Below are positions 1 through 43,714 of a stretch of DNA of 43,714 bases, piece after piece. The notes under the pieces were generated by a model. The model was not told the DNA's origin. It was given only the letters and a program-made list of their open reading frames with translations, and searched no databases. The translations under genes were made by a program, and so were the position numbers. The DNA lies in IMG/VR virus record IMGVR_UViG_3300031920_000119, positions 1-43,714 of that record; one strand, written 5' to 3'. The DNA is from a virus. The stretch's first letter is position 1; the number at the start of each line of letters is the position of its first letter.

Positions 1-131
1 CCGCTGCGGTCACTCCGGTCGTTGCACCCGCTGCGGTCACTCCGGTCGTTGCACCTGTGATCGCTCCGAACCCCGCAATACTTAATCCTGCCGCGGCGCC
101 AATCAATCCGGCAACAAACTTACCGTTTTGA
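1..131 (+). CDS. 3' end of the wrap-around ssDNA-binding protein gene (continuation of 43008..43714)
   Basis: nt 1-55 are identical to nt 43660-43714. In the continuing frame it encodes PAAVTPVVA repeats, then VIAPNPAILNPAAAPINPATNLPF and a stop (TGA 129-131). The C-terminal ...LPF tip resembles the C-terminal tails of SSB and T7 gp2.5. Confidence 0.7.
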   Translation, partial: AAVTPVVAPAAVTPVVAPVIAPNPAILNPAAAPINPATNLPF

Positions 132-3100
132 TACCGACATTTGACTTTGAAACATATTCAGAGGCGGGTTATAAGTTTGACCCGACCTCTGGGTCGTTTC
201 GACCGTTACAGGCGGGAAAACCCGGTTTAAAAGGTATTAACGCGCCAGTATACGCCGAACACATGTCCACACGTGTAATCTCTCTTGCATTCGATTTACT
301 TGACGGCTGCGGTATAAGATTGTGGACACCGGTTCGGTCAGCACCCATAGAATTATTTAATCTCATATGGTCAGGTGGTGAGCTCGAAGCACACAACAGC
401 GGCTTTGAATTTAATATCTGGGAGTACGTATGCCGTCAGCGCATGGGGTGGCCAGAACTGCCACTCGCCCAGTTAATGTGCAGCATGGCGAAAGCGCGGT
501 CGCAATGTCTTCCGGGCGGACTTGGTAAAGTGGCGACCATAGTCGGCGGTGAACAAAAAAACCCACGGGGCGCACACCTGATACGGCTGTTATCTGTTCC
601 GAAGAAACCAACAAAAAATGATCCGATGACGTACAGATCATTCGAAAAATACCCGGAGTTATATTATGAAATGTACGACTATAATGATCGGGACGTCGTG
701 TCCGAAAAGAGTGTATCGTCTATGCTCCCCGACCTGGGCACCACTGAACTCGCTGTGTGGCGGTTAGATCAACGTATTAACGCACGGGGGGTACAAATAG
801 ACACGGAAGGTCTGGACGCCTGTATAACGCTATTTAAACAGGTCGAGCTTAAATACACTGCCGAGTTACAACAGATAACCGGTGGAGCGGTTCAGACCAT
901 CGGGGAAATGGCAAAACTCAAGGCCGGGGATATGTGGGCGCAGAGTATGGGGGTAAACCTTCCCAGTTTCGATAAACCAAGTGTCATCGACGCCCTGGAA
1001 CGTACCGACCTGCCGGCACCGATACGTCGAGCACTCGAGATCCGGCAGGGGATTGGCGGTTCCGCAGTAAAGAAAATATTTGCACTACACCGTTACTTAA
1101 ATGCTGACGGGCGTATCCGTGATTTATTTGTATACTGCGGCGCTGAACGCACCGGACGGTGGGCAGGCAGAGGGCCACAACCTCAGAATTTACGGAACGG
1201 CGGACCAGACTCGATACAGTGCGACACGTGTGGGTCTCACAGTGTAATGGTCGATAATATGCCCGCGTGCAGGGTATGCGGAACGCTCACACGTCTCGAA
1301 CGTGTAGAATGGGGTAATCTACCCGCTAAAGCGGCACTTGAGGACATACTCGCATACGGCGTGGATCGTCTTGAGCACGTATGGGGTTCAGCCATCAGTC
1401 TTATAGGGTCTGTAATGCGGTCGTTATTTGTCGCCGCACCCCTTCACGACCTGATATGCTCGGATTACTCAGCCATTGAGGCGGTAGTCCTGGCAGCACT
1501 GGCGGGTGAGGAGTGGCGGCTCGAAGTCTTCCGAACCCATGGTAAAATTTACGAGGCATCCGCGGCCCATGCATTTAACGTGCCATTGCAGGAGATACTC
1601 GACCACCGCGAGCGTACGGGAAAACACCACCCCCTGAGAAAAAAAGGGAAAGTGCGAGAATTGGCATGTTTTACCCACGATACGCAAGTGTTGACAGACG
1701 TTGGATATGTTGGTATAGTGGATGTTAAATCAACACATTTATTATGGGACGGTGTGGAATGGGTAAAAAACGACGGGGTAACATACCGAGGCAAAAGAAA
1801 AATATTAAAATTGGATGGTGTCCGGGTAACCCCGGAACATCTAATCAATATCAACGGTTCTTGGATGGAGGCAAGGGAACTCGTTTCAAACAAAAGTATG
1901 TTGAGCCGGGCGTTGGTGACAGGTTCGGAGAGTATACCGTTGTTAAATACGAGAAACGAGGGCAAAGAAGGGGTGCCGTGTGTACGTGTACGTGCGGTTC
2001 GCGAAGATTTGTTGATTTATCTAACCTATATATGGGTAAGGCTACAAGGTGTGGCAGTTGCGGCAGGGATAAAGCGACCGATACGAGAGTCAAACTATAC
2101 TCGAAATACGCACACATATTACCAGACACCGGGCACAGACGGCGTCTTGTCAATAGATTACGTGCGGCTATTACCAGGTGTCATAGCATCAATAGCAAGG
2201 GTTACCCGAATTACGGCGGTCGGGGTATTAGGGTGGATAAAAGGTGGCTCGGGAAAGACGGCGCAGGAAAATTCCTCAAGCACGTTATCACCCTCGAAGG
2301 ATGGAACGCCCCGTCACTTGAAATGGATAGGATCGATACGGATGGCAATTACGAACCGAATAACCTCCGGTTTGTTACTAAAGCCCAAAACTGTCTTAAT
2401 AAAAGAAGCGTACAAAAAATGCAAAAACGAATTGATGAACTTGAAAGGCGTTTACGACATTGTAAATGCAGGGCCTCGAAACCAATTCACGATAAAAACT
2501 GATAGTGGGCACTTACTCGTCCATAACTGCGGATATTCTGGATGGATAAACGCGTGCAGACAGTTCGGCTACACTGGTACCGATGACGAGATAAAAGCGG
2601 ATGTATTATCCTGGCGTGCAGAGTCCCCGAACATTGTGGAAATGTGGGGCGGTCAGTGGCGTAAAGAACCTGGCGTCTGGCGTTTTACACCCGAATTATA
2701 CGGAGTTGAGGGTCAGTTCATACAGGCATGTCTATACCCTGATACCGAACGCCTGTTCCGAGACCTGACGTTCGCCTATGACAGTGCCGCAGACTCACTC
2801 TGTATTCGTTTACCATCTGGCAGAGACCTTGTGTATCACTCGCCACGGTTAAACAAAGGAATAGACCCCAGACGGCTCGATGTGTGGAAAATATCATATA
2901 TGGGCATTGATTCATACACCCACCGGTGGGAACGCATACAGACATATGGTGGGAAACTTACCGAGAATATCACACAAGCTGTGGCACGAGATATACTTGC
3001 CGCCGCCATGCTCAGACTTGACGCAGCCGGGTACCCGATTGTACTGCATGTGCATGATGAAGTAATATGCGAGGTACCGCACGGGTTCGGCAGTATCGAA

Positions 3101-3196
3101 GAACTCGAAGCAATAATGATGCAACGCGAGCCATGGTTTATCGATTGGCCAATCAAAGCGGCCGGTGGATGGCGCGGACATAGATATCGAAAATAA
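128..3196 (+). CDS. Family A DNA polymerase with N-terminal 3'-5' exonuclease domain, interrupted by an intein
   Basis: Exo motifs DFETYS, NSGFEFNIW and YNDRDV. Pol motif A is SDYSAIEAVV. Motif B, RKKGKVRELA/CGYSGW, is split by the insertion. Motif C is VLHVHDEV. The TTG start at 128 overlaps the SSB stop (tTTGa), and no in-frame ATG lies upstream after the stop at 83-85. Confidence 0.9.
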   Translation: MIPTFDFETYSEAGYKFDPTSGSFRPLQAGKPGLKGINAPVYAEHMSTRVISLAFDLLDGCGIRLWTPVRSAPIELFNLIWSGGELEAHNSGFEFNIWEYVCRQRMGWPELPLAQLMCSMAKARSQCLPGGLGKVATIVGGEQKNPRGAHLIRLLSVPKKPTKNDPMTYRSFEKYPELYYEMYDYNDRDVVSEKSVSSMLPDLGTTELAVWRLDQRINARGVQIDTEGLDACITLFKQVELKYTAELQQITGGAVQTIGEMAKLKAGDMWAQSMGVNLPSFDKPSVIDALERTDLPAPIRRALEIRQGIGGSAVKKIFALHRYLNADGRIRDLFVYCGAERTGRWAGRGPQPQNLRNGGPDSIQCDTCGSHSVMVDNMPACRVCGTLTRLERVEWGNLPAKAALEDILAYGVDRLEHVWGSAISLIGSVMRSLFVAAPLHDLICSDYSAIEAVVLAALAGEEWRLEVFRTHGKIYEASAAHAFNVPLQEILDHRERTGKHHPLRKKGKVRELACFTHDTQVLTDVGYVGIVDVKSTHLLWDGVEWVKNDGVTYRGKRKILKLDGVRVTPEHLININGSWMEARELVSNKSMLSRALVTGSESIPLLNTRNEGKEGVPCVRVRAVREDLLIYLTYIWVRLQGVAVAAGIKRPIRESNYTRNTHTYYQTPGTDGVLSIDYVRLLPGVIASIARVTRITAVGVLGWIKGGSGKTAQENSSSTLSPSKDGTPRHLKWIGSIRMAITNRITSGLLLKPKTVLIKEAYKKCKNELMNLKGVYDIVNAGPRNQFTIKTDSGHLLVHNCGYSGWINACRQFGYTGTDDEIKADVLSWRAESPNIVEMWGGQWRKEPGVWRFTPELYGVEGQFIQACLYPDTERLFRDLTFAYDSAADSLCIRLPSGRDLVYHSPRLNKGIDPRRLDVWKISYMGIDSYTHRWERIQTYGGKLTENITQAVARDILAAAMLRLDAAGYPIVLHVHDEVICEVPHGFGSIEELEAIMMQREPWFIDWPIKAAGGWRGHRYRK
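1667..2527 (+). mobile_element. Intein (287 codons) inserted in PolA motif B
   Basis: Begins with Cys (CFTHDTQVLTDVG, block A). Block B is VRVTPEHLI (TxxH). Block F/G is GVYDIVNAGPRNQFTIKTDSGHLLVHN, followed by the +1 Cys (CGYSG). Removing it restores ELA-CGYSGW, matching the ELAxGYGG type of motif B. Confidence 0.8.
1744..2502 (+). CDS. HNH-type homing-endonuclease-like ORF nested in the -1 frame inside the intein (start codon uncertain)
   Basis: 252-codon ORF in frame 1, while the polymerase/intein is in frame 2. Motifs are GDRFGEYTVV..CTCTCGS..V....L..G....CGSCG, YPNYGGRGIRV and LEMDRIDTDGNYEPNNLRFVTKAQNCLNKRS, as seen in free-standing phage HNH endonucleases. ATGs at 1744 and 1759 have no clear SD. 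Confidence 0.6.
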   Translation: MGRCGMGKKRRGNIPRQKKNIKIGWCPGNPGTSNQYQRFLDGGKGTRFKQKYVEPGVGDRFGEYTVVKYEKRGQRRGAVCTCTCGSRRFVDLSNLYMGKATRCGSCGRDKATDTRVKLYSKYAHILPDTGHRRRLVNRLRAAITRCHSINSKGYPNYGGRGIRVDKRWLGKDGAGKFLKHVITLEGWNAPSLEMDRIDTDGNYEPNNLRFVTKAQNCLNKRSVQKMQKRIDELERRLRHCKCRASKPIHDKN

Positions 3197-3279
3197 TGCC
3201 AGTGGCATGTGGTTTGCAATATAGAACGCGCGTGAACCGCATATCACCTTATTATTTTTCTTTTACAAGGAGCTAAAAT

Positions 3280-3501
3280 ATGTTTGATGAAATTGTAGAA
3301 AATATTAACAGTCGAATTAAAAATCAACCTGATTCTCGTTGTGCCACAGACGATGAAGTTAGGATTTGTTGGCTGGTGTCAGAAGTTAATACACTAAGAG
3401 AAAAGGTCAAAGCTGCTGAAAATTGCCTCGTCTGTTCTGTTATAGCTGACCCTTTTGAAGTATGCCATAATACTCTGGAAATTTTAAAAAACGAAAAATA
3501 A
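3280..3501 (+). CDS. hypothetical protein (73 aa)
   Basis: ORF with SD caaGGAGctaaaatATG. It lies in an AT-rich segment downstream of the polymerase. Confidence 0.6.
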   Translation: MFDEIVENINSRIKNQPDSRCATDDEVRICWLVSEVNTLREKVKAAENCLVCSVIADPFEVCHNTLEILKNEK

Positions 3502-3547
3502 TAAAAACATGCAACGAGCTTCGCTACGCTCGTCGGTGATGTTGAAC

Positions 3548-3571
3548 ATTAGCTCGGATAAACGAGCTAAT
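3548..3571 (+). terminator. 9-bp stem hairpin (attagctcg-gataaa-cgagctaat), possible intrinsic terminator
   Basis: Perfect 9-bp inverted repeat 47 nt after the stop at 3501. The T tract is weak (tatt). A second, smaller hairpin is at 3514-3533. Confidence 0.35.
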
Positions 3572-3670
3572 TATTCGATAATGCGGATAAAAAATATTAC
3601 TTAATACACTAATTAAAACAAACAGTTACAAACTATTTTCATTTTATTTCACTTTTTATTGAAAAAAGGC

Positions 3671-3699
3671 TTGACATTAATCTAAAACCCCTGTAGTAT
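3671..3699 (+). promoter_or_regulatory. sigma70-like promoter TTGACA-N17-TAGTAT
   Basis: Consensus -35 at 3671-3676, a 17-nt spacer and -10 tagtat at 3694-3699, preceded by an A/T-rich UP-like tract. Confidence 0.6.
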
Positions 3700-3742
3700 A
3701 GTATACATGATCAAAACAAAAACACATAACAAGGAGAATAAA

Positions 3743-3955
3743 ATGACAATCGAAATATACAAAAATCAATACGAAAACACAATGGTAACTTTTGGAAATT
3801 TTGACATTGAGATTTTTAAAAATCATAAATCTTTTGACGACAGCACAGAAGCAGAATTGAAAGAAAATTTTTTCTTTGAATTTTCAGATACAGAAGAGTC
3901 AAGAGCTGCATGGATTGTAATAATAGAAAAAGCAAAAAAAGAAAATTTAATCTAA
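3743..3955 (+). CDS. small acidic hypothetical protein (70 aa; alternative ATG at 3707)
   Basis: SD AAGGAGaataaaATG at 3743. The protein is D/E- and F-rich. The ATG at 3707 would be nearly leaderless relative to the predicted promoter. Confidence 0.6.
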   Translation: MTIEIYKNQYENTMVTFGNFDIEIFKNHKSFDDSTEAELKENFFFEFSDTEESRAAWIVIIEKAKKENLI

Positions 3956-3970
3956 AATCGGAGAGAAATC

Positions 3971-4153
3971 ATGAAAAAATTTAAAATGGTAAAGGCAGGA
4001 AAAGAAAGTTTGATCACAAGAACAGAAGTTATTGAAATTATCGGACAAGAGGGATTTGATTTTATCAAAGAAGATTTTGAAAAGCATGGACATAGTAAAA
4101 CGTCGCATGTGATAGACGATATTGAAATATTTTTTATGGCTCAGGACATATGA
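3971..4153 (+). CDS. small acidic hypothetical protein (60 aa)
   Basis: SD cGGAGagaaatcATG. Same AT-rich cassette. Confidence 0.6.
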   Translation: MKKFKMVKAGKESLITRTEVIEIIGQEGFDFIKEDFEKHGHSKTSHVIDDIEIFFMAQDI

Positions 4154-4320
4154 AAGGCGGAAAAAGAAAGGGTGCGGGGCGTAAGCCCTCACCTAATAAT
4201 AAACAATCGTATGCAAATAAATTCTATCCTGAAAAAATAAAGTTTTTACAGAGCTTAAGGAATGCTGCAAAGTGGCTTGATGAGGCAATAGATGAAAAAC
4301 GAGAGCGTGAGATCCGCTAA
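4150..4320 (+). CDS. small basic protein (56 aa), possible ribbon-helix-helix DNA-binding protein
   Basis: Not in the ORF track because it is under 60 aa. Its ATG overlaps the upstream stop (ATGA). Sequence is MKGGKRKGAGRKPSPNNKQSYANKFYPEKIKFLQSLRNAAKWLDEAIDEKREREIR. A basic N-tail followed by a strand-helix-helix-like pattern is the basis for the RHH call. Confidence 0.45.
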   Translation: MKGGKRKGAGRKPSPNNKQSYANKFYPEKIKFLQSLRNAAKWLDEAIDEKREREIR

Positions 4321-4394
4321 TAAAATAATACAGATCGACGTCGCTGCGCTTGCGACTGATCATCACATTGAATCGTAGATTACACTTAATAATA

Positions 4395-4802
4395 TCAATA
4401 CGCAAACGGTGTATCCCAACGGGGGCCAAATTTATCAACCGCCTGGAACATTGTTTCCATTTTTTCAGGGGATACGCCGTCCGCTTCCATCATTTCCTTA
4501 AACACGTCATGCACAGCCTGTGCCGGTTCGTTTTTATCATCACAATAAACGTCATGTATAACCGATGGTCTTCGGTACTTACCGATAAAAGGTGAACCGA
4601 TTACACGCCAGAAAAATTTCGGTATACTCGCACCATCTATTTTACGACCTTTTGCCGCGTACCATAACTTACCGGATTTATCGCAGTACCATATGTCTTC
4701 GAGTAGCATCATTTTACGTGGATCATCCTCGCACCATTCCACTCTTACCGGTCCACTGAATGTTCCAGGTTTTAATTCTGTCGGTTTCATTCCCCCACCC
4801 AT
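4395..4802 (-). CDS. DUF1353 family protein
   Basis: Motif DGASIPKFFWRVIGSPFIGKYRRPSVIHDVYC is typical of DUF1353. It is the last gene of the late operon. Confidence 0.7.
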   Translation of the reverse strand: MGGGMKPTELKPGTFSGPVRVEWCEDDPRKMMLLEDIWYCDKSGKLWYAAKGRKIDGASIPKFFWRVIGSPFIGKYRRPSVIHDVYCDDKNEPAQAVHDVFKEMMEADGVSPEKMETMFQAVDKFGPRWDTPFAY

Positions 4803-4806
4803 GTTA

Positions 4807-5055
4807 TTATTTTAAAAGCTCAACGGCTATTCTTTTGAATAACCATTCACATTCGGCTATCAACATATCTAATTTTTCTGGACCTGTAGGTCGTAGTCTA
4901 ATGTTATTAAAAACTTTTGCTATTTTACCCTTTGCCCCCTCGACAGTGTCGTTTTTCATGTTGGATGATTCTTGTTCGGTTTGTATTTCTAATCGCCTCT
5001 CTAATTCCTTCGCGATTACCGCCGCCTTATCTGGATCAACTTTAATTTTAAACAT
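4807..5055 (-). CDS. hypothetical protein (82 aa)
   Basis: ORF co-oriented with the tail genes and abutting its neighbours. AT-rich. Confidence 0.55.
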   Translation of the reverse strand: MFKIKVDPDKAAVIAKELERRLEIQTEQESSNMKNDTVEGAKGKIAKVFNNIRLRPTGPEKLDMLIAECEWLFKRIAVELLK

Positions 5056-5303
5056 TATACCCCCTCGAAGCTATTAGATTTGGAACCAATTCCATTAGGT
5101 TCTCCAGCATCATCATCAATAAACCAAGCATTGCGCATTGATCTATCTGTTGGAATTTCACTATCATCAACAATCCAATAGGGGAGACCCTCTGGCGTGT
5201 CTTTTTTTGCAATAGCCTTTATACCAAAAGTAATCAGTGCTTGCCGAGCCGGTGTGATAATGCCGACTGTATTATCATTATTTTTAAAAATTATCTTTTT
5301 CAT
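5055..5303 (-). CDS. hypothetical protein, possible tail fibre accessory/assembly protein
   Basis: Lies immediately downstream of the tail fibre gene. The assignment rests on position only. Confidence 0.5.
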   Translation of the reverse strand: MKKIIFKNNDNTVGIITPARQALITFGIKAIAKKDTPEGLPYWIVDDSEIPTDRSMRNAWFIDDDAGEPNGIGSKSNSFEGV

Positions 5304-5314
5304 ACATTATCCTT

Positions 5315-6598
5315 TTAATTAGCAAAAACTGATACTGATACCTGTGCAGAATCGGTCTCAATGCCATTAGTTGCATTAAGTAATATTATTAGCATAGACC
5401 CAACAACAGTTCTTGATGTCCTAATCGTTAGATTGCCATCATTCTGATTGCCGTGTGCAGCAAAAAGAGCGTTTTTCATCGGTGTTATAAAATTCACAGT
5501 ATAATTACCAGCACTATTATCTGTAATTGAAGATACATTACCACTTGAATCAATTGCAACAACCCCTGTACCGTTAAAACTTACCCATGCTCTGCACGCA
5601 TATATCGGGGCGTCACCTTGTGCGTTTAACCCTGTTTTAATCATGGATTGACCGCCCGCACCTTGCACTTTAGATGGTGCGGTCACCCACACCCCCGCCG
5701 TCGCCTGAGTTGAGACCACTGACCCCACGACACGGTAAGGAACACCCGTTCGCCCGGTTGTTGAGTAGAACACGTCATTAAGATCCGCCCCGGTACTGAT
5801 CGATACAGTATTAATCAAACCGGTTTCGGATAAATCAATCCCACCGGCTAAATTTATAATTGCAAGCTCGACCGTTCCAGCGTTATCTATCGCAACCAAT
5901 ACGAGTTCGCTTTCAACAGCGTTGACAGTTTCGAGAGTTGCCCCTGACGGTATTATCAGAGATATTTGCGTGCCGACTTCGATATCTGTTACAGCACCGT
6001 CCGTTAAATCTGAATCCCTGAAAAATAAGGACGTCGGTTCAAGGTTCACAGTTAACGCACTCGCGGCGACACTCGCCGACACAGGTTTTAAATCCGGTGT
6101 GGCCGTGATAGTTGGGTCCGCCCCGATAATTAAAACAAACTTACTAAACGCGACGCTGTATCGAATCGTTACCGACCTCGATATCTCATCACCGACAAGC
6201 GCGGCACCCGCTAAGTTAACGATAGCCACAACTCCGAGAGCCGCAACGTTCACCGTGGACGCCCCGGTATTATCATTTCCCGGTTCAAATTCAACGGTAA
6301 ATCCATCAAAATACGCCGGGGGTGATTTTCTTGGAGATACGGGGGTCAATACGTACGCATTTACCGCACCTGTATCCTTGTGATATGCTGCGCCCCCCGC
6401 GCCGTATATGGCGAGTGACATGGCTAACTGATTAGTGTCTTCCCCCGTCCCGTCTGCTGGTGCCAACGTCTGCCCGGATGAGGAAACGGCCACCTCATTT
6501 TCTGTGGCCAATGAATTAAACTCGCCAGCCCCATACAACCCTGAGCTTATACTGTCTGGTAGTCCACCTTTGTTCTGTTTAGTTTGGTAATCTCTCAT
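5315..6598 (-). CDS. tail fibre protein
   Basis: Follows the baseplate wedge genes. G/A/T/S/V-rich, with a C-terminal tip motif YACRAWVSFNGTGVVAIDSSGNVSSITDNSAGNYTVNF that is common in phage fibre tips. Confidence 0.75.
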   Translation of the reverse strand: MRDYQTKQNKGGLPDSISSGLYGAGEFNSLATENEVAVSSSGQTLAPADGTGEDTNQLAMSLAIYGAGGAAYHKDTGAVNAYVLTPVSPRKSPPAYFDGFTVEFEPGNDNTGASTVNVAALGVVAIVNLAGAALVGDEISRSVTIRYSVAFSKFVLIIGADPTITATPDLKPVSASVAASALTVNLEPTSLFFRDSDLTDGAVTDIEVGTQISLIIPSGATLETVNAVESELVLVAIDNAGTVELAIINLAGGIDLSETGLINTVSISTGADLNDVFYSTTGRTGVPYRVVGSVVSTQATAGVWVTAPSKVQGAGGQSMIKTGLNAQGDAPIYACRAWVSFNGTGVVAIDSSGNVSSITDNSAGNYTVNFITPMKNALFAAHGNQNDGNLTIRTSRTVVGSMLIILLNATNGIETDSAQVSVSVFAN

Positions 6599-6601
6599 TT
6601 T

Positions 6602-7210
6602 TTATGTCCCCACAAATTCTATAATTAAAAATACGTTAGCAGGTATTATCTTATTTAACAAGCATTCAAGCTGTGTCGTATCGACAACCCCCTCAAATTC
6701 TATTTCAAATTCATATTCAAAAGCGTCACCTGATAGGGGGACCTCTGCAACGAGTATAAATTTTTCATCGATCCCACCAAAAAACGGCGCTTCGAACGCA
6801 AACTCAAAAGTATAATACTCCGATCCCGGATACAATACGACGCCCAGACCAGGGAATATACTGTCAACATACCCCTGTAAATCTTGCAATGTAACCAACG
6901 GTTTTTTACGTAATCGATCAATTACCACTTGCCGTCTTTGTGCCAGTGTGTCAGATGTTCCGAGACATTCGTCCGGGATACCGACCGATTTTTCCCACTC
7001 GATAAGTAAATCGAATGTTTGTTCGATCCTGAACTCGTCGTCAAGTAATTCAATTTGTTGCTGCGTTCGGTTGTGTGCTACAGCTATCGAGTCAATGAGT
7101 CCGCGAGTATTCGATCCGTCAACGTTCTTAGCCCCCCATGCGCGCCCACGTGGTAAACTATCCGCTACCTGCTGACCGGTGCTTTCCGGTGCTGTAAATA
7201 TATTAGTCAT
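6602..7210 (-). CDS. baseplate protein, Mu gp48 / DUF2313-like
   Basis: N-terminal LPRGRAWGAKN motif and position directly after the baseplate J gene. Confidence 0.7.
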   Translation of the reverse strand: MTNIFTAPESTGQQVADSLPRGRAWGAKNVDGSNTRGLIDSIAVAHNRTQQQIELLDDEFRIEQTFDLLIEWEKSVGIPDECLGTSDTLAQRRQVVIDRLRKKPLVTLQDLQGYVDSIFPGLGVVLYPGSEYYTFEFAFEAPFFGGIDEKFILVAEVPLSGDAFEYEFEIEFEGVVDTTQLECLLNKIIPANVFLIIEFVGT

Positions 7211-8553
7211 ATTGTGAAAGTCACCTCTCCGAGTGCGGCTATTTCACCGTCACTTACCGTTATATCCCCCGTCGGGGCCGATAACGCGAAAGAAACTATA
7301 AAAGCCCCCGTTTGAAGGTCCTGCGTGGCCTGAATAGCCCCCAGGTAACTCACCTCTATGACGTCTTGTTCAAAATCGACAGTGTCCTCGAAAAACGCTT
7401 TCAAATTGTCCTCGACTGCGGTCCGCATCGTCGGTGTATCCGGGTTCAAGGCAGTAAAATCGAAATCAGTCTCGACAAGTGTCGGGGCCTCAACAAATAA
7501 ATCCAGTTCACTGGTATTTGCCGGAAGCGCCCCGTCATCAATTACCGCCTGTTTTGTCTGATCGAGTACACTCTGAGACGGTATGATATTCGAATCATTA
7601 TCCCTTAAAATAAAAACCGAAGTCTGACCGGGTACCGGAGACGACCCACCACCTGGGCAAACTGATACCGTCGGTTTTTTTACAAACGCACGTGTGTTCC
7701 CGGCAATTGACAGCGCCGCGAGTTTGACTTGATTAGGTGTGAACATTCCCGATATTATGGATCTGGAAAGCAATATCCGCGAGCGGTATTCGTCGTCGGT
7801 TTCCTCTATCGCACCACCGGTGAGTCCATCAAATTGCGTGAGTGCTGGTTCTTCCGCCCCAGTTATCGGGGTTACGAGTGATAACTGCGCCCCTGATTCG
7901 AGGTTCGTATCTGTACCGGTGGCCTGTGCCTCTAAATTAATAGATGCCAGGTCGACGTCGTATTCGGGTGAACCTGTGGCCGGTGTTGCGGGTGTTCCAG
8001 CGACTTGATATTGGAACTCGTCACGTGCCGTGACTGTCACAATAAATGTGCTGTTATACTCTGGTTGAGTCGCCCCGGACAATATCACCTCAAGACCTGT
8101 TGCGAGTTGGTGTTCTGATCCGAGTTTAACTGTCGCCGTCGATCCGTTCCGGGTTATACTGGTAATGGTCTGATTTATGCTGATAATCGTTGAAACGATG
8201 GTCGATTGATGTGCCACACCGTTACTGGCGGTAAAATCAGTTAAAACAGGTATTATGGTTCCCACCGTTCCCGGCAGGGACACGTAACCCGTCGATCCCG
8301 TTGCCGGTTTTCTTGTCAGACCTTCATACCCACCCCAGAGGTCAAGAAATTCCCCCGACGCAGTCTGAGGAAACAATTCTCTTTCTAAGTCACGTACAAG
8401 AAAAGAAATTGATTGTGCGAGCACCGCATTACCATCCGCAAACGCTCTCGCCCACGATCCAAATACGGTGGGGTCGATGGTGGGCAACTGGACTATAAAT
8501 TCAGCCCGTATCTGTGCGGAAAGTTCATCGAATGTAGGGTATGTTAAGCTCAT
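7207..8553 (-). CDS. baseplate J-like protein (Mu gp47 / P2 gpJ family)
   Basis: Size, position between the gp46-like and gp48-like genes, and overlapping stop/start coupling. Confidence 0.75.
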   Translation of the reverse strand: MSLTYPTFDELSAQIRAEFIVQLPTIDPTVFGSWARAFADGNAVLAQSISFLVRDLERELFPQTASGEFLDLWGGYEGLTRKPATGSTGYVSLPGTVGTIIPVLTDFTASNGVAHQSTIVSTIISINQTITSITRNGSTATVKLGSEHQLATGLEVILSGATQPEYNSTFIVTVTARDEFQYQVAGTPATPATGSPEYDVDLASINLEAQATGTDTNLESGAQLSLVTPITGAEEPALTQFDGLTGGAIEETDDEYRSRILLSRSIISGMFTPNQVKLAALSIAGNTRAFVKKPTVSVCPGGGSSPVPGQTSVFILRDNDSNIIPSQSVLDQTKQAVIDDGALPANTSELDLFVEAPTLVETDFDFTALNPDTPTMRTAVEDNLKAFFEDTVDFEQDVIEVSYLGAIQATQDLQTGAFIVSFALSAPTGDITVSDGEIAALGEVTFTI

Positions 8554-9011
8554 GGTAAAATCCTATTAAAATCAGTATTGCGCCATAAAGTGACGTAACG
8601 TAATACCGTATTATCGATTGCTATTATATTTGTGAATATCCGTATTTCTTTTACCCCTTCACGCTCCACGGTGATCTGCACCCCGCGTGCTATCCCGTCG
8701 TCGAGTAACCACTGCAAACTGTCTTGAGCAAAAGATTTTACAAAATTTAAAGTGTCCTCAGTGATACGCGCCTGGTCCAATGTCCAGAGCAGGCCGCCAA
8801 GTTCCCGGTCTATATCCACTGATAAAATATTCCCGACCCATCCGCGCCGGTCCTTCGCCTTTTGTACTTGAACAGTCGACGCTCTCGAGTCGGAAAAATA
8901 ACTTGTAGGTATGACCGTCTCGAAACCTTCTGAGGATGCAAAGTTAGACCCGTCTATCTGGATATCATAAATACCATTACTATCAGATTTTATAAGTACG
9001 TCTTGCATCAC
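8550..9011 (-). CDS. baseplate protein, Mu gp46-like
   Basis: The pattern YDIQIDG...FETVIPTSYFSDSRA...RRGWVGN matches the GP46 family pattern. Confidence 0.7.
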   Translation of the reverse strand: MMQDVLIKSDSNGIYDIQIDGSNFASSEGFETVIPTSYFSDSRASTVQVQKAKDRRGWVGNILSVDIDRELGGLLWTLDQARITEDTLNFVKSFAQDSLQWLLDDGIARGVQITVEREGVKEIRIFTNIIAIDNTVLRYVTLWRNTDFNRILP

Positions 9012-9487
9012 TGAGGTCCCCCGGTGTTTTGCTGTGTATCCCCGTCAGAATCCGCCCCCTGTGGGTGCACATGGCTATCCCCCACATTTGTGCCGTTATG
9101 CGTTAGCGTGTCGCTTGTTATCTCGACGTCGGTCGATACTATAGTTACGTTATCCGCCACCACTGTGCACAATCCGTCTTTATCAAAATATATGTAATTA
9201 CCGGTAAGATAGTTACCGAGTGCGACCTCGCCTTTCGAAAGACCTTTCAATGTCCTATTTTTCGGATCGTCTGCAATACCTATGCCGTTGCTCTCTTTTC
9301 CACCCTGATTGACTATAATTACCATAGAGTTATCAGGTGGGCAATGCATGAGGCCGTAGGGTGAGAATACCATAATTTTTTGAGTTTTACCCAGATATGA
9401 CGACATACCGAACCGATGGTCGCCCGCGTCGATAGTGTATAATAATTTACCCACTTTAAATAGATTTTTTAAAAAGGTAACTATCAT
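9008..9487 (-). CDS. baseplate assembly/spike protein, Mu gp45-like
   Basis: GEVALGNY core and C-terminal HVHPQG...TGGPQ, as in gp45 / P2 gpV-type proteins. Confidence 0.7.
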   Translation of the reverse strand: MIVTFLKNLFKVGKLLYTIDAGDHRFGMSSYLGKTQKIMVFSPYGLMHCPPDNSMVIIVNQGGKESNGIGIADDPKNRTLKGLSKGEVALGNYLTGNYIYFDKDGLCTVVADNVTIVSTDVEITSDTLTHNGTNVGDSHVHPQGADSDGDTQQNTGGPQ

Positions 9488-10620
9488 CTTACTGTTTGCC
9501 CCCGTTCAACCGGTTCGATGTTCTGAAAACCCGCCCCTGTCCTCGCTTTCCTGACGTCTGCTTTTGTTGGTTCCGCCTCGACTTGGTAAGCATCTGGCGG
9601 CACACTTACTAAACGGGTCCGCGTTCCCTTCCGTATATCAATGGCATACTCTACAGATTTAATCAAGAACTCACCCGATATATTTGCAAAATCATCTATA
9701 ATGTCCACAAATTGCCCAAAGTCCCACAGGGTACCATCCGACTGCGTTACACCGGCGACTGTGGCGGTGTACTCTGTTCCTGACGCCCGCCTGATATTGG
9801 ACTCCTCGGCGGCACGTCCCTTGCATTCCTGATCGTTCATTGACTCCTCGGCCTGTATCTCGTGGTACCGTGTGGCACGGATCTGGCTGTCAACGACTTC
9901 GCTTTTTCTGTCGGTGCCCTCTCCGGCATAGTCGGCCAACGAGTCAAAACCGAAATTATCTTGCGACCTGCAAAGATACTGATTAAACCTGTTTTCCTGT
10001 GACCATCTTACGGAGTATGACGACACGTTATTTGTCCGCCCTGCTGCACGGTGTAACAACGGGCTCACTGACTTATTTGATCTATCAGGGCGGAATATAA
10101 CCAAATTACTGGAACCGTCTGAAACAAGGTACACTTGCCGTTTACGTGCGAATGATACAAGATAAGACATACACGTGTCACCGCTGCCCGCGGCTTGTAA
10201 ATCTTCGGATGTAAACTCGGGTATACCTGATATCTGTTCGATTACGCCAATTTCAGCACCGATAGCCGCGATCACTTTTTCACATAGTTTTTTAAGTGTG
10301 ACCGGACCCTCTGTGACTTTTGCCGCGTCGGGGACACTTGAGTCGATTAAATCTTGTATGCTATCCCTGCCAGATATATCGATGGTGTGTGTCCCGTCGT
10401 CTCCGTTCGCGGATATACTGTCGACAAACCCTGCTATTTTTCTTATTCCTAAAATACGTATCTCTACAAAATCCCCGGTTTTGATCGGGTACTCAGACAC
10501 TGGAACGGTGCTCGAATTTGAGAAACTAAATACTCCGGCATTTGAATCGATGGACCGCTGAACGGTCGCAGACTCCCACAACGTAAATGGCTGCCCGTTT
10601 ATCTGTATCTCAAAGCTCAC
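9484..10620 (-). CDS. tail/baseplate hub protein, Mu gp44 (P) / P2 gpD-like
   Basis: 378 aa, lying between the DNA circulation protein and the gp45-like gene, as in Mu-type tail modules. Confidence 0.65.
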   Translation of the reverse strand: MSFEIQINGQPFTLWESATVQRSIDSNAGVFSFSNSSTVPVSEYPIKTGDFVEIRILGIRKIAGFVDSISANGDDGTHTIDISGRDSIQDLIDSSVPDAAKVTEGPVTLKKLCEKVIAAIGAEIGVIEQISGIPEFTSEDLQAAGSGDTCMSYLVSFARKRQVYLVSDGSSNLVIFRPDRSNKSVSPLLHRAAGRTNNVSSYSVRWSQENRFNQYLCRSQDNFGFDSLADYAGEGTDRKSEVVDSQIRATRYHEIQAEESMNDQECKGRAAEESNIRRASGTEYTATVAGVTQSDGTLWDFGQFVDIIDDFANISGEFLIKSVEYAIDIRKGTRTRLVSVPPDAYQVEAEPTKADVRKARTGAGFQNIEPVERGQTVR

Positions 10621-11909
10621 GATTGCAACACCGTTACATCACCGGATAATTTGTCGGCAGGTTGACTCGGGTTTAAAGCACGTAACTCAAGCCCCCGTAT
10701 TGTCAGATCATCACTCGTGGTCAACTGTTCTGCGTAAAGATCATACGCCATAGTGAAAGCACTCATTGCTGTGGCATTTTTGATCGTTGTAAGACTAAAT
10801 GTCGACTGCTCTTTCTGATCGAGCACGTCAAGTGCTGACAATCTGATATTTTCCACGGCGCGTCTGACCCCTGACCGTGATTGTATGAGCGTTTTGTCCT
10901 CAGTGTCAACCCGCATAAGTCTCTGGTGTTCTGTCTCAAGCGTGAGCCGCGTCTCGTCTATTTCGACGTCGGTTCTATACGCCGCGTCGGCGGCTTGTTC
11001 ATACGCCGATACGAGTGCAGACACACGGCCTGAATTTATTAAAGAAAGTCTATTCAAATTGCGCTCTACACGTAAAGCCGTTGTCGGGGACCATAAAGGT
11101 ATGCCCTCACCGTCCGAGTCTACGGTTTCGGGTATAGACGCATTTTTTATATCGGAAAGGCTCAAACTCAATTGAGATCCGAATTGCGTTAAATCTGTCA
11201 ATAAAGATATTCCCGCACCATCTGATAACCCAACGCTCACAGTCTGCCACAATTGCCCGATAAACGACGTTGAAAGCACTGACGAGGATCTCACTATTGA
11301 CGCGGTGTTAACTTCTATTAAATCGACAATCCGGGTGATATCTCCGGGGTTATTAACGACCGCGACTATCATGTCTATGGCAGCCGTAAATTGCTTAAGA
11401 TCAAATTGCGCGGCCAGTACATTTAACGTGTCGGTCGGATCGACCCATAGGTCCCCTAATGCTATCGCTATCTGAATACGCGCCGTATCACCCTGCGCGT
11501 AAACTGTCTGTACCGTTTTGGGTGCCGCAGACGGGCCGGAAACCGCGCGCCCCGACACGAACTCAAGGTCGAAACGGATCTCGCCCACGTCTTTCTGTGA
11601 GGCATCTTTTTTATACGGAAGGGCAAACAGTGGCCGTGCACCGAAAGTCGGCATTGATAGACGACCTTTTCCCGGTTCTTTTAAAGCACGCTCAAGCTGT
11701 GCCGCCCGGTCGATAAAGTCGTCACCTGTCACAAATGCTGTGACACTGAACTTTGGTGGTAATTCCCCCAGATCCTCGACAAACCTTTCGGAACTATTCG
11801 GATAGTCGTGCAGAACAATACGCCGCCCACCTTCCGTGAGCATTTCCGAACGTATGAAAAACGGAATACCTTTCCATGACGCTGGTAAAAGTTGTTTTAA
11901 TCTAGTCAT
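10617..11909 (-). CDS. DNA circulation protein, Mu gp43-like
   Basis: The N-terminus ASWKGIPFFIRSEMLTEGGRRIVLHDYPNSSERFVEDLG matches the DNA circulation N-terminal signature. Confidence 0.8.
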   Translation of the reverse strand: MTRLKQLLPASWKGIPFFIRSEMLTEGGRRIVLHDYPNSSERFVEDLGELPPKFSVTAFVTGDDFIDRAAQLERALKEPGKGRLSMPTFGARPLFALPYKKDASQKDVGEIRFDLEFVSGRAVSGPSAAPKTVQTVYAQGDTARIQIAIALGDLWVDPTDTLNVLAAQFDLKQFTAAIDMIVAVVNNPGDITRIVDLIEVNTASIVRSSSVLSTSFIGQLWQTVSVGLSDGAGISLLTDLTQFGSQLSLSLSDIKNASIPETVDSDGEGIPLWSPTTALRVERNLNRLSLINSGRVSALVSAYEQAADAAYRTDVEIDETRLTLETEHQRLMRVDTEDKTLIQSRSGVRRAVENIRLSALDVLDQKEQSTFSLTTIKNATAMSAFTMAYDLYAEQLTTSDDLTIRGLELRALNPSQPADKLSGDVTVLQS

Positions 11910-13573
11910 GCTCCGACTCCCGCTAAGTTATAACCCGAGTTTAAGTTTATATCCGCTCGCTTAACCTTCGCACCACCTGAAGCTGTAACATTAATACCAC
12001 CTGTCACCTCGACTTTATTATTCTGCGCGGCCCGCGCACGTGCTTTCGGGTCAGTGAGTGAACGCGCAACAGCATCACCCCCGCCGAACAATACCTCTTT
12101 ACCCCACCCCGCCAGATCTTTTAAAAACCCCGGTGCGGTAAGTGCATCCCAGTGCTTCGTAAGTTGATATGTTGCGGCAGTGACCGTCCCAATCGCCGCG
12201 GCAACGGCCAGGAATGGCACCGCAATTGCACTAACTGTGGCAATAAAAGCGACACCGGCGACCGAACTCAAGCCAGCCATGGCCACACCAAGTGACCCGA
12301 CCGCTATTAAAAGCGGGGGGATTACTGCGGCAATCGCGGTAAGGGAAATAATAACAATCTTCGACATTCTCGATAATCCATTGAACGATTCAAGTATCGG
12401 TATCATAATGTCAAGGAATTTTATTAAAGCAGGAACGAGTATTTTTCCCACCTCGTTAGCTATAAGCTTTATTCTATTCCACGCCACTTTTAATTTACTC
12501 GCCCATGATCCGAAACGCAGTTCCGCCTCTTTCACGAGTGCGGTGTTTTCTCGCCATGCGACGGAGCCAAGTTCTAACGCCTTTCTAAAAACGTCACCTG
12601 AACCTGCTGCACGCAAAAGTGAATCCCTGACCCGCATATCTGCCATGCCGAGTTTTGCGAGTATCCCGCTTACATTTGCCCCTTTGTCACTGAGCCTGGA
12701 AAGACCTTCCGTAAAATCTATAATGGCGCCGGCTGCATCTGTTTTAAATTTCTTTGCGAAGTCTTCTGCTGATTTGCCGGATACTGATGCAAATTTTTTC
12801 AACATTGCACCGTTTTTGTCAACGGCATCGTTTATCTTTAACATAACGCGACTGAATGCGGTACCGCCCGCCTCTGCGTTTAACCCGACGGATGTGGCGG
12901 CCGCCGCAAGTGCTAATATCTGGTGCTCTGACATTTTAACGACATTTCCCGAGGCAGCAAGCCGCAAGGCCATTCCCGTAATCTCCGCCTCTGTTGTTGC
13001 CATCTTATTACCAAGATGAACAATGGTCGAACCGAGTCTATCAAAATTACCTTGGCTCATCTGCGTGATATTAGCAAACCTTGCGAGCTGTGTGGCACCC
13101 TCGTCCCCCATGTTTGTTGTGGCGCTGAGCATCGCAATTGTTTTTGCAAAGGCGGTTATATTCTTTGTTTGAATCCCTAACTGTCCGGCGGCCTCACCTA
13201 TTCGAAATAATTCATTAACAGAGACGGGAATCTCTTTAGACATCATTTTGAACTCTTCCCGCATGTCTTCAAGTGTTTTTGCGGAAGCATCGACCGTCTT
13301 TCTGACGCCGATAAATCCCGACTGCATGTCTATGGCGGTTTTACCCGCAGCCAGACCGAGACCGATTATCGGTAAAGTTACCTTCGCAAAAGTGGCCCTT
13401 CCCATGGACCGCATCCTCGGACCCATTACCGCAAGATTTTTGTTCATCCTTTTTACAGACGTAGCGGCACGTAATGCAGACGCTTTAAATTTGTCGGTAC
13501 TTCTCGTTATCCGACCGAGAGGCGTGGAATATTTATCTAAAATACGGTATATATACTCAGTACTAAACCCCAT
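11906..13573 (-). CDS. tail tape measure protein
   Basis: 555 aa, Ala-rich and helical, with a hydrophobic C-terminal segment. It lies directly downstream of the frameshifted chaperone pair. Confidence 0.85.
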   Translation of the reverse strand: MGFSTEYIYRILDKYSTPLGRITRSTDKFKASALRAATSVKRMNKNLAVMGPRMRSMGRATFAKVTLPIIGLGLAAGKTAIDMQSGFIGVRKTVDASAKTLEDMREEFKMMSKEIPVSVNELFRIGEAAGQLGIQTKNITAFAKTIAMLSATTNMGDEGATQLARFANITQMSQGNFDRLGSTIVHLGNKMATTEAEITGMALRLAASGNVVKMSEHQILALAAAATSVGLNAEAGGTAFSRVMLKINDAVDKNGAMLKKFASVSGKSAEDFAKKFKTDAAGAIIDFTEGLSRLSDKGANVSGILAKLGMADMRVRDSLLRAAGSGDVFRKALELGSVAWRENTALVKEAELRFGSWASKLKVAWNRIKLIANEVGKILVPALIKFLDIMIPILESFNGLSRMSKIVIISLTAIAAVIPPLLIAVGSLGVAMAGLSSVAGVAFIATVSAIAVPFLAVAAAIGTVTAATYQLTKHWDALTAPGFLKDLAGWGKEVLFGGGDAVARSLTDPKARARAAQNNKVEVTGGINVTASGGAKVKRADINLNSGYNLAGVGA

Positions 13574-13578
13574 TGTCT

Positions 13579-13761
13579 TTACCTTTTGGCCTCGCGGTTT
13601 ATTTTATCAATTTCACTGCTAATGACAGACAGTTCCCACATCGGCATGTTTTTTGCTTCTGTGTACCCTATGCCTCCGTCGGTAGCGTATGCGATTCTAA
13701 CGGCTGGTCTAATATATTCTTCTCGCCCCCTTGTGAGGGCATACCGAAAAAAGTGCACCAC
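13579..13761 (-). CDS. -1 frame extension of the tail assembly chaperone (GT-like fusion, about 214 aa in total)
   Basis: The ORF is in the -1 frame relative to 13668..14222. Its sequence FFRYALTRG... begins exactly after the T_TTT_TTC slip site. Confidence 0.7.
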   Translation of the reverse strand: MVHFFRYALTRGREEYIRPAVRIAYATDGGIGYTEAKNMPMWELSVISSEIDKINREAKR

Positions 13762-14222
13762 CTTACCGACATATTAAAAGCGTCGTCAGGTTTCAGGTTA
13801 TTCCACATTACTCGCGTCATAACCTGTTTATCATCAACCATGACAATGGCTTTTCCGGATCTGACACAAACCATCTTTTCAAAAGTACCTATAAATTGGC
13901 CTATATCCACAGTATCGGAAGCCTGTAAAGCAATAGAGACCATTTCATGTGTGGCATCTGTTTCCGATTCAAGTCGGTCAACTTCCTCGGCGAGTGGTTT
14001 TACAACTTCCCCGATTGACTCCTGTATTTCACCCGCATGTTTTGCAAATTCTATTTGACTGCGAGTAAGCATACTTTTGAGCCTGAGATAAAATTTAACA
14101 TGATCCATACCAGGTTCTTGTAAAACCACATGGCTCGCTGTTTCCGTTCTGCCATTACGTTTATAGTCGAGGCCCCGTGTCAGGGGAAACTCGACTGTAC
14201 CACCTTTTATACCCATTGCCAC
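13668..14222 (-). CDS. tail assembly chaperone (G-like, 0-frame product)
   Basis: Lies between the tube and tape measure genes. Contains the slippery heptamer near its 3' end. Confidence 0.75.
   Translation of the reverse strand: MAMGIKGGTVEFPLTRGLDYKRNGRTETASHVVLQEPGMDHVKFYLRLKSMLTRSQIEFAKHAGEIQESIGEVVKPLAEEVDRLESETDATHEMVSIALQASDTVDIGQFIGTFEKMVCVRSGKAIVMVDDKQVMTRVMWNNLKPDDAFNMSVRWCTFFGMPSQGGEKNILDQPLESHTLPTEA
13746..13752 (-). other. programmed -1 ribosomal frameshift heptamer T_TTT_TTC
   Basis: The minus strand reads ACT TTT TTC GGT in the 0 frame (TFFG), giving an X_XXY_YYZ arrangement. The -1 frame is open down to 13579. Confidence 0.7.
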
Positions 14223-14238
14223 ATACTCCTGTTTTTAA

Positions 14239-14643
14239 TTACTGTATACTCATCGGATCGCCTTTAAATTCAAGGCTTGTCACACCATCTGCGGACGCTT
14301 CACGCTCTACCGCTGGCGCGAGGGACATATGGTCCCAGGATAATGTAATGGCTTCACCGCTTCCAGCCTTTTGTACAGCCTGGACGCTGTTGGCCCCGAT
14401 ATTCTCTTTCCATGTGGCAATACTCTTATCCACTCCGGTGCGCAAGAATATATCGAATTTACATACTCCGATTTTACTTTCTGCATCCGAGGAATGTACA
14501 CTCTCAACATTACCGCCGCCGGAACTTGCCGCCCGTACGTTTATCTCACCCTCACCACCATCGTACATAAAACTGTTCGGTACGATTGCGTACGTCTCGT
14601 TATTTATGATAACGGCCGGGGTACTTAGTACAATGTTACTCAT
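14239..14643 (-). CDS. tail tube protein
   Basis: 134 aa, immediately downstream of the sheath gene and upstream of the chaperones. Confidence 0.7.
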   Translation of the reverse strand: MSNIVLSTPAVIINNETYAIVPNSFMYDGGEGEINVRAASSGGGNVESVHSSDAESKIGVCKFDIFLRTGVDKSIATWKENIGANSVQAVQKAGSGEAITLSWDHMSLAPAVEREASADGVTSLEFKGDPMSIQ

Positions 14644-14693
14644 GTGTCAAGTCTCCTGTTGTATGGCAAGGGGCGCAAAGGCCCCAAACCGTT

Positions 14694-16277
14694 TTATACT
14701 GTTATCTGAGTACCTACTGCGCCCACTGTAAACGACAATCGCAATGAATAGTTAATACTGCGTAACTGCGTAACTATCGGCAGCGGCCCACTAACTGTTG
14801 CGAGTCCTGTCGAAAGGTCTACCGTCACAGTAGTGTTTGTTGCAAAAAAGCTTTCAGCCTCACGTCCCGCCTGTGTCAACGCCTGACCCGCAAGAAATTT
14901 GTAAATACGGAGCAATTCGGCTTTAATACTTTCAGCGTTGGCCATTGATCTGCCAGCAATTAAATCACCTTCGGTGAGCCTTGACTGTGCAAATGCGGAT
15001 TTCAATACACGGAAGAAAATTTCTCTACAGACGGATCCGGTGTCAACATAATTAAGATAATGAAAACTTACATTCGCATTACCACCCGCGTCAGTGGTCC
15101 AATTGGTTACAACCGGCCCCATGATCATGGCATTCTGCGCCGAATTTACACCGTATATGGTGAAACCCGCGTCCTCAAGTGCAGCTTGTTCTGTCGCAGT
15201 AAATAGGTTTGTTGATCCTGTCACCGGGGTATCTCTCATCGGGGTATTAAAGTACGGCAGACTCGCCAGACTCGGACCACCAAATGCGTCGAGACCACCC
15301 GACGTGCTGATAATATAACTTGCAATACCGGCGGAAGGCGTCAACCTGCGCGCTCTGATTCCGGCAAACTCAGCCGCAACCCAGTCGGCGGGTCGTAAGA
15401 TAGCGGGCCCCACGTGCGCAGCAAGTGCGAGCAATGGGGAACCCATAAAAACGACCGTCTGACTGTTTTCTGTAGCAATTGCAACCAGTATATTTGCGTA
15501 TGTATCGGTGAGACCATGGAAAATGGTACCGTCAAGTATGGCGTTGTTTGCATTGAAACGACTTTCAAATTCAGTTTTAATAATAGATAAATTACTGTTC
15601 CATGCCTCCGGCCACATTGCACCGGTATACCTGATACCTTCAATCGGATCGAGTATACTGGTGAGTACCGGGTCATTTGCTCCACCTGTCCAGCCTGTTA
15701 ACGTAATGGCCAGACCGGGGACAATACCCTCCACTTTAATGCCGTACGCATTGCAAATCGTGCCTTTATCTGTCGAGGTGCATGTCACAACCCCGGCGGC
15801 ATTACCGTTTGTAAAAACGGGGTCAGTAAGTGCGTCAAGAGCTGCCACAATTAATACGGCGGCCTGTGTTTCTGTACTGGTGTCAGGAATAGCGACAGTA
15901 ACCTGGTATTGTTCCTCGTCGACTACCGAAATTTTATACTCTCCGGCACTTGTGGCCGTTCCGACAATTGTGAGGACTCCGGTACCGGTGGCACCTGTCC
16001 CACTCGGGTCCATCCCAATTACGTCAAGCGGCGAAAATGCTTCATTAACATTGATCCATGCAAGAATTTGATTTGTCAGGAATGTGTCGTCCCCAAACAA
16101 TGTTTTAATTTCCGCGGTTGTCAGTGTGTGAACGTCTACATTTAAAGCGCCGTCCACTGCCGCACCAGAGTCGCCGATCTGACCAAAAATAATATCTCTG
16201 CGGTCTTCAAATGCGTCCACGATTGCGGCCGGTAATAATTGAATGTTCACCTGTGGGTTACTTGTGATCCCGCCCAT
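14694..16277 (-). CDS. contractile tail sheath protein
   Basis: 527 aa with SD AGGAGGcaagaaATG, in the position of Mu gpL within the gp38-sheath-tube order. Confidence 0.75.
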   Translation of the reverse strand: MGGITSNPQVNIQLLPAAIVDAFEDRRDIIFGQIGDSGAAVDGALNVDVHTLTTAEIKTLFGDDTFLTNQILAWINVNEAFSPLDVIGMDPSGTGATGTGVLTIVGTATSAGEYKISVVDEEQYQVTVAIPDTSTETQAAVLIVAALDALTDPVFTNGNAAGVVTCTSTDKGTICNAYGIKVEGIVPGLAITLTGWTGGANDPVLTSILDPIEGIRYTGAMWPEAWNSNLSIIKTEFESRFNANNAILDGTIFHGLTDTYANILVAIATENSQTVVFMGSPLLALAAHVGPAILRPADWVAAEFAGIRARRLTPSAGIASYIISTSGGLDAFGGPSLASLPYFNTPMRDTPVTGSTNLFTATEQAALEDAGFTIYGVNSAQNAMIMGPVVTNWTTDAGGNANVSFHYLNYVDTGSVCREIFFRVLKSAFAQSRLTEGDLIAGRSMANAESIKAELLRIYKFLAGQALTQAGREAESFFATNTTVTVDLSTGLATVSGPLPIVTQLRSINYSLRLSFTVGAVGTQITV

Positions 16278-16509
16278 TTCTTGCCTCCTGTTTTTTCTTG
16301 GTTATTTTAGTCATGGGGGTAACTTTCGGCCCCGCGACCTCCGGTGTGTCAGTCAGGGAGACAGCGTTATCAATTTTTGAATCCGCAACTCTCCGTCGCC
16401 ATTTTTTATCGAGCGGTGTACCATCCTTATCGACTTCAATGGGGAGTTTCCCGCCCGGTTTGAGTCCATGAATAGATACACCCGATTTGTTAGTAATCGT
16501 GGCTTTCAT
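16258..16509 (-). CDS. Mu gp38-like protein (DUF2635-like); start taken at MKATITNK
   Basis: LPIEVDKDGTPLDKKWRRRVADSKIDN resembles the gp38 motif (YWRRRLxDGD). SD is GGAGGAtaaacggATG. The track ORF extends to 16539. Confidence 0.6.
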   Translation of the reverse strand: MKATITNKSGVSIHGLKPGGKLPIEVDKDGTPLDKKWRRRVADSKIDNAVSLTDTPEVAGPKVTPMTKITKKKQEARNGRDHK

Positions 16510-16538
16510 CCGTTTATCCTCCATGTTTCTATGTATCA

Positions 16539-17639
16539 TTACAGTGGTTCCTCGTCTAAATTTATATTAACAGTCATTTCGGCCTCGGAGTCATTAAACA
16601 GTTTCAAAGTCTGCGCAATGTCGCGAAAGGCGACGTCAGGTTGCTGTAAAAATCCGTCCTCATAAGTTATTGAACCTGGTATCTGCCAGTCGTATGTATG
16701 CGCGTAATATGCGGTATTATACTCGGCCGGCCCATCACCTGACGGTACCGCCCCGTATTTTATAACTTGTCCCGGTTGTTCATAACCGAATAACGTGGAC
16801 AATAACGCAGCGTATATTGTGCTGTAAGCTGCGTCCTGTGCGTTCGCTCCCGATAGGTCTGCACCCGTGTGCATAAATACCACTGTTGAAAAATTCCGTA
16901 ACATTCGAATGAGGTTCATATCCTGGCGGTTCATACCTGCAACACCATCGTTTAACGTATGACGGTCTTTGGATATATCACTGTCGGTCATTATCACAAA
17001 TAAATAGTCATCCTCGCTGGCGTGCTCTGTATATACCGCTTGTGCCCGCTTGAAATCCGCCGCCGCTGATATCCTAAAACCGGATACTATCTCAAGCCCG
17101 TCAATCGGTCCGGGAGGCAGCGCTGGCGCGTCTGATAAATTAATAGTAAACGTGCCAGCACTCGGTACGGTCGCAATGACCTGAACCCCTGCAAGCCCCG
17201 TTCGTGTATCGATTAAGTATTGAGTTTCATCGACCGCCGGTGCAGCCACCTCGCCGTCCGGCAGTATTACTGTAAAATTTCTACGGTTCGGCACGTCTAC
17301 AATGTCGAAAGTGTCGTCCCATACGCTGTCGAAACCGTCAAGTACTAACGTCTGATCATCAAACGGTAAACTTGGCGTAATCAAATCATGATCATATTTT
17401 GTTGTAAAAGTCACGTGCGTCGTTCCGGCAAGTATGGACGCCGACAACAGGTTCCGTGTGGTCCCTGCTGAAATAATGACCGACTGTCCTATGATTTTCC
17501 CGTGCGTTGGTGTGGTCACCGTGACAATGTTACTCGCATCAACCGCCGCAGACGACACCGTCAGCAATTCCGTAAACCTGTCCGTAAATAACGGTAGGTA
17601 CGTTTTCAACTGCCTGACTATGTCACTGGGTGTAATCAT
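16539..17639 (-). CDS. hypothetical virion/neck-region protein (366 aa)
   Basis: Long ORF coupled to its neighbours within the head-tail joining region. No motif recognised. Confidence 0.6.
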   Translation of the reverse strand: MITPSDIVRQLKTYLPLFTDRFTELLTVSSAAVDASNIVTVTTPTHGKIIGQSVIISAGTTRNLLSASILAGTTHVTFTTKYDHDLITPSLPFDDQTLVLDGFDSVWDDTFDIVDVPNRRNFTVILPDGEVAAPAVDETQYLIDTRTGLAGVQVIATVPSAGTFTINLSDAPALPPGPIDGLEIVSGFRISAAADFKRAQAVYTEHASEDDYLFVIMTDSDISKDRHTLNDGVAGMNRQDMNLIRMLRNFSTVVFMHTGADLSGANAQDAAYSTIYAALLSTLFGYEQPGQVIKYGAVPSGDGPAEYNTAYYAHTYDWQIPGSITYEDGFLQQPDVAFRDIAQTLKLFNDSEAEMTVNINLDEEPL

Positions 17640-18091
17640 CCGTTTATTTCCGCCCTGACGTTTTCAATTATTGAGACTTGCAAGTCTCGTGCCTTGGTGT
17701 TTATAGCCCGTATCATGCTCGGTCTGGGTGCAATTCGACCCCGTGTACCTTCCGCAAGAAATATTGCGTAGTCTGCTGTTTGTCCGACTGTCATTTCCTG
17801 CCAGTTACGTACCCGAAAATCACCTGATCCCGCGAGACGCCCTGTTCTGTTTGCTGGTGGCTCACCCGGTGCAGACGCCTGGTGACTCGCACCCCTAAAA
17901 CTGTAAACCCTGCCCGTTTTCGGCCCGTTTATGATCAATCTGCGGGTTTCCCGTATGACTTCCGGCCCGTGTTCATAGAGTGCATTTTCAAGGCCCTGAC
18001 GGTGTTTACGTAGGTGTTTCGGTATACTGATTAATACCTCACGTGCCCGTTTGGATACCTTGATAGATATGGTCATGGTAATAGACACCAT
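17636..18091 (-). CDS. HK97 gp10-like tail completion protein (probable start at 18076)
   Basis: The motif GEPPANRTGRLAGSG resembles the HK97 gp10 family. The ATG at 18076 overlaps the stop of the upstream micro-ORF (ATGA). Confidence 0.6.
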   Translation of the reverse strand: MVSITMTISIKVSKRAREVLISIPKHLRKHRQGLENALYEHGPEVIRETRRLIINGPKTGRVYSFRGASHQASAPGEPPANRTGRLAGSGDFRVRNWQEMTVGQTADYAIFLAEGTRGRIAPRPSMIRAINTKARDLQVSIIENVRAEING

Positions 18092-18174
18092 GCTATCAGC
18101 GAGATTACGACCACTGTGCCCGCCGCAAACGCTGCCACAATTAGTGATAAGCCTGTTTTAATTAATGTTGTCAT
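18073..18174 (-). CDS. 33-aa hydrophobic micro-ORF (MTTLIKTGLSLIVAAFAAGTVVVISLIAWCLLP)
   Basis: Not in the track. It has ATGA overlaps at both ends with the flanking genes and a single predicted TM helix. Confidence 0.4.
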   Translation of the reverse strand: MTTLIKTGLSLIVAAFAAGTVVVISLIAWCLLP

Positions 18175-18584
18175 GCCTTACTCGCCTCCTCGGTGTCTTC
18201 TCCGCGTTCGGTTGTTTGTATCGCTATAACGGTGTTACGTTCATTGGTATTGTCTATTTTTAAAACCTTAAACCGTCTCGAGTCATGAAGAATAAAATTG
18301 TTTCTGTTTTCTACGCTCGGCAAATCAGAGTCCCATACGCACCAGAATAAATGTGTAGCGTTTTCCTCAATATTTATCCTTGCAAACTGTGCCACACCCC
18401 GTCGTACACCTCTCACTGTTTCAATAGCACACCACTGTTGCCGAACCGTTGTGAAAGTCTCGACCGGCTGACTACCTTCAAGATCGGATGGAGTAAGCAC
18501 TCTGGACTGTATTTCCACAAGGTGTTTTAAATCACCCATGCAGAGTTTAGTCGCTTTTACGCGCTTTATGTTACAACTACCCAT
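18171..18584 (-). CDS. head closure / head-tail adaptor protein (SPP1 gp16-like)
   Basis: 137 aa, following the connector gene. Sequence pattern (..QWCAIETVRG..FKVLKI..) and position are typical of this family. Confidence 0.6.
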   Translation of the reverse strand: MGSCNIKRVKATKLCMGDLKHLVEIQSRVLTPSDLEGSQPVETFTTVRQQWCAIETVRGVRRGVAQFARINIEENATHLFWCVWDSDLPSVENRNNFILHDSRRFKVLKIDNTNERNTVIAIQTTERGEDTEEASKA

Positions 18585-18587
18585 ACA

Positions 18588-19175
18588 CTACCCCCAGGTG
18601 TTAACGATCCTGTACTCGGACAATATACCTTTAGCTATGCCCGGAAGTTCCTCGCCCGCGGCACAGTCGCCCCGGTGGGAATACCAATAACATATGGCCT
18701 CTTTAATTGCCGTTTTAATCGGTTCCGGCACATCTGTGGCCACACCATACCCCGCTGTAAAATCCACCTGTAACGGGTACGGTATCAAGTCTGGTGACGC
18801 ACCGAACTCATTGAATATAATACGGGAAAAACCGGTCGACTGCTTGACGTCATAATCATCTGTGGATATGGTTTCCTGCGCCCCGTCGACTGTCACCTCA
18901 ATAGTGGCAACGGACAGTAACGGCCCGCGCCTGAGTTCCAGATACAAACCTTTTTCAAATTTAGAACATGCCGGACCTGAGAAAAACCCCGTGAAAGTGC
19001 GCTCGAGGAAAACCCGGTTTGTAATCTTTTCAGCTTTCTGTATTCCGGCAGTAATTAACGCACTGAATATGGCGTCCTCTGCGGTGTGCGTAACCTTGCA
19101 CCACGCTTTTGCCTCGTTAAGTGTCACCAGTTCTCCGGTTGCGGGTACGATTATGTCATAATAATCGCTATTCAT
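18588..19175 (-). CDS. head-tail connector protein (gp6-like)
   Basis: The N-terminal VTLNEAKAWCKVTHTAEDAIFSALI pattern is typical of gp6-like connector proteins. Confidence 0.65.
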   Translation of the reverse strand: MNSDYYDIIVPATGELVTLNEAKAWCKVTHTAEDAIFSALITAGIQKAEKITNRVFLERTFTGFFSGPACSKFEKGLYLELRRGPLLSVATIEVTVDGAQETISTDDYDVKQSTGFSRIIFNEFGASPDLIPYPLQVDFTAGYGVATDVPEPIKTAIKEAICYWYSHRGDCAAGEELPGIAKGILSEYRIVNTWG

Positions 19176-19461
19176 TTTTCAAGGTTTTTTCAATCTCAAT
19201 AACCATTTTTTCATTGGTCAAAATCCGGTCAAGGGGAATTAAATTCTTTTCTGCAAACTCGATCAACTCGTCCTTTTTCATTTTACTGAGTGGTTTCTCA
19301 GATACGGGCGTCTCGGCCACTGGTTCACCCCATTTCGATTCGACCATGGAGTCCCACATTGCGTCGTCGACGTCAATCTCGGTACCCTCTTTAAGATAAA
19401 TCTGTGGTTTACCTGGGTCTGGGTGCGCAAACTTGCCGGACTTTAATACTTGTATTTTCAC
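19168..19461 (-). CDS. hypothetical protein with C-terminal HeH/Rho-N-like motif
   Basis: GTG start with a GAGG SD. Contains MKKDELIEFAEKNLIPL, a helix-extended-helix-like motif. Confidence 0.5.
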   Translation of the reverse strand: MKIQVLKSGKFAHPDPGKPQIYLKEGTEIDVDDAMWDSMVESKWGEPVAETPVSEKPLSKMKKDELIEFAEKNLIPLDRILTNEKMVIEIEKTLKNE

Positions 19462-19560
19462 AATAACCTCGTTGTTTTTTATTGTTTTAAAGTGGCCCTT
19501 TCACTCGTAGTGTAGTTACTCAGGCCACCCCTGGTTTGGGCCTATGGCCCTGATTGTCTT

Positions 19561-19998
19561 TTATGGGATACCCTGGTCCGTTGCTGCAATTTCTGGATTA
19601 ACGATGCAGTACACTGCCGCCCTGGCCGTTCCTGCCCCTGTTTTTTCCACCGCTGCCCTCAAGTACCTTTTAGTACCGAAAACACCCTCTTTCGGGCACG
19701 CGTCACCCTCGTCAATGTCCGCCCCGTCGATAATAACGTCGCCGTCATCACCGTATACGAGGTTGGCGTTTGCAACCAGTGTCATATCGGACCCGTCGGA
19801 CTCGTCACCCTCTGATATCTCAAGGGATACCGCGGCGCCACTGGCAACCGAATCGGCATCCATGAAAAAATATACTCCGTTGTCATAGTCGGCAGTATCG
19901 ATAATGACACCGGACGACGTTACGGCGCCACTTGCCAGGACTTCGGACTCAAGCGCTTTTATAACAATTTGTTTTGTAACTACTTCTTTAATGGCCAT
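19561..19998 (-). CDS. hypothetical acidic protein, possible capsid decoration/accessory protein
   Basis: Directly downstream of the major capsid gene, with SD GGGAGA. The functional guess is from position only. Confidence 0.5.
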   Translation of the reverse strand: MAIKEVVTKQIVIKALESEVLASGAVTSSGVIIDTADYDNGVYFFMDADSVASGAAVSLEISEGDESDGSDMTLVANANLVYGDDGDVIIDGADIDEGDACPKEGVFGTKRYLRAAVEKTGAGTARAAVYCIVNPEIAATDQGIP

Positions 19999-20122
19999 TT
20001 TATATATCTCCCGTTAAGGTTAATTTTTTTTCAACTGACCCATTTGGGCCAGGGGGCCGGGGGCGACCCGGTAAGTATGTCACGGGGGTGGTAGCGATCC
20101 AGTGTCCCCGGTGGCGCGTGGG

Positions 20123-21430
20123 TTAAGACGCGTTTATTTTTAAAATCTTTAATGCTTCAAAATTTGTCACGGCTCCGCCTGAACGTTTTGTACTGTAAAA
20201 TTTAACGTAAGGTTTAGCTGTATAAGGGTCTCTCAATACTCTAACACCAAATCTATCAACGATGGTATAACCCTCTCCAAAATCGCCATATACCACGCTC
20301 AGTGCATTTGCTGCAACCTCTGGCATGTCTGCCATGATGATAACACGCTTTGCCAAAAGGATACGGTCTGTGCCCTCTTTAAGCATAAATGGATTAAGAA
20401 GATAATCCCCGTTAGTGCCCTGTAACTGCATAATGTCACTGAATGTCGCTCTTGACATACCGAAAACCGCTGACATTTGGTAATCATCGATCAACTGATT
20501 TTGCAAATTGATCAAGTCGTTAGGTTCATCAAGCGTGGCCGCTGTCCCAGTCGCCGCAATCTGCTCAACAGCGTCGCGCTGATATGTTCCGGCGGTGGTC
20601 CATGCGTCATAGGATAGGAAACCTTTCCATTTTTTAGCACCATTACCGAGTACCCCGGCAGTATTTTCAAGTCTGGAAAATTTACGAGTAACTTTACCCT
20701 GTAACCAACCTTCGAGGTCGAAACCTGCGTCGTCGAGCATTCTCTGTGTAGCTTTAGGCTGCGCATACAATTCATGCACGGGGATAGTCAGTAAACCAAT
20801 CTGTGGGGAGTCTGTGTCGGATCTGGTCTCTACCTCACCCACCCATCCGGCAGCGGCTTCGTCGTCATCAATAACAAATTCCATACTATTACCGGAAGTC
20901 GTTACCACATTGGCAACAAGACGCAGAGGGGATGTTTCAAATATACGTTTTATAATCTGTGTTGAACGCTCTGGGGTTATAAAAAACCCACCGTCAGGAT
21001 TGGACCCTTCGACCAGGTCTTTGACATATGCAGCGATCTTTATTTCATCTGTATGAAACATGGTCTTTCTTGCCACATCTTCACAATATGTCTGCACAAC
21101 GTCTGTCGGGATCTGAACACCCTTGCGCAAATAAGCGTAAAAAGACGCTTTATGCTCCGGGGCCGTTGCTCCGACGTTCTTATTTTTACCGTTCTCAACG
21201 ACAGCCGCTTCAATGGCGAATACACGTTCCATGAGTTCTTTGGCGTTTATTTCCTGTTTAAGCTCCTGAATGGCAACAAATCCTTTCGATGCCTGGTCGG
21301 CCGTTTTTTTCATAGCGTCAAGGTCGAGACCGTCGTACTGTTTTTCGAGAGACGTAACCTTCTCCTGAACGGCTGTGATACCCCCGACGACTTCGTCTAT
21401 TTTTTCAAGTAATTTATCTTCGGTTGACAT
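20123..21430 (-). CDS. major capsid protein, HK97 fold
   Basis: 435 aa with an N-terminal coiled-coil delta-like region. It follows the prohead protease, and its sequence pattern is typical of HK97-family MCPs. Confidence 0.85.
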   Translation of the reverse strand: MSTEDKLLEKIDEVVGGITAVQEKVTSLEKQYDGLDLDAMKKTADQASKGFVAIQELKQEINAKELMERVFAIEAAVVENGKNKNVGATAPEHKASFYAYLRKGVQIPTDVVQTYCEDVARKTMFHTDEIKIAAYVKDLVEGSNPDGGFFITPERSTQIIKRIFETSPLRLVANVVTTSGNSMEFVIDDDEAAAGWVGEVETRSDTDSPQIGLLTIPVHELYAQPKATQRMLDDAGFDLEGWLQGKVTRKFSRLENTAGVLGNGAKKWKGFLSYDAWTTAGTYQRDAVEQIAATGTAATLDEPNDLINLQNQLIDDYQMSAVFGMSRATFSDIMQLQGTNGDYLLNPFMLKEGTDRILLAKRVIIMADMPEVAANALSVVYGDFGEGYTIVDRFGVRVLRDPYTAKPYVKFYSTKRSGGAVTNFEALKILKINAS

Positions 21431-21432
21431 GT

Positions 21433-22137
21433 TTAAAACTCCTTTAATGAGGTTAATATTGAATCAAGCTTCTTTATACACTCACCGTCGCGGTGGTCGT
21501 CTTGCTCGTCTCGAAGCATTCCGACAGTTTTTAAAGCGTTAATAACTTTCTTAGCATTTTTATTTGAGAAACGCACGCCTTTTTTTAAAGCGTCCTCAAT
21601 CGCACGTATGTCCGTGAGATCGAGTTCAGAAAAATCGGACGCTTTAACATCGAGAATATTTGCAAATGGGTTCATGGGTTCATCAACGACACTGCCTTCC
21701 CACACTTCGGCCTTTGCTATGTGGCGCACACCTTCCGAGATAACCGGTTCCGAAATCATTTCCCATCCGATAGAAAAATCGGTCAATACTTTTTGTCTGG
21801 CCAGAGAAAACGCCTCTTTGCCCTGCTGCACTTCGAGATTTATCTCACCGATACCAAATAGCCCGGTACTGTCCTCTCGCACTGTGTCAATAGGAAACCC
21901 ACCGATAGTGCGCCCGTGCATATCCTTTAAACGGATCTGTCTGTCTGTTTTCTTGTGGCGCTCTATACTCTCGGCAAATGCACCCGGGAGAAACTTGTCT
22001 TTAATACCGGACCAGTCGCCCCTATCAACGTCATATGTGGCAATATAACCGGATACGGTACCAACTGGTACGCCATTCCGTTGTATCGTTTTGGTGTCGG
22101 TTATCGGTCCACCGGTCATTTGTTTTATTATTATCAT
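21433..22137 (-). CDS. prohead protease, HK97 family (S78/U35)
   Basis: GYIATYDVDRGD...FLPGAFAESI...HG..IGG...EINLEVQQGKEAFSLARQKVLTDFSIGW matches the HK97 protease pattern. Confidence 0.8.
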   Translation of the reverse strand: MIIIKQMTGGPITDTKTIQRNGVPVGTVSGYIATYDVDRGDWSGIKDKFLPGAFAESIERHKKTDRQIRLKDMHGRTIGGFPIDTVREDSTGLFGIGEINLEVQQGKEAFSLARQKVLTDFSIGWEMISEPVISEGVRHIAKAEVWEGSVVDEPMNPFANILDVKASDFSELDLTDIRAIEDALKKGVRFSNKNAKKVINALKTVGMLRDEQDDHRDGECIKKLDSILTSLKEF

Positions 22138-22145
22138 AATACCCC

Positions 22146-22493
22146 CTATGTCGGGCTTGTCGTTGTTGTATTAGGTGAGTCTCGCAAACCATATCGGACC
22201 GTTTTGAAACTATCATCCACACTGGCGTTATAATTGGCATGTAAAGTGAAAAATCTATCCGACAGACTCGAAATTCTGTTATTCCCACCGGGTATCTTTA
22301 TCTCACCGGCTGGTAAATCAGGTGTGACAACTCCCGTCCAGGCAATCAAGGTGTTTTTACCGTCCGTCAATTTATACTCAAGCAAATCGACGGACGTAAT
22401 GGGGTCGCCGTTCTCGTCTGTCAGATTATACGTTATGACAGTGAGGTTACCTTCCTCGACACATGCCTCTATTTCAAATGATCCACAGTCCAT
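22146..22493 (-). CDS. hypothetical protein (115 aa)
   Basis: ORF in the late operon between the accessory island and the protease. Confidence 0.55.
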   Translation of the reverse strand: MDCGSFEIEACVEEGNLTVITYNLTDENGDPITSVDLLEYKLTDGKNTLIAWTGVVTPDLPAGEIKIPGGNNRISSLSDRFFTLHANYNASVDDSFKTVRYGLRDSPNTTTTSPT

Positions 22494-22503
22494 AAAATCA
22501 CCT

Positions 22504-22869
22504 TTATGTCGGGTCTAATACTTCATGATCCCACGTAGAAAATGTAACAGTTCCGGCGGCAGTTAGTAACTGACTCGTGCATGTCGTGACATCTTTTATT
22601 ACGGCGGCTAAAGATAAAATGATATGGAGTGCTGTTCCTGTTCCGGTAATAGTGACGCCCGTCTTTTCAGCCATAGCGACCTTACGCCCGGACGCGTCAC
22701 CGTCACCGATAGTATAGTCGTTCCCGTCACCGGCAACCATGGCCACATTGGCAAGGGTTCCCGATAGATCCGTCGGTGTCGATACGTCGTCCACAACATC
22801 CATGCGCGTTGAGGTCGCTATCCCCGTTAATAGTAAATCGATTATTGCATCAGGTACAAATTTACTCAT
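22504..22869 (-). CDS. hypothetical protein (121 aa)
   Basis: ORF with overlapping coupling to the upstream gene. Confidence 0.55.
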   Translation of the reverse strand: MSKFVPDAIIDLLLTGIATSTRMDVVDDVSTPTDLSGTLANVAMVAGDGNDYTIGDGDASGRKVAMAEKTGVTITGTGTALHIILSLAAVIKDVTTCTSQLLTAAGTVTFSTWDHEVLDPT

Positions 22870-23053
22870 TTTTTACCCCCGGTATTTTTGCTGGTATAAC
22901 CATAGTTATTTTAACGTCACCGTTTGGTAACTTTTCTTGTTTATAAGAATCCCCGGCCGCTTCTCTTAACCGCTGACCAAATGACTTTATTTTCAGATCG
23001 TCAGTGTCTATTTTCTGCGTGACGTTCTGTACGTCAAGAACTACGTCTTTCAT
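22862..23053 (-). CDS. hypothetical protein (63 aa)
   Basis: Short ORF overlapping both neighbours. Confidence 0.45.
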   Translation of the reverse strand: MKDVVLDVQNVTQKIDTDDLKIKSFGQRLREAAGDSYKQEKLPNGDVKITMVIPAKIPGVKNE

Positions 23054-23346
23054 ATTTTTATCGTTCCCACATCTTCGGGGGTGATGGTGACTTTTTCATC
23101 GACATTAATCGTGACCTCATCGACATTGATAGCGGCTTCCGGCGTCCTGGATAACCTGTTCAACCGCCCGCCCTTCGGATCTGTCAGCAAGTTATCTGAC
23201 ACCATAAAGTCGAGGGTGTCGCCATCGACCCCGTCAGGATGAATAATAAATAAAACCCCGCGGTCAAAAGTCTGTTGAACGGATACTTTGAATTCAGTGA
23301 CGCCTTTTGTCTTGAGTAATTGTTCGAGTGTTATGAGTTTTGGCAT
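23050..23346 (-). CDS. hypothetical protein (98 aa)
   Basis: ORF with an SD-like aaGGAGatatcATG. Confidence 0.55.
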   Translation of the reverse strand: MPKLITLEQLLKTKGVTEFKVSVQQTFDRGVLFIIHPDGVDGDTLDFMVSDNLLTDPKGGRLNRLSRTPEAAINVDEVTINVDEKVTITPEDVGTIKI

Positions 23347-23355
23347 GATATCTCC

Positions 23356-24825
23356 TTATTGTATATCTAAGTCAATACCGGGTGTCTTGATCGTCATATC
23401 AATACCCGGTGTTTTAATTGTTAAAGTTATAATTAATTTATCACCGACCATTTTAAAGACAATATTATCAATCACCTGGCCCTGGTCTAATTGATCTATG
23501 CCAAGAAAATTGCTTTGTGTCAAGTCTAAATTATCACTTGATTGATTTTGTATAATCTCAGCTATGCCAAGGATTACACCTATATCAAGGGTAATCTGTT
23601 CTGTTTGCTGGCTTTGCTCCACGCTATCGATACTCAGATCATATTGCGGAATCAGGTTTATAATATCTATATTCTGACCCTGTACGGATTTGGCTATCTG
23701 CAAAATAGTATCCGTTGAAAGAGTTATATTATCAACAGACTGAGGCTGAGAAATATCATTTATGACAACGATATGGGCCTGTGTAAGATCTATATTATCG
23801 CTTGATTGCGGCTGGTCGCTATCTTGGATTAGTAATGTTCCGCCGACTTGCAAATCGATATTATCTATATTCTGGGATTGAGGGGAATCGTTTATAATAA
23901 CAGTACTGGATTGAATCAAATCAAGATTATCCAATACTTGAGGCTGATCAATGCTATTTATGATAATAACATTTGCTTGAATCAAGTTCGGACTTTCAGA
24001 CGATTGCGCCTGATTTATCGGATTAATACCTAAAACGTGCTGCTGAATTAAATCAAGGCTATCAATCGTCTGCCCTTGGTTCAACTTATTAGGCAATAAA
24101 GTTGAACCTGTTGATATTACCACTGACGGTATAAATAAAGGCTCAAATATCTGGTACGGATTTGCATTTAATGATACTATTTCTACTGGCGTAAGTTCTC
24201 TATCCCAAAAATAAACATAACTTAACTTACCTTCAAAACCACGACTATAACTCCCAGGTTCACGAGAGCCTATTGTATAAACATTATCAATTACGCCAGA
24301 ATAGTTATTTGTATCAACTTCAACTGCTTCATCATTCCCATCGACATAAACTTTTAAACTCTCACGCAAGCCTACGACATTGTGCTGTATCCAAGGGGCA
24401 AATACAGTAGTCGTCATTCTACCTGCACTACCAGATTCAGTTGGAATAATAGCAATATGACCATCATATCGATCAGCTAATAAACATTGAGCAGAGGCTG
24501 ACCCAACCTTGGCATTGGCGATACCTAAACTGCCGGAGACACCACCCAATTGAAGACCTGCTGCAACGCATTGAGGTAACGCTGTAGGAGGACTTGTGGA
24601 CTGAACCCCATTTCTTGGGTCACTTGAAAAATCAAGACCATATGCTTCCCATGTTGGTGGATAAGTACTGTGGAATACTCCATTGGCAATATCACAACAA
24701 GAATAAACAGTACTGCCACCACCTTCATTAAACACCCAAGCAGCAAGCAACCCTTGAGCTAAAGGATGTGTCCTATTGAGTTTAAACCCATACGGTGGCT
24801 TGTTTGTATGTGGTAAATATATCAC
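23356..24825 (-). CDS. LamG/concanavalin-A-like lectin domain protein with 10 tandem 22-residue repeats
   Basis: The N-terminal half contains LLAAWVFNEGGGSTVYS...GKLSYVYFWDRELTPVEIVSL (LamG_3-type pattern). In aa 246-465 a QxQ motif recurs every 22 residues (positions 250, 272, ... 448). The C-terminus has an IKTPGIDMT/IKTPGIDLD duplication. Confidence 0.7.
   Translation of the reverse strand: MIYLPHTNKPPYGFKLNRTHPLAQGLLAAWVFNEGGGSTVYSCCDIANGVFHSTYPPTWEAYGLDFSSDPRNGVQSTSPPTALPQCVAAGLQLGGVSGSLGIANAKVGSASAQCLLADRYDGHIAIIPTESGSAGRMTTTVFAPWIQHNVVGLRESLKVYVDGNDEAVEVDTNNYSGVIDNVYTIGSREPGSYSRGFEGKLSYVYFWDRELTPVEIVSLNANPYQIFEPLFIPSVVISTGSTLLPNKLNQGQTIDSLDLIQQHVLGINPINQAQSSESPNLIQANVIIINSIDQPQVLDNLDLIQSSTVIINDSPQSQNIDNIDLQVGGTLLIQDSDQPQSSDNIDLTQAHIVVINDISQPQSVDNITLSTDTILQIAKSVQGQNIDIINLIPQYDLSIDSVEQSQQTEQITLDIGVILGIAEIIQNQSSDNLDLTQSNFLGIDQLDQGQVIDNIVFKMVGDKLIITLTIKTPGIDMTIKTPGIDLDIQ
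23431..24090 (-). repeat. 10 x 66-bp degenerate tandem coding repeats (22-aa unit, xxxQxQxxDNxDLxQxxxxxIx)
   Basis: Exact 22-residue periodicity of the QxQ..DN.DL motif counted in the translation. Confidence 0.75.
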
Positions 24826-25244
24826 GCTGTTGTGACTCCGTATGTTTCAATCTCAAGTGTAGTTGTTCCAGTTGTTTGACCTGATTTATTCTGCACAACT
24901 ATATCAAAGCTCACAGCTGGTATTTTAATATCCCTAACAATTACATTCTGTGCTACGTTTACAGCCTCTATTGGGATAATTGCATCAGGCATTCTTGCAG
25001 GAACAGTATTATATGTCTCCTGCGTACCGTCAATATTATCTAAAATCCAAATATAAAATGCGGGATTATCCTCAGCAGACCAATCAATAATGGCAAGCTT
25101 AAGCATTAATGCTGCAAATAGATCTTTATCAGATGAATTATCTATTTCGGCTGATGATTGTACCACAGCATCATTAGCTAAAGATCCAACACCAATTGTT
25201 ACAGTCTGTGACGTTTTCCTCGCTGTCCAAGTTGTCTCACCCAT
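24822..25244 (-). CDS. hypothetical protein (140 aa)
   Basis: ORF coupled (ATGA) to the LamG gene. Low GC. Confidence 0.55.
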   Translation of the reverse strand: MGETTWTARKTSQTVTIGVGSLANDAVVQSSAEIDNSSDKDLFAALMLKLAIIDWSAEDNPAFYIWILDNIDGTQETYNTVPARMPDAIIPIEAVNVAQNVIVRDIKIPAVSFDIVVQNKSGQTTGTTTLEIETYGVTTA

Positions 25245-25253
25245 ATTAACCTC

Positions 25254-25544
25254 CTATAAACTCACACCAGCATAAGCATTAAACAAAGAACCCATGACAA
25301 AAGCTAAATCACTTGTATAATCTGTGCCTGCAATTAGGTGTGCTTTGATTGTTGAGTTAGTTGCAAAGCCACGATAGACTTGTTCTTTATTAGCTGAACC
25401 ATCAAGGATTGTCTTTGCATAAGCAATACGCTCAGTATGATTAACTGTATTTGCCGCTTCTGCCATTACAGCTATTGCAGCAGCTACCATTTCTTGTTCA
25501 ATCTTGCCTTTAAACTCTTTATTAAATTTCCAGTAATCAGCCAT
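25254..25544 (-). CDS. hypothetical protein (96 aa)
   Basis: ORF in the low-GC island with SD-like aGGAGataaatATG. Confidence 0.55.
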   Translation of the reverse strand: MADYWKFNKEFKGKIEQEMVAAAIAVMAEAANTVNHTERIAYAKTILDGSANKEQVYRGFATNSTIKAHLIAGTDYTSDLAFVMGSLFNAYAGVSL

Positions 25545-25574
25545 ATTTATCTCCTATTTTATATTAAAGTGTAA

Positions 25575-25976
25575 TCAGTTATTTGTAATTGTAATAGTCG
25601 TGGTTGCAGGAACAACAATCTTTATTGGAAAGTTATTCTCTGGCTGAATGTTCTCAGCAATAGTCATATCGGCTACATTGCTATCCCCACTTTCACCAGA
25701 TGTATTATAAGCTCTTACTATAAAATACCATGTGCCAGGATTGAGTTTAAAATGATCTGCAAGCGCACCATCTTGATCAGGAGTACCAACCTCAAGGACA
25801 TTGCCTACATCCTCAGTAAAAGGGTATACACTTGGAACATTTCCCCAATATACTTGGTATCCATCTACATCGCCTGTGCTTGCATCCCATCTTAATACAT
25901 CTGCACTCACTGAGCAAACCCCGATTAAAAGAACGATCCCGATAATAAGTAATAGACTCGCTTTACGACTTCGCAT
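25575..25976 (-). CDS. secreted or membrane-anchored FN3/Ig-like domain protein
   Basis: The N-terminus MRSRKASLLLIIGIVLLIGVCSVSA looks like a signal peptide or anchor. The motif LRWDASTGDVDGYQVYWG resembles fibronectin type III. Confidence 0.6.
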   Translation of the reverse strand: MRSRKASLLLIIGIVLLIGVCSVSADVLRWDASTGDVDGYQVYWGNVPSVYPFTEDVGNVLEVGTPDQDGALADHFKLNPGTWYFIVRAYNTSGESGDSNVADMTIAENIQPENNFPIKIVVPATTTITITNN

Positions 25977-25990
25977 ATTTTACCCCCCCG

Positions 25991-26776
25991 TTAGTTAAAA
26001 GTATAAAAACTTGCACAACGGCAATTAATAGTGTTTTCCACCGTTGCACCTCTTGAATTATCACTCGGATACATCATTTGCTGTCCGTTTACAATAAACG
26101 GTTTATTAATATCTACAGAGGGTACACGCGAAGCTCTGTGCCCTGATCGCACGTTCTTATCCCCGACGTCTGCCCATTCCTTGCGTGACGTGGTCGATGG
26201 CGTTCTTTCACGTGTGACCGCTGCCATGGGTGGCAATCCTGCAATCGAGTACGCTTCAATAAACTTTGTGGACTCCGCTGCGGCCTGTGTCTCTGTCATA
26301 ATTATCGATGACTCACGACCCTTGAATTTACGGCCTAAAATGGTCGCAGAAACGACGGCAAGCTCCCGATTGGTATAATCGGTCGTACCTTCGTCCGAAA
26401 ACGCCTGTCTCGCCTGTAGTATCGCGTCATCCATGTTATTTTGAGTCGTGTTAACTATACGTTCGGCGGAGTCAGGCGCATTTTTATCCGCCCAGGCTAT
26501 CAAAGCGGCGAGGACAGTGTCGTCCACGTTGTCCTGTTTAATATTATTCTTAACGACACCAGTGAAACCGTTTTGTACGCGCCTGTAATGGTTCCGTATC
26601 AACACTGTCCACTGCGGCATGTATCTTGCTGCACGTATTCTGTTACCTGTTGCCACACCAATACGGAACTCAATACTGATACGGTTAAATAGCCGACGCA
26701 CTTCGGGCCTGAAACGCTTCTCATATATAATCTTGAGTTTTGTCTGCTCGTTAAGGTTCATTTGTGCCCCCGGCAA
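25991..26776 (-). CDS. head morphogenesis protein, Mu F / SPP1 gp7 family (probable start ATG 26761)
   Basis: C-terminal DKNVRSGHRA...NCRCASFYTF matches the Phage_Mu_F signature. Confidence 0.8.
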   Translation of the reverse strand: MPGAQMNLNEQTKLKIIYEKRFRPEVRRLFNRISIEFRIGVATGNRIRAARYMPQWTVLIRNHYRRVQNGFTGVVKNNIKQDNVDDTVLAALIAWADKNAPDSAERIVNTTQNNMDDAILQARQAFSDEGTTDYTNRELAVVSATILGRKFKGRESSIIMTETQAAAESTKFIEAYSIAGLPPMAAVTRERTPSTTSRKEWADVGDKNVRSGHRASRVPSVDINKPFIVNGQQMMYPSDNSRGATVENTINCRCASFYTFN

Positions 26777-26889
26777 TACCCCCCATTGTGTCGGGTCATC
26801 TTGTTACAACTCGGCACAAGGCATCTTCTTAATGGTTTGGGCTTTTTCTTACACTTAAACCTCGGTATAAATCGTGAGTCGCACCTCAT
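26758..26889 (-). CDS. 43-aa basic Cys/His-rich micro-ORF (MRCDSRFIPRFKCKKKPKPLRRCLVPSCNKMTRHNGGYCRGHK)
   Basis: Not in the track. It fills the portal to Mu-F gap, and its stop overlaps the ATG at 26761 (ATGA). The CxxxxC...GYCxxH pattern looks zinc-binding. The SD is weak. Confidence 0.35.
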   Translation of the reverse strand: MRCDSRFIPRFKCKKKPKPLRRCLVPSCNKMTRHNGGYCRGHK

Positions 26890-26903
26890 ACGGCCGTTGT
26901 CCA

Positions 26904-28223
26904 TCATTCGTCCACCTCGTCCCGTGCCGGTGGTGCGTCAGGGTCGGCATTTATGTCCGTTCCTATCGGTACCTGTGTGGCGTTCTGGTAAATCACGTCC
27001 CCACCTTCCACGTCGTCCCTGTTAGGTATCAATTCCCGCAGTTCGTTCGTAGTCTCGACACCAATGTCCTTACGTTTCTTTAACTCGTCAAGACGGCGCG
27101 CCTTGAGTGGTTGTAATGACTCCGGGTTATATGTTATCCTGGCCGATCCGAGTTCTATACCAAACCGCGGCAATAAAAACCGGGTAAGGCCCGCGAACAG
27201 TTTATCCGCATGAGGTAACACCGCAAAGTCGTATAGCATTTCGATTGCGGTTGTCATGTTATTGAATGTACTTGCTGTCGTGGTGATCAGTGGCAACGGG
27301 ATCTTATACCGGAAATATATCGACTGTGAGGCGATCTTGTCAAGTTCAACGTAATCCATGTCTTTGTTATTAACGCCCATTTCCTCGACTTTTTCAACAT
27401 CACCACCCGACATTACGCCGATCTTACCTGCGTTCTCTGGTCCGGCAAGTGTCTCATTGATTCGTTTTGTACGTTCCCTATGTGCGTCGTCATCTAATTG
27501 CTCGTCTTTGAATATTATCAAGAGCGACATACGGCCACCATTGTCAAGCATCTTGAGGTTATGAATGCGACCTTTGATCTGTTGATTTGTTTCGAGTGCA
27601 GCAGCCTGTATCGGGCTATCTGCCGATCCGTCCGTCGACATGCTGCTAAAACCCGCAATACGGTATAATTCTTTTAACGGTCCGTCATAATACCGATTGA
27701 TGTGCTGTTTTGCCAGTTCTACCGTGTATGTGCCCGTCGCTGTGCCCTGTCCGATATAATATACGTCAACGTATTCACTTCCGCCGGTTGTTACGCTGAC
27801 ACCTGTCGGTTTAACGGGAAAGACCTGTGATGGTGACAATGTTATCGCGCCCAGGCCGAAAAAATGTGTTTGATTTGTGAGCAGGTAATGTCGGGAGATC
27901 CTCGCCGCAAAGTCCGACCACGTCATATGCGCGTTGGGGCTATTGAGCAAATCGAGTACCGGGTGTTTTTCTATCATCGTTCCGTCTTCAAGCATTATAA
28001 CGGGTGTTATCTGCTCGAAACTATCCGCTATCATGTCCACAGCGGTGGCAATACTTGAGTTCTGCCGGTAAAACCCCATTGCTTTCTGTGGGGTTATCTT
28101 TTCACCGGTTAACGAGCATCCGAGGAAATCATTCGCGAGATTATCGAGTATTATACTCCTCGTGTTACCCTGTGACGCTTTAGTTTCTTTTGTCCATGGT
28201 AGTCGCCATTTCATCGTTAGCAC
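26904..28223 (-). CDS. portal protein (alternative start ATG 28214)
   Basis: 439 aa, downstream of TerL. The sequence has the general character of the phage portal family. Confidence 0.8.
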   Translation of the reverse strand: MLTMKWRLPWTKETKASQGNTRSIILDNLANDFLGCSLTGEKITPQKAMGFYRQNSSIATAVDMIADSFEQITPVIMLEDGTMIEKHPVLDLLNSPNAHMTWSDFAARISRHYLLTNQTHFFGLGAITLSPSQVFPVKPTGVSVTTGGSEYVDVYYIGQGTATGTYTVELAKQHINRYYDGPLKELYRIAGFSSMSTDGSADSPIQAAALETNQQIKGRIHNLKMLDNGGRMSLLIIFKDEQLDDDAHRERTKRINETLAGPENAGKIGVMSGGDVEKVEEMGVNNKDMDYVELDKIASQSIYFRYKIPLPLITTTASTFNNMTTAIEMLYDFAVLPHADKLFAGLTRFLLPRFGIELGSARITYNPESLQPLKARRLDELKKRKDIGVETTNELRELIPNRDDVEGGDVIYQNATQVPIGTDINADPDAPPARDEVDE

Positions 28224-28573
28224 CCGTCCTTTTCTCTATTAAATATTACAGGCTCGACTTTCATGTGCAGCATGAGTTTGATAATGTTTTGATTGAGGCA
28301 CCGTATTTCATCGAACGCTCGCCGGGTGTTCTCCGCCTCACGGTCCACATCGGATTTAACGACGCGAATATCTGTTTTGACCTGTTGCCTGTGCTCGATA
28401 CATGTAGAATTATCGATAAGATTTAACCCACCTTTTTCTAAGAACATAATATCTTTTATACTTGTGGTGACGTCCTCGACTTTTTCGACTCGGTACTTCA
28501 TAGCCGCAAAGACGCCCGCCATCGACGCGACGTATATACATACGTAAATCAGGTCTTTTAACTCGAATATCAT
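28217..28573 (-). CDS. hypothetical membrane protein (N-terminal TM helix plus coiled coil)
   Basis: LIYVCIYVASMAGVFAAM is a hydrophobic helix. The gene lies between TerL and portal and is coupled to TerL. Confidence 0.55.
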   Translation of the reverse strand: MIFELKDLIYVCIYVASMAGVFAAMKYRVEKVEDVTTSIKDIMFLEKGGLNLIDNSTCIEHRQQVKTDIRVVKSDVDREAENTRRAFDEIRCLNQNIIKLMLHMKVEPVIFNREKDGC

Positions 28574-30045
28574 TAGCTCACCATAAATTTACCGTGTTTG
28601 CTTAATTCAGTTAATGCCCATACAACCCAGTCAACCCTATTCGGGGATCTACCGTTACTTAAACCGGTTACCGGGTCAAAGTCAAGCATTTCATCCTCCA
28701 ATTTTGTTAAACCTGGTTTATGCTTTACAAATCCCTGCGCATACAGCGCCGCAATTGGTTCCGCACGGGCCACTTTACCCTTTGACGCATGTACACGTAT
28801 GATTTTACCTTTAAAGCCTGCATTACGCAGCGTATCCTCACACATATCCCCGCCCTGGTTTGTCTCAATTACTATGCCCGCGGCCTCAAGATATTCATAT
28901 AAATAGATCGCTGTATCTGCCCACTGCTTTGGTGTACCTTTTCGGGTCAGATCCATATCGACCGTGTATTTATCCGGGCCGTGATACGACGCAGCGCCGA
29001 CCCCGTGCTCGTCTGACGTCTTGCTGTTGCTCACCGCCGGATCGACCGCAATTATGGTACGTATGGGGGTGTTAAAAATACCAATCTGTGCATTGTTTAT
29101 ATCATCCTCTTGCCATATCATTAACTCGGCAATACGTTTCGGCGGGTCCTGCATGTTCTGGCTTGCATGTTTGCGCCTGTGAGCTTTCACGGCCACCTCA
29201 TGCTTTTCATTATGTTTAAACCGCCACAGCCACCCGTCAGGTAGTCCGTGCGGCATGAGTATGCCGTGCGTGTTTTCCTTTGGATACTTGTAACCTTCGT
29301 TGTCGATTATCATCGGCATACAAAGATGGTGCCACATCTCACCGCTGCCGCCTCTTAACAGGTACCCGGATAAATCATCCCAGTGTATCCGCTGCATGAT
29401 AACAACTATCGGGACGGACTCAACCGCGAGCCGGCTCGATACCGTTTCGTTATAATCAGTGTTGACGCCGCCCCGTTTGACTTCGGAATCCGCGTCGCCA
29501 GGTTTTAGGGGGTCATCTATGATCAGCGCGCCAGTGAATTTACCCTTCTGCATGTGTCCTGCTCGAAATCCAGTTACCTGGCCCCGAGTGGACGACGCAC
29601 GTACACCCCCGTTTTGTTCGGTCCACCATATTTTTTTAGATTTGGTGTCGTCTTTAGTTTGGACCGGCCACATATCTTGATACTCTTGACTATGTACGAG
29701 TTCCCTTGCAGACGCAGAGTTCTGTAACGCCAGGTCGCTCGAATATGACAGGTGCAGGAACCGACAGCGTGGATCTACGGCCAGACCCCGTGCCATATAA
29801 TTTATAGCGGCCATTTCCGTTTTTGTGTACCCTGGTGGCACATTAATAATCAATCGACTTATGTGCTGTGGGTCATCTGGGGATAACATGGTGCGGTCAA
29901 GTGCTGCCTGCATAACCGGATGGTGCTGCCCGATAGTCATTTTATTACCGAGGCGTTTTTTCATGAAATAGCGATTAAAATACAACCCGTCAAGCTCACA
30001 TTCGAGCTTTCGGGCTTCGGTTATCAGTGGGGGGTTAACAGTCAT
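28573..30045 (-). CDS. terminase large subunit
   Basis: 490 aa. Contains an ATPase Walker-like PPGYTKTE, an IIDDP Walker B and a C-terminal nuclease-like region (IIAVDPA...). Flanked by TerS and portal. Confidence 0.85.
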   Translation of the reverse strand: MTVNPPLITEARKLECELDGLYFNRYFMKKRLGNKMTIGQHHPVMQAALDRTMLSPDDPQHISRLIINVPPGYTKTEMAAINYMARGLAVDPRCRFLHLSYSSDLALQNSASARELVHSQEYQDMWPVQTKDDTKSKKIWWTEQNGGVRASSTRGQVTGFRAGHMQKGKFTGALIIDDPLKPGDADSEVKRGGVNTDYNETVSSRLAVESVPIVVIMQRIHWDDLSGYLLRGGSGEMWHHLCMPMIIDNEGYKYPKENTHGILMPHGLPDGWLWRFKHNEKHEVAVKAHRRKHASQNMQDPPKRIAELMIWQEDDINNAQIGIFNTPIRTIIAVDPAVSNSKTSDEHGVGAASYHGPDKYTVDMDLTRKGTPKQWADTAIYLYEYLEAAGIVIETNQGGDMCEDTLRNAGFKGKIIRVHASKGKVARAEPIAALYAQGFVKHKPGLTKLEDEMLDFDPVTGLSNGRSPNRVDWVVWALTELSKHGKFMVS

Positions 30046-30529
30046 CGTCTTTTAACATCTGTTTACGTATGGCGGCATATTGCCCTTTGTCGAGCACTGT
30101 CGCTGCAATGGGTGCGCCCTCTGGACCCGATAACTCTCTGGCCTGTCGGTCCACGAGGCCGAGTTCCTTGGCAATTATATTCTGGTTCAGCATGTCCGCT
30201 GCCGCGCCCGTCAATTTCTGTTGATAGATTACACCCTCAACGGCCCCGCATGTGTCCGCATACCCTGGCTTATCCCTGTAATTACGCCAGGTGTTATGCG
30301 TGACGCCGAGGAACGTACATAAACCGATAGTGGTCATGGCACGCATTTTCGGCACGTTCATGGTGCTGCCCATGCCCTGAAATTTTACGGTCTCAGCCGC
30401 TTGCAGGGGGTTATCTTCGACCCATTGGAAATATTCGCAACATGCGAGCCATAGATCCTCTGGTGTTGCAAATATCTTGTCAGGTGCCCCTGTTGCCCTG
30501 GCCATCCATGCCGGTATTTGCTCTTTCAT
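30035..30529 (-). CDS. terminase small subunit (start taken at MKEQIPAW)
   Basis: The pattern PDKIFATPEDLWLACCEYFQWVEDNPL is typical of TerS. SD GGAAGGA is present, and the ATG overlaps the upstream TAA (TAATG). The track ORF extends to 30547. Confidence 0.75.
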   Translation of the reverse strand: MKEQIPAWMARATGAPDKIFATPEDLWLACCEYFQWVEDNPLQAAETVKFQGMGSTMNVPKMRAMTTIGLCTFLGVTHNTWRNYRDKPGYADTCGAVEGVIYQQKLTGAAADMLNQNIIAKELGLVDRQARELSGPEGAPIAATVLDKGQYAAIRKQMLKDDDC

Positions 30530-32043
30530 TAGAAAAGTTCCTTCCACCTAAAAGATAGATCGTATGTGCCGTTTGTACCGACAGGGCTTGTGATAAAAAG
30601 TGTCATAATGTCCTCTGGTAGTAATTCAAGCTTTTGTTCTTCAAGATCTGTTATCAAAACCCTGTTAATTTTACCGAGAGGTAGTGAAAAATCGAGTATT
30701 CCCGACCCATAGGTAACAACCGCGTCGGTGGAATACTCAATAGTTGAGTCGTCGGTGTTCACATCCGTCCACGATGGCGTATTCGTTATTGTACTATTTC
30801 TCTCCAATTCCCATAACGATGACCTACTTAGATCCGTATTGAATGACAGCAACGTTAATACACTGTTTATATAATTAACCAACCCGGCAAACGCATCTTT
30901 ACTCCTAAACGTCACCACCATGAATACACCAGCGGTTATTGCCTGCTCTGTCTCTGCAAATGTAAAAAGCCGCGCCGCCGGATCTAAACCACCACCATCT
31001 GTTACGCCCGCGGAAAAACTGCCTATCTTAATAACCATATTGGTGTTATTTCCGGTGTTTTCGACTTCCCCCCGTGGTTGTAGGTTCGTATTCAGTATGT
31101 GCGTCTCTGTGGCGGTATTTGGGTACTCTATTCTATTAAGTTTTTGCCAACACCCGCATGGTGCCATTACTTCAAAATTTATTACCGCAAACCCCAGATA
31201 TCCAAAACTGATACGGTAAACATTACCTTTTGTGGGATCAAATATCCCGTCTACCGTATCAAAAACAGAGGACAAGTCAATACTTGTATTAAAATCAACC
31301 GCATCCCTGCGCCTCGTAACGCAAAAGTTAACACCTTCATACCCGATCAAAAACCCGTTTTCAGAATCGAAAATCCCCGCTCTTTGGGCACTGTCGGCTT
31401 TGGGTGTTGTAAATACAGTGGTGAAATTAGTAAAAGCCTCTTGACCTGGTAAATACCGCAATGCTTTTCTGTTCGATATGGCTGCCGCGCCTGCAACGTT
31501 GGTACTGGTCGCAAGGGTGAGCATCGAGTCCACCACTGTTATGGTGCCACCATTGGCGACCGCAGGATTTGCATTACCTGCCGGAAAACCATATTGAAAC
31601 TGGGCGGCAATGTCTGCCTTTCTTACGGCCGTAATTTTCTCACCGAAAACCGTATTTAATGACATTCGGTTCCGGGGGTCTATGTCGCTTACTGGTAGCG
31701 TTCCACTGTCTTCGGGTACTACCTTACCAAATGGGTCGCCGATGAACCCAAAACCTGAGTCAACGATCAGTGCGGCCATGGAACCCGGTAGGCTACACCG
31801 CGCGTAATATACGTCGTCAGGACCATCGGCACTGAATGGCTGTAATTTGCGCTTTACACCCAGTAAAAAATATGATTCGTTTTTATTGAACGTGATTTCT
31901 GTATCAGAATGGTTTATAAGCACCTGTCCGGCGCTTAAAGTTTCTTGCAGCCAGCACGTGCCACCCGCACCGGCTGCGGTTATAGGCGTCCAGTCATCAC
32001 CGTTTATGTCGTGCACCACTATAGCCACATGTTTACCCTCCAC
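30529..32043 (-). CDS. hypothetical 499-504-aa protein, first gene of the late operon (probable start GTG 32028)
   Basis: Long ORF. SD GGAGGG precedes the GTG at 32028, and no SD precedes 32043. The protein is predicted to be beta-rich, with no family recognised. Confidence 0.7.
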   Translation of the reverse strand: MEGKHVAIVVHDINGDDWTPITAAGAGGTCWLQETLSAGQVLINHSDTEITFNKNESYFLLGVKRKLQPFSADGPDDVYYARCSLPGSMAALIVDSGFGFIGDPFGKVVPEDSGTLPVSDIDPRNRMSLNTVFGEKITAVRKADIAAQFQYGFPAGNANPAVANGGTITVVDSMLTLATSTNVAGAAAISNRKALRYLPGQEAFTNFTTVFTTPKADSAQRAGIFDSENGFLIGYEGVNFCVTRRRDAVDFNTSIDLSSVFDTVDGIFDPTKGNVYRISFGYLGFAVINFEVMAPCGCWQKLNRIEYPNTATETHILNTNLQPRGEVENTGNNTNMVIKIGSFSAGVTDGGGLDPAARLFTFAETEQAITAGVFMVVTFRSKDAFAGLVNYINSVLTLLSFNTDLSRSSLWELERNSTITNTPSWTDVNTDDSTIEYSTDAVVTYGSGILDFSLPLGKINRVLITDLEEQKLELLPEDIMTLFITSPVGTNGTYDLSFRWKELF

Positions 32044-32139
32044 GTAAGGACATTAAATCTTTAAAGCTATACCGTTACACGGTGTACAGCGCCTTGTCAA
32101 GTGTTATTTTGATATGATGCTACCATGTTACCGATGTAC

Positions 32140-32180
32140 CGTGCCTGAAGGTAGTGGGGTCGGGCAGACCTTCGGGCACG
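32140..32180. repeat. 13-bp inverted repeat cgtgccTgaaggt / accttcGggcacg, with a third copy at 32295-32306
   Basis: The arms are at 32140-32152 and 32168-32180 with one G:T mismatch. cgtgcccgaagg at 32295-32306 is perfectly complementary to the right arm. Confidence 0.7.
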
Positions 32181-32430
32181 TATCCCGCTATCTTTTAACA
32201 CACTGTTTTTATTACCTTTATTACTCTTAGTTAGTTAGTTAAGACATAAACAAGAATATATATTAATAACAGATAGTTATAGATACAGGGAAATCGTGCC
32301 CGAAGGAATACAAGTCGCACAGAGAAAACATATATGTATAATATAGATAGCCGTGTATCCCTCCCACTATCTATGTGTATCCCGCTATCTATGTTACAAA
32401 CATATTATTCCTTAAGTAAGTTGTAGTGTG

Positions 32431-32492
32431 GTCGGGCATGTGGGCACGGGGGGGTAATAACCTCGTTGCTGTAGTGTGCCCACATGCCCGAC
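32431..32492. repeat. 17-bp perfect inverted repeat gtcgggcatgtgggcac / gtgcccacatgcccgac
   Basis: The arms are at 32431-32447 and 32476-32492 with a 28-nt loop. Each arm is preceded by gtagtgtg. Confidence 0.8.
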
Positions 32493-32531
32493 CCATCGGG
32501 CAGCATACTCCCTGTGTCGCTACATGGCGCC

Positions 32532-32601
32532 TATCCGTTTAAACATATTAAACTTGTATCCGTTTAAACATATTAAACTTGTATCCGTTTAAACATATTA
32601 A
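32532..32601 (+). repeat. three direct 25-bp-period iterons (tatccgtttaaacatattaa)
   Basis: Identical 20-mers at 32532, 32557 and 32582, each containing the palindrome gtttaaac, immediately upstream of a promoter. Confidence 0.85.
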
Positions 32602-32604
32602 CGC

Positions 32605-32633
32605 TTGACTTCTTTTTTTAAGTTGCGTATCTT
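32605..32633 (+). promoter_or_regulatory. sigma70-like promoter TTGACT-N17-TATCTT for the 32659 gene
   Basis: -35 at 32605-32610 and -10 at 32628-32633. SD aaGGGGGt precedes the ATG at 32659. Confidence 0.55.
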
Positions 32634-32693
32634 AGTTTAAAAAAGGGGGTATTTTTATATGGAACCGATACGCAACTTAAAAAAAGAAGTCAA
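32605..32693. repeat. 27-bp perfect inverted repeat spanning the promoter and codons 3-12 of the downstream gene
   Basis: The left arm at 32605-32631 (ttgacttctttttttaagttgcgtatc) is the exact reverse complement of 32667-32693. The 35-nt loop holds the SD and ATG. Confidence 0.9.
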
Positions 32694-33102
32694 AAGGATT
32701 TTATCAACAGTGTCAAACGGTGGAACCCTCGAAAATGCGAGATATTTATTGCAGGGCACTATCTCTGTGTACCAGATCCCACTCGATAGCGCAGATCCGA
32801 GAGTGAGGTACTTCTTAGAAACGGCAACAAACGCGCGTTTAGGGCGTGACTTCAGCGCACTATGTAACAGTGCTATAAACAACGGGGGTGATATGTTATC
32901 AACTTTACAAATAGCAGCTATGACAGGTCTTGAATTATCCACAGTTCAAAGACACGCAAAAGATTGTCCAGGTGCCAAACGTTTCGGGAATTCATGGGCG
33001 TTTAACAATAGCTCGGAAACGTGGGATTACTTCGGAAGGATAATTCCCCGTACCCGCCATCATGTGCCCCCGTACCCGCCGCCACCTTATGTAACTGGAT
33101 AG
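32659..33102 (+). CDS. putative HTH DNA-binding protein (147 aa)
   Basis: LSTLQIAAMTGLELSTVQRHAKD is a helix-turn-helix-like segment. This is the first early gene next to the iterons. It has a proline-rich C-terminus, PPYPPPPY. Confidence 0.55.
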   Translation: MEPIRNLKKEVKRILSTVSNGGTLENARYLLQGTISVYQIPLDSADPRVRYFLETATNARLGRDFSALCNSAINNGGDMLSTLQIAAMTGLELSTVQRHAKDCPGAKRFGNSWAFNNSSETWDYFGRIIPRTRHHVPPYPPPPYVTG

Positions 33103-33177
33103 CGGGCACGCGCACCACGTAGCGGGCAGTTTTATGCCGTGTAACTATATAGCGGGAAAATAAATATAAATAAAGTC

Positions 33178-33206
33178 TTGACGTAATTAAAAGATATGCG
33201 TATAAC
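33178..33206 (+). promoter_or_regulatory. sigma70-like promoter TTGACG-N17-TATAAC
   Basis: -35 at 33178-33183 and -10 at 33201-33206. It is flanked by TAGCGGG/CCCGCTA motif copies. Confidence 0.6.
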
Positions 33207-33279
33207 GGTTGTAACATCCCGCTACGTACCGCGGAAACGCGCCGACGATGACGGGAATAATAGATACAGGGGGTATAAT

Positions 33280-33495
33280 ATGTCAGAAACGATTAAATTG
33301 CGCGCATCGAATGCTAAAGAAGTTATTAATTCATTGTCAATTGCATTTAATAATCATAGGGAAATTACTTGTAAAATGGAAGGTGACAACGTGGCTTATG
33401 GTAAAATAACCGATATATGTGTTGATTACTTCACCACATCGGTTAATAAAGTACGGTTTTATTATAAGGACGTTCTGTCCGTTAATATGTATTAG
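33280..33495 (+). CDS. hypothetical protein (71 aa; start at MSETIKL)
   Basis: SD caGGGGGtataatATG downstream of the predicted promoter. The track start at 33196 lies inside the promoter. Confidence 0.55.
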   Translation: MSETIKLRASNAKEVINSLSIAFNNHREITCKMEGDNVAYGKITDICVDYFTTSVNKVRFYYKDVLSVNMY

Positions 33496-33507
33496 GGGTG
33501 CACCAGT

Positions 33508-33585
33508 ATGATACCAGATATATTATTAATAGTCGGGATTTTATGTTTATACGCAGCACATATAATACGGGAGACGACAGCATGA
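33508..33585 (+). CDS. 25-aa hydrophobic micro-ORF (MIPDILLIVGILCLYAAHIIRETTA)
   Basis: SD AGGGGTG lies 7 nt upstream. Its stop overlaps the ATG at 33582 (ATGA). Confidence 0.3.
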   Translation: MIPDILLIVGILCLYAAHIIRETTA

Positions 33586-33851
33586 TACATGAAGACAAAC
33601 ACCTTGAAAAACAGGCAGAAATATACCTGAAATTAAAACCGTTCATACGGCGATCAGGTAACCGGTTAATTTGGGACCCACAGACCGACGTGGTATTCGC
33701 ACCCACATTCGAGCAGTTCCTCGCGTTGCAGGACCGTCCGGTACTGACAGAGCGTTGTCACCCTGAACGAATATTCCCGATATACTCACAAGAGATAGGG
33801 CGCGCATTACGTGACGGCCAGACGGAAACGGTAGCAGGTGAGGACAAATGA
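33582..33851 (+). CDS. hypothetical protein (89 aa; start at MIHEDKH)
   Basis: SD GGGAGAcgacagcATG. The track ORF starts at 33498 with GTG. Confidence 0.55.
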   Translation: MIHEDKHLEKQAEIYLKLKPFIRRSGNRLIWDPQTDVVFAPTFEQFLALQDRPVLTERCHPERIFPIYSQEIGRALRDGQTETVAGEDK

Positions 33852-34108
33852 CGCGCAGAGGCCCGAAGTTAAAACCAAACCGTAAGGTGCCATATGGCAC
33901 CAGGCTCCGGCCGGATCAAATTGCATGGTTACGTAAACAGGGTCCACGTGCCGCCGCTCATGAGATCGAACGGGCACTTGACATGCGTATACATTATCTG
34001 TTACGGCCGGTTGAACTGCGGTGGTCAAGTAAAACCGCCCAGGAACGTATGATCGCCCGTAAAAAACCAGGCTGCGGCCGGTGGGGTAAGAATAAGGGGG
34101 TAATATAA
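33848..34108 (+). CDS. hypothetical basic protein, possibly RHH-like DNA-binding
   Basis: ATGA coupling to the upstream gene. The RHH call rests on the pattern YGTRLRPDQIAWLRKQG..AAHEIERALD and is weak. Confidence 0.5.
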   Translation: MTRRGPKLKPNRKVPYGTRLRPDQIAWLRKQGPRAAAHEIERALDMRIHYLLRPVELRWSSKTAQERMIARKKPGCGRWGKNKGVI

Positions 34109-34122
34109 TACGCAGGGATTTT

Positions 34123-34311
34123 TTGAAATTATCAGTATTGACGGTCGGTTCATTACTCGTCGGAATAGGTGCACCGAAAGCGCTCACCGTGAAAGACGCG
34201 ACGATACCACTCCCAGACGGTGGATATTGCCGAGGAAATGGTAAACCATCTGTGTGTTACATCACCGACCCGACAGCACCAGGAACCACCATCCCGGTCA
34301 TAGCCGGGTAA
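34123..34311 (+). CDS. possible small secreted protein (62 aa, TTG start)
   Basis: Signal-like N-terminus MKLSVLTVGSLLVGIGA. It overlaps the 3' end of the convergent primase gene by 55 nt. Confidence 0.2.
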   Translation: MKLSVLTVGSLLVGIGAPKALTVKDATIPLPDGGYCRGNGKPSVCYITDPTAPGTTIPVIAG

Positions 34312-36689
34312 CTCTGTGCAGTGCAATACGTCTGCATAACGGTAACCGGATCAGTGATATTTAAAGAAATATGGCCGTTCTTGACATACAGTCGGGGGCG
34401 GCCGTTTTCACTTGGTATCATCCTGGTCGCACGACCGTCCGGCAATGCTGGATGTTTTATATATCCCAGGTCCCTGAGGATCTCTTTACGTTGGTTTACT
34501 GTTACTCTGGAACGTAACCCACTGACGAGTCTGTTTAAAGCCATGGTCGATATCCATCCACCGCAGAATCCCGGCGCACCTTCCCTGGTCACTTCGAGTA
34601 TTTCTTGACCGACTGATCCGTAAGACTCTTGAACCGCAGCCTCACTGCTGGACGTTTCGGGTGCCCACACACATACGCCGGCAGGATTCAACATATCAGG
34701 TATGGCGTAACCACGCAGATGGTTATTTACTATGGCATTTCCACCATCACGCAACCACTTCACGAGGTTCGGAAAATAGTGCCCATCCATACCATGCGCC
34801 CGGATATCTGCAACACTCTGCTGCGCAGTATAGAATACGCTGAACCGACGGTCATCACGTTTCTTGACAACACCATCTTTATAATTTGTGCACATAATCA
34901 CATTTGCCCGGTTGTCCCCTGTGATCTGGTCCTGTCCTTTGGCTTGTATCGGGAGACGGGTGTCGGTAATAAGCGTCTTGAGTGTTTCGATGGCGCTGTC
35001 CGATGACTTGGTTTTTATTTCATCTATAATAATCAGGAGTTTTCCGGTAATCCATGCGTTAAATACATTGTCAAGGTCTTTGGGGTTTACTTTATGAGTG
35101 TACCGGATACCCACACAGAACGCGAGTATACTGGTCAACAGTGATTTACCGTTACCGAATGTCCCTTGTATGACCGGTGCCCATTGAAATTTTACACCAG
35201 GATACTGAACACATGCGGCCATATATGCCAGTAAGATCACTCTGTCACCCTCGACAGGCAATAATCGTGCCAGTAAGTCAAGAAACGGCGTGGGGTCACC
35301 TTCGGCACACTCTGTGTGTATTGGTACATAAGTGTTTACAGCGCTGCGCCCCTCATTGGTAAGTATCTCACCAGGGCCGAATTCTGGTTTAAAACAAGTG
35401 CCGTGCACCCATGGGTGTTTGACAGCCTGTGACTCAGTGAACGCATCCCACGCGTTTTTGCTGGTTTTATCGTTGATACTGTCCATTGCGAATACATAAC
35501 CACCATACGTGGCTTTAAACTGTTCAGGCTTTAACATACCCCCATCTGGCACCCATATTCGATGTGCGTCACGAACGTATGTGCACCCGGAGAATAGTGT
35601 AAGTTGATCATGTGGTGCAAGGAACTGAAAACCCGCTCGAAGACCCCCTGGTTCGGACGTCTCGAAAGGCACGTCACCCGGGGGTTTGGATCCAGCGGAA
35701 ACCGGCGGTGTCACTGGCTCCGTGGAAACGGGTATGAGTTTACGGTCCCGGTACACTTTAGAACAGATTGAAACTGCCCGTAATATAGTCGGCATCCGGT
35801 ACCCATCGAGTCGATCAAGATATTTATCACGCTGGCCAAGTGAAGACAAACCCCACAGTCGGTCGATACGTGCACAGTTCTTACCGGTCCAGAATGCCAG
35901 ATGTGAACATAGCGCGGCGTCGGCGGTCGACCAGTCAAACCCATACCCCTTGTCTCCAACCTCTGGATATGTTTGCGCCAGGGCGTCAGTGTCACCGTTC
36001 CACAATTGTTTGAATGTTATACCAGTGCCCACAATGCTGCGAGCACTTCGACTGCGGAGCATACGTTCGAGCAGTTCTGCGTTGTCATCCGGTCCGAGCC
36101 AGTCCGCACACGGTTCGGTTGTCCAGTTTTCTGGTATGGGCGCAGTGGCACCCCCCGGTGCCACGACCGTCGGCTCGAAAAAGTAGTCTATGAATTGTTT
36201 ATAAACCCCCGGGTCTGGCGCACATGAGGCGTCGCCGGTTACACCTGTTTCGGTTATAGCGCAAAATCGGAGTTTTGTATAAAATTGCGAGTCTATGTCT
36301 TTATTATCACAACCATGTGGCAGATCTGCGGGGGTAATTCCGAAAATATGTAATCCCCGTCCTGATTGTGACACCTCAACGGCGCAACCTTGGAACAGGG
36401 TGCAAAGGTATACGGCCGTCTCGTTCCATTGACCATCCACCCCCATGCACTCGTCGATATCAAGAAAGAAAAACGGGTCAGTATCGGCAAATACAAACGC
36501 CGTGGGCTGGCCTGTTGCGCGCACCTGTTCATAGGATTGCCACAGTGTTGAGTCGTGTGCATCACAATTGCGGCCCGTGCACGGGTCTGTTGGTATCTTA
36601 TCTGTCTTACCGTTGGCTTTGGGTACCAGTCTATAACTGAGCCATTGGTTATACTGTTTTAGTGCATCAAGTCCACTGAGCTCTGTCAT
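34257..36689 (-). CDS. bifunctional primase-polymerase (AEP) / SF3 helicase
   Basis: AEP motifs FFLDIDEC and SQSGRGLHIFG are at the N-terminus. Walker A is GTFGNGKSLL and Walker B is LLIIIDEI, as in D5/P4-type helicases. Confidence 0.85.
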   Translation of the reverse strand: MTELSGLDALKQYNQWLSYRLVPKANGKTDKIPTDPCTGRNCDAHDSTLWQSYEQVRATGQPTAFVFADTDPFFFLDIDECMGVDGQWNETAVYLCTLFQGCAVEVSQSGRGLHIFGITPADLPHGCDNKDIDSQFYTKLRFCAITETGVTGDASCAPDPGVYKQFIDYFFEPTVVAPGGATAPIPENWTTEPCADWLGPDDNAELLERMLRSRSARSIVGTGITFKQLWNGDTDALAQTYPEVGDKGYGFDWSTADAALCSHLAFWTGKNCARIDRLWGLSSLGQRDKYLDRLDGYRMPTILRAVSICSKVYRDRKLIPVSTEPVTPPVSAGSKPPGDVPFETSEPGGLRAGFQFLAPHDQLTLFSGCTYVRDAHRIWVPDGGMLKPEQFKATYGGYVFAMDSINDKTSKNAWDAFTESQAVKHPWVHGTCFKPEFGPGEILTNEGRSAVNTYVPIHTECAEGDPTPFLDLLARLLPVEGDRVILLAYMAACVQYPGVKFQWAPVIQGTFGNGKSLLTSILAFCVGIRYTHKVNPKDLDNVFNAWITGKLLIIIDEIKTKSSDSAIETLKTLITDTRLPIQAKGQDQITGDNRANVIMCTNYKDGVVKKRDDRRFSVFYTAQQSVADIRAHGMDGHYFPNLVKWLRDGGNAIVNNHLRGYAIPDMLNPAGVCVWAPETSSSEAAVQESYGSVGQEILEVTREGAPGFCGGWISTMALNRLVSGLRSRVTVNQRKEILRDLGYIKHPALPDGRATRMIPSENGRPRLYVKNGHISLNITDPVTVMQTYCTAQSYPAMTGMVVPGAVGSVM

Positions 36690-36847
36690 GGTTTAACCTG
36701 TAGGCATATGACTTCGAGTAAATCTATCGCAGCTTCAATATGGTGGTGTGCTTCGTCGGTTATAACACGCACGTCGTTCGAAAACTCATCGTCTAATAAT
36801 TCCAACTGGTCCCGAACCTCTATTAATTTTTGTACCTGTTTTTTCAT
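36686..36847 (-). CDS. hypothetical 53-aa protein
   Basis: Not in the track. It has ATGA overlaps at both ends. Sequence is MKKQVQKLIEVRDQLELLDDEFSNDVRVITDEAHHHIEAAIDLLEVICLQVKP. Confidence 0.45.
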   Translation of the reverse strand: MKKQVQKLIEVRDQLELLDDEFSNDVRVITDEAHHHIEAAIDLLEVICLQVKP

Positions 36848-37149
36848 ATCATCCGCCCCGTGTATTTCATATGCTGTTTGGTTTTATGGATCTTGATATT
36901 CTTTGATTTAACCCATAGATACGGCTTGACAATGGCCGTTAGTGCGTTTTCACGTACGAGTCTGGCCTGACACATTGCGCCGTCGGCAGTGCGGAACACC
37001 ACGACACTGGTGCGCGGGACGCATGGTTCGGTGAGTTCCGACTCAGCCTTACCGCATTTCTTGCAAATAGCGAGACCGCCATCAACTATAAGTAATCGTT
37101 GTGTTGTATTCAAATATCGAGCATCTTTGTCTGTAAATAATTCATGCAT
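36844..37149 (-). CDS. hypothetical protein (101 aa; start at MHELFTDKD)
   Basis: SD GGGAGGGtgcacATG. The upstream part of the 180-aa track ORF overlaps the M15 peptidase gene in another frame. Confidence 0.55.
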   Translation of the reverse strand: MHELFTDKDARYLNTTQRLLIVDGGLAICKKCGKAESELTEPCVPRTSVVVFRTADGAMCQARLVRENALTAIVKPYLWVKSKNIKIHKTKQHMKYTGRMI

Positions 37150-37444
37150 GTGCACCCTCCCCGTGGCTGTAATGGTTTCCGTCACCCCACCGGCCACCCC
37201 AGGTCCCACGGATTGACTCCCAAAACTCACCAAGAAGCAAATGGTCTGACGTTTTCGATAGGTACACAGCATCTTTAAATAAATTAACATCAACGGCCAG
37301 GTGTTTATAGTGAAAAGATCCGTCAATATGCCCTGATTTTGCAAATACATCCCCCATTTGAATTGTGTACCCTTTTTCATAGGCAAACAAAATCAAAAGC
37401 GCAAGCATTTTTGTAAATTCGAATTGTTTTTTATTAATCCCCAT
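37142..37444 (-). CDS. peptidase M15 family (L-Ala-D-Glu / D-Ala-D-Ala peptidase-like), candidate endolysin
   Basis: SGHIDGSFHYKHLAVDVNLF...LGEFWESIRGTWGGRWGDGNHYS matches the zinc-ligand pattern of M15C/M15_4 (H..D...H). Confidence 0.7.
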   Translation of the reverse strand: MGINKKQFEFTKMLALLILFAYEKGYTIQMGDVFAKSGHIDGSFHYKHLAVDVNLFKDAVYLSKTSDHLLLGEFWESIRGTWGGRWGDGNHYSHGEGAHA

Positions 37445-37464
37445 TTTACCCCCGTATATCGTTA

Positions 37465-37833
37465 TTAAATATAATTGGTTTTAATGATTTTAAATTCACC
37501 ACAATTTGTTTTCCGGCAAGCCCCGCACATTAAAACCTTAACCCCTTCATACAAATTAGGACCATTATTGCCCGTCACTCGACTTCGTTCTTGAATAACT
37601 TTTAAATCAGTATTATCACACCAATCTGATAACCCCGTCTTTTCACAAGCCAATGGTTTACAAAGGGGTTTTTTGAACATTTTTTCCATTTTATCAACAG
37701 AATTTTTGTGAATGCCGCAAACCGGTATAAAATCTGGTGTAACGAATTTAGCTTGATACGAACACCTGGCAAAGTCCCCACGTATGTTTAAACTATTAAC
37801 GTGAAAACCGCACTGTATTTGTTTCTTTTTCAT
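37465..37833 (-). CDS. Cys-rich hypothetical protein (122 aa)
   Basis: ORF with 11 Cys residues. AT-rich. Confidence 0.55.
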   Translation of the reverse strand: MKKKQIQCGFHVNSLNIRGDFARCSYQAKFVTPDFIPVCGIHKNSVDKMEKMFKKPLCKPLACEKTGLSDWCDNTDLKVIQERSRVTGNNGPNLYEGVKVLMCGACRKTNCGEFKIIKTNYI

Positions 37834-37840
37834 CAGTTAC

Positions 37841-38221
37841 CTATCCTGGCCACACGTCACCGACAGCCTGCGCAAACCCTGCGACACCACCATGTGCTTG
37901 TACCATTAAACACCATTTATTTTGCGCCACCTCGCGAGCGGTACCGGTGTATTTCCACCCCTCACGCTTGACCTCGATAGATGTGAACACCGCCACCGTT
38001 AGTCCAACGTGTTCAGGTGTTATCAACGTTCGGGTAATTCCGATCAGATCCGAGGATTTTATCTCGTCGTTAATCTGGTGGCTGTCATTGGCCAGTCCAT
38101 ACCGGATCTGTCTGCCGTCCGCTGTCTGACACGCCCCGTTATTATTGCGCCACAATATCGAGTTATTACGGGGCGCCGCCAGGCGTATTGCTTGTTGTAT
38201 TAACTGTTCACTGCGAGTCAC
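37841..38221 (-). CDS. VRR-NUC domain nuclease
   Basis: PD-(D/E)xK pattern SDLIG...AVFTSIEVK, and a size typical of VRR-NUC proteins. Confidence 0.7.
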   Translation of the reverse strand: MTRSEQLIQQAIRLAAPRNNSILWRNNNGACQTADGRQIRYGLANDSHQINDEIKSSDLIGITRTLITPEHVGLTVAVFTSIEVKREGWKYTGTAREVAQNKWCLMVQAHGGVAGFAQAVGDVWPG

Positions 38222-38224
38222 GGT

Positions 38225-38680
38225 TTACACCCTCCCGTTCACGTCGCAGAAGTTAATGACGGTTTTTTTATATTTTTTCCACCATTCGAGGGCTTTTAGG
38301 TTCATATGTGATATAACGTCATTACCATATTTTTTCCAGTCCACTATGGTGTGAAATTCACAACCGATTTTCATATGTGAATCGAAAATAATTATAGGCC
38401 AGTGCATACCCAAAATTTGGAGGGGTGTTCTACTTAAAATAATTTTTTTACTGTCCGCACCTCGCAGGTATGCACCTCGCAGGTATGCACCTCGCAGGTA
38501 TGCACCTCGCAGGTATGCACCTTGCAGGTCTGCACCTTGCAGGTCTGCATCTTGCAGGTCTGCATCTTGCAGGTCTACACCACTTTTGACCGCAGCTTCA
38601 AGACAAATTCTAATAGTTTCAGTTTCTAATTTAAAAACAATTTCATCACTAAAACGGTTTCTTATTTTAAATAACTCCAT
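38225..38680 (-). CDS. pentapeptide-repeat protein
   Basis: GVDLQDADLQDADLQGADLQGAYLRGAYLRGAYLRGAYLRGADS gives about 9 consecutive A(D/Y)L(Q/R)(D/G) pentapeptides. Confidence 0.8.
   Translation of the reverse strand: MELFKIRNRFSDEIVFKLETETIRICLEAAVKSGVDLQDADLQDADLQGADLQGAYLRGAYLRGAYLRGAYLRGADSKKIILSRTPLQILGMHWPIIIFDSHMKIGCEFHTIVDWKKYGNDVISHMNLKALEWWKKYKKTVINFCDVNGRV
38457..38576. repeat. 8 x 15-bp tandem repeat (4 x gcacctcgcaggtat, 2 x gcaccttgcaggtct, 2 x gcatcttgcaggtct)
   Basis: Counted directly in the sequence. It encodes the pentapeptide repeats. Confidence 0.95.
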
Positions 38681-38689
38681 ATCAACCCC

Positions 38690-40330
38690 CTATCGTATGG
38701 CCCCTACGAGCCGTTCAGTTAACTTCGTGGCACCCCGCTTGCTCAATGCCTGCGCCGCCATTACATCTATTCCAAATGATTTATAAAACCGTCGGAGCAC
38801 AGTTCCGCTATGTTGCCCCGCCGCTGACTGATACCCCGCCCACTCTGACATGGTCTGTCTGAGTCTCACCTGCGCCGCCTGCCGATCCCTGTGGCGTTTG
38901 ACACCAGCAAGTACCCCGATTGGTGGGGCACCGGCGAGCGTCAATCGTTCCCGCTCACTCTCCGGGTTCATATCCACCCTCTCGATCTCACCGCGCATGA
39001 TCGCCAGGACCTCAGGTGTCAACTCTGTGATATCCCCCTCGACCTGCTCAATGGACGCAGTGGCCACAGGTGCGTACACCCATCCACAGTATGGACAGTC
39101 GTGCTGCCAGGATTCGTACACACTGGTACAATTCCTGCATGTCCGTATCGGTATGAGATTAGGATCACGTTTACTACGAGCCGCACGGTCTCGACTGTCG
39201 AGAGACCATTCACGATGCGAGTCGGGCAGCCCGTGGCGTTCAACGTTGCGCACGTGATCAATTATTAAAGCGTGCGTTTTACCGTCCATAATCCGCAGTG
39301 ACCGCCCGAACTGTTGAGCATAGAGCGGGTACGACTCTGTAGGTCTTGCCATGCTGATAACTTCAATGGCCGGTAAGTCGTACCCCTCGCCGAATATGTC
39401 CACATTTACGAGTTGTTTTAAATCACCCCGTGCCAGCATGTCGGTGGATTCTTGCCGCTCACGGTCTGGCGTCTTTGCGTGCACCACTCGTGCAGGGACG
39501 CCTGCTGCGACGTATGCCGCTGCAAGTTCTATGCCGGACGGTACATCTGTGACAAATGTAACTCCGATCTTACCTGGCGCTATCTCGAGATAACTTTGAA
39601 CAACATCCCCGACAATATGTGATTTACGTACGGCCGCGGTGAGTTTTGGTTTTGTATAGTCACCGGTCGCACTCGATACGGGAACGTTACTCAGATTGAT
39701 ATCTGTATATGGTCCGAAAATCTTGTAATCTGTCAGATACCCCGCCTGGATCAACTGCCGCATACCCGGACCGACCACCATGGCGTCGGCCACACCCCGC
39801 GCATGACGCCCGATACCCCGCCCGTCTGCGCGTTCAGGTGTGGCAGTCACGCCAAGACCGCGGCAGGTCGGCGGAAATAGTGCAACGGCTTTGCCCCACT
39901 GGTTTGCTCTCAAGAAATGATGGAACTCGTCACCGACCCATAGTCGGGCCTGACCAAGTGCGTTTGATAGACTTGACGCCCTGTTTAATAGTGTCTGAAC
40001 GCTGCATACAATTTTATTAGCATTCGGATCATACCAATGTCGACCGTATTTCCGAGTTTGTTGTGTTGTAATCCACTGTATTACTTTTTTCGGTGCTTGA
40101 ATACTGTGAGAAATACCGGCGGCCGCGTGAGCCATGGCAATCTGCCCGACAAGCTCCTGCCGGTGAACCAGACTGAACGCGACTCCAGGTTCCTCACCTA
40201 TAACGTAAGTAAATACAACAGTTTTACCCCCACCGGTGGGCAGCACTGCACATACATTCTGCGCGCCACCGGCCCACGCCGCACGGGTTTTGCGCACGAG
40301 GTCGTCTTGATATGGGTAGAGTCGAATCAC
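38690..40330 (-). CDS. SF2 DEAD/DEAH-box DNA helicase with C-terminal zinc ribbon
   Basis: Walker A is LPTGGGKT and motif II is GDEFHH. Also has motif VI-like QQFGRSLR and CRNCTSVYESWQHDCPYCG. Confidence 0.85.
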   Translation of the reverse strand: MIRLYPYQDDLVRKTRAAWAGGAQNVCAVLPTGGGKTVVFTYVIGEEPGVAFSLVHRQELVGQIAMAHAAAGISHSIQAPKKVIQWITTQQTRKYGRHWYDPNANKIVCSVQTLLNRASSLSNALGQARLWVGDEFHHFLRANQWGKAVALFPPTCRGLGVTATPERADGRGIGRHARGVADAMVVGPGMRQLIQAGYLTDYKIFGPYTDINLSNVPVSSATGDYTKPKLTAAVRKSHIVGDVVQSYLEIAPGKIGVTFVTDVPSGIELAAAYVAAGVPARVVHAKTPDRERQESTDMLARGDLKQLVNVDIFGEGYDLPAIEVISMARPTESYPLYAQQFGRSLRIMDGKTHALIIDHVRNVERHGLPDSHREWSLDSRDRAARSKRDPNLIPIRTCRNCTSVYESWQHDCPYCGWVYAPVATASIEQVEGDITELTPEVLAIMRGEIERVDMNPESERERLTLAGAPPIGVLAGVKRHRDRQAAQVRLRQTMSEWAGYQSAAGQHSGTVLRRFYKSFGIDVMAAQALSKRGATKLTERLVGAIR

Positions 40331-40683
40331 CAGGTGAACACCACGACCATTTGTCCAGGTTCAAATGTACAGGGGAACCCCGCTCCACATATACACACAT
40401 TGATAAACATCAACTCCGTAAAGTTGATTCTTTCACGTTCCAACGCCTTACGGTATTTTTTAACCCGTGAACCTTGATGTTTTCTTAATTCCCGTTCAAA
40501 TTTGCCACCGCAGTCTACAAGCTGCTTACTTTTAAATGCACTTTTTATAAAAGAATGGAAATGCGTTGCGTAAAGTCCCCCGATCTTACCACATTTATTG
40601 CACCGGCCCATGCGTTTATATTCATTGAATTTAATAGCCGTTTTACCCACCACCAATGCGAACCCGTCTGAATAGTGTTTCAT
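40327..40683 (-). CDS. hypothetical protein (118 aa) with CxxC motif
   Basis: ORF coupled to the helicase gene. Confidence 0.55.
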   Translation of the reverse strand: MKHYSDGFALVVGKTAIKFNEYKRMGRCNKCGKIGGLYATHFHSFIKSAFKSKQLVDCGGKFERELRKHQGSRVKKYRKALERERINFTELMFINVCICGAGFPCTFEPGQMVVVFTW

Positions 40684-40910
40684 TCCACCACCTCGTCAAT
40701 GTGTGTAAATTCCCCCATTTCTGCACCGCAGGTTACGCACTGTTCCGGCTCAGTCTCATACCTCTCACCGCATACAGTCATACCGGAACCCCCTGGAATG
40801 CTGCGCATATACCGATAAATATTGTGGCCATTATCAATAACGCTGCACCCTGTAATAACATTTTGATTGCTTCCATGTCTGTGCCCCCTGTGTGTTATTT
40901 CTGTTACCAT
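40680..40910 (-). CDS. hypothetical protein (76 aa), possible zinc ribbon
   Basis: First ORF of the leftward early operon. It contains the Cys pair C..C (CVTCG). Confidence 0.45.
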   Translation of the reverse strand: MVTEITHRGHRHGSNQNVITGCSVIDNGHNIYRYMRSIPGGSGMTVCGERYETEPEQCVTCGAEMGEFTHIDEVVE

Positions 40911-40918
40911 TCACCATA

Positions 40919-40947
40919 CAAATACACAGATTAAAACACCGTGTCAA
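40919..40947 (-). promoter_or_regulatory. possible leftward promoter TTGACA-N17-TATTTG
   Basis: Consensus -35 on the minus strand at 40947-40942. The -10 is weak, and it would leave almost no leader before 40910. Confidence 0.3.
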
Positions 40948-40977
40948 GAAAAAAATAACAAAAACAACAAAAAGTTG

Positions 40978-41006
40978 TTGACAACGTCTTCCCGCTACCG
41001 TATAAC
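40978..41006 (+). promoter_or_regulatory. sigma70-like promoter TTGACA-N17-TATAAC with a TCCCGCTA motif in the spacer
   Basis: -35 at 40978-40983 and -10 at 41001-41006. The motif is at 40990-40997. Confidence 0.65.
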
Positions 41007-41030
41007 CTTAAAAACAGGGAGGTAATAAAG

Positions 41031-41207
41031 ATGGATTACAAGAAGTTAAGAGAGAAAAAGGATTACACACAGGAATACGTCGCTATAAAAGTGGGTATCA
41101 GTTTGTACACCTATCAGTTAATCGAACGGGGTATCACTCAGACCCCCAGAAAAGAAACATTAACAAAGTTAAAGGAGATTTTGAACAATGGAAACACAAG
41201 TAATTAA
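41031..41207 (+). CDS. XRE-family HTH transcriptional regulator (58 aa, Cro-like)
   Basis: Not in the track. SD is aGGGAGGtaataaagATG. Sequence is MDYKKLREKKDYTQEYVAIKVGISLYTYQLIERGITQTPRKETLTKLKEIL, which has the typical HTH_3 pattern. Confidence 0.75.
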   Translation: MDYKKLREKKDYTQEYVAIKVGISLYTYQLIERGITQTPRKETLTKLKEILNNGNTSN

Positions 41208-41898
41208 ATTGATTATTGAGGCGTTGGCGGGGTTTCTTACAAAATTGGATAAAACACTCGGGGTCGATGGACCAATCGTCGCACCTGCTCCAGTCGCCCC
41301 GATCGCTGTACAGGGGGCCCCCCCCGGCGCCGCAACTGCGCCCGTGCCAGTCGTTGCACCTGCCGCGGTCGTTGCACCCGTTGCCGCCGCTCCGGTCGTT
41401 GCACCCGTTGCCGCCGCTCCGGTCGTTGCACCCGTTGCCGATGTAGTTCTCGATACCGAGGGTATACCTCATGATAAACGAATACATTCAAGCGGTAAGA
41501 CAACATATAAAAAGAAAGCCGAAAATGGTACGCCCGCGGGTGGGTGGAAACTTAAAAAAGGTGTCGACCCAGTATTGGTGGCTCAGATTAAAACAGAATT
41601 ACATAAACAGTATAATGCGCCCGCCGTCGTTACACCGGGAGGGGCAGGTTCGCCCGTTGCACCTGTCGCACCCGTGGTCGCCCCGGTCACTGCATCTGTT
41701 ACCGAATACGGAGCCATAACCACATGGGGTGAACTCATGCGGCAGGTTGTTGTCAATAATATCGATAGAACGATAGTCGATACAAAATGCCTTGAATTTG
41801 GGGTCGCTAACCTGGCAGAATTACAGAACGTACCGCAACGTATTCCAAATGTGGCACACGGTATTGGTCTCACAAAAGACCCGGTGGTTTCAGCATGA
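41188..41898 (+). CDS. hypothetical replication-module protein with A/P/V tandem-repeat linker
   Basis: 236 aa. Contains the motif LDTEGIPHDKRIHSSGKTTYKK...GGWKLKKG. Lies upstream of the DUF2800 gene with ATGA coupling. Confidence 0.7.
   Translation: METQVIKLIIEALAGFLTKLDKTLGVDGPIVAPAPVAPIAVQGAPPGAATAPVPVVAPAAVVAPVAAAPVVAPVAAAPVVAPVADVVLDTEGIPHDKRIHSSGKTTYKKKAENGTPAGGWKLKKGVDPVLVAQIKTELHKQYNAPAVVTPGGAGSPVAPVAPVVAPVTASVTEYGAITTWGELMRQVVVNNIDRTIVDTKCLEFGVANLAELQNVPQRIPNVAHGIGLTKDPVVSA
41350..41439 (+). repeat. 27-bp tandem repeats (gtcgttgcacccgttgccgccgctccg x2 plus partial flanking copies)
   Basis: Two full units at 41368-41394 and 41395-41421. Shares the 15-mer ccggtcgttgcaccc with the SSB repeat array. 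Confidence 0.9.
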
Positions 41899-42998
41899 GA
41901 TTCCGGGCATCGAAAATGCCGAGGGTAATGGTGTGCGCAGGGTCATACCTGTTAAACGAACGTTACCTGGACGACTCCGGTGATGAAGCCGACGAGGGCA
42001 ACGCCGCACATGTGCACGCCGCCGACCACTTGTTGAAAGACTTGCCGATATCAGCCACGGTCACTAATCTTGAAATGTTCAGAGCGGTATCATTGTATGT
42101 AAAGGTGTGCCGCAGCTATATGCCGCAGAACGTTGCCGAGGCAAACGCCACACTATGTGGCATAGAAGACAGTTTCGAAACCAATATGATGGGACTAACC
42201 GTCTGCGGCACCACTGACTTTTTTTCCTGGTCTCAAGACGGCACGCTCACTATCATCGACTTAAAATACGGTCACGGGTGGGTAGAAGTTCAAGAAAACT
42301 GGCAATTGATAACCTACGCAGTATTGATGTGGTTAAAATACGGTAACAGGACTATGCCGAATAAAGTACGACTCGGTATTGTTCAGCCGCGCGCTAATCA
42401 TCCCGAGGGGCCAGTACGGTGGTGGGGGTTTGAGGGCGTCCAGTTACGTAATTATCGAAACATGATACAAAACCAGATCACGGTTGCACAGCATGAAGGT
42501 GCTGCAACTCAATCCGGTGACCAATGTCGGTATTGTCCATCGATACTTGATTGTCACACAAACCGTGCAGCCGTTGCACACGCAATTGATTTTGCAAGCG
42601 ACGTGGCACGGTCGGATTTAACGGGCGCAGACCTTGCACACGAGTTAGCAACCGTGAAACGTGCCGGAAAGCTCATAGGCAACCGTTACACTGCTCTTGA
42701 GTCATATGCCACGGAGAATATAAAATCCGGCGGCAGGGTGCCTGGATACTGTGTGAAACAGACGTACGGCGCGTTACAGTGGGACGTAAAAGATCCCATT
42801 GCGGCAGGTAATGATATCGGTAAGGATCTTGCTAAACCATCCACACCGATAACACCGACTCAGGCAATAAACAGTAAATTACTTACCGAGAATGAGGTCG
42901 CCATCATGGCATCACGTAAGCTCGGTGCTTTTAAATTACAATCAGAAAATTTAACATTTGCTAAAGAACTGATAGCGAACACTAACAAACAACAGTGA
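41895..42998 (+). CDS. DUF2800 / PD-(D/E)xK Cas4-like nuclease
   Basis: Contains IIDLKYGHGWVEVQENWQLITYA (D..K core) and the C-terminal Cys cluster CRYCPSILDC. Confidence 0.75.
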   Translation: MRFRASKMPRVMVCAGSYLLNERYLDDSGDEADEGNAAHVHAADHLLKDLPISATVTNLEMFRAVSLYVKVCRSYMPQNVAEANATLCGIEDSFETNMMGLTVCGTTDFFSWSQDGTLTIIDLKYGHGWVEVQENWQLITYAVLMWLKYGNRTMPNKVRLGIVQPRANHPEGPVRWWGFEGVQLRNYRNMIQNQITVAQHEGAATQSGDQCRYCPSILDCHTNRAAVAHAIDFASDVARSDLTGADLAHELATVKRAGKLIGNRYTALESYATENIKSGGRVPGYCVKQTYGALQWDVKDPIAAGNDIGKDLAKPSTPITPTQAINSKLLTENEVAIMASRKLGAFKLQSENLTFAKELIANTNKQQ

Positions 42999-43007
42999 GG
43001 TATAAAA

Positions 43008-43714
43008 ATGCAAGCAGATAAACAGTATCATAACGTATCAGGGCGGCTCGTTCAGGGCAACGTATTCGAACCACAGACAACCGACATGAAGGGTCGGCCG
43101 TTAGTCGACAGGAACGGAAATTCAAAAGTACAGTATTTCATCGGGGTAGCCGTTGCAAAGAATGCGCCGGATTTTGCAGTCGCATGGGCCGCTATTAATG
43201 CCGCAGCCGTCGCAGCTTTTCCAGGCGGGCAGTCTCAACAGACAGATTTTGCGTGGAAAGTAATCGACGGTGACGCCCCGCAGCACGCCGGAAAGGTTGG
43301 TTTCCCCGGACATTATATTTTTAGATTCACGTCGGGTTTTCCATGGCAAGCCGTCGCGCAAGGTGCAACCCGTCCGATAGCAAACCCTGAAGAAATCAAA
43401 CGGGGATACTACATTCAGGTGTTTTTCACTATTGCCGGAAACGGTGACGTTACACCCGGTGGTAAACCTGGTGTATATCTGAACGGCAGTGTCGTGGAGT
43501 TAATCGGATACGGTGACGTCATAGCCAGTGGCCCAGACGCCACGGCACTGGTCGCAGCCGTAGCACCAGCCAACGTTGCAGGAATGCAAGTAAACCCCGT
43601 GGCACCTGCTGCGGTCACTCCGGTCGTTGCACCCGCTGCGGTCACTCCGGTCGTTGCACCCGCTGCGGTCACTCCGGTCGTTGCACCCGCTGCGGTCACT
43701 CCGGTCGTTGCACC
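43008..43714 (+). CDS. ssDNA-binding protein, DUF2815 / T7 gp2.5-like (5' part; continues at nt 56..131; 260 aa in total)
   Basis: SD GAGGtataaaaATG. Sits between DUF2800 and PolA, as in the known DUF2800-DUF2815-PolA module. The ORF is open to the window end. Confidence 0.7.
   Translation, partial: MQADKQYHNVSGRLVQGNVFEPQTTDMKGRPLVDRNGNSKVQYFIGVAVAKNAPDFAVAWAAINAAAVAAFPGGQSQQTDFAWKVIDGDAPQHAGKVGFPGHYIFRFTSGFPWQAVAQGATRPIANPEEIKRGYYIQVFFTIAGNGDVTPGGKPGVYLNGSVVELIGYGDVIASGPDATALVAAVAPANVAGMQVNPVAPAAVTPVVAPAAVTPVVAPAAVTPVVAPAAVTPVVA
43602..43714 (+). repeat. 27-bp tandem repeat array (gcaccYgctgcggtcactccggtcgtt, 4 full copies plus a partial one) encoding PAAVTPVVA
   Basis: Copies at 43602, 43629, 43656 and 43683. 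The array is duplicated at window nt 1-55. Confidence 0.95.

Follow-up and report, generated by a model that had tools for sequence, protein, structure and literature searches.

Inteins whose endonuclease is encoded out of frame with the splicing domain have been described in several settings. In phages of Actinobacteria, continuous inteins carry an EndoVII-like homing endonuclease (HEN) in frame 3, and it was proposed that these elements originated from a free-standing homing endonuclease gene (HEG) invading a mini-intein (bioRxiv 10.1101/2025.01.02.630785); the host proteins of all non-canonical inteins are listed in that study jointly and not per type. For the cyanobacterial dnaX intein, a LAGLIDADG endonuclease is encoded by an ORF in the +2 frame (Phillips, DeSimone & Gogarten, bioRxiv 10.64898/2026.09.14.751524), and an earlier account, as cited in the later literature, already describes an intein with an out-of-frame LAGLIDADG homing endonuclease in cyanobacterial DnaX (Gorbalenya, 1998). 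Related arrangements are the ShiLan domain and the insert in Pacc40 gp60, both of which are found in mycobacteriophage DNA methylases (Arsenault et al., Genes 2025, PMC11855218).

Here, we describe a locus of this type in a viral DNA of 43,714 nucleotides (IMG/VR virus record IMGVR_UViG_3300031920_000119, analysed over its whole length and called the window in the following). The element belongs to the class of inteins with an out-of-frame HEN defined by the Gogarten laboratory, including purifying selection on the HEN frame and relaxed constraint on the overlapped part of the intein frame. The first-pass annotation of the window had suggested an unreported architecture, which does not hold because out-of-frame or opposite-strand endonuclease genes in inteins have already been described. 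With the actinophage inteins the locus shares the continuous intein, an HEN region that is meaningless in frame and an endonuclease of the free-standing type encoded on the same strand in frame 3, i.e., +2. The actinophage endonucleases differ in belonging to the EndoVII-like family (matching PDB 1E7D) and in the actinobacterial hosts of the phages, and frame-specific selection and stop-avoidance statistics are not reported for them, unlike in the present analysis. Similarly, the DnaX intein contains a +2 ORF with purifying selection on the endonuclease frame, a relaxed overlapped intein frame and a sporadic distribution; however, its endonuclease is of the LAGLIDADG and not of the HNH/AP2-like type, its host gene dnaX is a cellular cyanobacterial gene and it represents another intein family. 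The ShiLan and Pacc40 inserts also show a stop-free host frame over a hidden HNH-like ORF in the third frame, which raises the same question of how this ORF is translated, and BLAST assigns to the Pacc40 ORF relatives with AP2 or HNH names, as is the case for the family studied here. These inserts are devoid of splicing blocks and are presumed to stay in the protein, whereas the ORF of the present locus is enclosed by a complete Hint domain. The fractured genes (Dassa et al. 2009, as cited in bioRxiv 10.1101/2025.01.02.630785) likewise have an endonuclease gene of the free-standing type between intein halves in a replication gene, but the host gene is split into two ORFs and spliced in trans, while the frame is continuous here and splicing putatively occurs in cis. 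Finally, the in-frame HNH intein of 1997, as cited in later work, combines an HNH-type endonuclease with a Hint domain at the junction of blocks B and F; it differs in being a single polypeptide with a canonical catalytic histidine, whereas all 30 embedded copies of the present family are out of frame (28 at +2 and two at +1). New at this locus are the other endonuclease family, the other hosts and the possible expression signals on Hint block A.

We favor, with a probability of roughly 0.8, that the locus is a composite selfish element, i.e., a cis-splicing class-1 intein that interrupts motif B (the O-helix) of a family A phage DNA polymerase and harbors in its +2 frame a nested gene of the homing-endonuclease type (Table 1). 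The polymerase would be translated straight across the insert, and the Hint N-lobe (1667 to ~1950) and C-lobe (2450–2527) would fold together over a junk loop of ~165 residues, which is simply the nested gene read out of frame; the intein would excise and ELA-CGY would be rejoined. The nested gene would be translated separately, most likely from the ATG at intein nucleotide +92 (position 1759), preceded by a Shine-Dalgarno (SD)-like GGGAYGGUG and possibly by an internal sigma70-type promoter, all of them within the codons of Hint block A. The 247-aa product would presumably cleave or nick, at motif B, polymerase alleles that lack the intein, and repair of the cut allele would copy in the whole element (homing). 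Selection accordingly acts in a threefold manner: on the Hint residues at both ends, on the endonuclease-like protein in the mid-region and, in the polymerase frame of the mid-region, only against stops.

Table 1. Features of the polymerase gene, its intein and the nested ORF (positions of the window).
Feature	Position	Strand	Details
PolA precursor ORF, family A DNA polymerase	128..3196	+	1022 aa; TTG start; single terminal stop; uninterrupted across the intein
N-extein half of motif B, GKVRELA	1646..1666	+	abuts the insertion point; GKVAELA/SGYQGG in intein-less homologues
Class-1 intein	1667..2527	+	287 aa, 287 codons; Cys1 to Asn287; in frame with PolA
Hint N-terminal splicing lobe	1667..1951	+	intein aa 1-95; blocks A and B; conserved columns 1-97
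Sigma70-like promoter (putative) in Hint block A	1691..1719	+	TTGACA (1691-1696), 17 nt spacer, TG-extended TATAGT (1714-1719); 11/12 match
SD-like element GGGACGGTG	1746..1754	+	built from the W-D-G codons of Hint motif WDGVEW
Nested ORF, HNH/AP2-like protein of a homing-endonuclease family	1759..2502	+	+2 (= -1) frame; 247 aa from the conserved ATG
A_AAA_AAC heptamer, polymerase frame	1765..1771	+	a -1 slip would enter the alternative frame; judged incidental: unique to the window among the 28 loci
Block B, TPEH	1829-1840	+	intein aa 55-58
Segment with selection on the alternative frame only	1894..2445	+	polymerase-frame linker (~aa 96-261) free except for being stop-free; from codon-position diversity and stop avoidance
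Four invariant Cys of the nested protein	1987..2061	+	C77, C79, C98, C101 (CxC...CxxC); putative zinc site in N-terminal beta domain; strands 59-86
Beta-beta-alpha-like motif of the nested protein, EMDRIDTDGNYEPNNLRFVTKAQNCLNK	2320..2403	+	D190, R191, N202, N214 conserved
Hint C-terminal lobe, blocks F and G, VYDIVNAGPRNQFTIKTDSGHLLVHN	2450..2527	+	overlapped by the final 17 alternative-frame codons and stop
+1 nucleophile Cys, first C-extein residue (CGYSG of motif B)	2528..2530	+	C or S at +1 in 28/28 loci

The polymerase ORF matches Pfam DNA_pol_A (1.9e-12) and phrog_17 (7.8e-82). In an alignment with nine phage PolA sequences the intein-less homologues are colinear over the insertion site, which places the insertion precisely inside motif B; motif B is uninterrupted in Scuro, 367.14 and SppYZU01 and reads GKVAELA/SGYQGG, the slash marking the insertion site as defined by this comparison. 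In the window the insert extends from GKVRELA/CFTHDTQVL via block B (TPEH) to VYDIVNAGPRNQFTIKTDSGHLLVHN/CGYSG, block A reading CFTHDTQVLT and blocks F and G reading VYD...LLVHN/C. The residues C1, T55, H58, D264, H286 and N287 are invariant in all 27 homologues. An intein profile searched against the PDB yielded 12 matches, all of which are inteins (among them Neq Pol with 6.5e-5, Spl DnaX with 2.9e-4 and Mtu RecA), the C-lobe was recovered by hmmsearch (C-part i-E 3.2e-10), and the spliced Hint ends aligned over their full length with three mini-inteins, whose reference sequences were entered by hand (hhalign 96.1%, E 2.8e-9, columns 1–116). As a single sequence, the window intein remained below the threshold of the Pfam and NCBIfam Hint models (E 0.06–0.07), protein searches with it gave just one to three usable homologues and its single-sequence AF2 model was uninformative (pLDDT 33). 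An endonuclease domain is absent from the intein's own frame, and the composition of the polymerase-frame linker (~aa 96–261) resembles that of a random +1-frame translation. Judged by its sequence, the insert is a class-1 intein, for which splicing is predicted. The first-pass placement of an intein at ELA/CGY of motif B is thus confirmed by the invariant splicing residues, the Hint homology and the intein-less homologues, and it was likewise correct that an in-frame endonuclease is missing and that an ORF overprints the linker; this ORF is conserved and belongs to a homing-endonuclease-like family.

This intein and its +2-frame ORF are shared by 28 independent loci from different laboratories and metagenomes, including Vibrio phage 97.13, Pseudomonas MR14, EBPR siphovirus 2, Jersey-like Salmonella phages and IMG/VR contigs. 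The embedded copies share 31–66% amino acid identity and occupy at least five insertion sites, i.e., three PolA motif-B positions that fall within 4 codons, a second PolA site and an SNF2 helicase, which adds to the data on site switching. With identities of this order and this number of sites, the arrangement is an old, diversified and stable lineage and not the intermediate state that had been considered for this architecture. A presence/absence polymorphism exists between the Vibrio phages 97.13, which carries the intein, and 367.14, which does not: their exteins are 91.6% identical, and nine synonymous differences lie no more than 27 nt from the junction. The window itself represents a new phage, and a megablast search of its positions 1–3600 against the INPHARED phages gave no match. 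Out-of-frame endonuclease inteins, which were called rare in papers of 2025–26, include a large old lineage in phages of Gram-negative bacteria that covers the Jersey-like Salmonella phages, which have been sequenced many times and serve in typing and therapy. In the Jersey-like phages the nested gene is almost never annotated, the polymerase being deposited as a plain CDS, and a search of the literature on SETP3/Jerseyvirus inteins returned nothing on a hidden ORF in the polymerase intein. As side observations, a related record (L029) contains several frameshifts and its polymerase ORF is broken, and the long open third frame of another locus (L053) turned out to be a GC-rich false alarm.

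The nested ORF matches phrog_374, labeled "HNH endonuclease," with E=5e-33, and its residues 190–229 give weak matches to HNH PHROGs. The protein has 187 database homologues and 564 relatives in IMG/VR, which are mostly free-standing. AF2 predicts its fold with confidence (pLDDT 85; residues 50–230 above 90), the first 40 residues, which lie over Hint-N, being low, and the model has 109 BFVD matches including phage "HNH homing endonuclease" and "AP2" proteins. The beta-beta-alpha-like motif consists in this model of strands 188–191 and 203–206 followed by a helix (208–213). The description of the product as a recognisable HNH enzyme was not borne out: among 72 homologues no histidine is invariant, none matches the Pfam HNH families and one matches AP2, and an arginine (R191 of DRID) is invariant where HNH enzymes place the catalytic histidine. 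Searching NCBIfam with the nested protein of the window gave no match; Foldseek of the model against the PDB found no nuclease (best E 0.27, the top matches being partial and Tudor/chromo-like), and a profile of the family searched against PDB sequences gave a lone coiled-coil chance match. The profile searches proposed for both translations had a divided outcome, with profile matches to inteins and phrog_374 on one side and, on the other, sub-threshold Hint matches for the single sequence and none to Pfam HNH. For the nested protein, HNH is only a label, which rests on PHROG names and the beta-beta-alpha-like motif.

These results bear on the strongest alternative, namely that the nested protein is a sequence-specific DNA-binding protein, AP2-like or a degenerate HNH, and that the element spreads by another route such as a nuclease acting in trans or plain recombination, or that the protein serves as a phage regulator. 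In favor of it are the lack of an invariant histidine with Arg191 at the general-base position of HNH enzymes, the absence of Pfam HNH and PDB nuclease fold matches next to the single AP2 match, and the BFVD relatives variously named AP2/ERF or DNA-binding; moreover, the authors of PMC11855218 have similar doubts about the Pacc40 insert. We nevertheless regard it as rather unlikely. The family resembles homing endonuclease genes of the free-standing kind in being abundant, sporadic and phage-borne, and its association with an intein extends to five different conserved targets. Moreover, D190, N202 and N214, which are conserved in the beta-beta-alpha-like unit, are reminiscent of an HNH/HNN metal site, and the PHROG label is that of an HNH endonuclease. 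The family thus has the distribution of homing endonuclease genes, i.e., it is sporadic and mobile, with free-standing phage paralogues and a self-splicing partner at conserved targets, and this context suggests a nuclease activity of the nested protein. This widespread phage family has a confidently predicted fold but neither a solved structure nor a canonical catalytic histidine, and it could supply new site-specific DNA-binding or DNA-cleaving modules. Moreover, the composite element supports the model of intein origins in which the splicing domain comes first and a free-standing HEG invades later.

Evidence for selection on both frames comes from the stops and from the codon positions. In the host frame no stop is present in any of the 28 embedded homologues, whereas each of the 51 free-standing homologues contains one or more in the corresponding frame (mean 7.2; 4.5 stops per 100 codons). 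If the nested protein of the window is kept, its synonymous codons are resampled and polymerase-frame stops are counted, the mean is 11.5 stops and none of 20000 recodings is stop-free (P(0 stops) <5e-5). The observation of two open frames, made first for the window, holds for 28/28 loci. Methionine followed by I, M, T, N or K unavoidably creates a TGA in the host frame, and stop avoidance therefore forbids such dipeptides in the nested protein: they follow 0/56 methionines in embedded proteins compared to 61/137 in free-standing ones, and in this way the host frame measurably limits the nested protein. Furthermore, in a set of 25 non-redundant sequences variability is highest at the polymerase wobble over 1759–1848 and at the alternative-frame wobble over 1894–2445, with a diversity at the third alternative-frame position of 0.61–0.71 in this middle segment. 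The gap-free comparison of the window with L010 gives differences by polymerase codon position of 19/19/31 in Hint-N, 37/116/56 in the middle and 3/1/11 in Hint-C. The codon-position variability flips twice, the polymerase frame being constrained at the Hint ends and the alternative frame in the middle, and both frames are held open by selection. This makes the element an unusually clean natural case of overlapping genes in which one frame needs only to be free of stops and the constraint switches frame twice in 860 nt. It also renders it very unlikely that the alternative ORF is the relic of a decaying endonuclease and that the polymerase frame alone is relevant. Inteins with a degenerating endonuclease domain and mini-inteins are frequent (10.1101/2025.01.02.630785), but the ORF is intact in 28/28 loci, its wobble position is the most variable one over ~550 nt in which the polymerase frame lacks amino acid constraint, and the AF2 fold is confident.

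The insert might also never splice and persist as a tolerated surface loop of the polymerase, as does the ShiLan domain in methylases, and the ShiLan and Pacc40 inserts are indeed a precedent for out-of-frame HNH-like inserts without splicing domains (PMC11855218). We give this little credence here: all catalytic intein residues are invariant, the homology to mini-inteins runs from end to end, purifying selection preserves the Hint ends in the polymerase frame, and the insertion point separates conserved residues within the O-helix of a replicative polymerase that is essential.

With respect to translation of the nested gene, the +2 frame of the window is open from 1729, and an upstream ATG at 1744 would give 252 codons up to the TGA at 2500–2502. 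This upstream ATG had been taken as the start; both are possible in the window, but the conserved start is the ATG at 1759, whose position (intein nt +92) carries a start codon in 28/28 loci. The overlap of the ORF tail with block F, also pointed out before, is real and comprises the final 17 codons and the stop, which lie in the Hint C-lobe. The SD-like element upstream of the start has a predicted anti-SD duplex energy of −7.7 kcal/mol, which is in the top 2.9% of gene positions, and the median percentile over 28 loci is 0.046. A −1 programmed ribosomal frameshift at A_AAA_AAC, producing a fusion of N-extein, Hint-N and endonuclease, could be invoked instead, as the heptamer is of the canonical X_XXY_YYZ type and is found, properly phased, 6 nt after the start of the alternative ORF. 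It is absent from the other 27 loci, however, Rfam found no family over the whole window and hence no intron or frameshift element, and the conserved start codon with the SD-like element offers a simpler route, making frameshifting very improbable. Finally, although long dual-open frames are rare a priori and L029 shows several frameshifts, a sequencing or assembly artefact in which two compensating indels shift an ordinary in-frame HNH domain out of frame is excluded because 28 independent sequences have the same arrangement, with the same +2 offset and both frames intact despite 31–66% identity, because >100 Jersey-like Salmonella phage records annotate the polymerase as one continuous CDS, and because the frameshifts in L029 break the polymerase ORF as real errors would.

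Returning to the composite element, its nested gene may have a promoter of its own. Promoter-like hexamers occur in the same register in homologues, with a 12/12 match in L018 and L024; Leu9 is encoded by TTG in 16/18, and the wobble position of codon 16 is T in 16/18 though the amino acid varies. These site-specific codon counts are suggestive of an internal promoter. The excess over a synonymous null is large (overall z ~8, 7.8 at the register) but ranks just second of 103 offsets, and unrelated registers give comparable z values, so this null is poorly calibrated. The loci are phylogenetically related, and one subclade is devoid of the promoter motif. Tentatively, and with less confidence than for the element as a whole, it might be proposed that ~70 nt of Hint block A simultaneously encode essential splicing residues, a sigma70-type promoter (Leu9-Thr10 as TTGACA and codons 16–18 as TATAGT), an SD sequence (Trp-Asp-Gly) and the start codon (Glu-Trp), and that the nested product represents a structurally unsolved, His-less family of homing nucleases for which overprinting, and not fusion in frame, is the normal and long-lived association with an intein. 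If this were true, the selfish element would carry a complete expression cassette within a protein-coding domain. As for minor observations, a candidate sequence for the intein-less target of the putative cleavage is GGTAAAGTCGCGGAGCTTGCT/TCTGGATATCAAGG, and the predicted translation of the nested frame includes the peptide YGARGITVFDQWR.

The phage polymerase is encoded by one continuous ORF, a contiguous precursor, which matches family A profiles (Pfam DNA_pol_A, 1.9e-12; phrog_17, 7.8e-82). Alignment with nine phage PolA proteins revealed a 287-residue insertion in the window protein, and the intein-less PolA proteins of Acinetobacter phage Scuro, Vibrio phage 367.14 and Shewanella phage SppYZU01 read GKVAELA^SGYQGG (a caret marks the junction), the Lys...Tyr-Gly signature of motif B (O-helix). 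ORF calling and translation reproduced all coordinates and motifs that the first-pass annotation had assigned to the intein and to the ORF nested in it. The first start codon of PolA is a TTG at position 128 with no obvious Shine-Dalgarno sequence; the exonuclease motif DFETYS starts at residue 6, and the frame upstream of the start is closed by a TAA at about 83-85.

Coordinates of the polymerase, the intein, the nested ORF and other features in the window and at related loci
Feature	Genome or locus	Position	Strand	Details
PolA ORF	window	128..3196	+	1022 aa
Intein	window	1667..2527	+	Cys1 in CFTHDTQVLT; TPEH residues 55-58; C-terminal VYDIVNAGPRNQFTIKTDSGHLLVHN, then Cys
Nested ORF	window	ATG 1744 to TGA 2500-2502	+	+2 (= -1) frame, 252 codons, frame open from 1729
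Sigma70-like promoter (predicted)	window	1691-1719		TTGACA, 17-nt spacer, TG-extended TATAGT, 11/12
Tape measure	window	11906-13573
Tail sheath	window	14694-16277
Major head	window	20123-21430
Terminase	window	28573-30045
Primase	window	34257-36689
Helicase	window	38690-40330
Intein + ORF	window, 97.13, EBPR2 and others			ELA^(C/S)GY
Intein + ORF	MR14, SETP3, VT223 and others			GKx^CEL.LGY, four codons upstream
Intein + +2-frame ORF	L013	2909-3775		third motif-B position, GKIA^CLALGY
Intein + +2-frame ORF	L032	2909-3772		second PolA site, LEIS^C...HN^CQSMTRDL
Intein + +2-frame ORF	L030 (IMGVR_UViG_3300050202_000021)	2780-3649		SNF2-family helicase, LTGTLLLNRPSE^C...; Pfam SNF2-rel_dom 1.2e-13
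+1-frame nesting	L007 (Shewanella phage SFCi1, KX196154)	2296-3219		second PolA site, GGRLAEN^C...VVHN^CTQAV; 308-aa intein
+1-frame nesting	L069 (IMGVR_UViG_3300045988_128087)	host ORF 1353-4139, nested 2878-3453		same motif-B site, GKVAELA^C...LVHN^CGYGGG

The residues C1, T6, V8, G13, I17, W27, G29, W32, T55, H58, W66, D264, G281, H286 and N287 of the intein are invariant in 27 homologues, and all 28 loci have Cys or Ser at +1. A family profile searched against all PDB sequences gave twelve matches, all of them inteins, including Mtu RecA, the Neq Pol split intein, the Spl DnaX mini-intein and a VWA intein. With the linker, i.e., the overprinted middle of the intein, spliced out of the profile, the best PDB E-values were 6.5e-5 and 2.9e-4, the latter over 2-110 of 116 positions, and hhalign aligned columns 1-116 with the Npu DnaE, Ssp DnaB and Mtu RecA mini-inteins at 96.1% probability (E 2.8e-9), with the caveat that these three sequences were entered by hand. 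A structure model of the intein from the single sequence was uninformative. The insertion is filed as a class-1 intein with an intact Hint domain, and splicing is predicted from its sequence.

The nested protein matches PHROG families labelled HNH endonuclease (phrog_374, 5e-33; phrog_3377; phrog_2081). In the protein collection 187 homologues were found. About 70 of them are 240-260 aa long and were called on short contigs; the remaining ones are shorter, free-standing and start near 'GDRFGxLTV'. In an AlphaFold2 model built with 72 sequences (mean pLDDT 85; residues 50-230 mostly above 90, 1-40 low), the four invariant Cys lie in a beta domain, after which come a helical middle, a beta-beta-alpha unit (EMDRID...LRFV...KAQNCLN) and a terminal helix. 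The family conserves D190, N202 and N214; no His is invariant, and an invariant Arg occupies the HNH general-base position. No member of the alignment matched the Pfam HNH families, and Foldseek matched the model to no solved structure (best E 0.27). The Hint assignment is clearer from the family profiles and hhalign, the window intein by itself being below threshold in the Pfam and NCBIfam Hint models (E 0.06-0.07). Evidence for an HNH identity is weak, and the recognisable HNH endonuclease reported in the first-pass annotation is not demonstrable. Judged by the catalytic His, the protein falls outside HNH proper, and 'HNH/AP2-like homing-endonuclease-family protein' is the safe description. 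BFVD returned 109 matching phage proteins, whose names range over HNH homing endonuclease, AP2/ERF and DNA-binding. The best of these matches (A0A1L7DRS1), a 247-aa 'uncharacterized protein' of the Jersey-like Salmonella phage LPSE1, is the nested ORF, which therefore was called by at least one annotator. The other fetched records annotate the polymerase only, and VT223 labels the whole polymerase 'endonuclease'.

The nested ORF matched 736 GenBank phage records in tblastn, and the best matches sit beneath annotated continuous DNA polymerase CDSs, as in Vibrio phage 97.13 (64% amino acid identity), Pseudomonas phage MR14, EBPR siphovirus 2 and many Jersey-like Salmonella phages, e.g., SETP3. 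In every fetched GenBank record the polymerase CDS has one terminal stop and the alternative-frame match is offset by +2. Scanning IMG/VR with a profile contributed another 80 loci, of which the first 24 are embedded in a host ORF, 23 of them intact and one, L029, broken by frameshifts; in the intact loci the alternative frame is open for 228-324 codons and the host frame is open across it as well, for up to 1207 codons at loci not cut by contig ends. The equivalent frame in free-standing homologues is open for just 2-262 codons, typically about 30. All 51 free-standing homologues carry at least one stop in the homologous segment (mean 7.2; 4.5 per 100 codons), whereas all 28 embedded copies carry none. 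Synonymous recoding of the window's nested protein created a mean of 11.5 host-frame stops and was stop-free in 0 of 20000 trials; for the other embedded loci the probability of zero stops ranged from <5e-5 to 0.06. Moreover, Met followed by I, M, T, N or K, which makes a host-frame TGA unavoidable, is found for 0 of 56 Met in embedded proteins versus 61 of 137 in free-standing ones, i.e., the nested protein's sequence is shaped by the host frame through dipeptide avoidance. Two compensating indels in the window are therefore ruled out by the stop-free embedded copies, by the recoding and by the intact window ORF, unlike the related record L029, in which the polymerase ORF is visibly broken. 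The open frames noted in the first-pass annotation recur in 28 embedded loci with the same +2 offset.

The overprinting is real and under selection, as seen from the stop avoidance and from a double flip of the variable codon position along the intein. When 25 non-redundant embedded copies were aligned by codon, the polymerase-frame wobble was most variable (0.60-0.65) and polymerase position 2 least variable (0.29-0.35) over window 1759-1848, 1849-1893 was transitional, and over 1894-2445 the alternative-frame wobble (= polymerase position 2) was most variable (0.61-0.71). A gap-free pairwise comparison with the homologous locus L010 over 861 nt gave differences at polymerase codon positions 1/2/3 of 19/19/31 in the first 225 nt, 37/116/56 in the middle and 3/1/11 in the last 75 nt, and the same double flip is present in eight more pairs. 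Therefore, constraint lies on the polymerase frame at the Hint ends and on the alternative frame, with its intact ORF, in the middle. The pLDDT profile agrees with this map, in which the first ~45 codons of the modelled protein ride on Hint-N. The polymerase-frame linker is unconserved among intein homologues and resembles in composition a random +1-frame translation of free-standing genes (mean hydropathy -0.13 versus -0.09), consistent with an absence of constraint except 'no stops'.

The element also bears signatures of mobility. The exteins of the Vibrio mediterranei phages 97.13 and 367.14 are 91.6% identical in nucleotide sequence, with the element present in 97.13 and absent from 367.14, and 9 synonymous differences lie within 27 nt of the junction. 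The three motif-B sites within 4 codons suggest target-site sliding or switching. The +1 frame of the Shewanella phage locus encodes a protein of the same family (GxRFGxLT...YGGRGI...DR.D), and the nested ORF of L069, within a PolA intein, is a homologue of the endonuclease-like gene that is shorter and of the free-standing type; these copies would imply independent nesting events. In free-standing homologues the frame equivalent to the +2 host frame has 4.5 stops per 100 codons and the other frame 8.0, so that the +2 arrangement is easier to reach and to keep. No in-frame copy was found among the embedded loci except the frameshift-broken L029 (IMGVR_UViG_638275545_000001, Jersey-like), which has several frameshifts at about 2700-3800, one of them making the endonuclease frame continue straight on from the Hint-N frame. 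These are likely sequencing errors in an old genome, and the locus illustrates a one-indel route to an in-frame HEN intein.

Mechanistically, the polymerase would be translated through the junk loop, the Hint lobes would associate and then splice, and the nested protein would be translated separately and target empty alleles. At intein nt +92 (window 1759) the alternative frame has ATG, GTG or TTG in all 28 loci. This codon falls within the open alternative frame in 26 of them, and consists of the last base of a Glu/Lys codon and the TG of Trp in the Hint motif WDGxEW. Upstream of it lies GGGAYGGUG, and the pairing of this sequence with the anti-SD (-6 to -7.7 kcal/mol) ranks in the top ~5% of positions per host gene. 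The predicted promoter recurs in the same register, with 12/12 in two homologous loci (L018 and L024); most members of one subclade score 9-11. In this 18-locus subclade, TTG encodes Leu9 in 16 loci (extein base rate 12%), codon 16 ends in T in 16 although its amino acid varies among P/A/R/D/G (base rate 15%), the Glu31 codon ends in A in 16, and Gly29 is encoded by GGT in 13. The synonymous-recoding z-score of about 8 at the promoter register is equalled at unrelated registers, the loci are related to one another and another subclade lacks the motif; an internal sigma70-like promoter is therefore suggestive only. Further synonymous sites upstream of the nested ORF that are unusually conserved in the same subclade (Gln7 CAA 15/18, codon 3 wobble C 14/18, Asp5 GAT 12/18; window 1667-1765 = intein nt 1-99) are unexplained by a promoter/SD/start model. 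A -1 frameshift at A_AAA_AAC (1765-1771, polymerase frame) was dismissed, the heptamer being present in the window only and in none of 27 homologues; a slip there would enter the nested ORF 6 nt past the ATG. An Rfam scan found no family in the window.

The element belongs to a known kind. Gorbalenya (1998), as cited in later papers, described endonuclease ORFs that occupy another frame or strand of an intein, a +2 LAGLIDADG ORF with frame-specific dN/dS is known from a cyanobacterial dnaX intein (Phillips et al., bioRxiv 10.64898/2026.09.14.751524), and third-frame HNH-like ORFs occur in methylase inserts without splicing domains (Arsenault et al., PMC11855218). Furthermore, out-of-frame-HEN inteins were predicted to be under-annotated (bioRxiv 10.1101/2025.01.02.630785). 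The list of known arrangements in the first-pass annotation was thus incomplete and the architecture is not unreported. The element differs from these cases in its own endonuclease family (His-less HNH/AP2-like), in its hosts (PolA motif B and SNF2 helicase in phages of Proteobacteria including Jerseyvirus), in the extent of overlap into both splicing lobes and in expression signals apparently embedded in Hint codons. Our search, with most subscription journals and InBase outside it, found no paper on this element, and a prior note is possible. The class itself would not astonish a specialist; of value are how large and how old the lineage is, how cleanly selection on two frames shows, the constraint on dipeptides, and an idea open to testing, that of a promoter in a Hint domain.

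With its ~43.7 kb, the window resembles a complete genome of a contractile-tailed phage, its phage genes also including a baseplate gene. Megablast with window 1-3600 found no close relative among GenBank phages, and a whole-window search found no second intein and no second copy of the endonuclease-like family. At the very start, window 1-54 is a perfect 27-nt tandem duplication (two copies of ccgctgcggtcactccggtcgttgcac), which appears to be the 3' end of an upstream ORF running off the window.

Follow-up and report, generated by a model that had tools for sequence, protein, structure and literature searches.

The closest described counterparts of the locus reported here are PeSL (promoter-early stem-loop) cassettes, mobile regulatory elements known from T4-type phages (Arbiol et al. 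2010, PMC2839356). As in PeSL, a strong sigma-70-like promoter is preceded by an AT-rich tract and accompanied by a putative stem-loop terminator nearby, a Shine-Dalgarno sequence and start codon form the 3′ end, and the element sits before ORFans in a hypervariable region, the cargo here being ORFans with one relative each. Likewise, the conserved sequence, about 100 nt long, offers a substrate for recombination, and duplication or insertion occurs by recombination within the element (here in contig L046 compared with L060). In contrast to PeSL, the carrier is not a T4-type phage and has a genome of 44 kb with a family A DNA polymerase; this genome holds only one copy of the element rather than about 50, and its hairpins are set about 100 nt before the -35 hexamer, outside the stretch conserved with other phages. 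Three further features have no PeSL description: the occurrence of the module in unrelated phages, an ATG at the predicted transcription start followed by a CA-rich leader, and a frequent link to a small ribbon-helix-helix (RHH) gene.

A second counterpart is the anti-CRISPR (acr-aca) operon, above all the kind regulated by Aca14, an RHH anti-CRISPR-associated family (bioRxiv 10.64898/2026.07.27.740549). In both systems, small variable cargo lies behind a strong early promoter and ahead of a terminal small DNA-binding regulator of dimeric type, and the strand-helix-helix core of the regulator family found here is colinear with Aca14. Work on archaeal viruses has used conserved early regulatory sequences to predict anti-defence genes, with success (Bhoobalan-Chitty et al. 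2024, PMC11065993). Those gene sets and phage morons share with our locus small accessory genes that evolve fast, marked by a conserved early regulatory sequence, and a unit with its own promoter and terminator. The archaeal sequences are unrelated to ours, which belong to a bacterial sigma-70 system, and classical morons, in contrast to the present element, are not thought to move via regulatory sequences. Finally, Escherichia coli has mRNAs with a 5′-terminal AUG plus a Shine-Dalgarno-led start (Beck, Fleming and Janssen 2016, PMC4965119). These and the leaderless lambda cI mRNA share with our leader an AUG at the expected start (predicted here), a pyrimidine at -1 and an A at +1, and a CA-rich sequence after the AUG with a Shine-Dalgarno-led start further on. 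Unlike in the E. coli mRNAs, the upstream AUG here shares the reading frame of the main start in every case, and the unit is a mobile phage element.

Composition and layout of the AT-rich region

The window, by which we mean the whole stretch of 43,714 nt analysed (IMG/VR record IMGVR_UViG_3300031920_000119), is a complete 43.7-kb phage genome with a GC content of 46.8%. A preliminary description had proposed an AT-rich cassette of small acidic proteins plus an RHH-like protein at 3240-4330, as a candidate anti-defence or moron locus. This region has 31.4% GC, the minimum for a 1,091-bp segment among all 42,624 positions, and the ORFs of 73, 70, 60 and 56 aa, the ATGA overlap, the two hairpins and the promoter all lie where that description had placed them. 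The features are as follows.

3280-3501, plus strand: orf73, an acidic accessory protein of 73 aa; ORF with an AAGGAG Shine-Dalgarno sequence
3514-3533 and 3548-3571, no strand assigned: two hairpins, minimum free energy (MFE) -28 kcal/mol, z = -4.97 against shuffles
3630-3670, plus strand: UP-element-like AT-rich T-tract/A-tract, the upstream part of module A, conserved across contigs
3671-3699, plus strand: sigma-70-type promoter TTGACA-17-TAGTAT, matching the consensus at 10 of 12 positions
3705-3742, plus strand: CA-rich unstructured leader (module B), present in six distinct phage contigs
3743-3955, plus strand: orf70, acidic cargo protein 1, 70 aa, pI 4.5; AAGGAG 7 nt upstream
3971-4153, plus strand: orf60, acidic cargo protein 2, ORF of 60 aa, pI 5.5
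4150-4320, plus strand: orf56, a basic protein of 56 aa, pI 10.3; ATGA overlap with orf60
4333-4361, no strand assigned: weak hairpin at the junction of the cassette and the convergent late operon, -12 kcal/mol, z about 0 against shuffles
33848-34108, plus strand: resident orf56 paralogue, 86 aa, 53% GC, found by a genome profile search (E = 2.2e-9)

The GC content varies among the parts of the region, from 26% in orf70 through 30% in the intergenic stretch, 31% in orf60 and 34% in orf73 to 40% in orf56. orf73 lies directly after polA and is probably transcribed from the polA operon. Its relatives (56-58% identity) occur in two viral contigs, in each case after a gene for an SbcC-like ATPase. 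The pair of hairpins downstream of orf73, noticed in the preliminary description, withstood comparison with shuffled sequence. A terminator scan places the first of them on the minus strand (3535-3512); since a T-run follows it on that strand, the hairpin at 3514-3533 is terminator-like with respect to antisense read-through. Both hairpins close the polA/orf73 transcription unit and insulate the cassette from the polA operon. An Rfam search of 3100-4500 returned no RNA family, and among GenBank phages there was no DNA resembling the cassette.

A foreign origin of the cassette is suggested by its position in the lowest-GC stretch of the genome and by the GC content of orf56 (40%) compared with that of its resident paralogue (53%). 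We consider it reasonably likely that the phage gained the region by horizontal transfer, as a self-contained cassette for early expression with a portable regulatory module as its base. That the convergent DUF1353 gene, which adjoins the cassette in contig L011 too, had moved together with it was also considered and was rejected because the two DUF1353 proteins are not close.

A promoter and leader found in different phages

Promoter-like hexamers are in themselves unexceptional in this genome, with seven such sites in the region against 8.9 expected and 11 sites of at least 10/12 matches across the whole genome. What makes the promoter at 3671-3699 credible is its intergenic position, the UP-element-like tract upstream of it and its nucleotide-level conservation in other phages, and in these respects the earlier view of a separately promoted cassette was borne out. 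The upstream tract is kept in the window and in contigs L005, L046 and L054, and partly in L011. Contigs L005, L046 and L011 also keep the same -35 hexamer, the spacer motif WATCTAAWA and the position of the -10 hexamer. The promoter would be fired by host RNA polymerase immediately after infection.

Together with a leader of 37 nt, the promoter recurs in five other uncultured phage contigs from IMG/VR at about 80-87% nucleotide identity, and the leader pattern precedes different genes in six distinct IMG/VR contigs, the window included. Comparison of the window with L005 gave identities of 87% for the promoter, 81-87% for the leader and 87% for the 76 nt before the ATG, in contrast to 52-57% for the flanks. 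The adjacent RHH genes of the same two contigs are only 54% identical at third codon positions, and their pS of 0.72 is saturated. Contig L046 carries two copies of the module 598 nt apart, and the extra copy starts at a 17-nt microhomology, as judged against the near-identical relative L060; in this pair, recombination at short homology has given rise to a second copy of the module. Several contigs terminate at the module, as expected where assemblies break at repeats. The leader was absent from the other 32 records searched, of which 29 contain an RHH-family gene and three contain cargo relatives, and the promoter-leader sequence gave chance-level matches only among GenBank phages. A portable promoter-leader module distributed across unrelated phages is new in this analysis.

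The genes behind the module are exchanged while the module persists. In L005 the same promoter and regulator enclose a 19-codon ORF that replaces both acidic genes, and in L011 nothing lies between promoter and regulator. Swapped genes behind a kept element show directly how phages trade small early genes. Most small early phage genes lack a known function, and sequence-based searches miss those that evolve fast; a regulatory element that stays near-unchanged while its genes are swapped therefore offers a sequence-independent handle on them.

The portability of the promoter-leader unit and the ATG at its predicted transcription start are both features absent from the preliminary account. This ATG (3707-3709) stands in a C-A-T context at the head of a leader that is predicted to be unstructured (MFE 0) and that carries the AAGGAG Shine-Dalgarno sequence at 3731-3736. 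In all six versions of the module the upstream ATG begins 6 nt after the -10 hexamer (7 in the window) and is in frame, without an intervening stop, with the Shine-Dalgarno-led ATG. The frame is kept although the leader length ranges from 39 to 42 nt through two separate indels, and five of the six substitutions within the first eight codons fall at codon position 3. The conservation of frame was assessed on six related sequences forming about two length classes and is, on its own, weak statistically.

Leaderless translation is enhanced by CA repeats after the start codon, according to a statement in PMC9031893 that cites Martin-Farmer and Janssen (1999). The transcript of the cassette would, from the predicted start site, begin at the AUG or at most two bases from it and continue into the CA-rich unstructured tract. 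Ribosomes could then load in the leaderless mode and also at the in-frame Shine-Dalgarno-led AUG 12 codons downstream, and such dual loading would give very efficient translation of whichever cargo follows. With the upstream AUG always in frame with the main start, a tag of 12-13 residues (MIKTNTHK...) would join any cargo; orf70 has 82 aa if translation begins at the ATG at 3707. If the start-site ATG is used, the module would be a natural, mobile case of leaderless and Shine-Dalgarno-led initiation in one reading frame.

A more far-reaching reading, which we put forward tentatively and hold to be unlikely, is that promoter and leader form an undescribed portable expression head of uncultured phages, that the linked RHH protein shuts the promoter off, and that the head marks counter-defence or takeover proteins. 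If this were true, the CA-rich tract behind the initial AUG would draw in ribosomes, and inserted genes would be made at once and as two isoforms, one with an MIKTNTHK-type tag. The head would then mark orf70, orf60, a 116-aa acidic protein of contig L041 and others, and could be used as bait for such proteins in the manner of the archaeal-virus early motifs.

The acidic cargo genes

Under the favoured reading of an acquired early-expression cassette, the two acidic cargo proteins would act early on a host target, in takeover or counter-defence. Both are real proteins under purifying selection, as judged from comparison with their relatives, and both are very rare. The sole relative of orf70, P0016, is 71% identical (dN/dS 0.09) and is encoded by the second gene behind the module-B promoter in L041. 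For orf60, a search of 1.84 billion representatives yielded P0018 as the only relative (55 aa, 51% identity, colinear, E = 2.6e-5), encoded in L062 by the first gene downstream of a strong promoter, in divergent orientation to the terminase genes. Two further candidates, P0019 and P0020, were rejected as repeat or low-complexity proteins, and a weak match of orf60 to Nif11-like proteins fell below threshold. The cargo relatives occupy first or second position in the early operons of other phages, and their neighbours include other very acidic small proteins.

The preliminary description had likened this architecture to acr-aca and other anti-defence operons. That the region is an acr-aca-type operon, whose acidic proteins inhibit host immunity (CRISPR-Cas, restriction or others) with the RHH protein as their Aca-like repressor, is possible but doubtful. 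The likeness in layout held up: small acidic ORFan genes follow a strong promoter, a small regulator joined by an ATGA overlap comes last, and across the window, L005 and L011 the cargo changes while promoter and regulator stay. The place of the cargo relatives at the head of early operons, beside other very acidic small proteins, is also consistent with such an operon, as is the success of early regulatory sequences in predicting anti-defence genes in archaeal viruses (PMC11065993).

Against this, nothing ties the cargo to defence, and its proposed anti-defence identity did not gain support. orf70, orf60, orf56 and orf73 gave nothing meaningful in Pfam, PHROGs, NCBIfam or PADLOC, and the cargo genes of the window, L005, L041, L042, L046, L047 and L062 likewise matched no named family in these four collections. 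No known acr gene was found in or near any cassette examined. The structure prediction and Foldseek search that had been suggested earlier were run for orf70. Its AlphaFold2 (AF2) model comprises three strands and two helices (pLDDT 78) and has no significant match to a solved structure: Foldseek against PDB and BFVD gave a best E of 0.37-0.59 and VIA-align against 48,161 chains a best Z of 4.4, with no clear fold match in either case. Solved anti-CRISPR structures scored no better than chance (AcrF1/F2 complex, E = 4.3; AcrIIC2, Z = 3.3), and a language-model atlas contained no usable match. The cassette as a whole, with its very strong promoter, two tiny acidic proteins and small DNA-binding regulator, and the use of nearly the same control region before other genes in unrelated phages are consistent with a role against host defences, though no proof of one.

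The ribbon-helix-helix-like protein and its family

orf56 is a member of an uncharacterised phage protein family, with 14 close homologues and 32 viral loci, and is under purifying selection (dN/dS 0.04 in comparison with relatives). Family members have an N-terminal basic arm, GGKRKGAGRKP, followed by an RHH-like core, which the family alignment resolves into an alternating strand-like segment, a helix, a loop with indels and a second helix. orf56 itself matches no Pfam model at threshold. Two close family members match RHH_1 at E = 0.066, and the distant members L028 and L029 reach E = 0.0014 with 18.9 bits against a cut-off of 20.5, in addition to matches to RepB-RCR_reg (5e-4), RHH_10 and RHH_7 that are all below threshold. 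The family profile matches the dimeric PDB entry 2kke (E = 0.0035), the match covering strand and helices, and it gives weak matches to the RHH domains of NikR and MatP. An AF2 monomer of orf56 forms one long helix (27-55) without a strand (pLDDT 73) and is uninformative, and the language-model atlas returned unnamed clusters only. On these profile matches, orf56 is very probably an RHH DNA-binding protein, which supports the earlier impression of an RHH-like pattern.

As an RHH protein, orf56 would dimerise and place its basic GGKRKGAGRKP arm on AT-rich DNA. It would act on its own promoter as an auto-repressor and thereby limit the burst of expression, in the way that Aca proteins limit acr operons. 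RHH regulators can indeed be Aca proteins, as Aca14 demonstrates (bioRxiv 10.64898/2026.07.27.740549), and the orf56 family is colinear with it. When the Pasteurella multocida Aca14 sequence (Table S2 of that preprint) was compared with family alignment A3 using hhalign, the probability was 64% with 18% identity over 33 aligned, colinear columns. These values led us to reject orf56 as a member of the Aca14 family; they indicate a shared fold class, not a shared family, as far as sequence comparison goes. The orf56 family further differs in having the GGKRKGAGRKP arm in place of the Aca14 N-terminal helix, and its loci show no conserved inverted repeat of the Aca14 type (TGTATATG..CATATACA) over the -10 hexamer. 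A regulator outside the Aca14 family speaks against the acr-aca reading.

A conserved operator was not found in the module comparison. The palindrome GTATA-G-TATAC at 3696-3706 spans the -10/start region in the window and is not kept in L005, L046 or L011. The spacer motif WATCTAAWA was considered as an RHH operator and dropped as unproven. In a metagenome scan it also lay within an ORF and ahead of unrelated genes and a likely rRNA operon, so that the motif may mark promoter strength rather than an operator.

The distribution of the family qualifies its value as a marker. The resident paralogue (hhalign probability against the orf56 family 97.3%) closes the phage's own rightward early operon and has an ATGA overlap with the preceding ORF, and other members lie inside many unrelated phage operons. 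Because the family occurs in such ordinary operons, the phage's own early operon included, its presence is no marker of an anti-defence locus, and this weighs further against the acr-aca reading.

The same distribution bears on a quite improbable alternative, namely that the RHH protein has no regulatory part in this cassette but, as a second copy of the resident early-operon protein, acts more generally as an early-to-middle switch or in DNA organisation and was carried along by linkage with a promoter that is constitutive and strong. Consistent with this are the position of the resident paralogue at the end of the native early operon, the location of most family members within operons that have no such promoter close by, the lack of a conserved operator, and the absence of the leader module from the other 29 RHH-family records. 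The main evidence to the contrary is that the RHH gene adjoins the module-A promoter in four of four resolvable loci (window, L005, L011 and L046). As the family occurs in only about 1 per 100,000 viral contigs, this adjacency is far beyond chance. It persists despite 45-80% protein divergence and a difference in gene order, the RHH gene being downstream of the promoter in the window, L005 and L011 and upstream in L046. The records of the three module-B-only phages lack an RHH gene.

Type II antitoxins often contain RHH domains. As an explanation for the cassette, a toxin-antitoxin or superinfection-exclusion module in which an acidic protein is the partner of an RHH antitoxin or regulator is highly improbable. 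The language-model look-alikes of orf56 include one cluster with CcdA on 18% of its members, and the distant member L029 has a BrnA-antitoxin match below threshold. The gene order, however, is wrong for such a module, with the small acidic proteins first; the cassette has no toxin-like basic protein of 90-130 aa, and no toxin family was matched in Pfam, PHROGs, NCBIfam or PADLOC. Moreover, the regulator is alone behind the promoter in L011 and has only the 19-codon ORF beside it in L005.

A scan of genome collections for the regulator returned only three distant matches, in MAGs, and these gave no hint of a host. Among viruses, the GGKRKGAGRKP-RHH proteins form a widespread family of small uncharacterised phage proteins that merit a first biochemical look.

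Position and composition of the cassette

The cassette at 3240-4330 is best described as a horizontally acquired early-expression unit, in which a portable promoter-leader module is combined with a linked ribbon-helix-helix (RHH) regulator; we liken it to promoter-early stem-loop (PeSL)-like and acr-aca-like designs. The window (43,714 bp, with direct terminal repeats) is a complete virus record. The family A DNA polymerase that it encodes (128-3196) shares 39-49% identity with polymerases of gammaproteobacterial phages, marine and other (Vibrio phage 97.13, Shewanella phage SFCi1, Acinetobacter phage Scuro and Pseudomonas phage MR14). Scuro and MR14 carry six or seven small unnamed ORFs between the polymerase gene and the convergent lysis/tail genes, so this phage group generally uses the position as a slot for accessory genes. 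The polymerase intein holds sigma-70-like hexamers (TTGACA-17-TATAGT, 11/12; 1691-1719, plus strand), the joint-best match on the plus strand, just upstream of an out-of-frame HNH ORF (1744-2502; PHROG 374, E = 5e-33).

All features listed in the preliminary description were present. The cassette is AT-rich as claimed, with 31.4% GC compared with 46.8% genome-wide; it is the lowest-GC 1,091-bp stretch of the genome, and GC falls to 26% in orf70. The small ORFs, named here by their length in amino acids, include an acidic pair followed by a basic ORF:

Small ORFs of the cassette, each with a plausible ribosome-binding site
3280-3501, orf73
3743-3955, orf70, pI 4.5
3971-4153, orf60, pI 5.5
4150-4320, orf56, pI 10.3, overlapping orf60 by ATGA

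Both hairpins (3514-3533 and 3548-3571) are predicted to be far more stable than shuffled controls (z = -4.97), and the promoter TTGACA-17-TAGTAT lies at 3671-3699. Equally good hexamer matches are not rare across the genome; the case for this promoter is made by context and conservation. At the end of the late operon (4807-5303, minus strand) two 82-aa ORFs also have a low GC content of 36-38%; the AT-rich island therefore runs past the cassette onto the other strand.

The ORFs had been said to resemble nothing recognised, and none of the four matched Pfam, PHROGs, NCBIfam or PADLOC. A comparison with 5.8 billion proteins gave 14 relatives for orf56. A single relative, P0016 (71% identity), was obtained for orf70. 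Word-based searching gave no relative of orf60; phmmer, run in full against 1.84 billion representatives, returned one colinear relative (P0018, 51% identity, E = 2.6e-5). The dN/dS ratio is 0.09 in orf70 and 0.04 in orf56, and synonymous sites have reached saturation (pS about 0.72). The cassette genes are genuine, though uncommon.

Portability of the promoter and its leader

The main new result is that the promoter and leader are portable. In L005, one of the uncultured phage or viral contigs compared here, nearly the same promoter and leader precede an orf56 gene of 80% identity, and a 19-codon ORF stands where the window has the two acidic genes. An exact-pattern scan of IMG/VR placed the leader in six distinct contigs (the window, L005, L041, L042, L046/L044/L060 and L047), with a different downstream gene in each. 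A search of GenBank showed the element to be absent from GenBank phages. Alignment resolved two sub-modules:

Sub-modules of the promoter-leader element
Module A: GRCTTGACA behind an AT-rich upstream tract, then a spacer containing WATCTAAWA; window, L005, L046, L011, L054
Module B: leader ACATGATCAAAACAAACACACATAA, then a Shine-Dalgarno sequence; window, L005, L046, L041, L042, L047

The window and L005 are 87% identical over the 76 nt preceding the ATG (leader 81-87%), compared with 54% at third codon positions of the adjacent gene and 52-57% in the outer flanks. Conservation of the non-coding module is thus as tight as that of codon positions under constraint.

Mobility of the module is directly visible in the near-identical contigs L046 and L060, which carry two copies 598 nt apart and one copy, respectively. 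The pair is identical as far as a 17-nt microhomology (ATGAC.G.ATTAAAT.T), which the RHH gene and a 58/63-aa ORF have in common at their 3' ends, after which L046 has the second promoter-leader copy. The duplication site (L046:3540-3728 vs L060:2221-2440) lies within the 3'-terminal part of a small ORF, and the insertion replaces the C-terminus of that ORF by the eight C-terminal residues of the RHH protein. Several contigs terminate at the element, as expected where assemblies break at repeats. PeSL cassettes of T4-type phages show similar duplication and recombination behaviour (PMC2839356). In contrast to those cassettes, the present module is hosted by unrelated, smaller phages.

In all six versions, which as related sequences of about two length classes provide thin statistics, the ATG of ACATGAT starts 6 nt (window: 7) past the -10 hexamer in a C-A-T context. 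Sigma-70 transcripts normally start at this distance and in this context. The same ATG is in frame, without an intervening stop, with the Shine-Dalgarno-led ATG 12 or 13 codons downstream in six of six versions, although two independent indels, one of 2 nt and one of 1 nt, make the leader 39 or 42 nt long. Five of the six substitutions in the first eight codons fall at codon position 3. The leader is CA-rich, and no structure is predicted for it (MFE 0). Leaderless translation is enhanced by CA repeats that follow the start codon (PMC9031893), and E. coli mRNAs combining a 5'-terminal AUG with a Shine-Dalgarno-led start are documented (PMC4965119). From the position and frame of the ATG, the codon-position bias, the CA-rich unstructured leader and both precedents we infer combined leaderless and Shine-Dalgarno-led initiation at the predicted start site, which would produce the first cargo protein in 82-aa and 70-aa forms.

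In L041 and L047, where the leader occurs without an RHH gene, the promoter spacers differ (CTCACAGTATATTACTG and ATCACATTGAATGATGT) and each contains a distinct palindrome (CAGTA-TAT-TACTG; CATT-G-AATG) that may serve another regulator as an operator. The same UP/-35/spacer pattern (AAAAAGACTTGACAAAAATCTAAAA) is found in a bacterial contig (L061:4605-4629) ahead of an apparent rRNA operon, called from spurious ORFs typical of 23S rRNA, suggesting that the phage promoter mimics a host promoter of very high strength.

The linked putative regulator

The orf56 family consists of phage proteins of ~55 aa in which a nearly invariant N-terminal GG.RKGAGRKP arm leads into a strand-like segment and two helices. 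Its profile matched dimeric PDB 2kke across strand and helices (E = 0.0035) and, weakly, the RHH domains of NikR and MatP. Distant members fall just under threshold for RHH_1, RepB-RCR_reg, RHH_10 and RHH_7, and one look-alike cluster has CcdA in 18% of its members. The AF2 monomer was uninformative. Aca14, an RHH anti-CRISPR-associated regulator described in July 2026 (bioRxiv 10.64898/2026.07.27.740549), aligned colinearly with the family (hhalign probability 64%, identity 18%), which points to the same fold class but not the same family.

In each of the four loci that could be resolved, an RHH gene adjoins the module-A promoter. It lies downstream of the promoter in the window, L005 and L011 but directly upstream in L046; the records of the three module-B-only phages contain no family member. 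This linkage argues that the RHH protein acts on the module-A promoter. A search for its operator found none.

The cassette had been read as a candidate anti-defence locus with acr-aca architecture, and this reading is partly supported. A resident orf56 paralogue (33848-34108, plus strand; 86 aa, native GC of 53%) closes the rightward early operon and overlaps the preceding ORF by ATGA; small ORFs with an RHH gene at the operon end are therefore a recurrent design here, and no specific mark of anti-defence loci. The core of the paralogue (YGTRLRPDQIAWLRKQ..AHEIERALD) is very like the L011 protein, and its arm is MTRRGPKLKPNRK in place of GGKRKGAGRKP.

Cargo proteins

P0016 is encoded by the second gene after the module-B promoter in L041, at the portal-gene boundary, preceded by the gene for a very acidic 116-aa protein (L041:5611-5958). 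In contig L062, P0018 is the product of the first gene behind a strong promoter that diverges from the terminase genes, and the gene for an acidic 105-aa protein follows (L062:5194-5508). Both cargo proteins thus hold immediate-early positions elsewhere. The 116-aa and 105-aa proteins, both very acidic, matched no family and could be DNA mimics or inhibitors of host factors.

Structure prediction and searching, proposed as a check, gave for orf70 an AF2 model that combines three strands with two helices (pLDDT 78, pTM 0.60), to which neither PDB nor BFVD contained a significant match. For the cargo, early host takeover or counter-defence would be the reasonable functional class; counter-defence specifically seems rather unlikely. 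The centre of orf60 (EVIEIIGQEGFDFIKEDF) gave sub-threshold matches to Nif11 and Nif11-like leader domains (Pfam E = 0.1; TIGR03798 E = 0.005, 17 bits against a cut-off of 32).

Follow-up and report, generated by a model that had tools for sequence, protein, structure and literature searches.

We found that the window, the whole 43,714-nucleotide stretch of viral DNA that was analysed, carries an island of eight extra genes between its MuF-like gene and its prohead protease gene. The presence of these genes was confirmed, they entered the phage by horizontal transfer, and the island is both mobile and a compositional mosaic. It probably encodes an accessory virion fibre built from a rope, beads and an immunoglobulin (Ig)-like adaptor, with a swappable lectin head. 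Fibres of the beads-on-a-string type have been discovered only recently; if our reading is true, the island represents one in the form of a plug-in cassette that moves between unrelated phages.

An accessory island in the head module

Eight minus-strand open reading frames (ORFs) occupy positions 22,146–25,976, exactly as given in a preliminary description of this DNA, and are separated by 8–30 nt or overlap. Both flanks were identified as backbone genes outside the island. Upstream lies a MuF-like minor head or head-morphogenesis gene (25,991–26,776, minus strand, 261 aa; phrog_2468, E=1.4e-19), 81% identical to its counterpart in phage L001 and 65–75% identical to those of L002 and L006; downstream lies the gene for the prohead serine protease (21,433–22,137, minus strand, 234 aa; Peptidase_S78, E=1.6e-14; phrog_80, E=1.2e-26), 90% identical to that of L001. 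The preliminary description had proposed a comparison with relatives lacking the island, and such relatives were found: in L002 and L006 (capsid 76–78% identical) the MuF gene abuts the protease gene with no island between. The island was also missing from four remoter relatives (49%) and present in the closest relative, L001 (86%). Because the MuF gene directly adjoins the protease gene in L002 and L006, the island is accessory.

The segment 23,356–25,976 had been described as lower in GC than its surroundings, and this was borne out. Its GC content was 0.382 compared to a window mean of 0.465 (sd 0.03); 1.5% of equal-sized windows were lower still, and those sit elsewhere, near 3 kb. The GC3 values of its four genes (i133, i96, i140 and i489) were 0.27, 0.24, 0.24 and 0.29, respectively, compared to 0.43–0.58 for backbone genes. 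We found no minus-strand terminator-like sites within the island, and the count of promoter-like sites there was not above the shuffled expectation. Judging from the tight or overlapping spacing and the lack of internal terminator-like sites, we propose that the island is co-transcribed with the head genes.

A lectin-headed protein with ten 22-residue repeats

The 489-aa protein i489 (23,356–24,825, minus strand) begins with a LamG-like head, continues with exactly ten repeats of 22 aa and ends in a duplicated IKTPGID, all three of which had been recognized in the preliminary description. The concanavalin-A-like lectin head (residues 1–235; 24,121–24,825) matched Pfam Laminin_G_3 just under the cut-off (E=1e-5, 26.2 bits compared to 27.6), and a family profile matched LamG-like structures (4qvs, E=5e-8; tetanus toxin Hc-N; pappalysin). 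When the low-confidence i489 model was searched with Foldseek, lectin domains were the only matches. The heads of i489 homologues are unrelated or have no match to any Pfam family, and the head region of i489 has no DNA homology to L001. The lectin head is presumably the variable, distal, glycan-binding end, and i489 as a whole very probably serves the virion as a fibre or adhesin.

The repeats (residues 236–455; 23,461–24,120, minus strand; consensus DN.DL.Q...L.I.....Q.Q..) make up the proposed rope. QxQ recurs at residues 250, 272 and so on to 448, and a repeat-unit HMM revealed 10 units with every spacing exactly 22 residues. The BLOSUM autocorrelation was 1.3–1.5 at lags 22 and 44, while other lags and the N-terminal half gave about −0.3. 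TRF found no DNA tandem repeat in the region, and the 22-residue periodicity is therefore kept at the protein level; the repeat DNA is 71–73% identical to that of L001. Homologues have a spacing of 21–23 residues and 7–13 units (about 21 in L020), and QxQ is replaced by HxH in the Microcystis phage Mae-JY22 and in L020 and by SSG in L019. Furthermore, in 13 of 16 rope proteins the autocorrelation was higher at lag 44 than at lag 22. This two-repeat super-period would fit a dimeric bead unit, but the repeat counts are both odd and even (7–13), which does not fit strictly two repeats per dimer.

Alternatively, the repeats might fold on themselves into a β-solenoid or a trimeric β-helical shaft bearing the LamG head. 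The small protein i121 would then be an independent part of a collar, whisker or garland, or else an assembly factor, and would simply travel along with the fibre gene. β-helices have Asn/Gln ladders, and the strict 22-residue period with its conserved D/N and QxQ positions resembles them. An AlphaFold model of the repeat region, which the preliminary description had suggested as a check for a solenoid, indeed looked like one as a monomer, with three short (4-residue) strands per 22-aa unit and pLDDT of 60–78 in the middle repeats. The HxH variants of Mae-JY22 and L020 also recall the axial, metal-binding HxH motifs of the trimeric needles of the T4 gp37 type (PMC12609058). However, the model of whole i489 was poor (pLDDT 56, pTM 0.41; 34-sequence alignment), and the repeat part matched no PDB β-helix in structure or sequence.

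A conserved protein with a predicted whisker-like fold

The bead protein i121 (22,504–22,869, minus strand, 121 aa) is encoded by the most conserved gene of the cassette. Its AlphaFold model, an N-terminal helix followed by a β-sandwich, had a pLDDT of 96.5 and a pTM of 0.87, and at the level of this model the bead fold is established. The preliminary description had left this key gene undescribed. The best PDB fold matches found by Foldseek were 9mt4 chains K, L, M and I and 9c39_K (TM 0.55–0.61 on the query and 0.62–0.68 on the target; probability 1.0; E=4e-3 to 2e-2). These chains are the whisker protein (gp5/gp31) of Bas63 and Sf14, as confirmed by a search with the Sf14 gp31 sequence. The model also matched 9rkv_A, a 'tail fibers' entry of phage 7-7-1 that is probably its garland protein (TM 0.54, probability 0.96), and, more weakly, Fiber I of the podophage GP4 (8jou_a; TM 0.53, probability 0.63, E=0.8). 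The fold matches are virion components, namely whisker, Fiber I, garland and baseplate arm. No sequence-level match of i121 to Pfam Gp80, Sf14 gp31 or GP4 gp80 was detected, and the predicted tie to the whisker and Fiber I proteins is confined to the fold (TM about 0.6, Foldseek E about 4e-3). The i121 family comprised 147 clusters at E≤0.001, all of 100–127 aa, and i121 identity across unrelated phage backbones was 76–81%, the bead being far more conserved than the repeats.

The cassette in unrelated phages

The same gene set (repeat protein and proteins of about 70, about 60, 121 and about 110 aa) was found after portal/MuF in the E217-like myoviruses L008 and L010 and between terminase and portal in the lambda-like phage L009. 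Reduced cassettes were present in another E217-like phage (L011), among the head–tail connector genes of an HK97/GTA-like siphovirus (L013), in a tail-fibre module (L014), in an SU10-like podovirus (L012) and in Mae-JY22, so that at least five unrelated backbone types carry the cassette. The accompanying capsid families include HK97-type Phage_capsid, PF09950 Major_capside, lambda gpE and the SU10 MCP. The conserved mobile core is the repeat protein with the four small ORFs downstream of it, none of which the preliminary description had characterized, and not the four low-GC genes that it had treated as a unit. Across the 13 contexts that we examined, a 20–22-aa repeat protein was always encoded within three genes of the bead gene. 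A bead gene was nearby in 7 of 7 contexts selected by the rope, and a protein with 20–22-aa periodic repeats was found within three genes in 4 of 4 selected by the bead (Mae-JY22, L018, L019 and L020).

Two of the small ORFs lie between rope and bead. Protein i98 (23,050–23,346, minus strand, 98 aa) matched phrog_38873, of unknown function (E=2.6e-5). It is 57–78% identical to proteins in L001, L008, L009 and L010, whose backbones are unrelated, and was seen only in cassettes that also hold an i115-type gene. Protein i63 (22,862–23,053, minus strand, 63 aa) carries a conserved (V/L)L(D/E)(V/I)QNV strand motif and has homologues in the same four phages. ORFs of 35–90 aa with this motif directly precede the bead gene in L011, L012, L013, L018, L019, L020 and Mae-JY22, and a small ORF of this kind stands there in nearly every cassette.

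After the bead gene comes i115 (22,146–22,493, minus strand, 115 aa), the proposed collar or adaptor protein. With its profile we found about 30 proteins of about 110 aa and also giant adhesins, whose LapA and Big_7 repeats, Ig-like and in tandem, were matched in as many as 13 stretches of one protein. These matches to Ig-like repeats are partial (positions about 9–52), and from them we judge that i115 is probably Ig-like. We detected no similarity of i115 to Gp77, the MG2-like proteins or Sf14 gp30. In L014 (E=3e-19) and Mae-JY22 (E=5e-27) its slot is taken by a member of PF23148 ('GP4 fibre-tail adaptor gp77'), and in L011 and L013 by an MG2-like Ig protein. The C-terminal tail of i489 (residues 456–489 plus stop; 23,356–23,460, minus strand), with its duplicated TIKTPGID, is the proposed anchor for the Ig-like adaptor, and we found that the type of rope tail changes together with the family to which the gene following the bead belongs. 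Two copies of TIKxPGID pair with an i115-type gene, two or three of TEYNIxLT with an MG2-like Ig gene, and PF23148 Gp77 with three of ETRALxI (Mae-JY22) or with a different, non-repeated tail (L014). A self-folding shaft would leave unexplained why the bead always neighbours a 20–22-aa repeat protein, why it is far more conserved than the repeats and why GP4-type adaptors stand alongside the pair, and we consider such a shaft rather unlikely.

A variable block around the lectin head

When the window was compared with L001 by blastn, identity was 76–77% up to 25,995, none was found over 24,085–25,994, and it was 71–73% over 23,152–24,084 and 79% over 20,124–23,053. The unmatched block (24,085–25,994; GC3 0.24–0.29) holds the LamG head, i140, i96 and i133, which by this comparison were exchanged together, the exchange falling where the repeats begin. 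The i140 gene (24,822–25,244, minus strand, 140 aa) lies directly upstream of the rope gene with a 4-nt overlap, a position filled by proteins of 137–146 aa in L001, L013 and L014. It is 28% identical to the 141-aa ORF of L001 (tblastn E=2.5e-7, phmmer E=3.8e-9), but no similarity was detected to the ORFs of L013 (146 aa) and L014 (137 aa), nor any match in Pfam and PHROG. Protein i96 (25,254–25,544, minus strand, 96 aa) looks helical by eye and matched phrog_22340 weakly (E=0.004); counterparts of i96 and i133 were not found in L001.

The variable companion of the lectin head, i133 (25,575–25,976, minus strand, 133 aa), had been described as an FN3-like protein with a signal or anchor peptide. 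The signal peptide was upheld by eye (MRSRKAS, a hydrophobic stretch and VSA|D), whereas the FN3 assignment was borderline (Pfam fn3 E=1e-4, 22.8 bits compared to a cut-off of 25). A single homologue was found (phmmer E=1.2e-10, 40% identity), encoded directly behind the rope gene in an unrelated phage (L019/L021); it keeps the signal peptide, and the C-terminal strand motif PENNxP..V.VP...TITxN is conserved. The oddity noted in the preliminary description is thus real: a putative Sec signal peptide is hard to square with a virion part assembled in the cytoplasm.

The signal peptide, together with the atypical GC3, the relatives that dispense with the island and the occurrence of LamG/ConA-like folds in glycanases, would suit a non-structural moron whose secreted or host-surface-acting proteins serve, for example, in superinfection exclusion or glycan modification. 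We regard this as very improbable, since i133 alone bears an export signal, the island is embedded in the late operon with 8–30-nt spacers or overlaps and no internal terminator-like sites, the fold matches of i121 are virion components, and sister cassettes include a bona fide fibre-tail adaptor family. The preliminary description had instead likened the lectin and FN3/Ig proteins to Hoc, as adhesins displayed on the capsid surface. The location within the head module and the LamG, FN3-like and Ig-like modules speak for such decoration, and the up-facing whiskers of Bas63 do touch the capsid (PMC12609058). However, Pfam and PHROG searches and a structure search with i121 turned up nothing akin to Hoc or to any fold used in capsid decoration, the cassette accompanies differing capsid families and also occurs in tail-fibre modules, and the conserved signal peptide makes i133 unlikely on a capsid assembled in the cytoplasm. 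Capsid display is therefore quite improbable, while the view of an accessory head-module island that very probably encodes a lectin-headed fibre or adhesin is supported.

A proposed fibre and its relation to known systems

In the fibre that we favour, i489 would supply the head as well as the rope, the latter being extended and formed by its ten 22-aa repeats. The i121 beads would dimerise through the N-terminal helix and clamp the rope by β-strand complementation, as the whiskers of Bas63 and Sf14 do on the collar 'rope' and as Fiber I does on the GP4 rope protein. At its duplicated TIKTPGID tail the rope would engage Ig-like i115, which, possibly with i98, would dock the fibre on the particle, most likely at the neck or collar because the gene position is Sf14-like, just after portal/MuF. 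Protein i63, with its VLDVQNV strand, may chaperone or cap the beads. The N-terminal LamG lectin would be the distal tip and bind a host-surface glycan for reversible adsorption, and the head, i140, i96 and the secreted FN3-like i133 would be exchanged as a block via recombination at the repeats. We infer the bead–rope binding, its stoichiometry, the attachment site and the glycan binding, together with the roles of i63, i98, i140, i96 and i133.

The preliminary description had held that portal, MuF, protease and capsid genes are normally contiguous, which overstates the oddity of the insertion: in the Ounavirinae (Sf14), gp30 and gp31, the genes for collar and whisker, lie between portal and protease (PMC11821841). 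The Sf14 order is portal gp29, collar/rope gp30, whisker gp31 and protease gp32, and its whisker genes thus take the slot of the window's island. Whisker proteins form dimers, have an N-terminal helix and a sandwich that is incomplete, and are threaded bead-like on a rope domain of the collar, and in GP4 an independent rope protein carries five Fiber I dimers (PMC12609058); the 8jou entry contains 10 Fiber I chains. The neighbour of the Fiber I gene (gp80) in GP4 codes for a 325-aa protein in which a 20-aa repeat occurs about 11 times; this protein was not found among PDB sequences, and we infer that it is the GP4 'rope'. In Sf14, Bas63 and GP4 alike, dimeric beads are threaded along an extended 'rope' peptide, and an Ig-like collar or adaptor holds them.

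Results

An acquired island in the head module

Every gene in the head-module part of the window is carried on the minus strand. In order of transcription these are the small terminase (30035-30547), the large terminase (28573-30045), the portal (26904-28223), a 49-aa ORF (26758-26907), a MuF-like gene (25991-26776; phrog_2468, E=1.4e-19), the island, the prohead protease (21433-22137; Peptidase_S78) and the HK97-type capsid (20123-21430). The island runs from 25976 down to 22146 and comprises eight ORFs of 133, 96, 140, 489, 98, 63, 121 and 115 aa, named here by length as i133 to i115. Downstream of the capsid gene, this myovirus encodes a contractile tail and a baseplate of the Mu-like type, which has a tail fibre of its own. 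The gene for a 504-aa virion structural protein (30529-32043, minus strand; phrog_1645, E=1e-26), which is 74% identical in the closest relative, sits directly upstream of the small terminase and so outside the main structural block. The 49-aa ORF between portal and MuF-like genes is rich in Cys, Lys and Arg (MMDNGRMRCDSRFIPRFKCKKKPKPLRRCLVPSCNKMTRHNGGYCRGHK), overlaps its neighbours at both ends and may encode a zinc-ribbon-like peptide.

A preliminary description had proposed that the island is an insertion into the head module. Relatives were collected via the capsid protein, which gave seven related IMG/VR contigs. In two of them, with capsids 76-78% identical (L002 and L006), the MuF-like gene is followed directly by the protease, as an insertion predicts, and four relatives at 49% capsid identity likewise lack the island. 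The closest relative (L001, capsid 86%) carries an island at the same site. Since the island is present in these two phages and absent from the other relatives, the cassette was gained by the lineage of the window and L001. In the island-free L006 the protease match, at 8907-9968, falls into two parts (residues 1-176 at 8907-9437 and residues 162-233 at 9753-9968), with about 300 nt of extra sequence within or between them.

Comparison of the two island-bearing phages at the DNA level revealed 76-77% identity up to the end of the MuF-like gene (25995), no detectable similarity over 24085-25994, 71-73% identity across 23152-24084 and 79% from 23053 through the capsid. The breakpoint coincides with the start of the repeats in i489; in the L001 island the head is a different one, preceded by only two genes. 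After the cassette was gained, the LamG head and the three genes before it were replaced as a single block. Megablast and blastn searches with the island and with the head module found no match among GenBank phages.

The four upstream island genes are low in GC, as had been noticed, and the difference is sharper at third codon positions, where GC is 0.24-0.29 in these genes, 0.38-0.53 in the four downstream island genes and 0.43-0.58 in backbone genes. No terminator-like sites were found on the minus strand within the island, and promoter-like sites were not above shuffled expectation; we take the island to be part of the late operon. The lowest GC of the window is at 3001-5500 (0.28 at 3501-4000), at the plus-to-minus switch of gene strand and just past the gene for a 1022-aa family-A DNA polymerase (128-3196, plus strand).

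The repeat protein i489 is a putative rope

The repeats reported for i489 were borne out. Its QxQ motifs stand at residues 250 to 448 in 22-residue steps, a repeat-unit HMM found ten units with a spacing of exactly 22, and the IKTPGID end is duplicated. In the autocorrelation of the protein, lags 22 and 44 far exceed all others, and Tandem Repeats Finder (TRF) found no tandem repeat in the DNA of the gene. The proposed LamG domain was just under the Pfam cut-off for the single sequence (Laminin_G_3, 26.2 bits against 27.6, E=1e-5, residues 155-216 only), but the family profile matched LamG-like structures over profile positions 35-225, namely 4qvs (E=5e-8), tetanus Hc-N, pappalysin and pentraxins. 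By profile similarity, the head belongs to the LamG / concanavalin-A-like superfamily, at superfamily level only. Homologues of i489 have the repeats and the C-terminal end in common, and often not the head.

The repeats may form a free-standing solenoid or a trimeric shaft, as a solenoid-type fibre had been suggested earlier. In the AlphaFold model, each 22-aa unit in the middle of the repeat region is drawn with three short strands, at a pLDDT of only 60-78, and the repeat variants with HxH are reminiscent of the metal-binding needles in T4-type fibres. The monomer model is, however, poor overall (pLDDT 56, pTM 0.41), its LamG part included, and a Foldseek search of the PDB with it returned matches to the lectin head only and none to a beta-helix. 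A PDB sequence search with the repeat region gave no meaningful match. We favour the reading of the repeats as a rope, a strand on which other subunits would be threaded. In 13 of 16 such proteins the similarity at lag 44 is greater than that at lag 22, which hints that ropes are built on a two-repeat unit. An even repeat number, considered as a sign that each dimer takes up two repeats, was ruled out, since odd and even counts are found alike (7, 9, 11 and 13 occur).

Two loci carry unusual periodic proteins near the bead gene described below. In L020, a 922-aa protein (7767-10535, plus strand) contains an uninterrupted series of about 21 HxH repeats of 22 aa (LAHAHxLDxVxLTQ...) and, after it, a C-terminal domain of about 130 aa in two copies; encoded beside the bead, it would be a much longer rope. 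In L018 (plus strand), the bead gene is flanked by two differing periodic proteins (4953-5882 and 8599-9540): a 309-aa protein with N-terminal 21/42-aa repeats and a 313-aa ORF (called as 291 aa on the contig) of strong 22-aa periodicity. The 607-aa protein that follows the bead there is without repeats.

The i121 model resembles whisker proteins

Pfam and PHROGs searches with i96, i140, i63, i121 and i115 gave nothing informative. We found that i121 (22504-22869) was modelled well by AlphaFold from a 50-sequence alignment (pLDDT 96.5), with an N-terminal helix at residues 7-17 followed by nine strands in a beta-sandwich. The best Foldseek matches in the PDB were chains K, L, M and I of 9mt4 (the Bas63 connector) and chain K of 9c39 (the Sf14 neck), with a probability of 1.0 and TM scores of 0.55-0.61 (query) and 0.62-0.68 (target). 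Searching by sequence with Sf14 gp31 showed the matched chains to be the whisker protein, namely gp31 and its Bas63 homologue. The whisker fold, an N-terminal helix and an incomplete beta-sandwich of about 110 aa, is present in the i121 model. Further fold matches were A511 gp105 and, from the Agrobacterium phage 7-7-1 'tail fibers' entry 9RKV, chain A, which is probably the garland protein of that phage, and several matches in a viral structure library were labelled 'tail-collar fibre' or 'minor tail'. GP4 Fiber I (8JOU_a) was matched more weakly (TM 0.53, probability 0.63, E=0.8).

At the sequence level, hhalign of the i121 family gave a probability below 1% with Sf14 gp31 and no similarity to GP4 gp80. 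PF23140 (Gp80) did not match i121, while GP4 gp80 itself scored E=6.5e-41, and a PDB sequence search with the i121 profile gave no meaningful match. The family of i121, the putative bead of the cassette, comprises 147 clusters at E<=0.001, all of 100-127 aa, all 'hypothetical' and none with a Pfam domain. Around an invariant His at a similar relative position, i121, Sf14 gp31, GP4 gp80 and the homologue in Microcystis phage Mae-JY22 have a short strand motif in common (GTALHIILS, ATVSHFSLW, VTVTHYAVF and GTATHVALL); as the alignments fall short of statistical significance, the motif is only possibly a trace of shared ancestry of these four beads.

Tails of the putative ropes vary with the adaptor-slot gene

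The gene after the bead differs between cassettes. In Mae-JY22 and L014 it encodes PF23148, 'Podophage GP4 fiber-tail adaptor gp77' (E=4.6e-27 and E=3.4e-19), and in L011 and L013 a weak MG2-like Ig protein. PF23148 is absent from the window, where this position is taken by i115, a protein without any Pfam match. When a six-sequence i115 profile was searched against 1.8 billion representatives, it matched proteins of about 110 aa and also, many times per protein, the Ig-like LapA and Big_7 repeats that giant adhesins carry in tandem, so i115 is probably Ig-like. No similarity was found by hhalign among the i115-type, MG2-like and Gp77 families, and the i115 family gave a probability below 1% with Sf14 gp30.

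The C-terminus of the rope changes together with this gene. It carries TIKxPGID twice beside the i115 type and TEYNIxLT two or three times beside the MG2-like type; with the Gp77 type, the tail of Mae-JY22 has ETRALxI three times and that of L014 is another one, without repeats. Such tracking is the pattern expected of an interlocking tail-adaptor pair. Almost everywhere, an ORF with a (V/L)L(D/E)VQNV strand lies directly upstream of the bead (i63 in the window); a chaperone or cap would be our guess for its role.

The cassette recurs across unrelated phages

Contexts of i489 homologues contain a recurring set: a repeat protein, an ORF of 37-98 aa, often one of 58-64 aa, one of 121-125 aa and one of 92-115 aa. 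It lies after the portal or MuF gene in two E217-like myoviruses (L008 and L010), between terminase and portal in a lambda-like phage (L009) and in another E217-like phage (L011), after the capsid gene in an SU10-like podovirus (L012), among head-tail connector genes in an HK97/GTA-like siphovirus (L013), and in the tail-fibre module of L014, whose backbone was not typed. The bead is 76-81% identical among L008, L009, L010 and the window, phages whose backbones otherwise have nothing in common.

The association holds in both directions. All contexts selected by the repeat protein contain the bead, and in all those selected by the bead (Mae-JY22, L018, L019 and L020) a protein with 20-22-aa periodicity is encoded at most three genes away; in the contexts examined, the bead is thus always accompanied by such a repeat protein, the ten-repeat one in the case of the window. 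In Mae-JY22 (L015, PP438414), the only cultured carrier found, a 455-aa LamG-like ORF with eight 22-aa repeats in which HxH replaces QxQ is followed by an ORF of 90 aa, then by the homologue of the bead and last by an ORF of 111 aa; the candidates for rope, bead and adaptor lie at 54-1421, 1699-2100 and 2102-2437. The start codon of the 455-aa ORF is the GTG at locus position 54, and the CDS in the deposited record (locus 744-1421, 225 aa) is apparently a truncated call of this ORF; the genes around it are all annotated 'hypothetical'.

The preliminary description was partly right. An acquired accessory island encoding an adhesin had been recognized correctly; the unit had been drawn in the wrong place, as the genes left undescribed form the conserved core. 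The suggestion that its products decorate the capsid in the manner of Hoc did not hold up: Pfam, PHROG and fold searches found no match to Hoc or to a decoration protein, and the cassette occurs with at least four capsid families.

An FN3-like, putatively exported protein accompanies the head

The first island protein, i133, had been described as FN3-like. A match to Pfam fn3 was indeed found over residues 27-102, at a borderline score below the cut-off (22.8 bits against 25, E=1e-4). A search of phage genomes and IMG/VR with the single sequence gave nothing. In an unrelated phage (L019), the gene directly after the one for the LamG rope encodes the sole homologue (40% identical, E=1.2e-10), which shares with i133 the apparent signal peptide and the strand motif at the C-terminus and keeps the characteristic W, Y and GxS positions of FN3. 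A profile built from the two sequences added only L021, and L021 and L019 are the same phage. The association of i133 with LamG-rope genes is, on these sequences, probably real.

By eye, the N-terminus of i133 is an apparent SPase-I-type signal peptide. A lipoprotein was set aside, again by eye, since the Val before the Cys is not lipobox-like and VSA followed by D fits signal peptidase I. If exported, i133 is hard to fit into a particle assembled in the cytoplasm. A receptor-masking role like that of T5 Llp would be speculative.

Discussion

On the basis of the bead fold and the gene neighbourhood, we infer that the island encodes a candidate accessory beads-on-a-string fibre of the GP4 Fiber I or Ounavirinae whisker kind, a better model than Hoc-like decoration. 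The fibre is probably docked at the neck. A more far-reaching reading, which we regard as unlikely in its entirety, is that the cassette is a self-contained 'plug-in' adsorption organelle with swappable docking, heads and cognate i133, moving among unrelated tailed phages. The rope repeats would recruit beads via donor-strand-like complementation, interchangeable pairs of C-terminal tail and Ig adaptor (X, Y and Z types) would set the docking place of the fibre, and interchangeable N-terminal heads would decide the binding target. Each head would be exchanged together with its cognate Sec-exported FN3-like protein. In the envelope of the infected cell, i133 would mask or modify the same glycan receptor, for instance to prevent superinfection or the trapping of progeny on debris, as Llp does for T5.

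To our knowledge, only a few of the virions solved so far show beads-on-a-rope fibres. The GP4 fibre was reportedly solved in 2023 and those of Sf14 and Bas63 in 2025, and they are said to have been described as lineage-specific curiosities. If the reading given here is true, a sequence-distinct version is widespread in environmental phages, bears a lectin head, has its length set by the number of 22-aa repeats and moves between myo-, sipho- and podovirus backbones. It would be a modular way to gain or swap a host-adsorption device with the baseplate untouched, a natural scaffold for engineered display of binders, and an annotation for a large set of 'hypothetical' head-module genes.

Comparison with known systems

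T4 Hoc and other Ig-like capsid decorations resemble the cassette in being accessory, dispensable and surface-exposed and in carrying adhesin-type domains, which probably mediate weak glycan binding. Decoration of the Hoc kind combines a capsid-binding domain with tandem Ig-like domains and is tied to one capsid lattice, whereas the cassette is tied to no capsid type and sometimes lies in tail modules. In the T5 pb5-Llp system, the gene for a receptor-binding protein lies beside that for a secreted or lipoprotein receptor blocker; similarly, the exported i133 is encoded beside a putative receptor-binding head and exchanged with it. Llp and i133 share no homology, i133 being FN3-like with an apparent SPase-I signal and no lipobox (both by eye).

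The Ounavirinae collar-whisker (Sf14 gp30/gp31, PDB 9C39; Bas63 collar/gp5, PDB 9MT4) provides the best fold match of i121. The Bas63 whisker, an N-terminal helix and an incomplete sandwich, forms dimers threaded 'like beads on a string' on a rope that is an N-terminal extension of the Ig-like collar protein and completes the whisker sandwiches (PMC12609058). The gene order in Sf14 is portal gp29, gp30, gp31 and protease gp32 (PMC11821841), so collar and whisker occupy the same slot between portal and prohead protease as the island does (portal, MuF, island, protease). Both systems have an Ig-like partner, a putative one, i115, in the cassette. The ropes of Sf14 and Bas63 are short extensions of the collar that each carry two dimers; the putative rope of the window, in contrast, has ten 22-aa repeats and forms the C-terminal half of a separate 489-aa lectin-headed protein, the Ig-like candidate is a separate 115-aa gene, and the small genes i98 and i63 are extra.

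In GP4 (gp80 PF23140, gp77 PF23148, PDB 8JOU) the rope is an independent, longer protein; five dimers of Fiber I sit on it, and it is interlocked with an Ig-like adaptor (PMC12609058). Entry 8JOU contains 10 gp80 chains. Beside gp80, the Ralstonia phage GP4 genome (MH638294, 8948-9925, minus strand) encodes a 325-aa 'virion-associated protein' (gp79) with about eleven 20-aa G-rich repeats. It has no Pfam family, and since it is absent from the PDB sequences, we infer rather than read its identity as the published rope. The number of its repeats, about eleven, agrees with that of the Fiber I chains in 8JOU, ten per fibre.

The cassette is like GP4 in that its sister cassettes in L014 and Mae-JY22 encode a true Gp77-family adaptor directly after the bead. 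No sequence-level link to the solved systems was found for bead, i115 or repeats, and the cassette is by sequence a member of neither the GP4 Fiber I nor the Ounavirinae whisker families. The G-rich 20-mers of GP4 are unrelated in sequence to the QxQ/DN 22-mers of the window, the GP4 repeat protein is without the LamG head of i489, and the GP4 fibre attaches to a podovirus tail, whereas the window phage is a myovirus with a Mu-like baseplate. The cassette is distinguished by a separate, putative lectin-headed 22-aa-repeat rope protein, a new bead family, three interchangeable adaptor-tail types and mobility across unrelated backbones.
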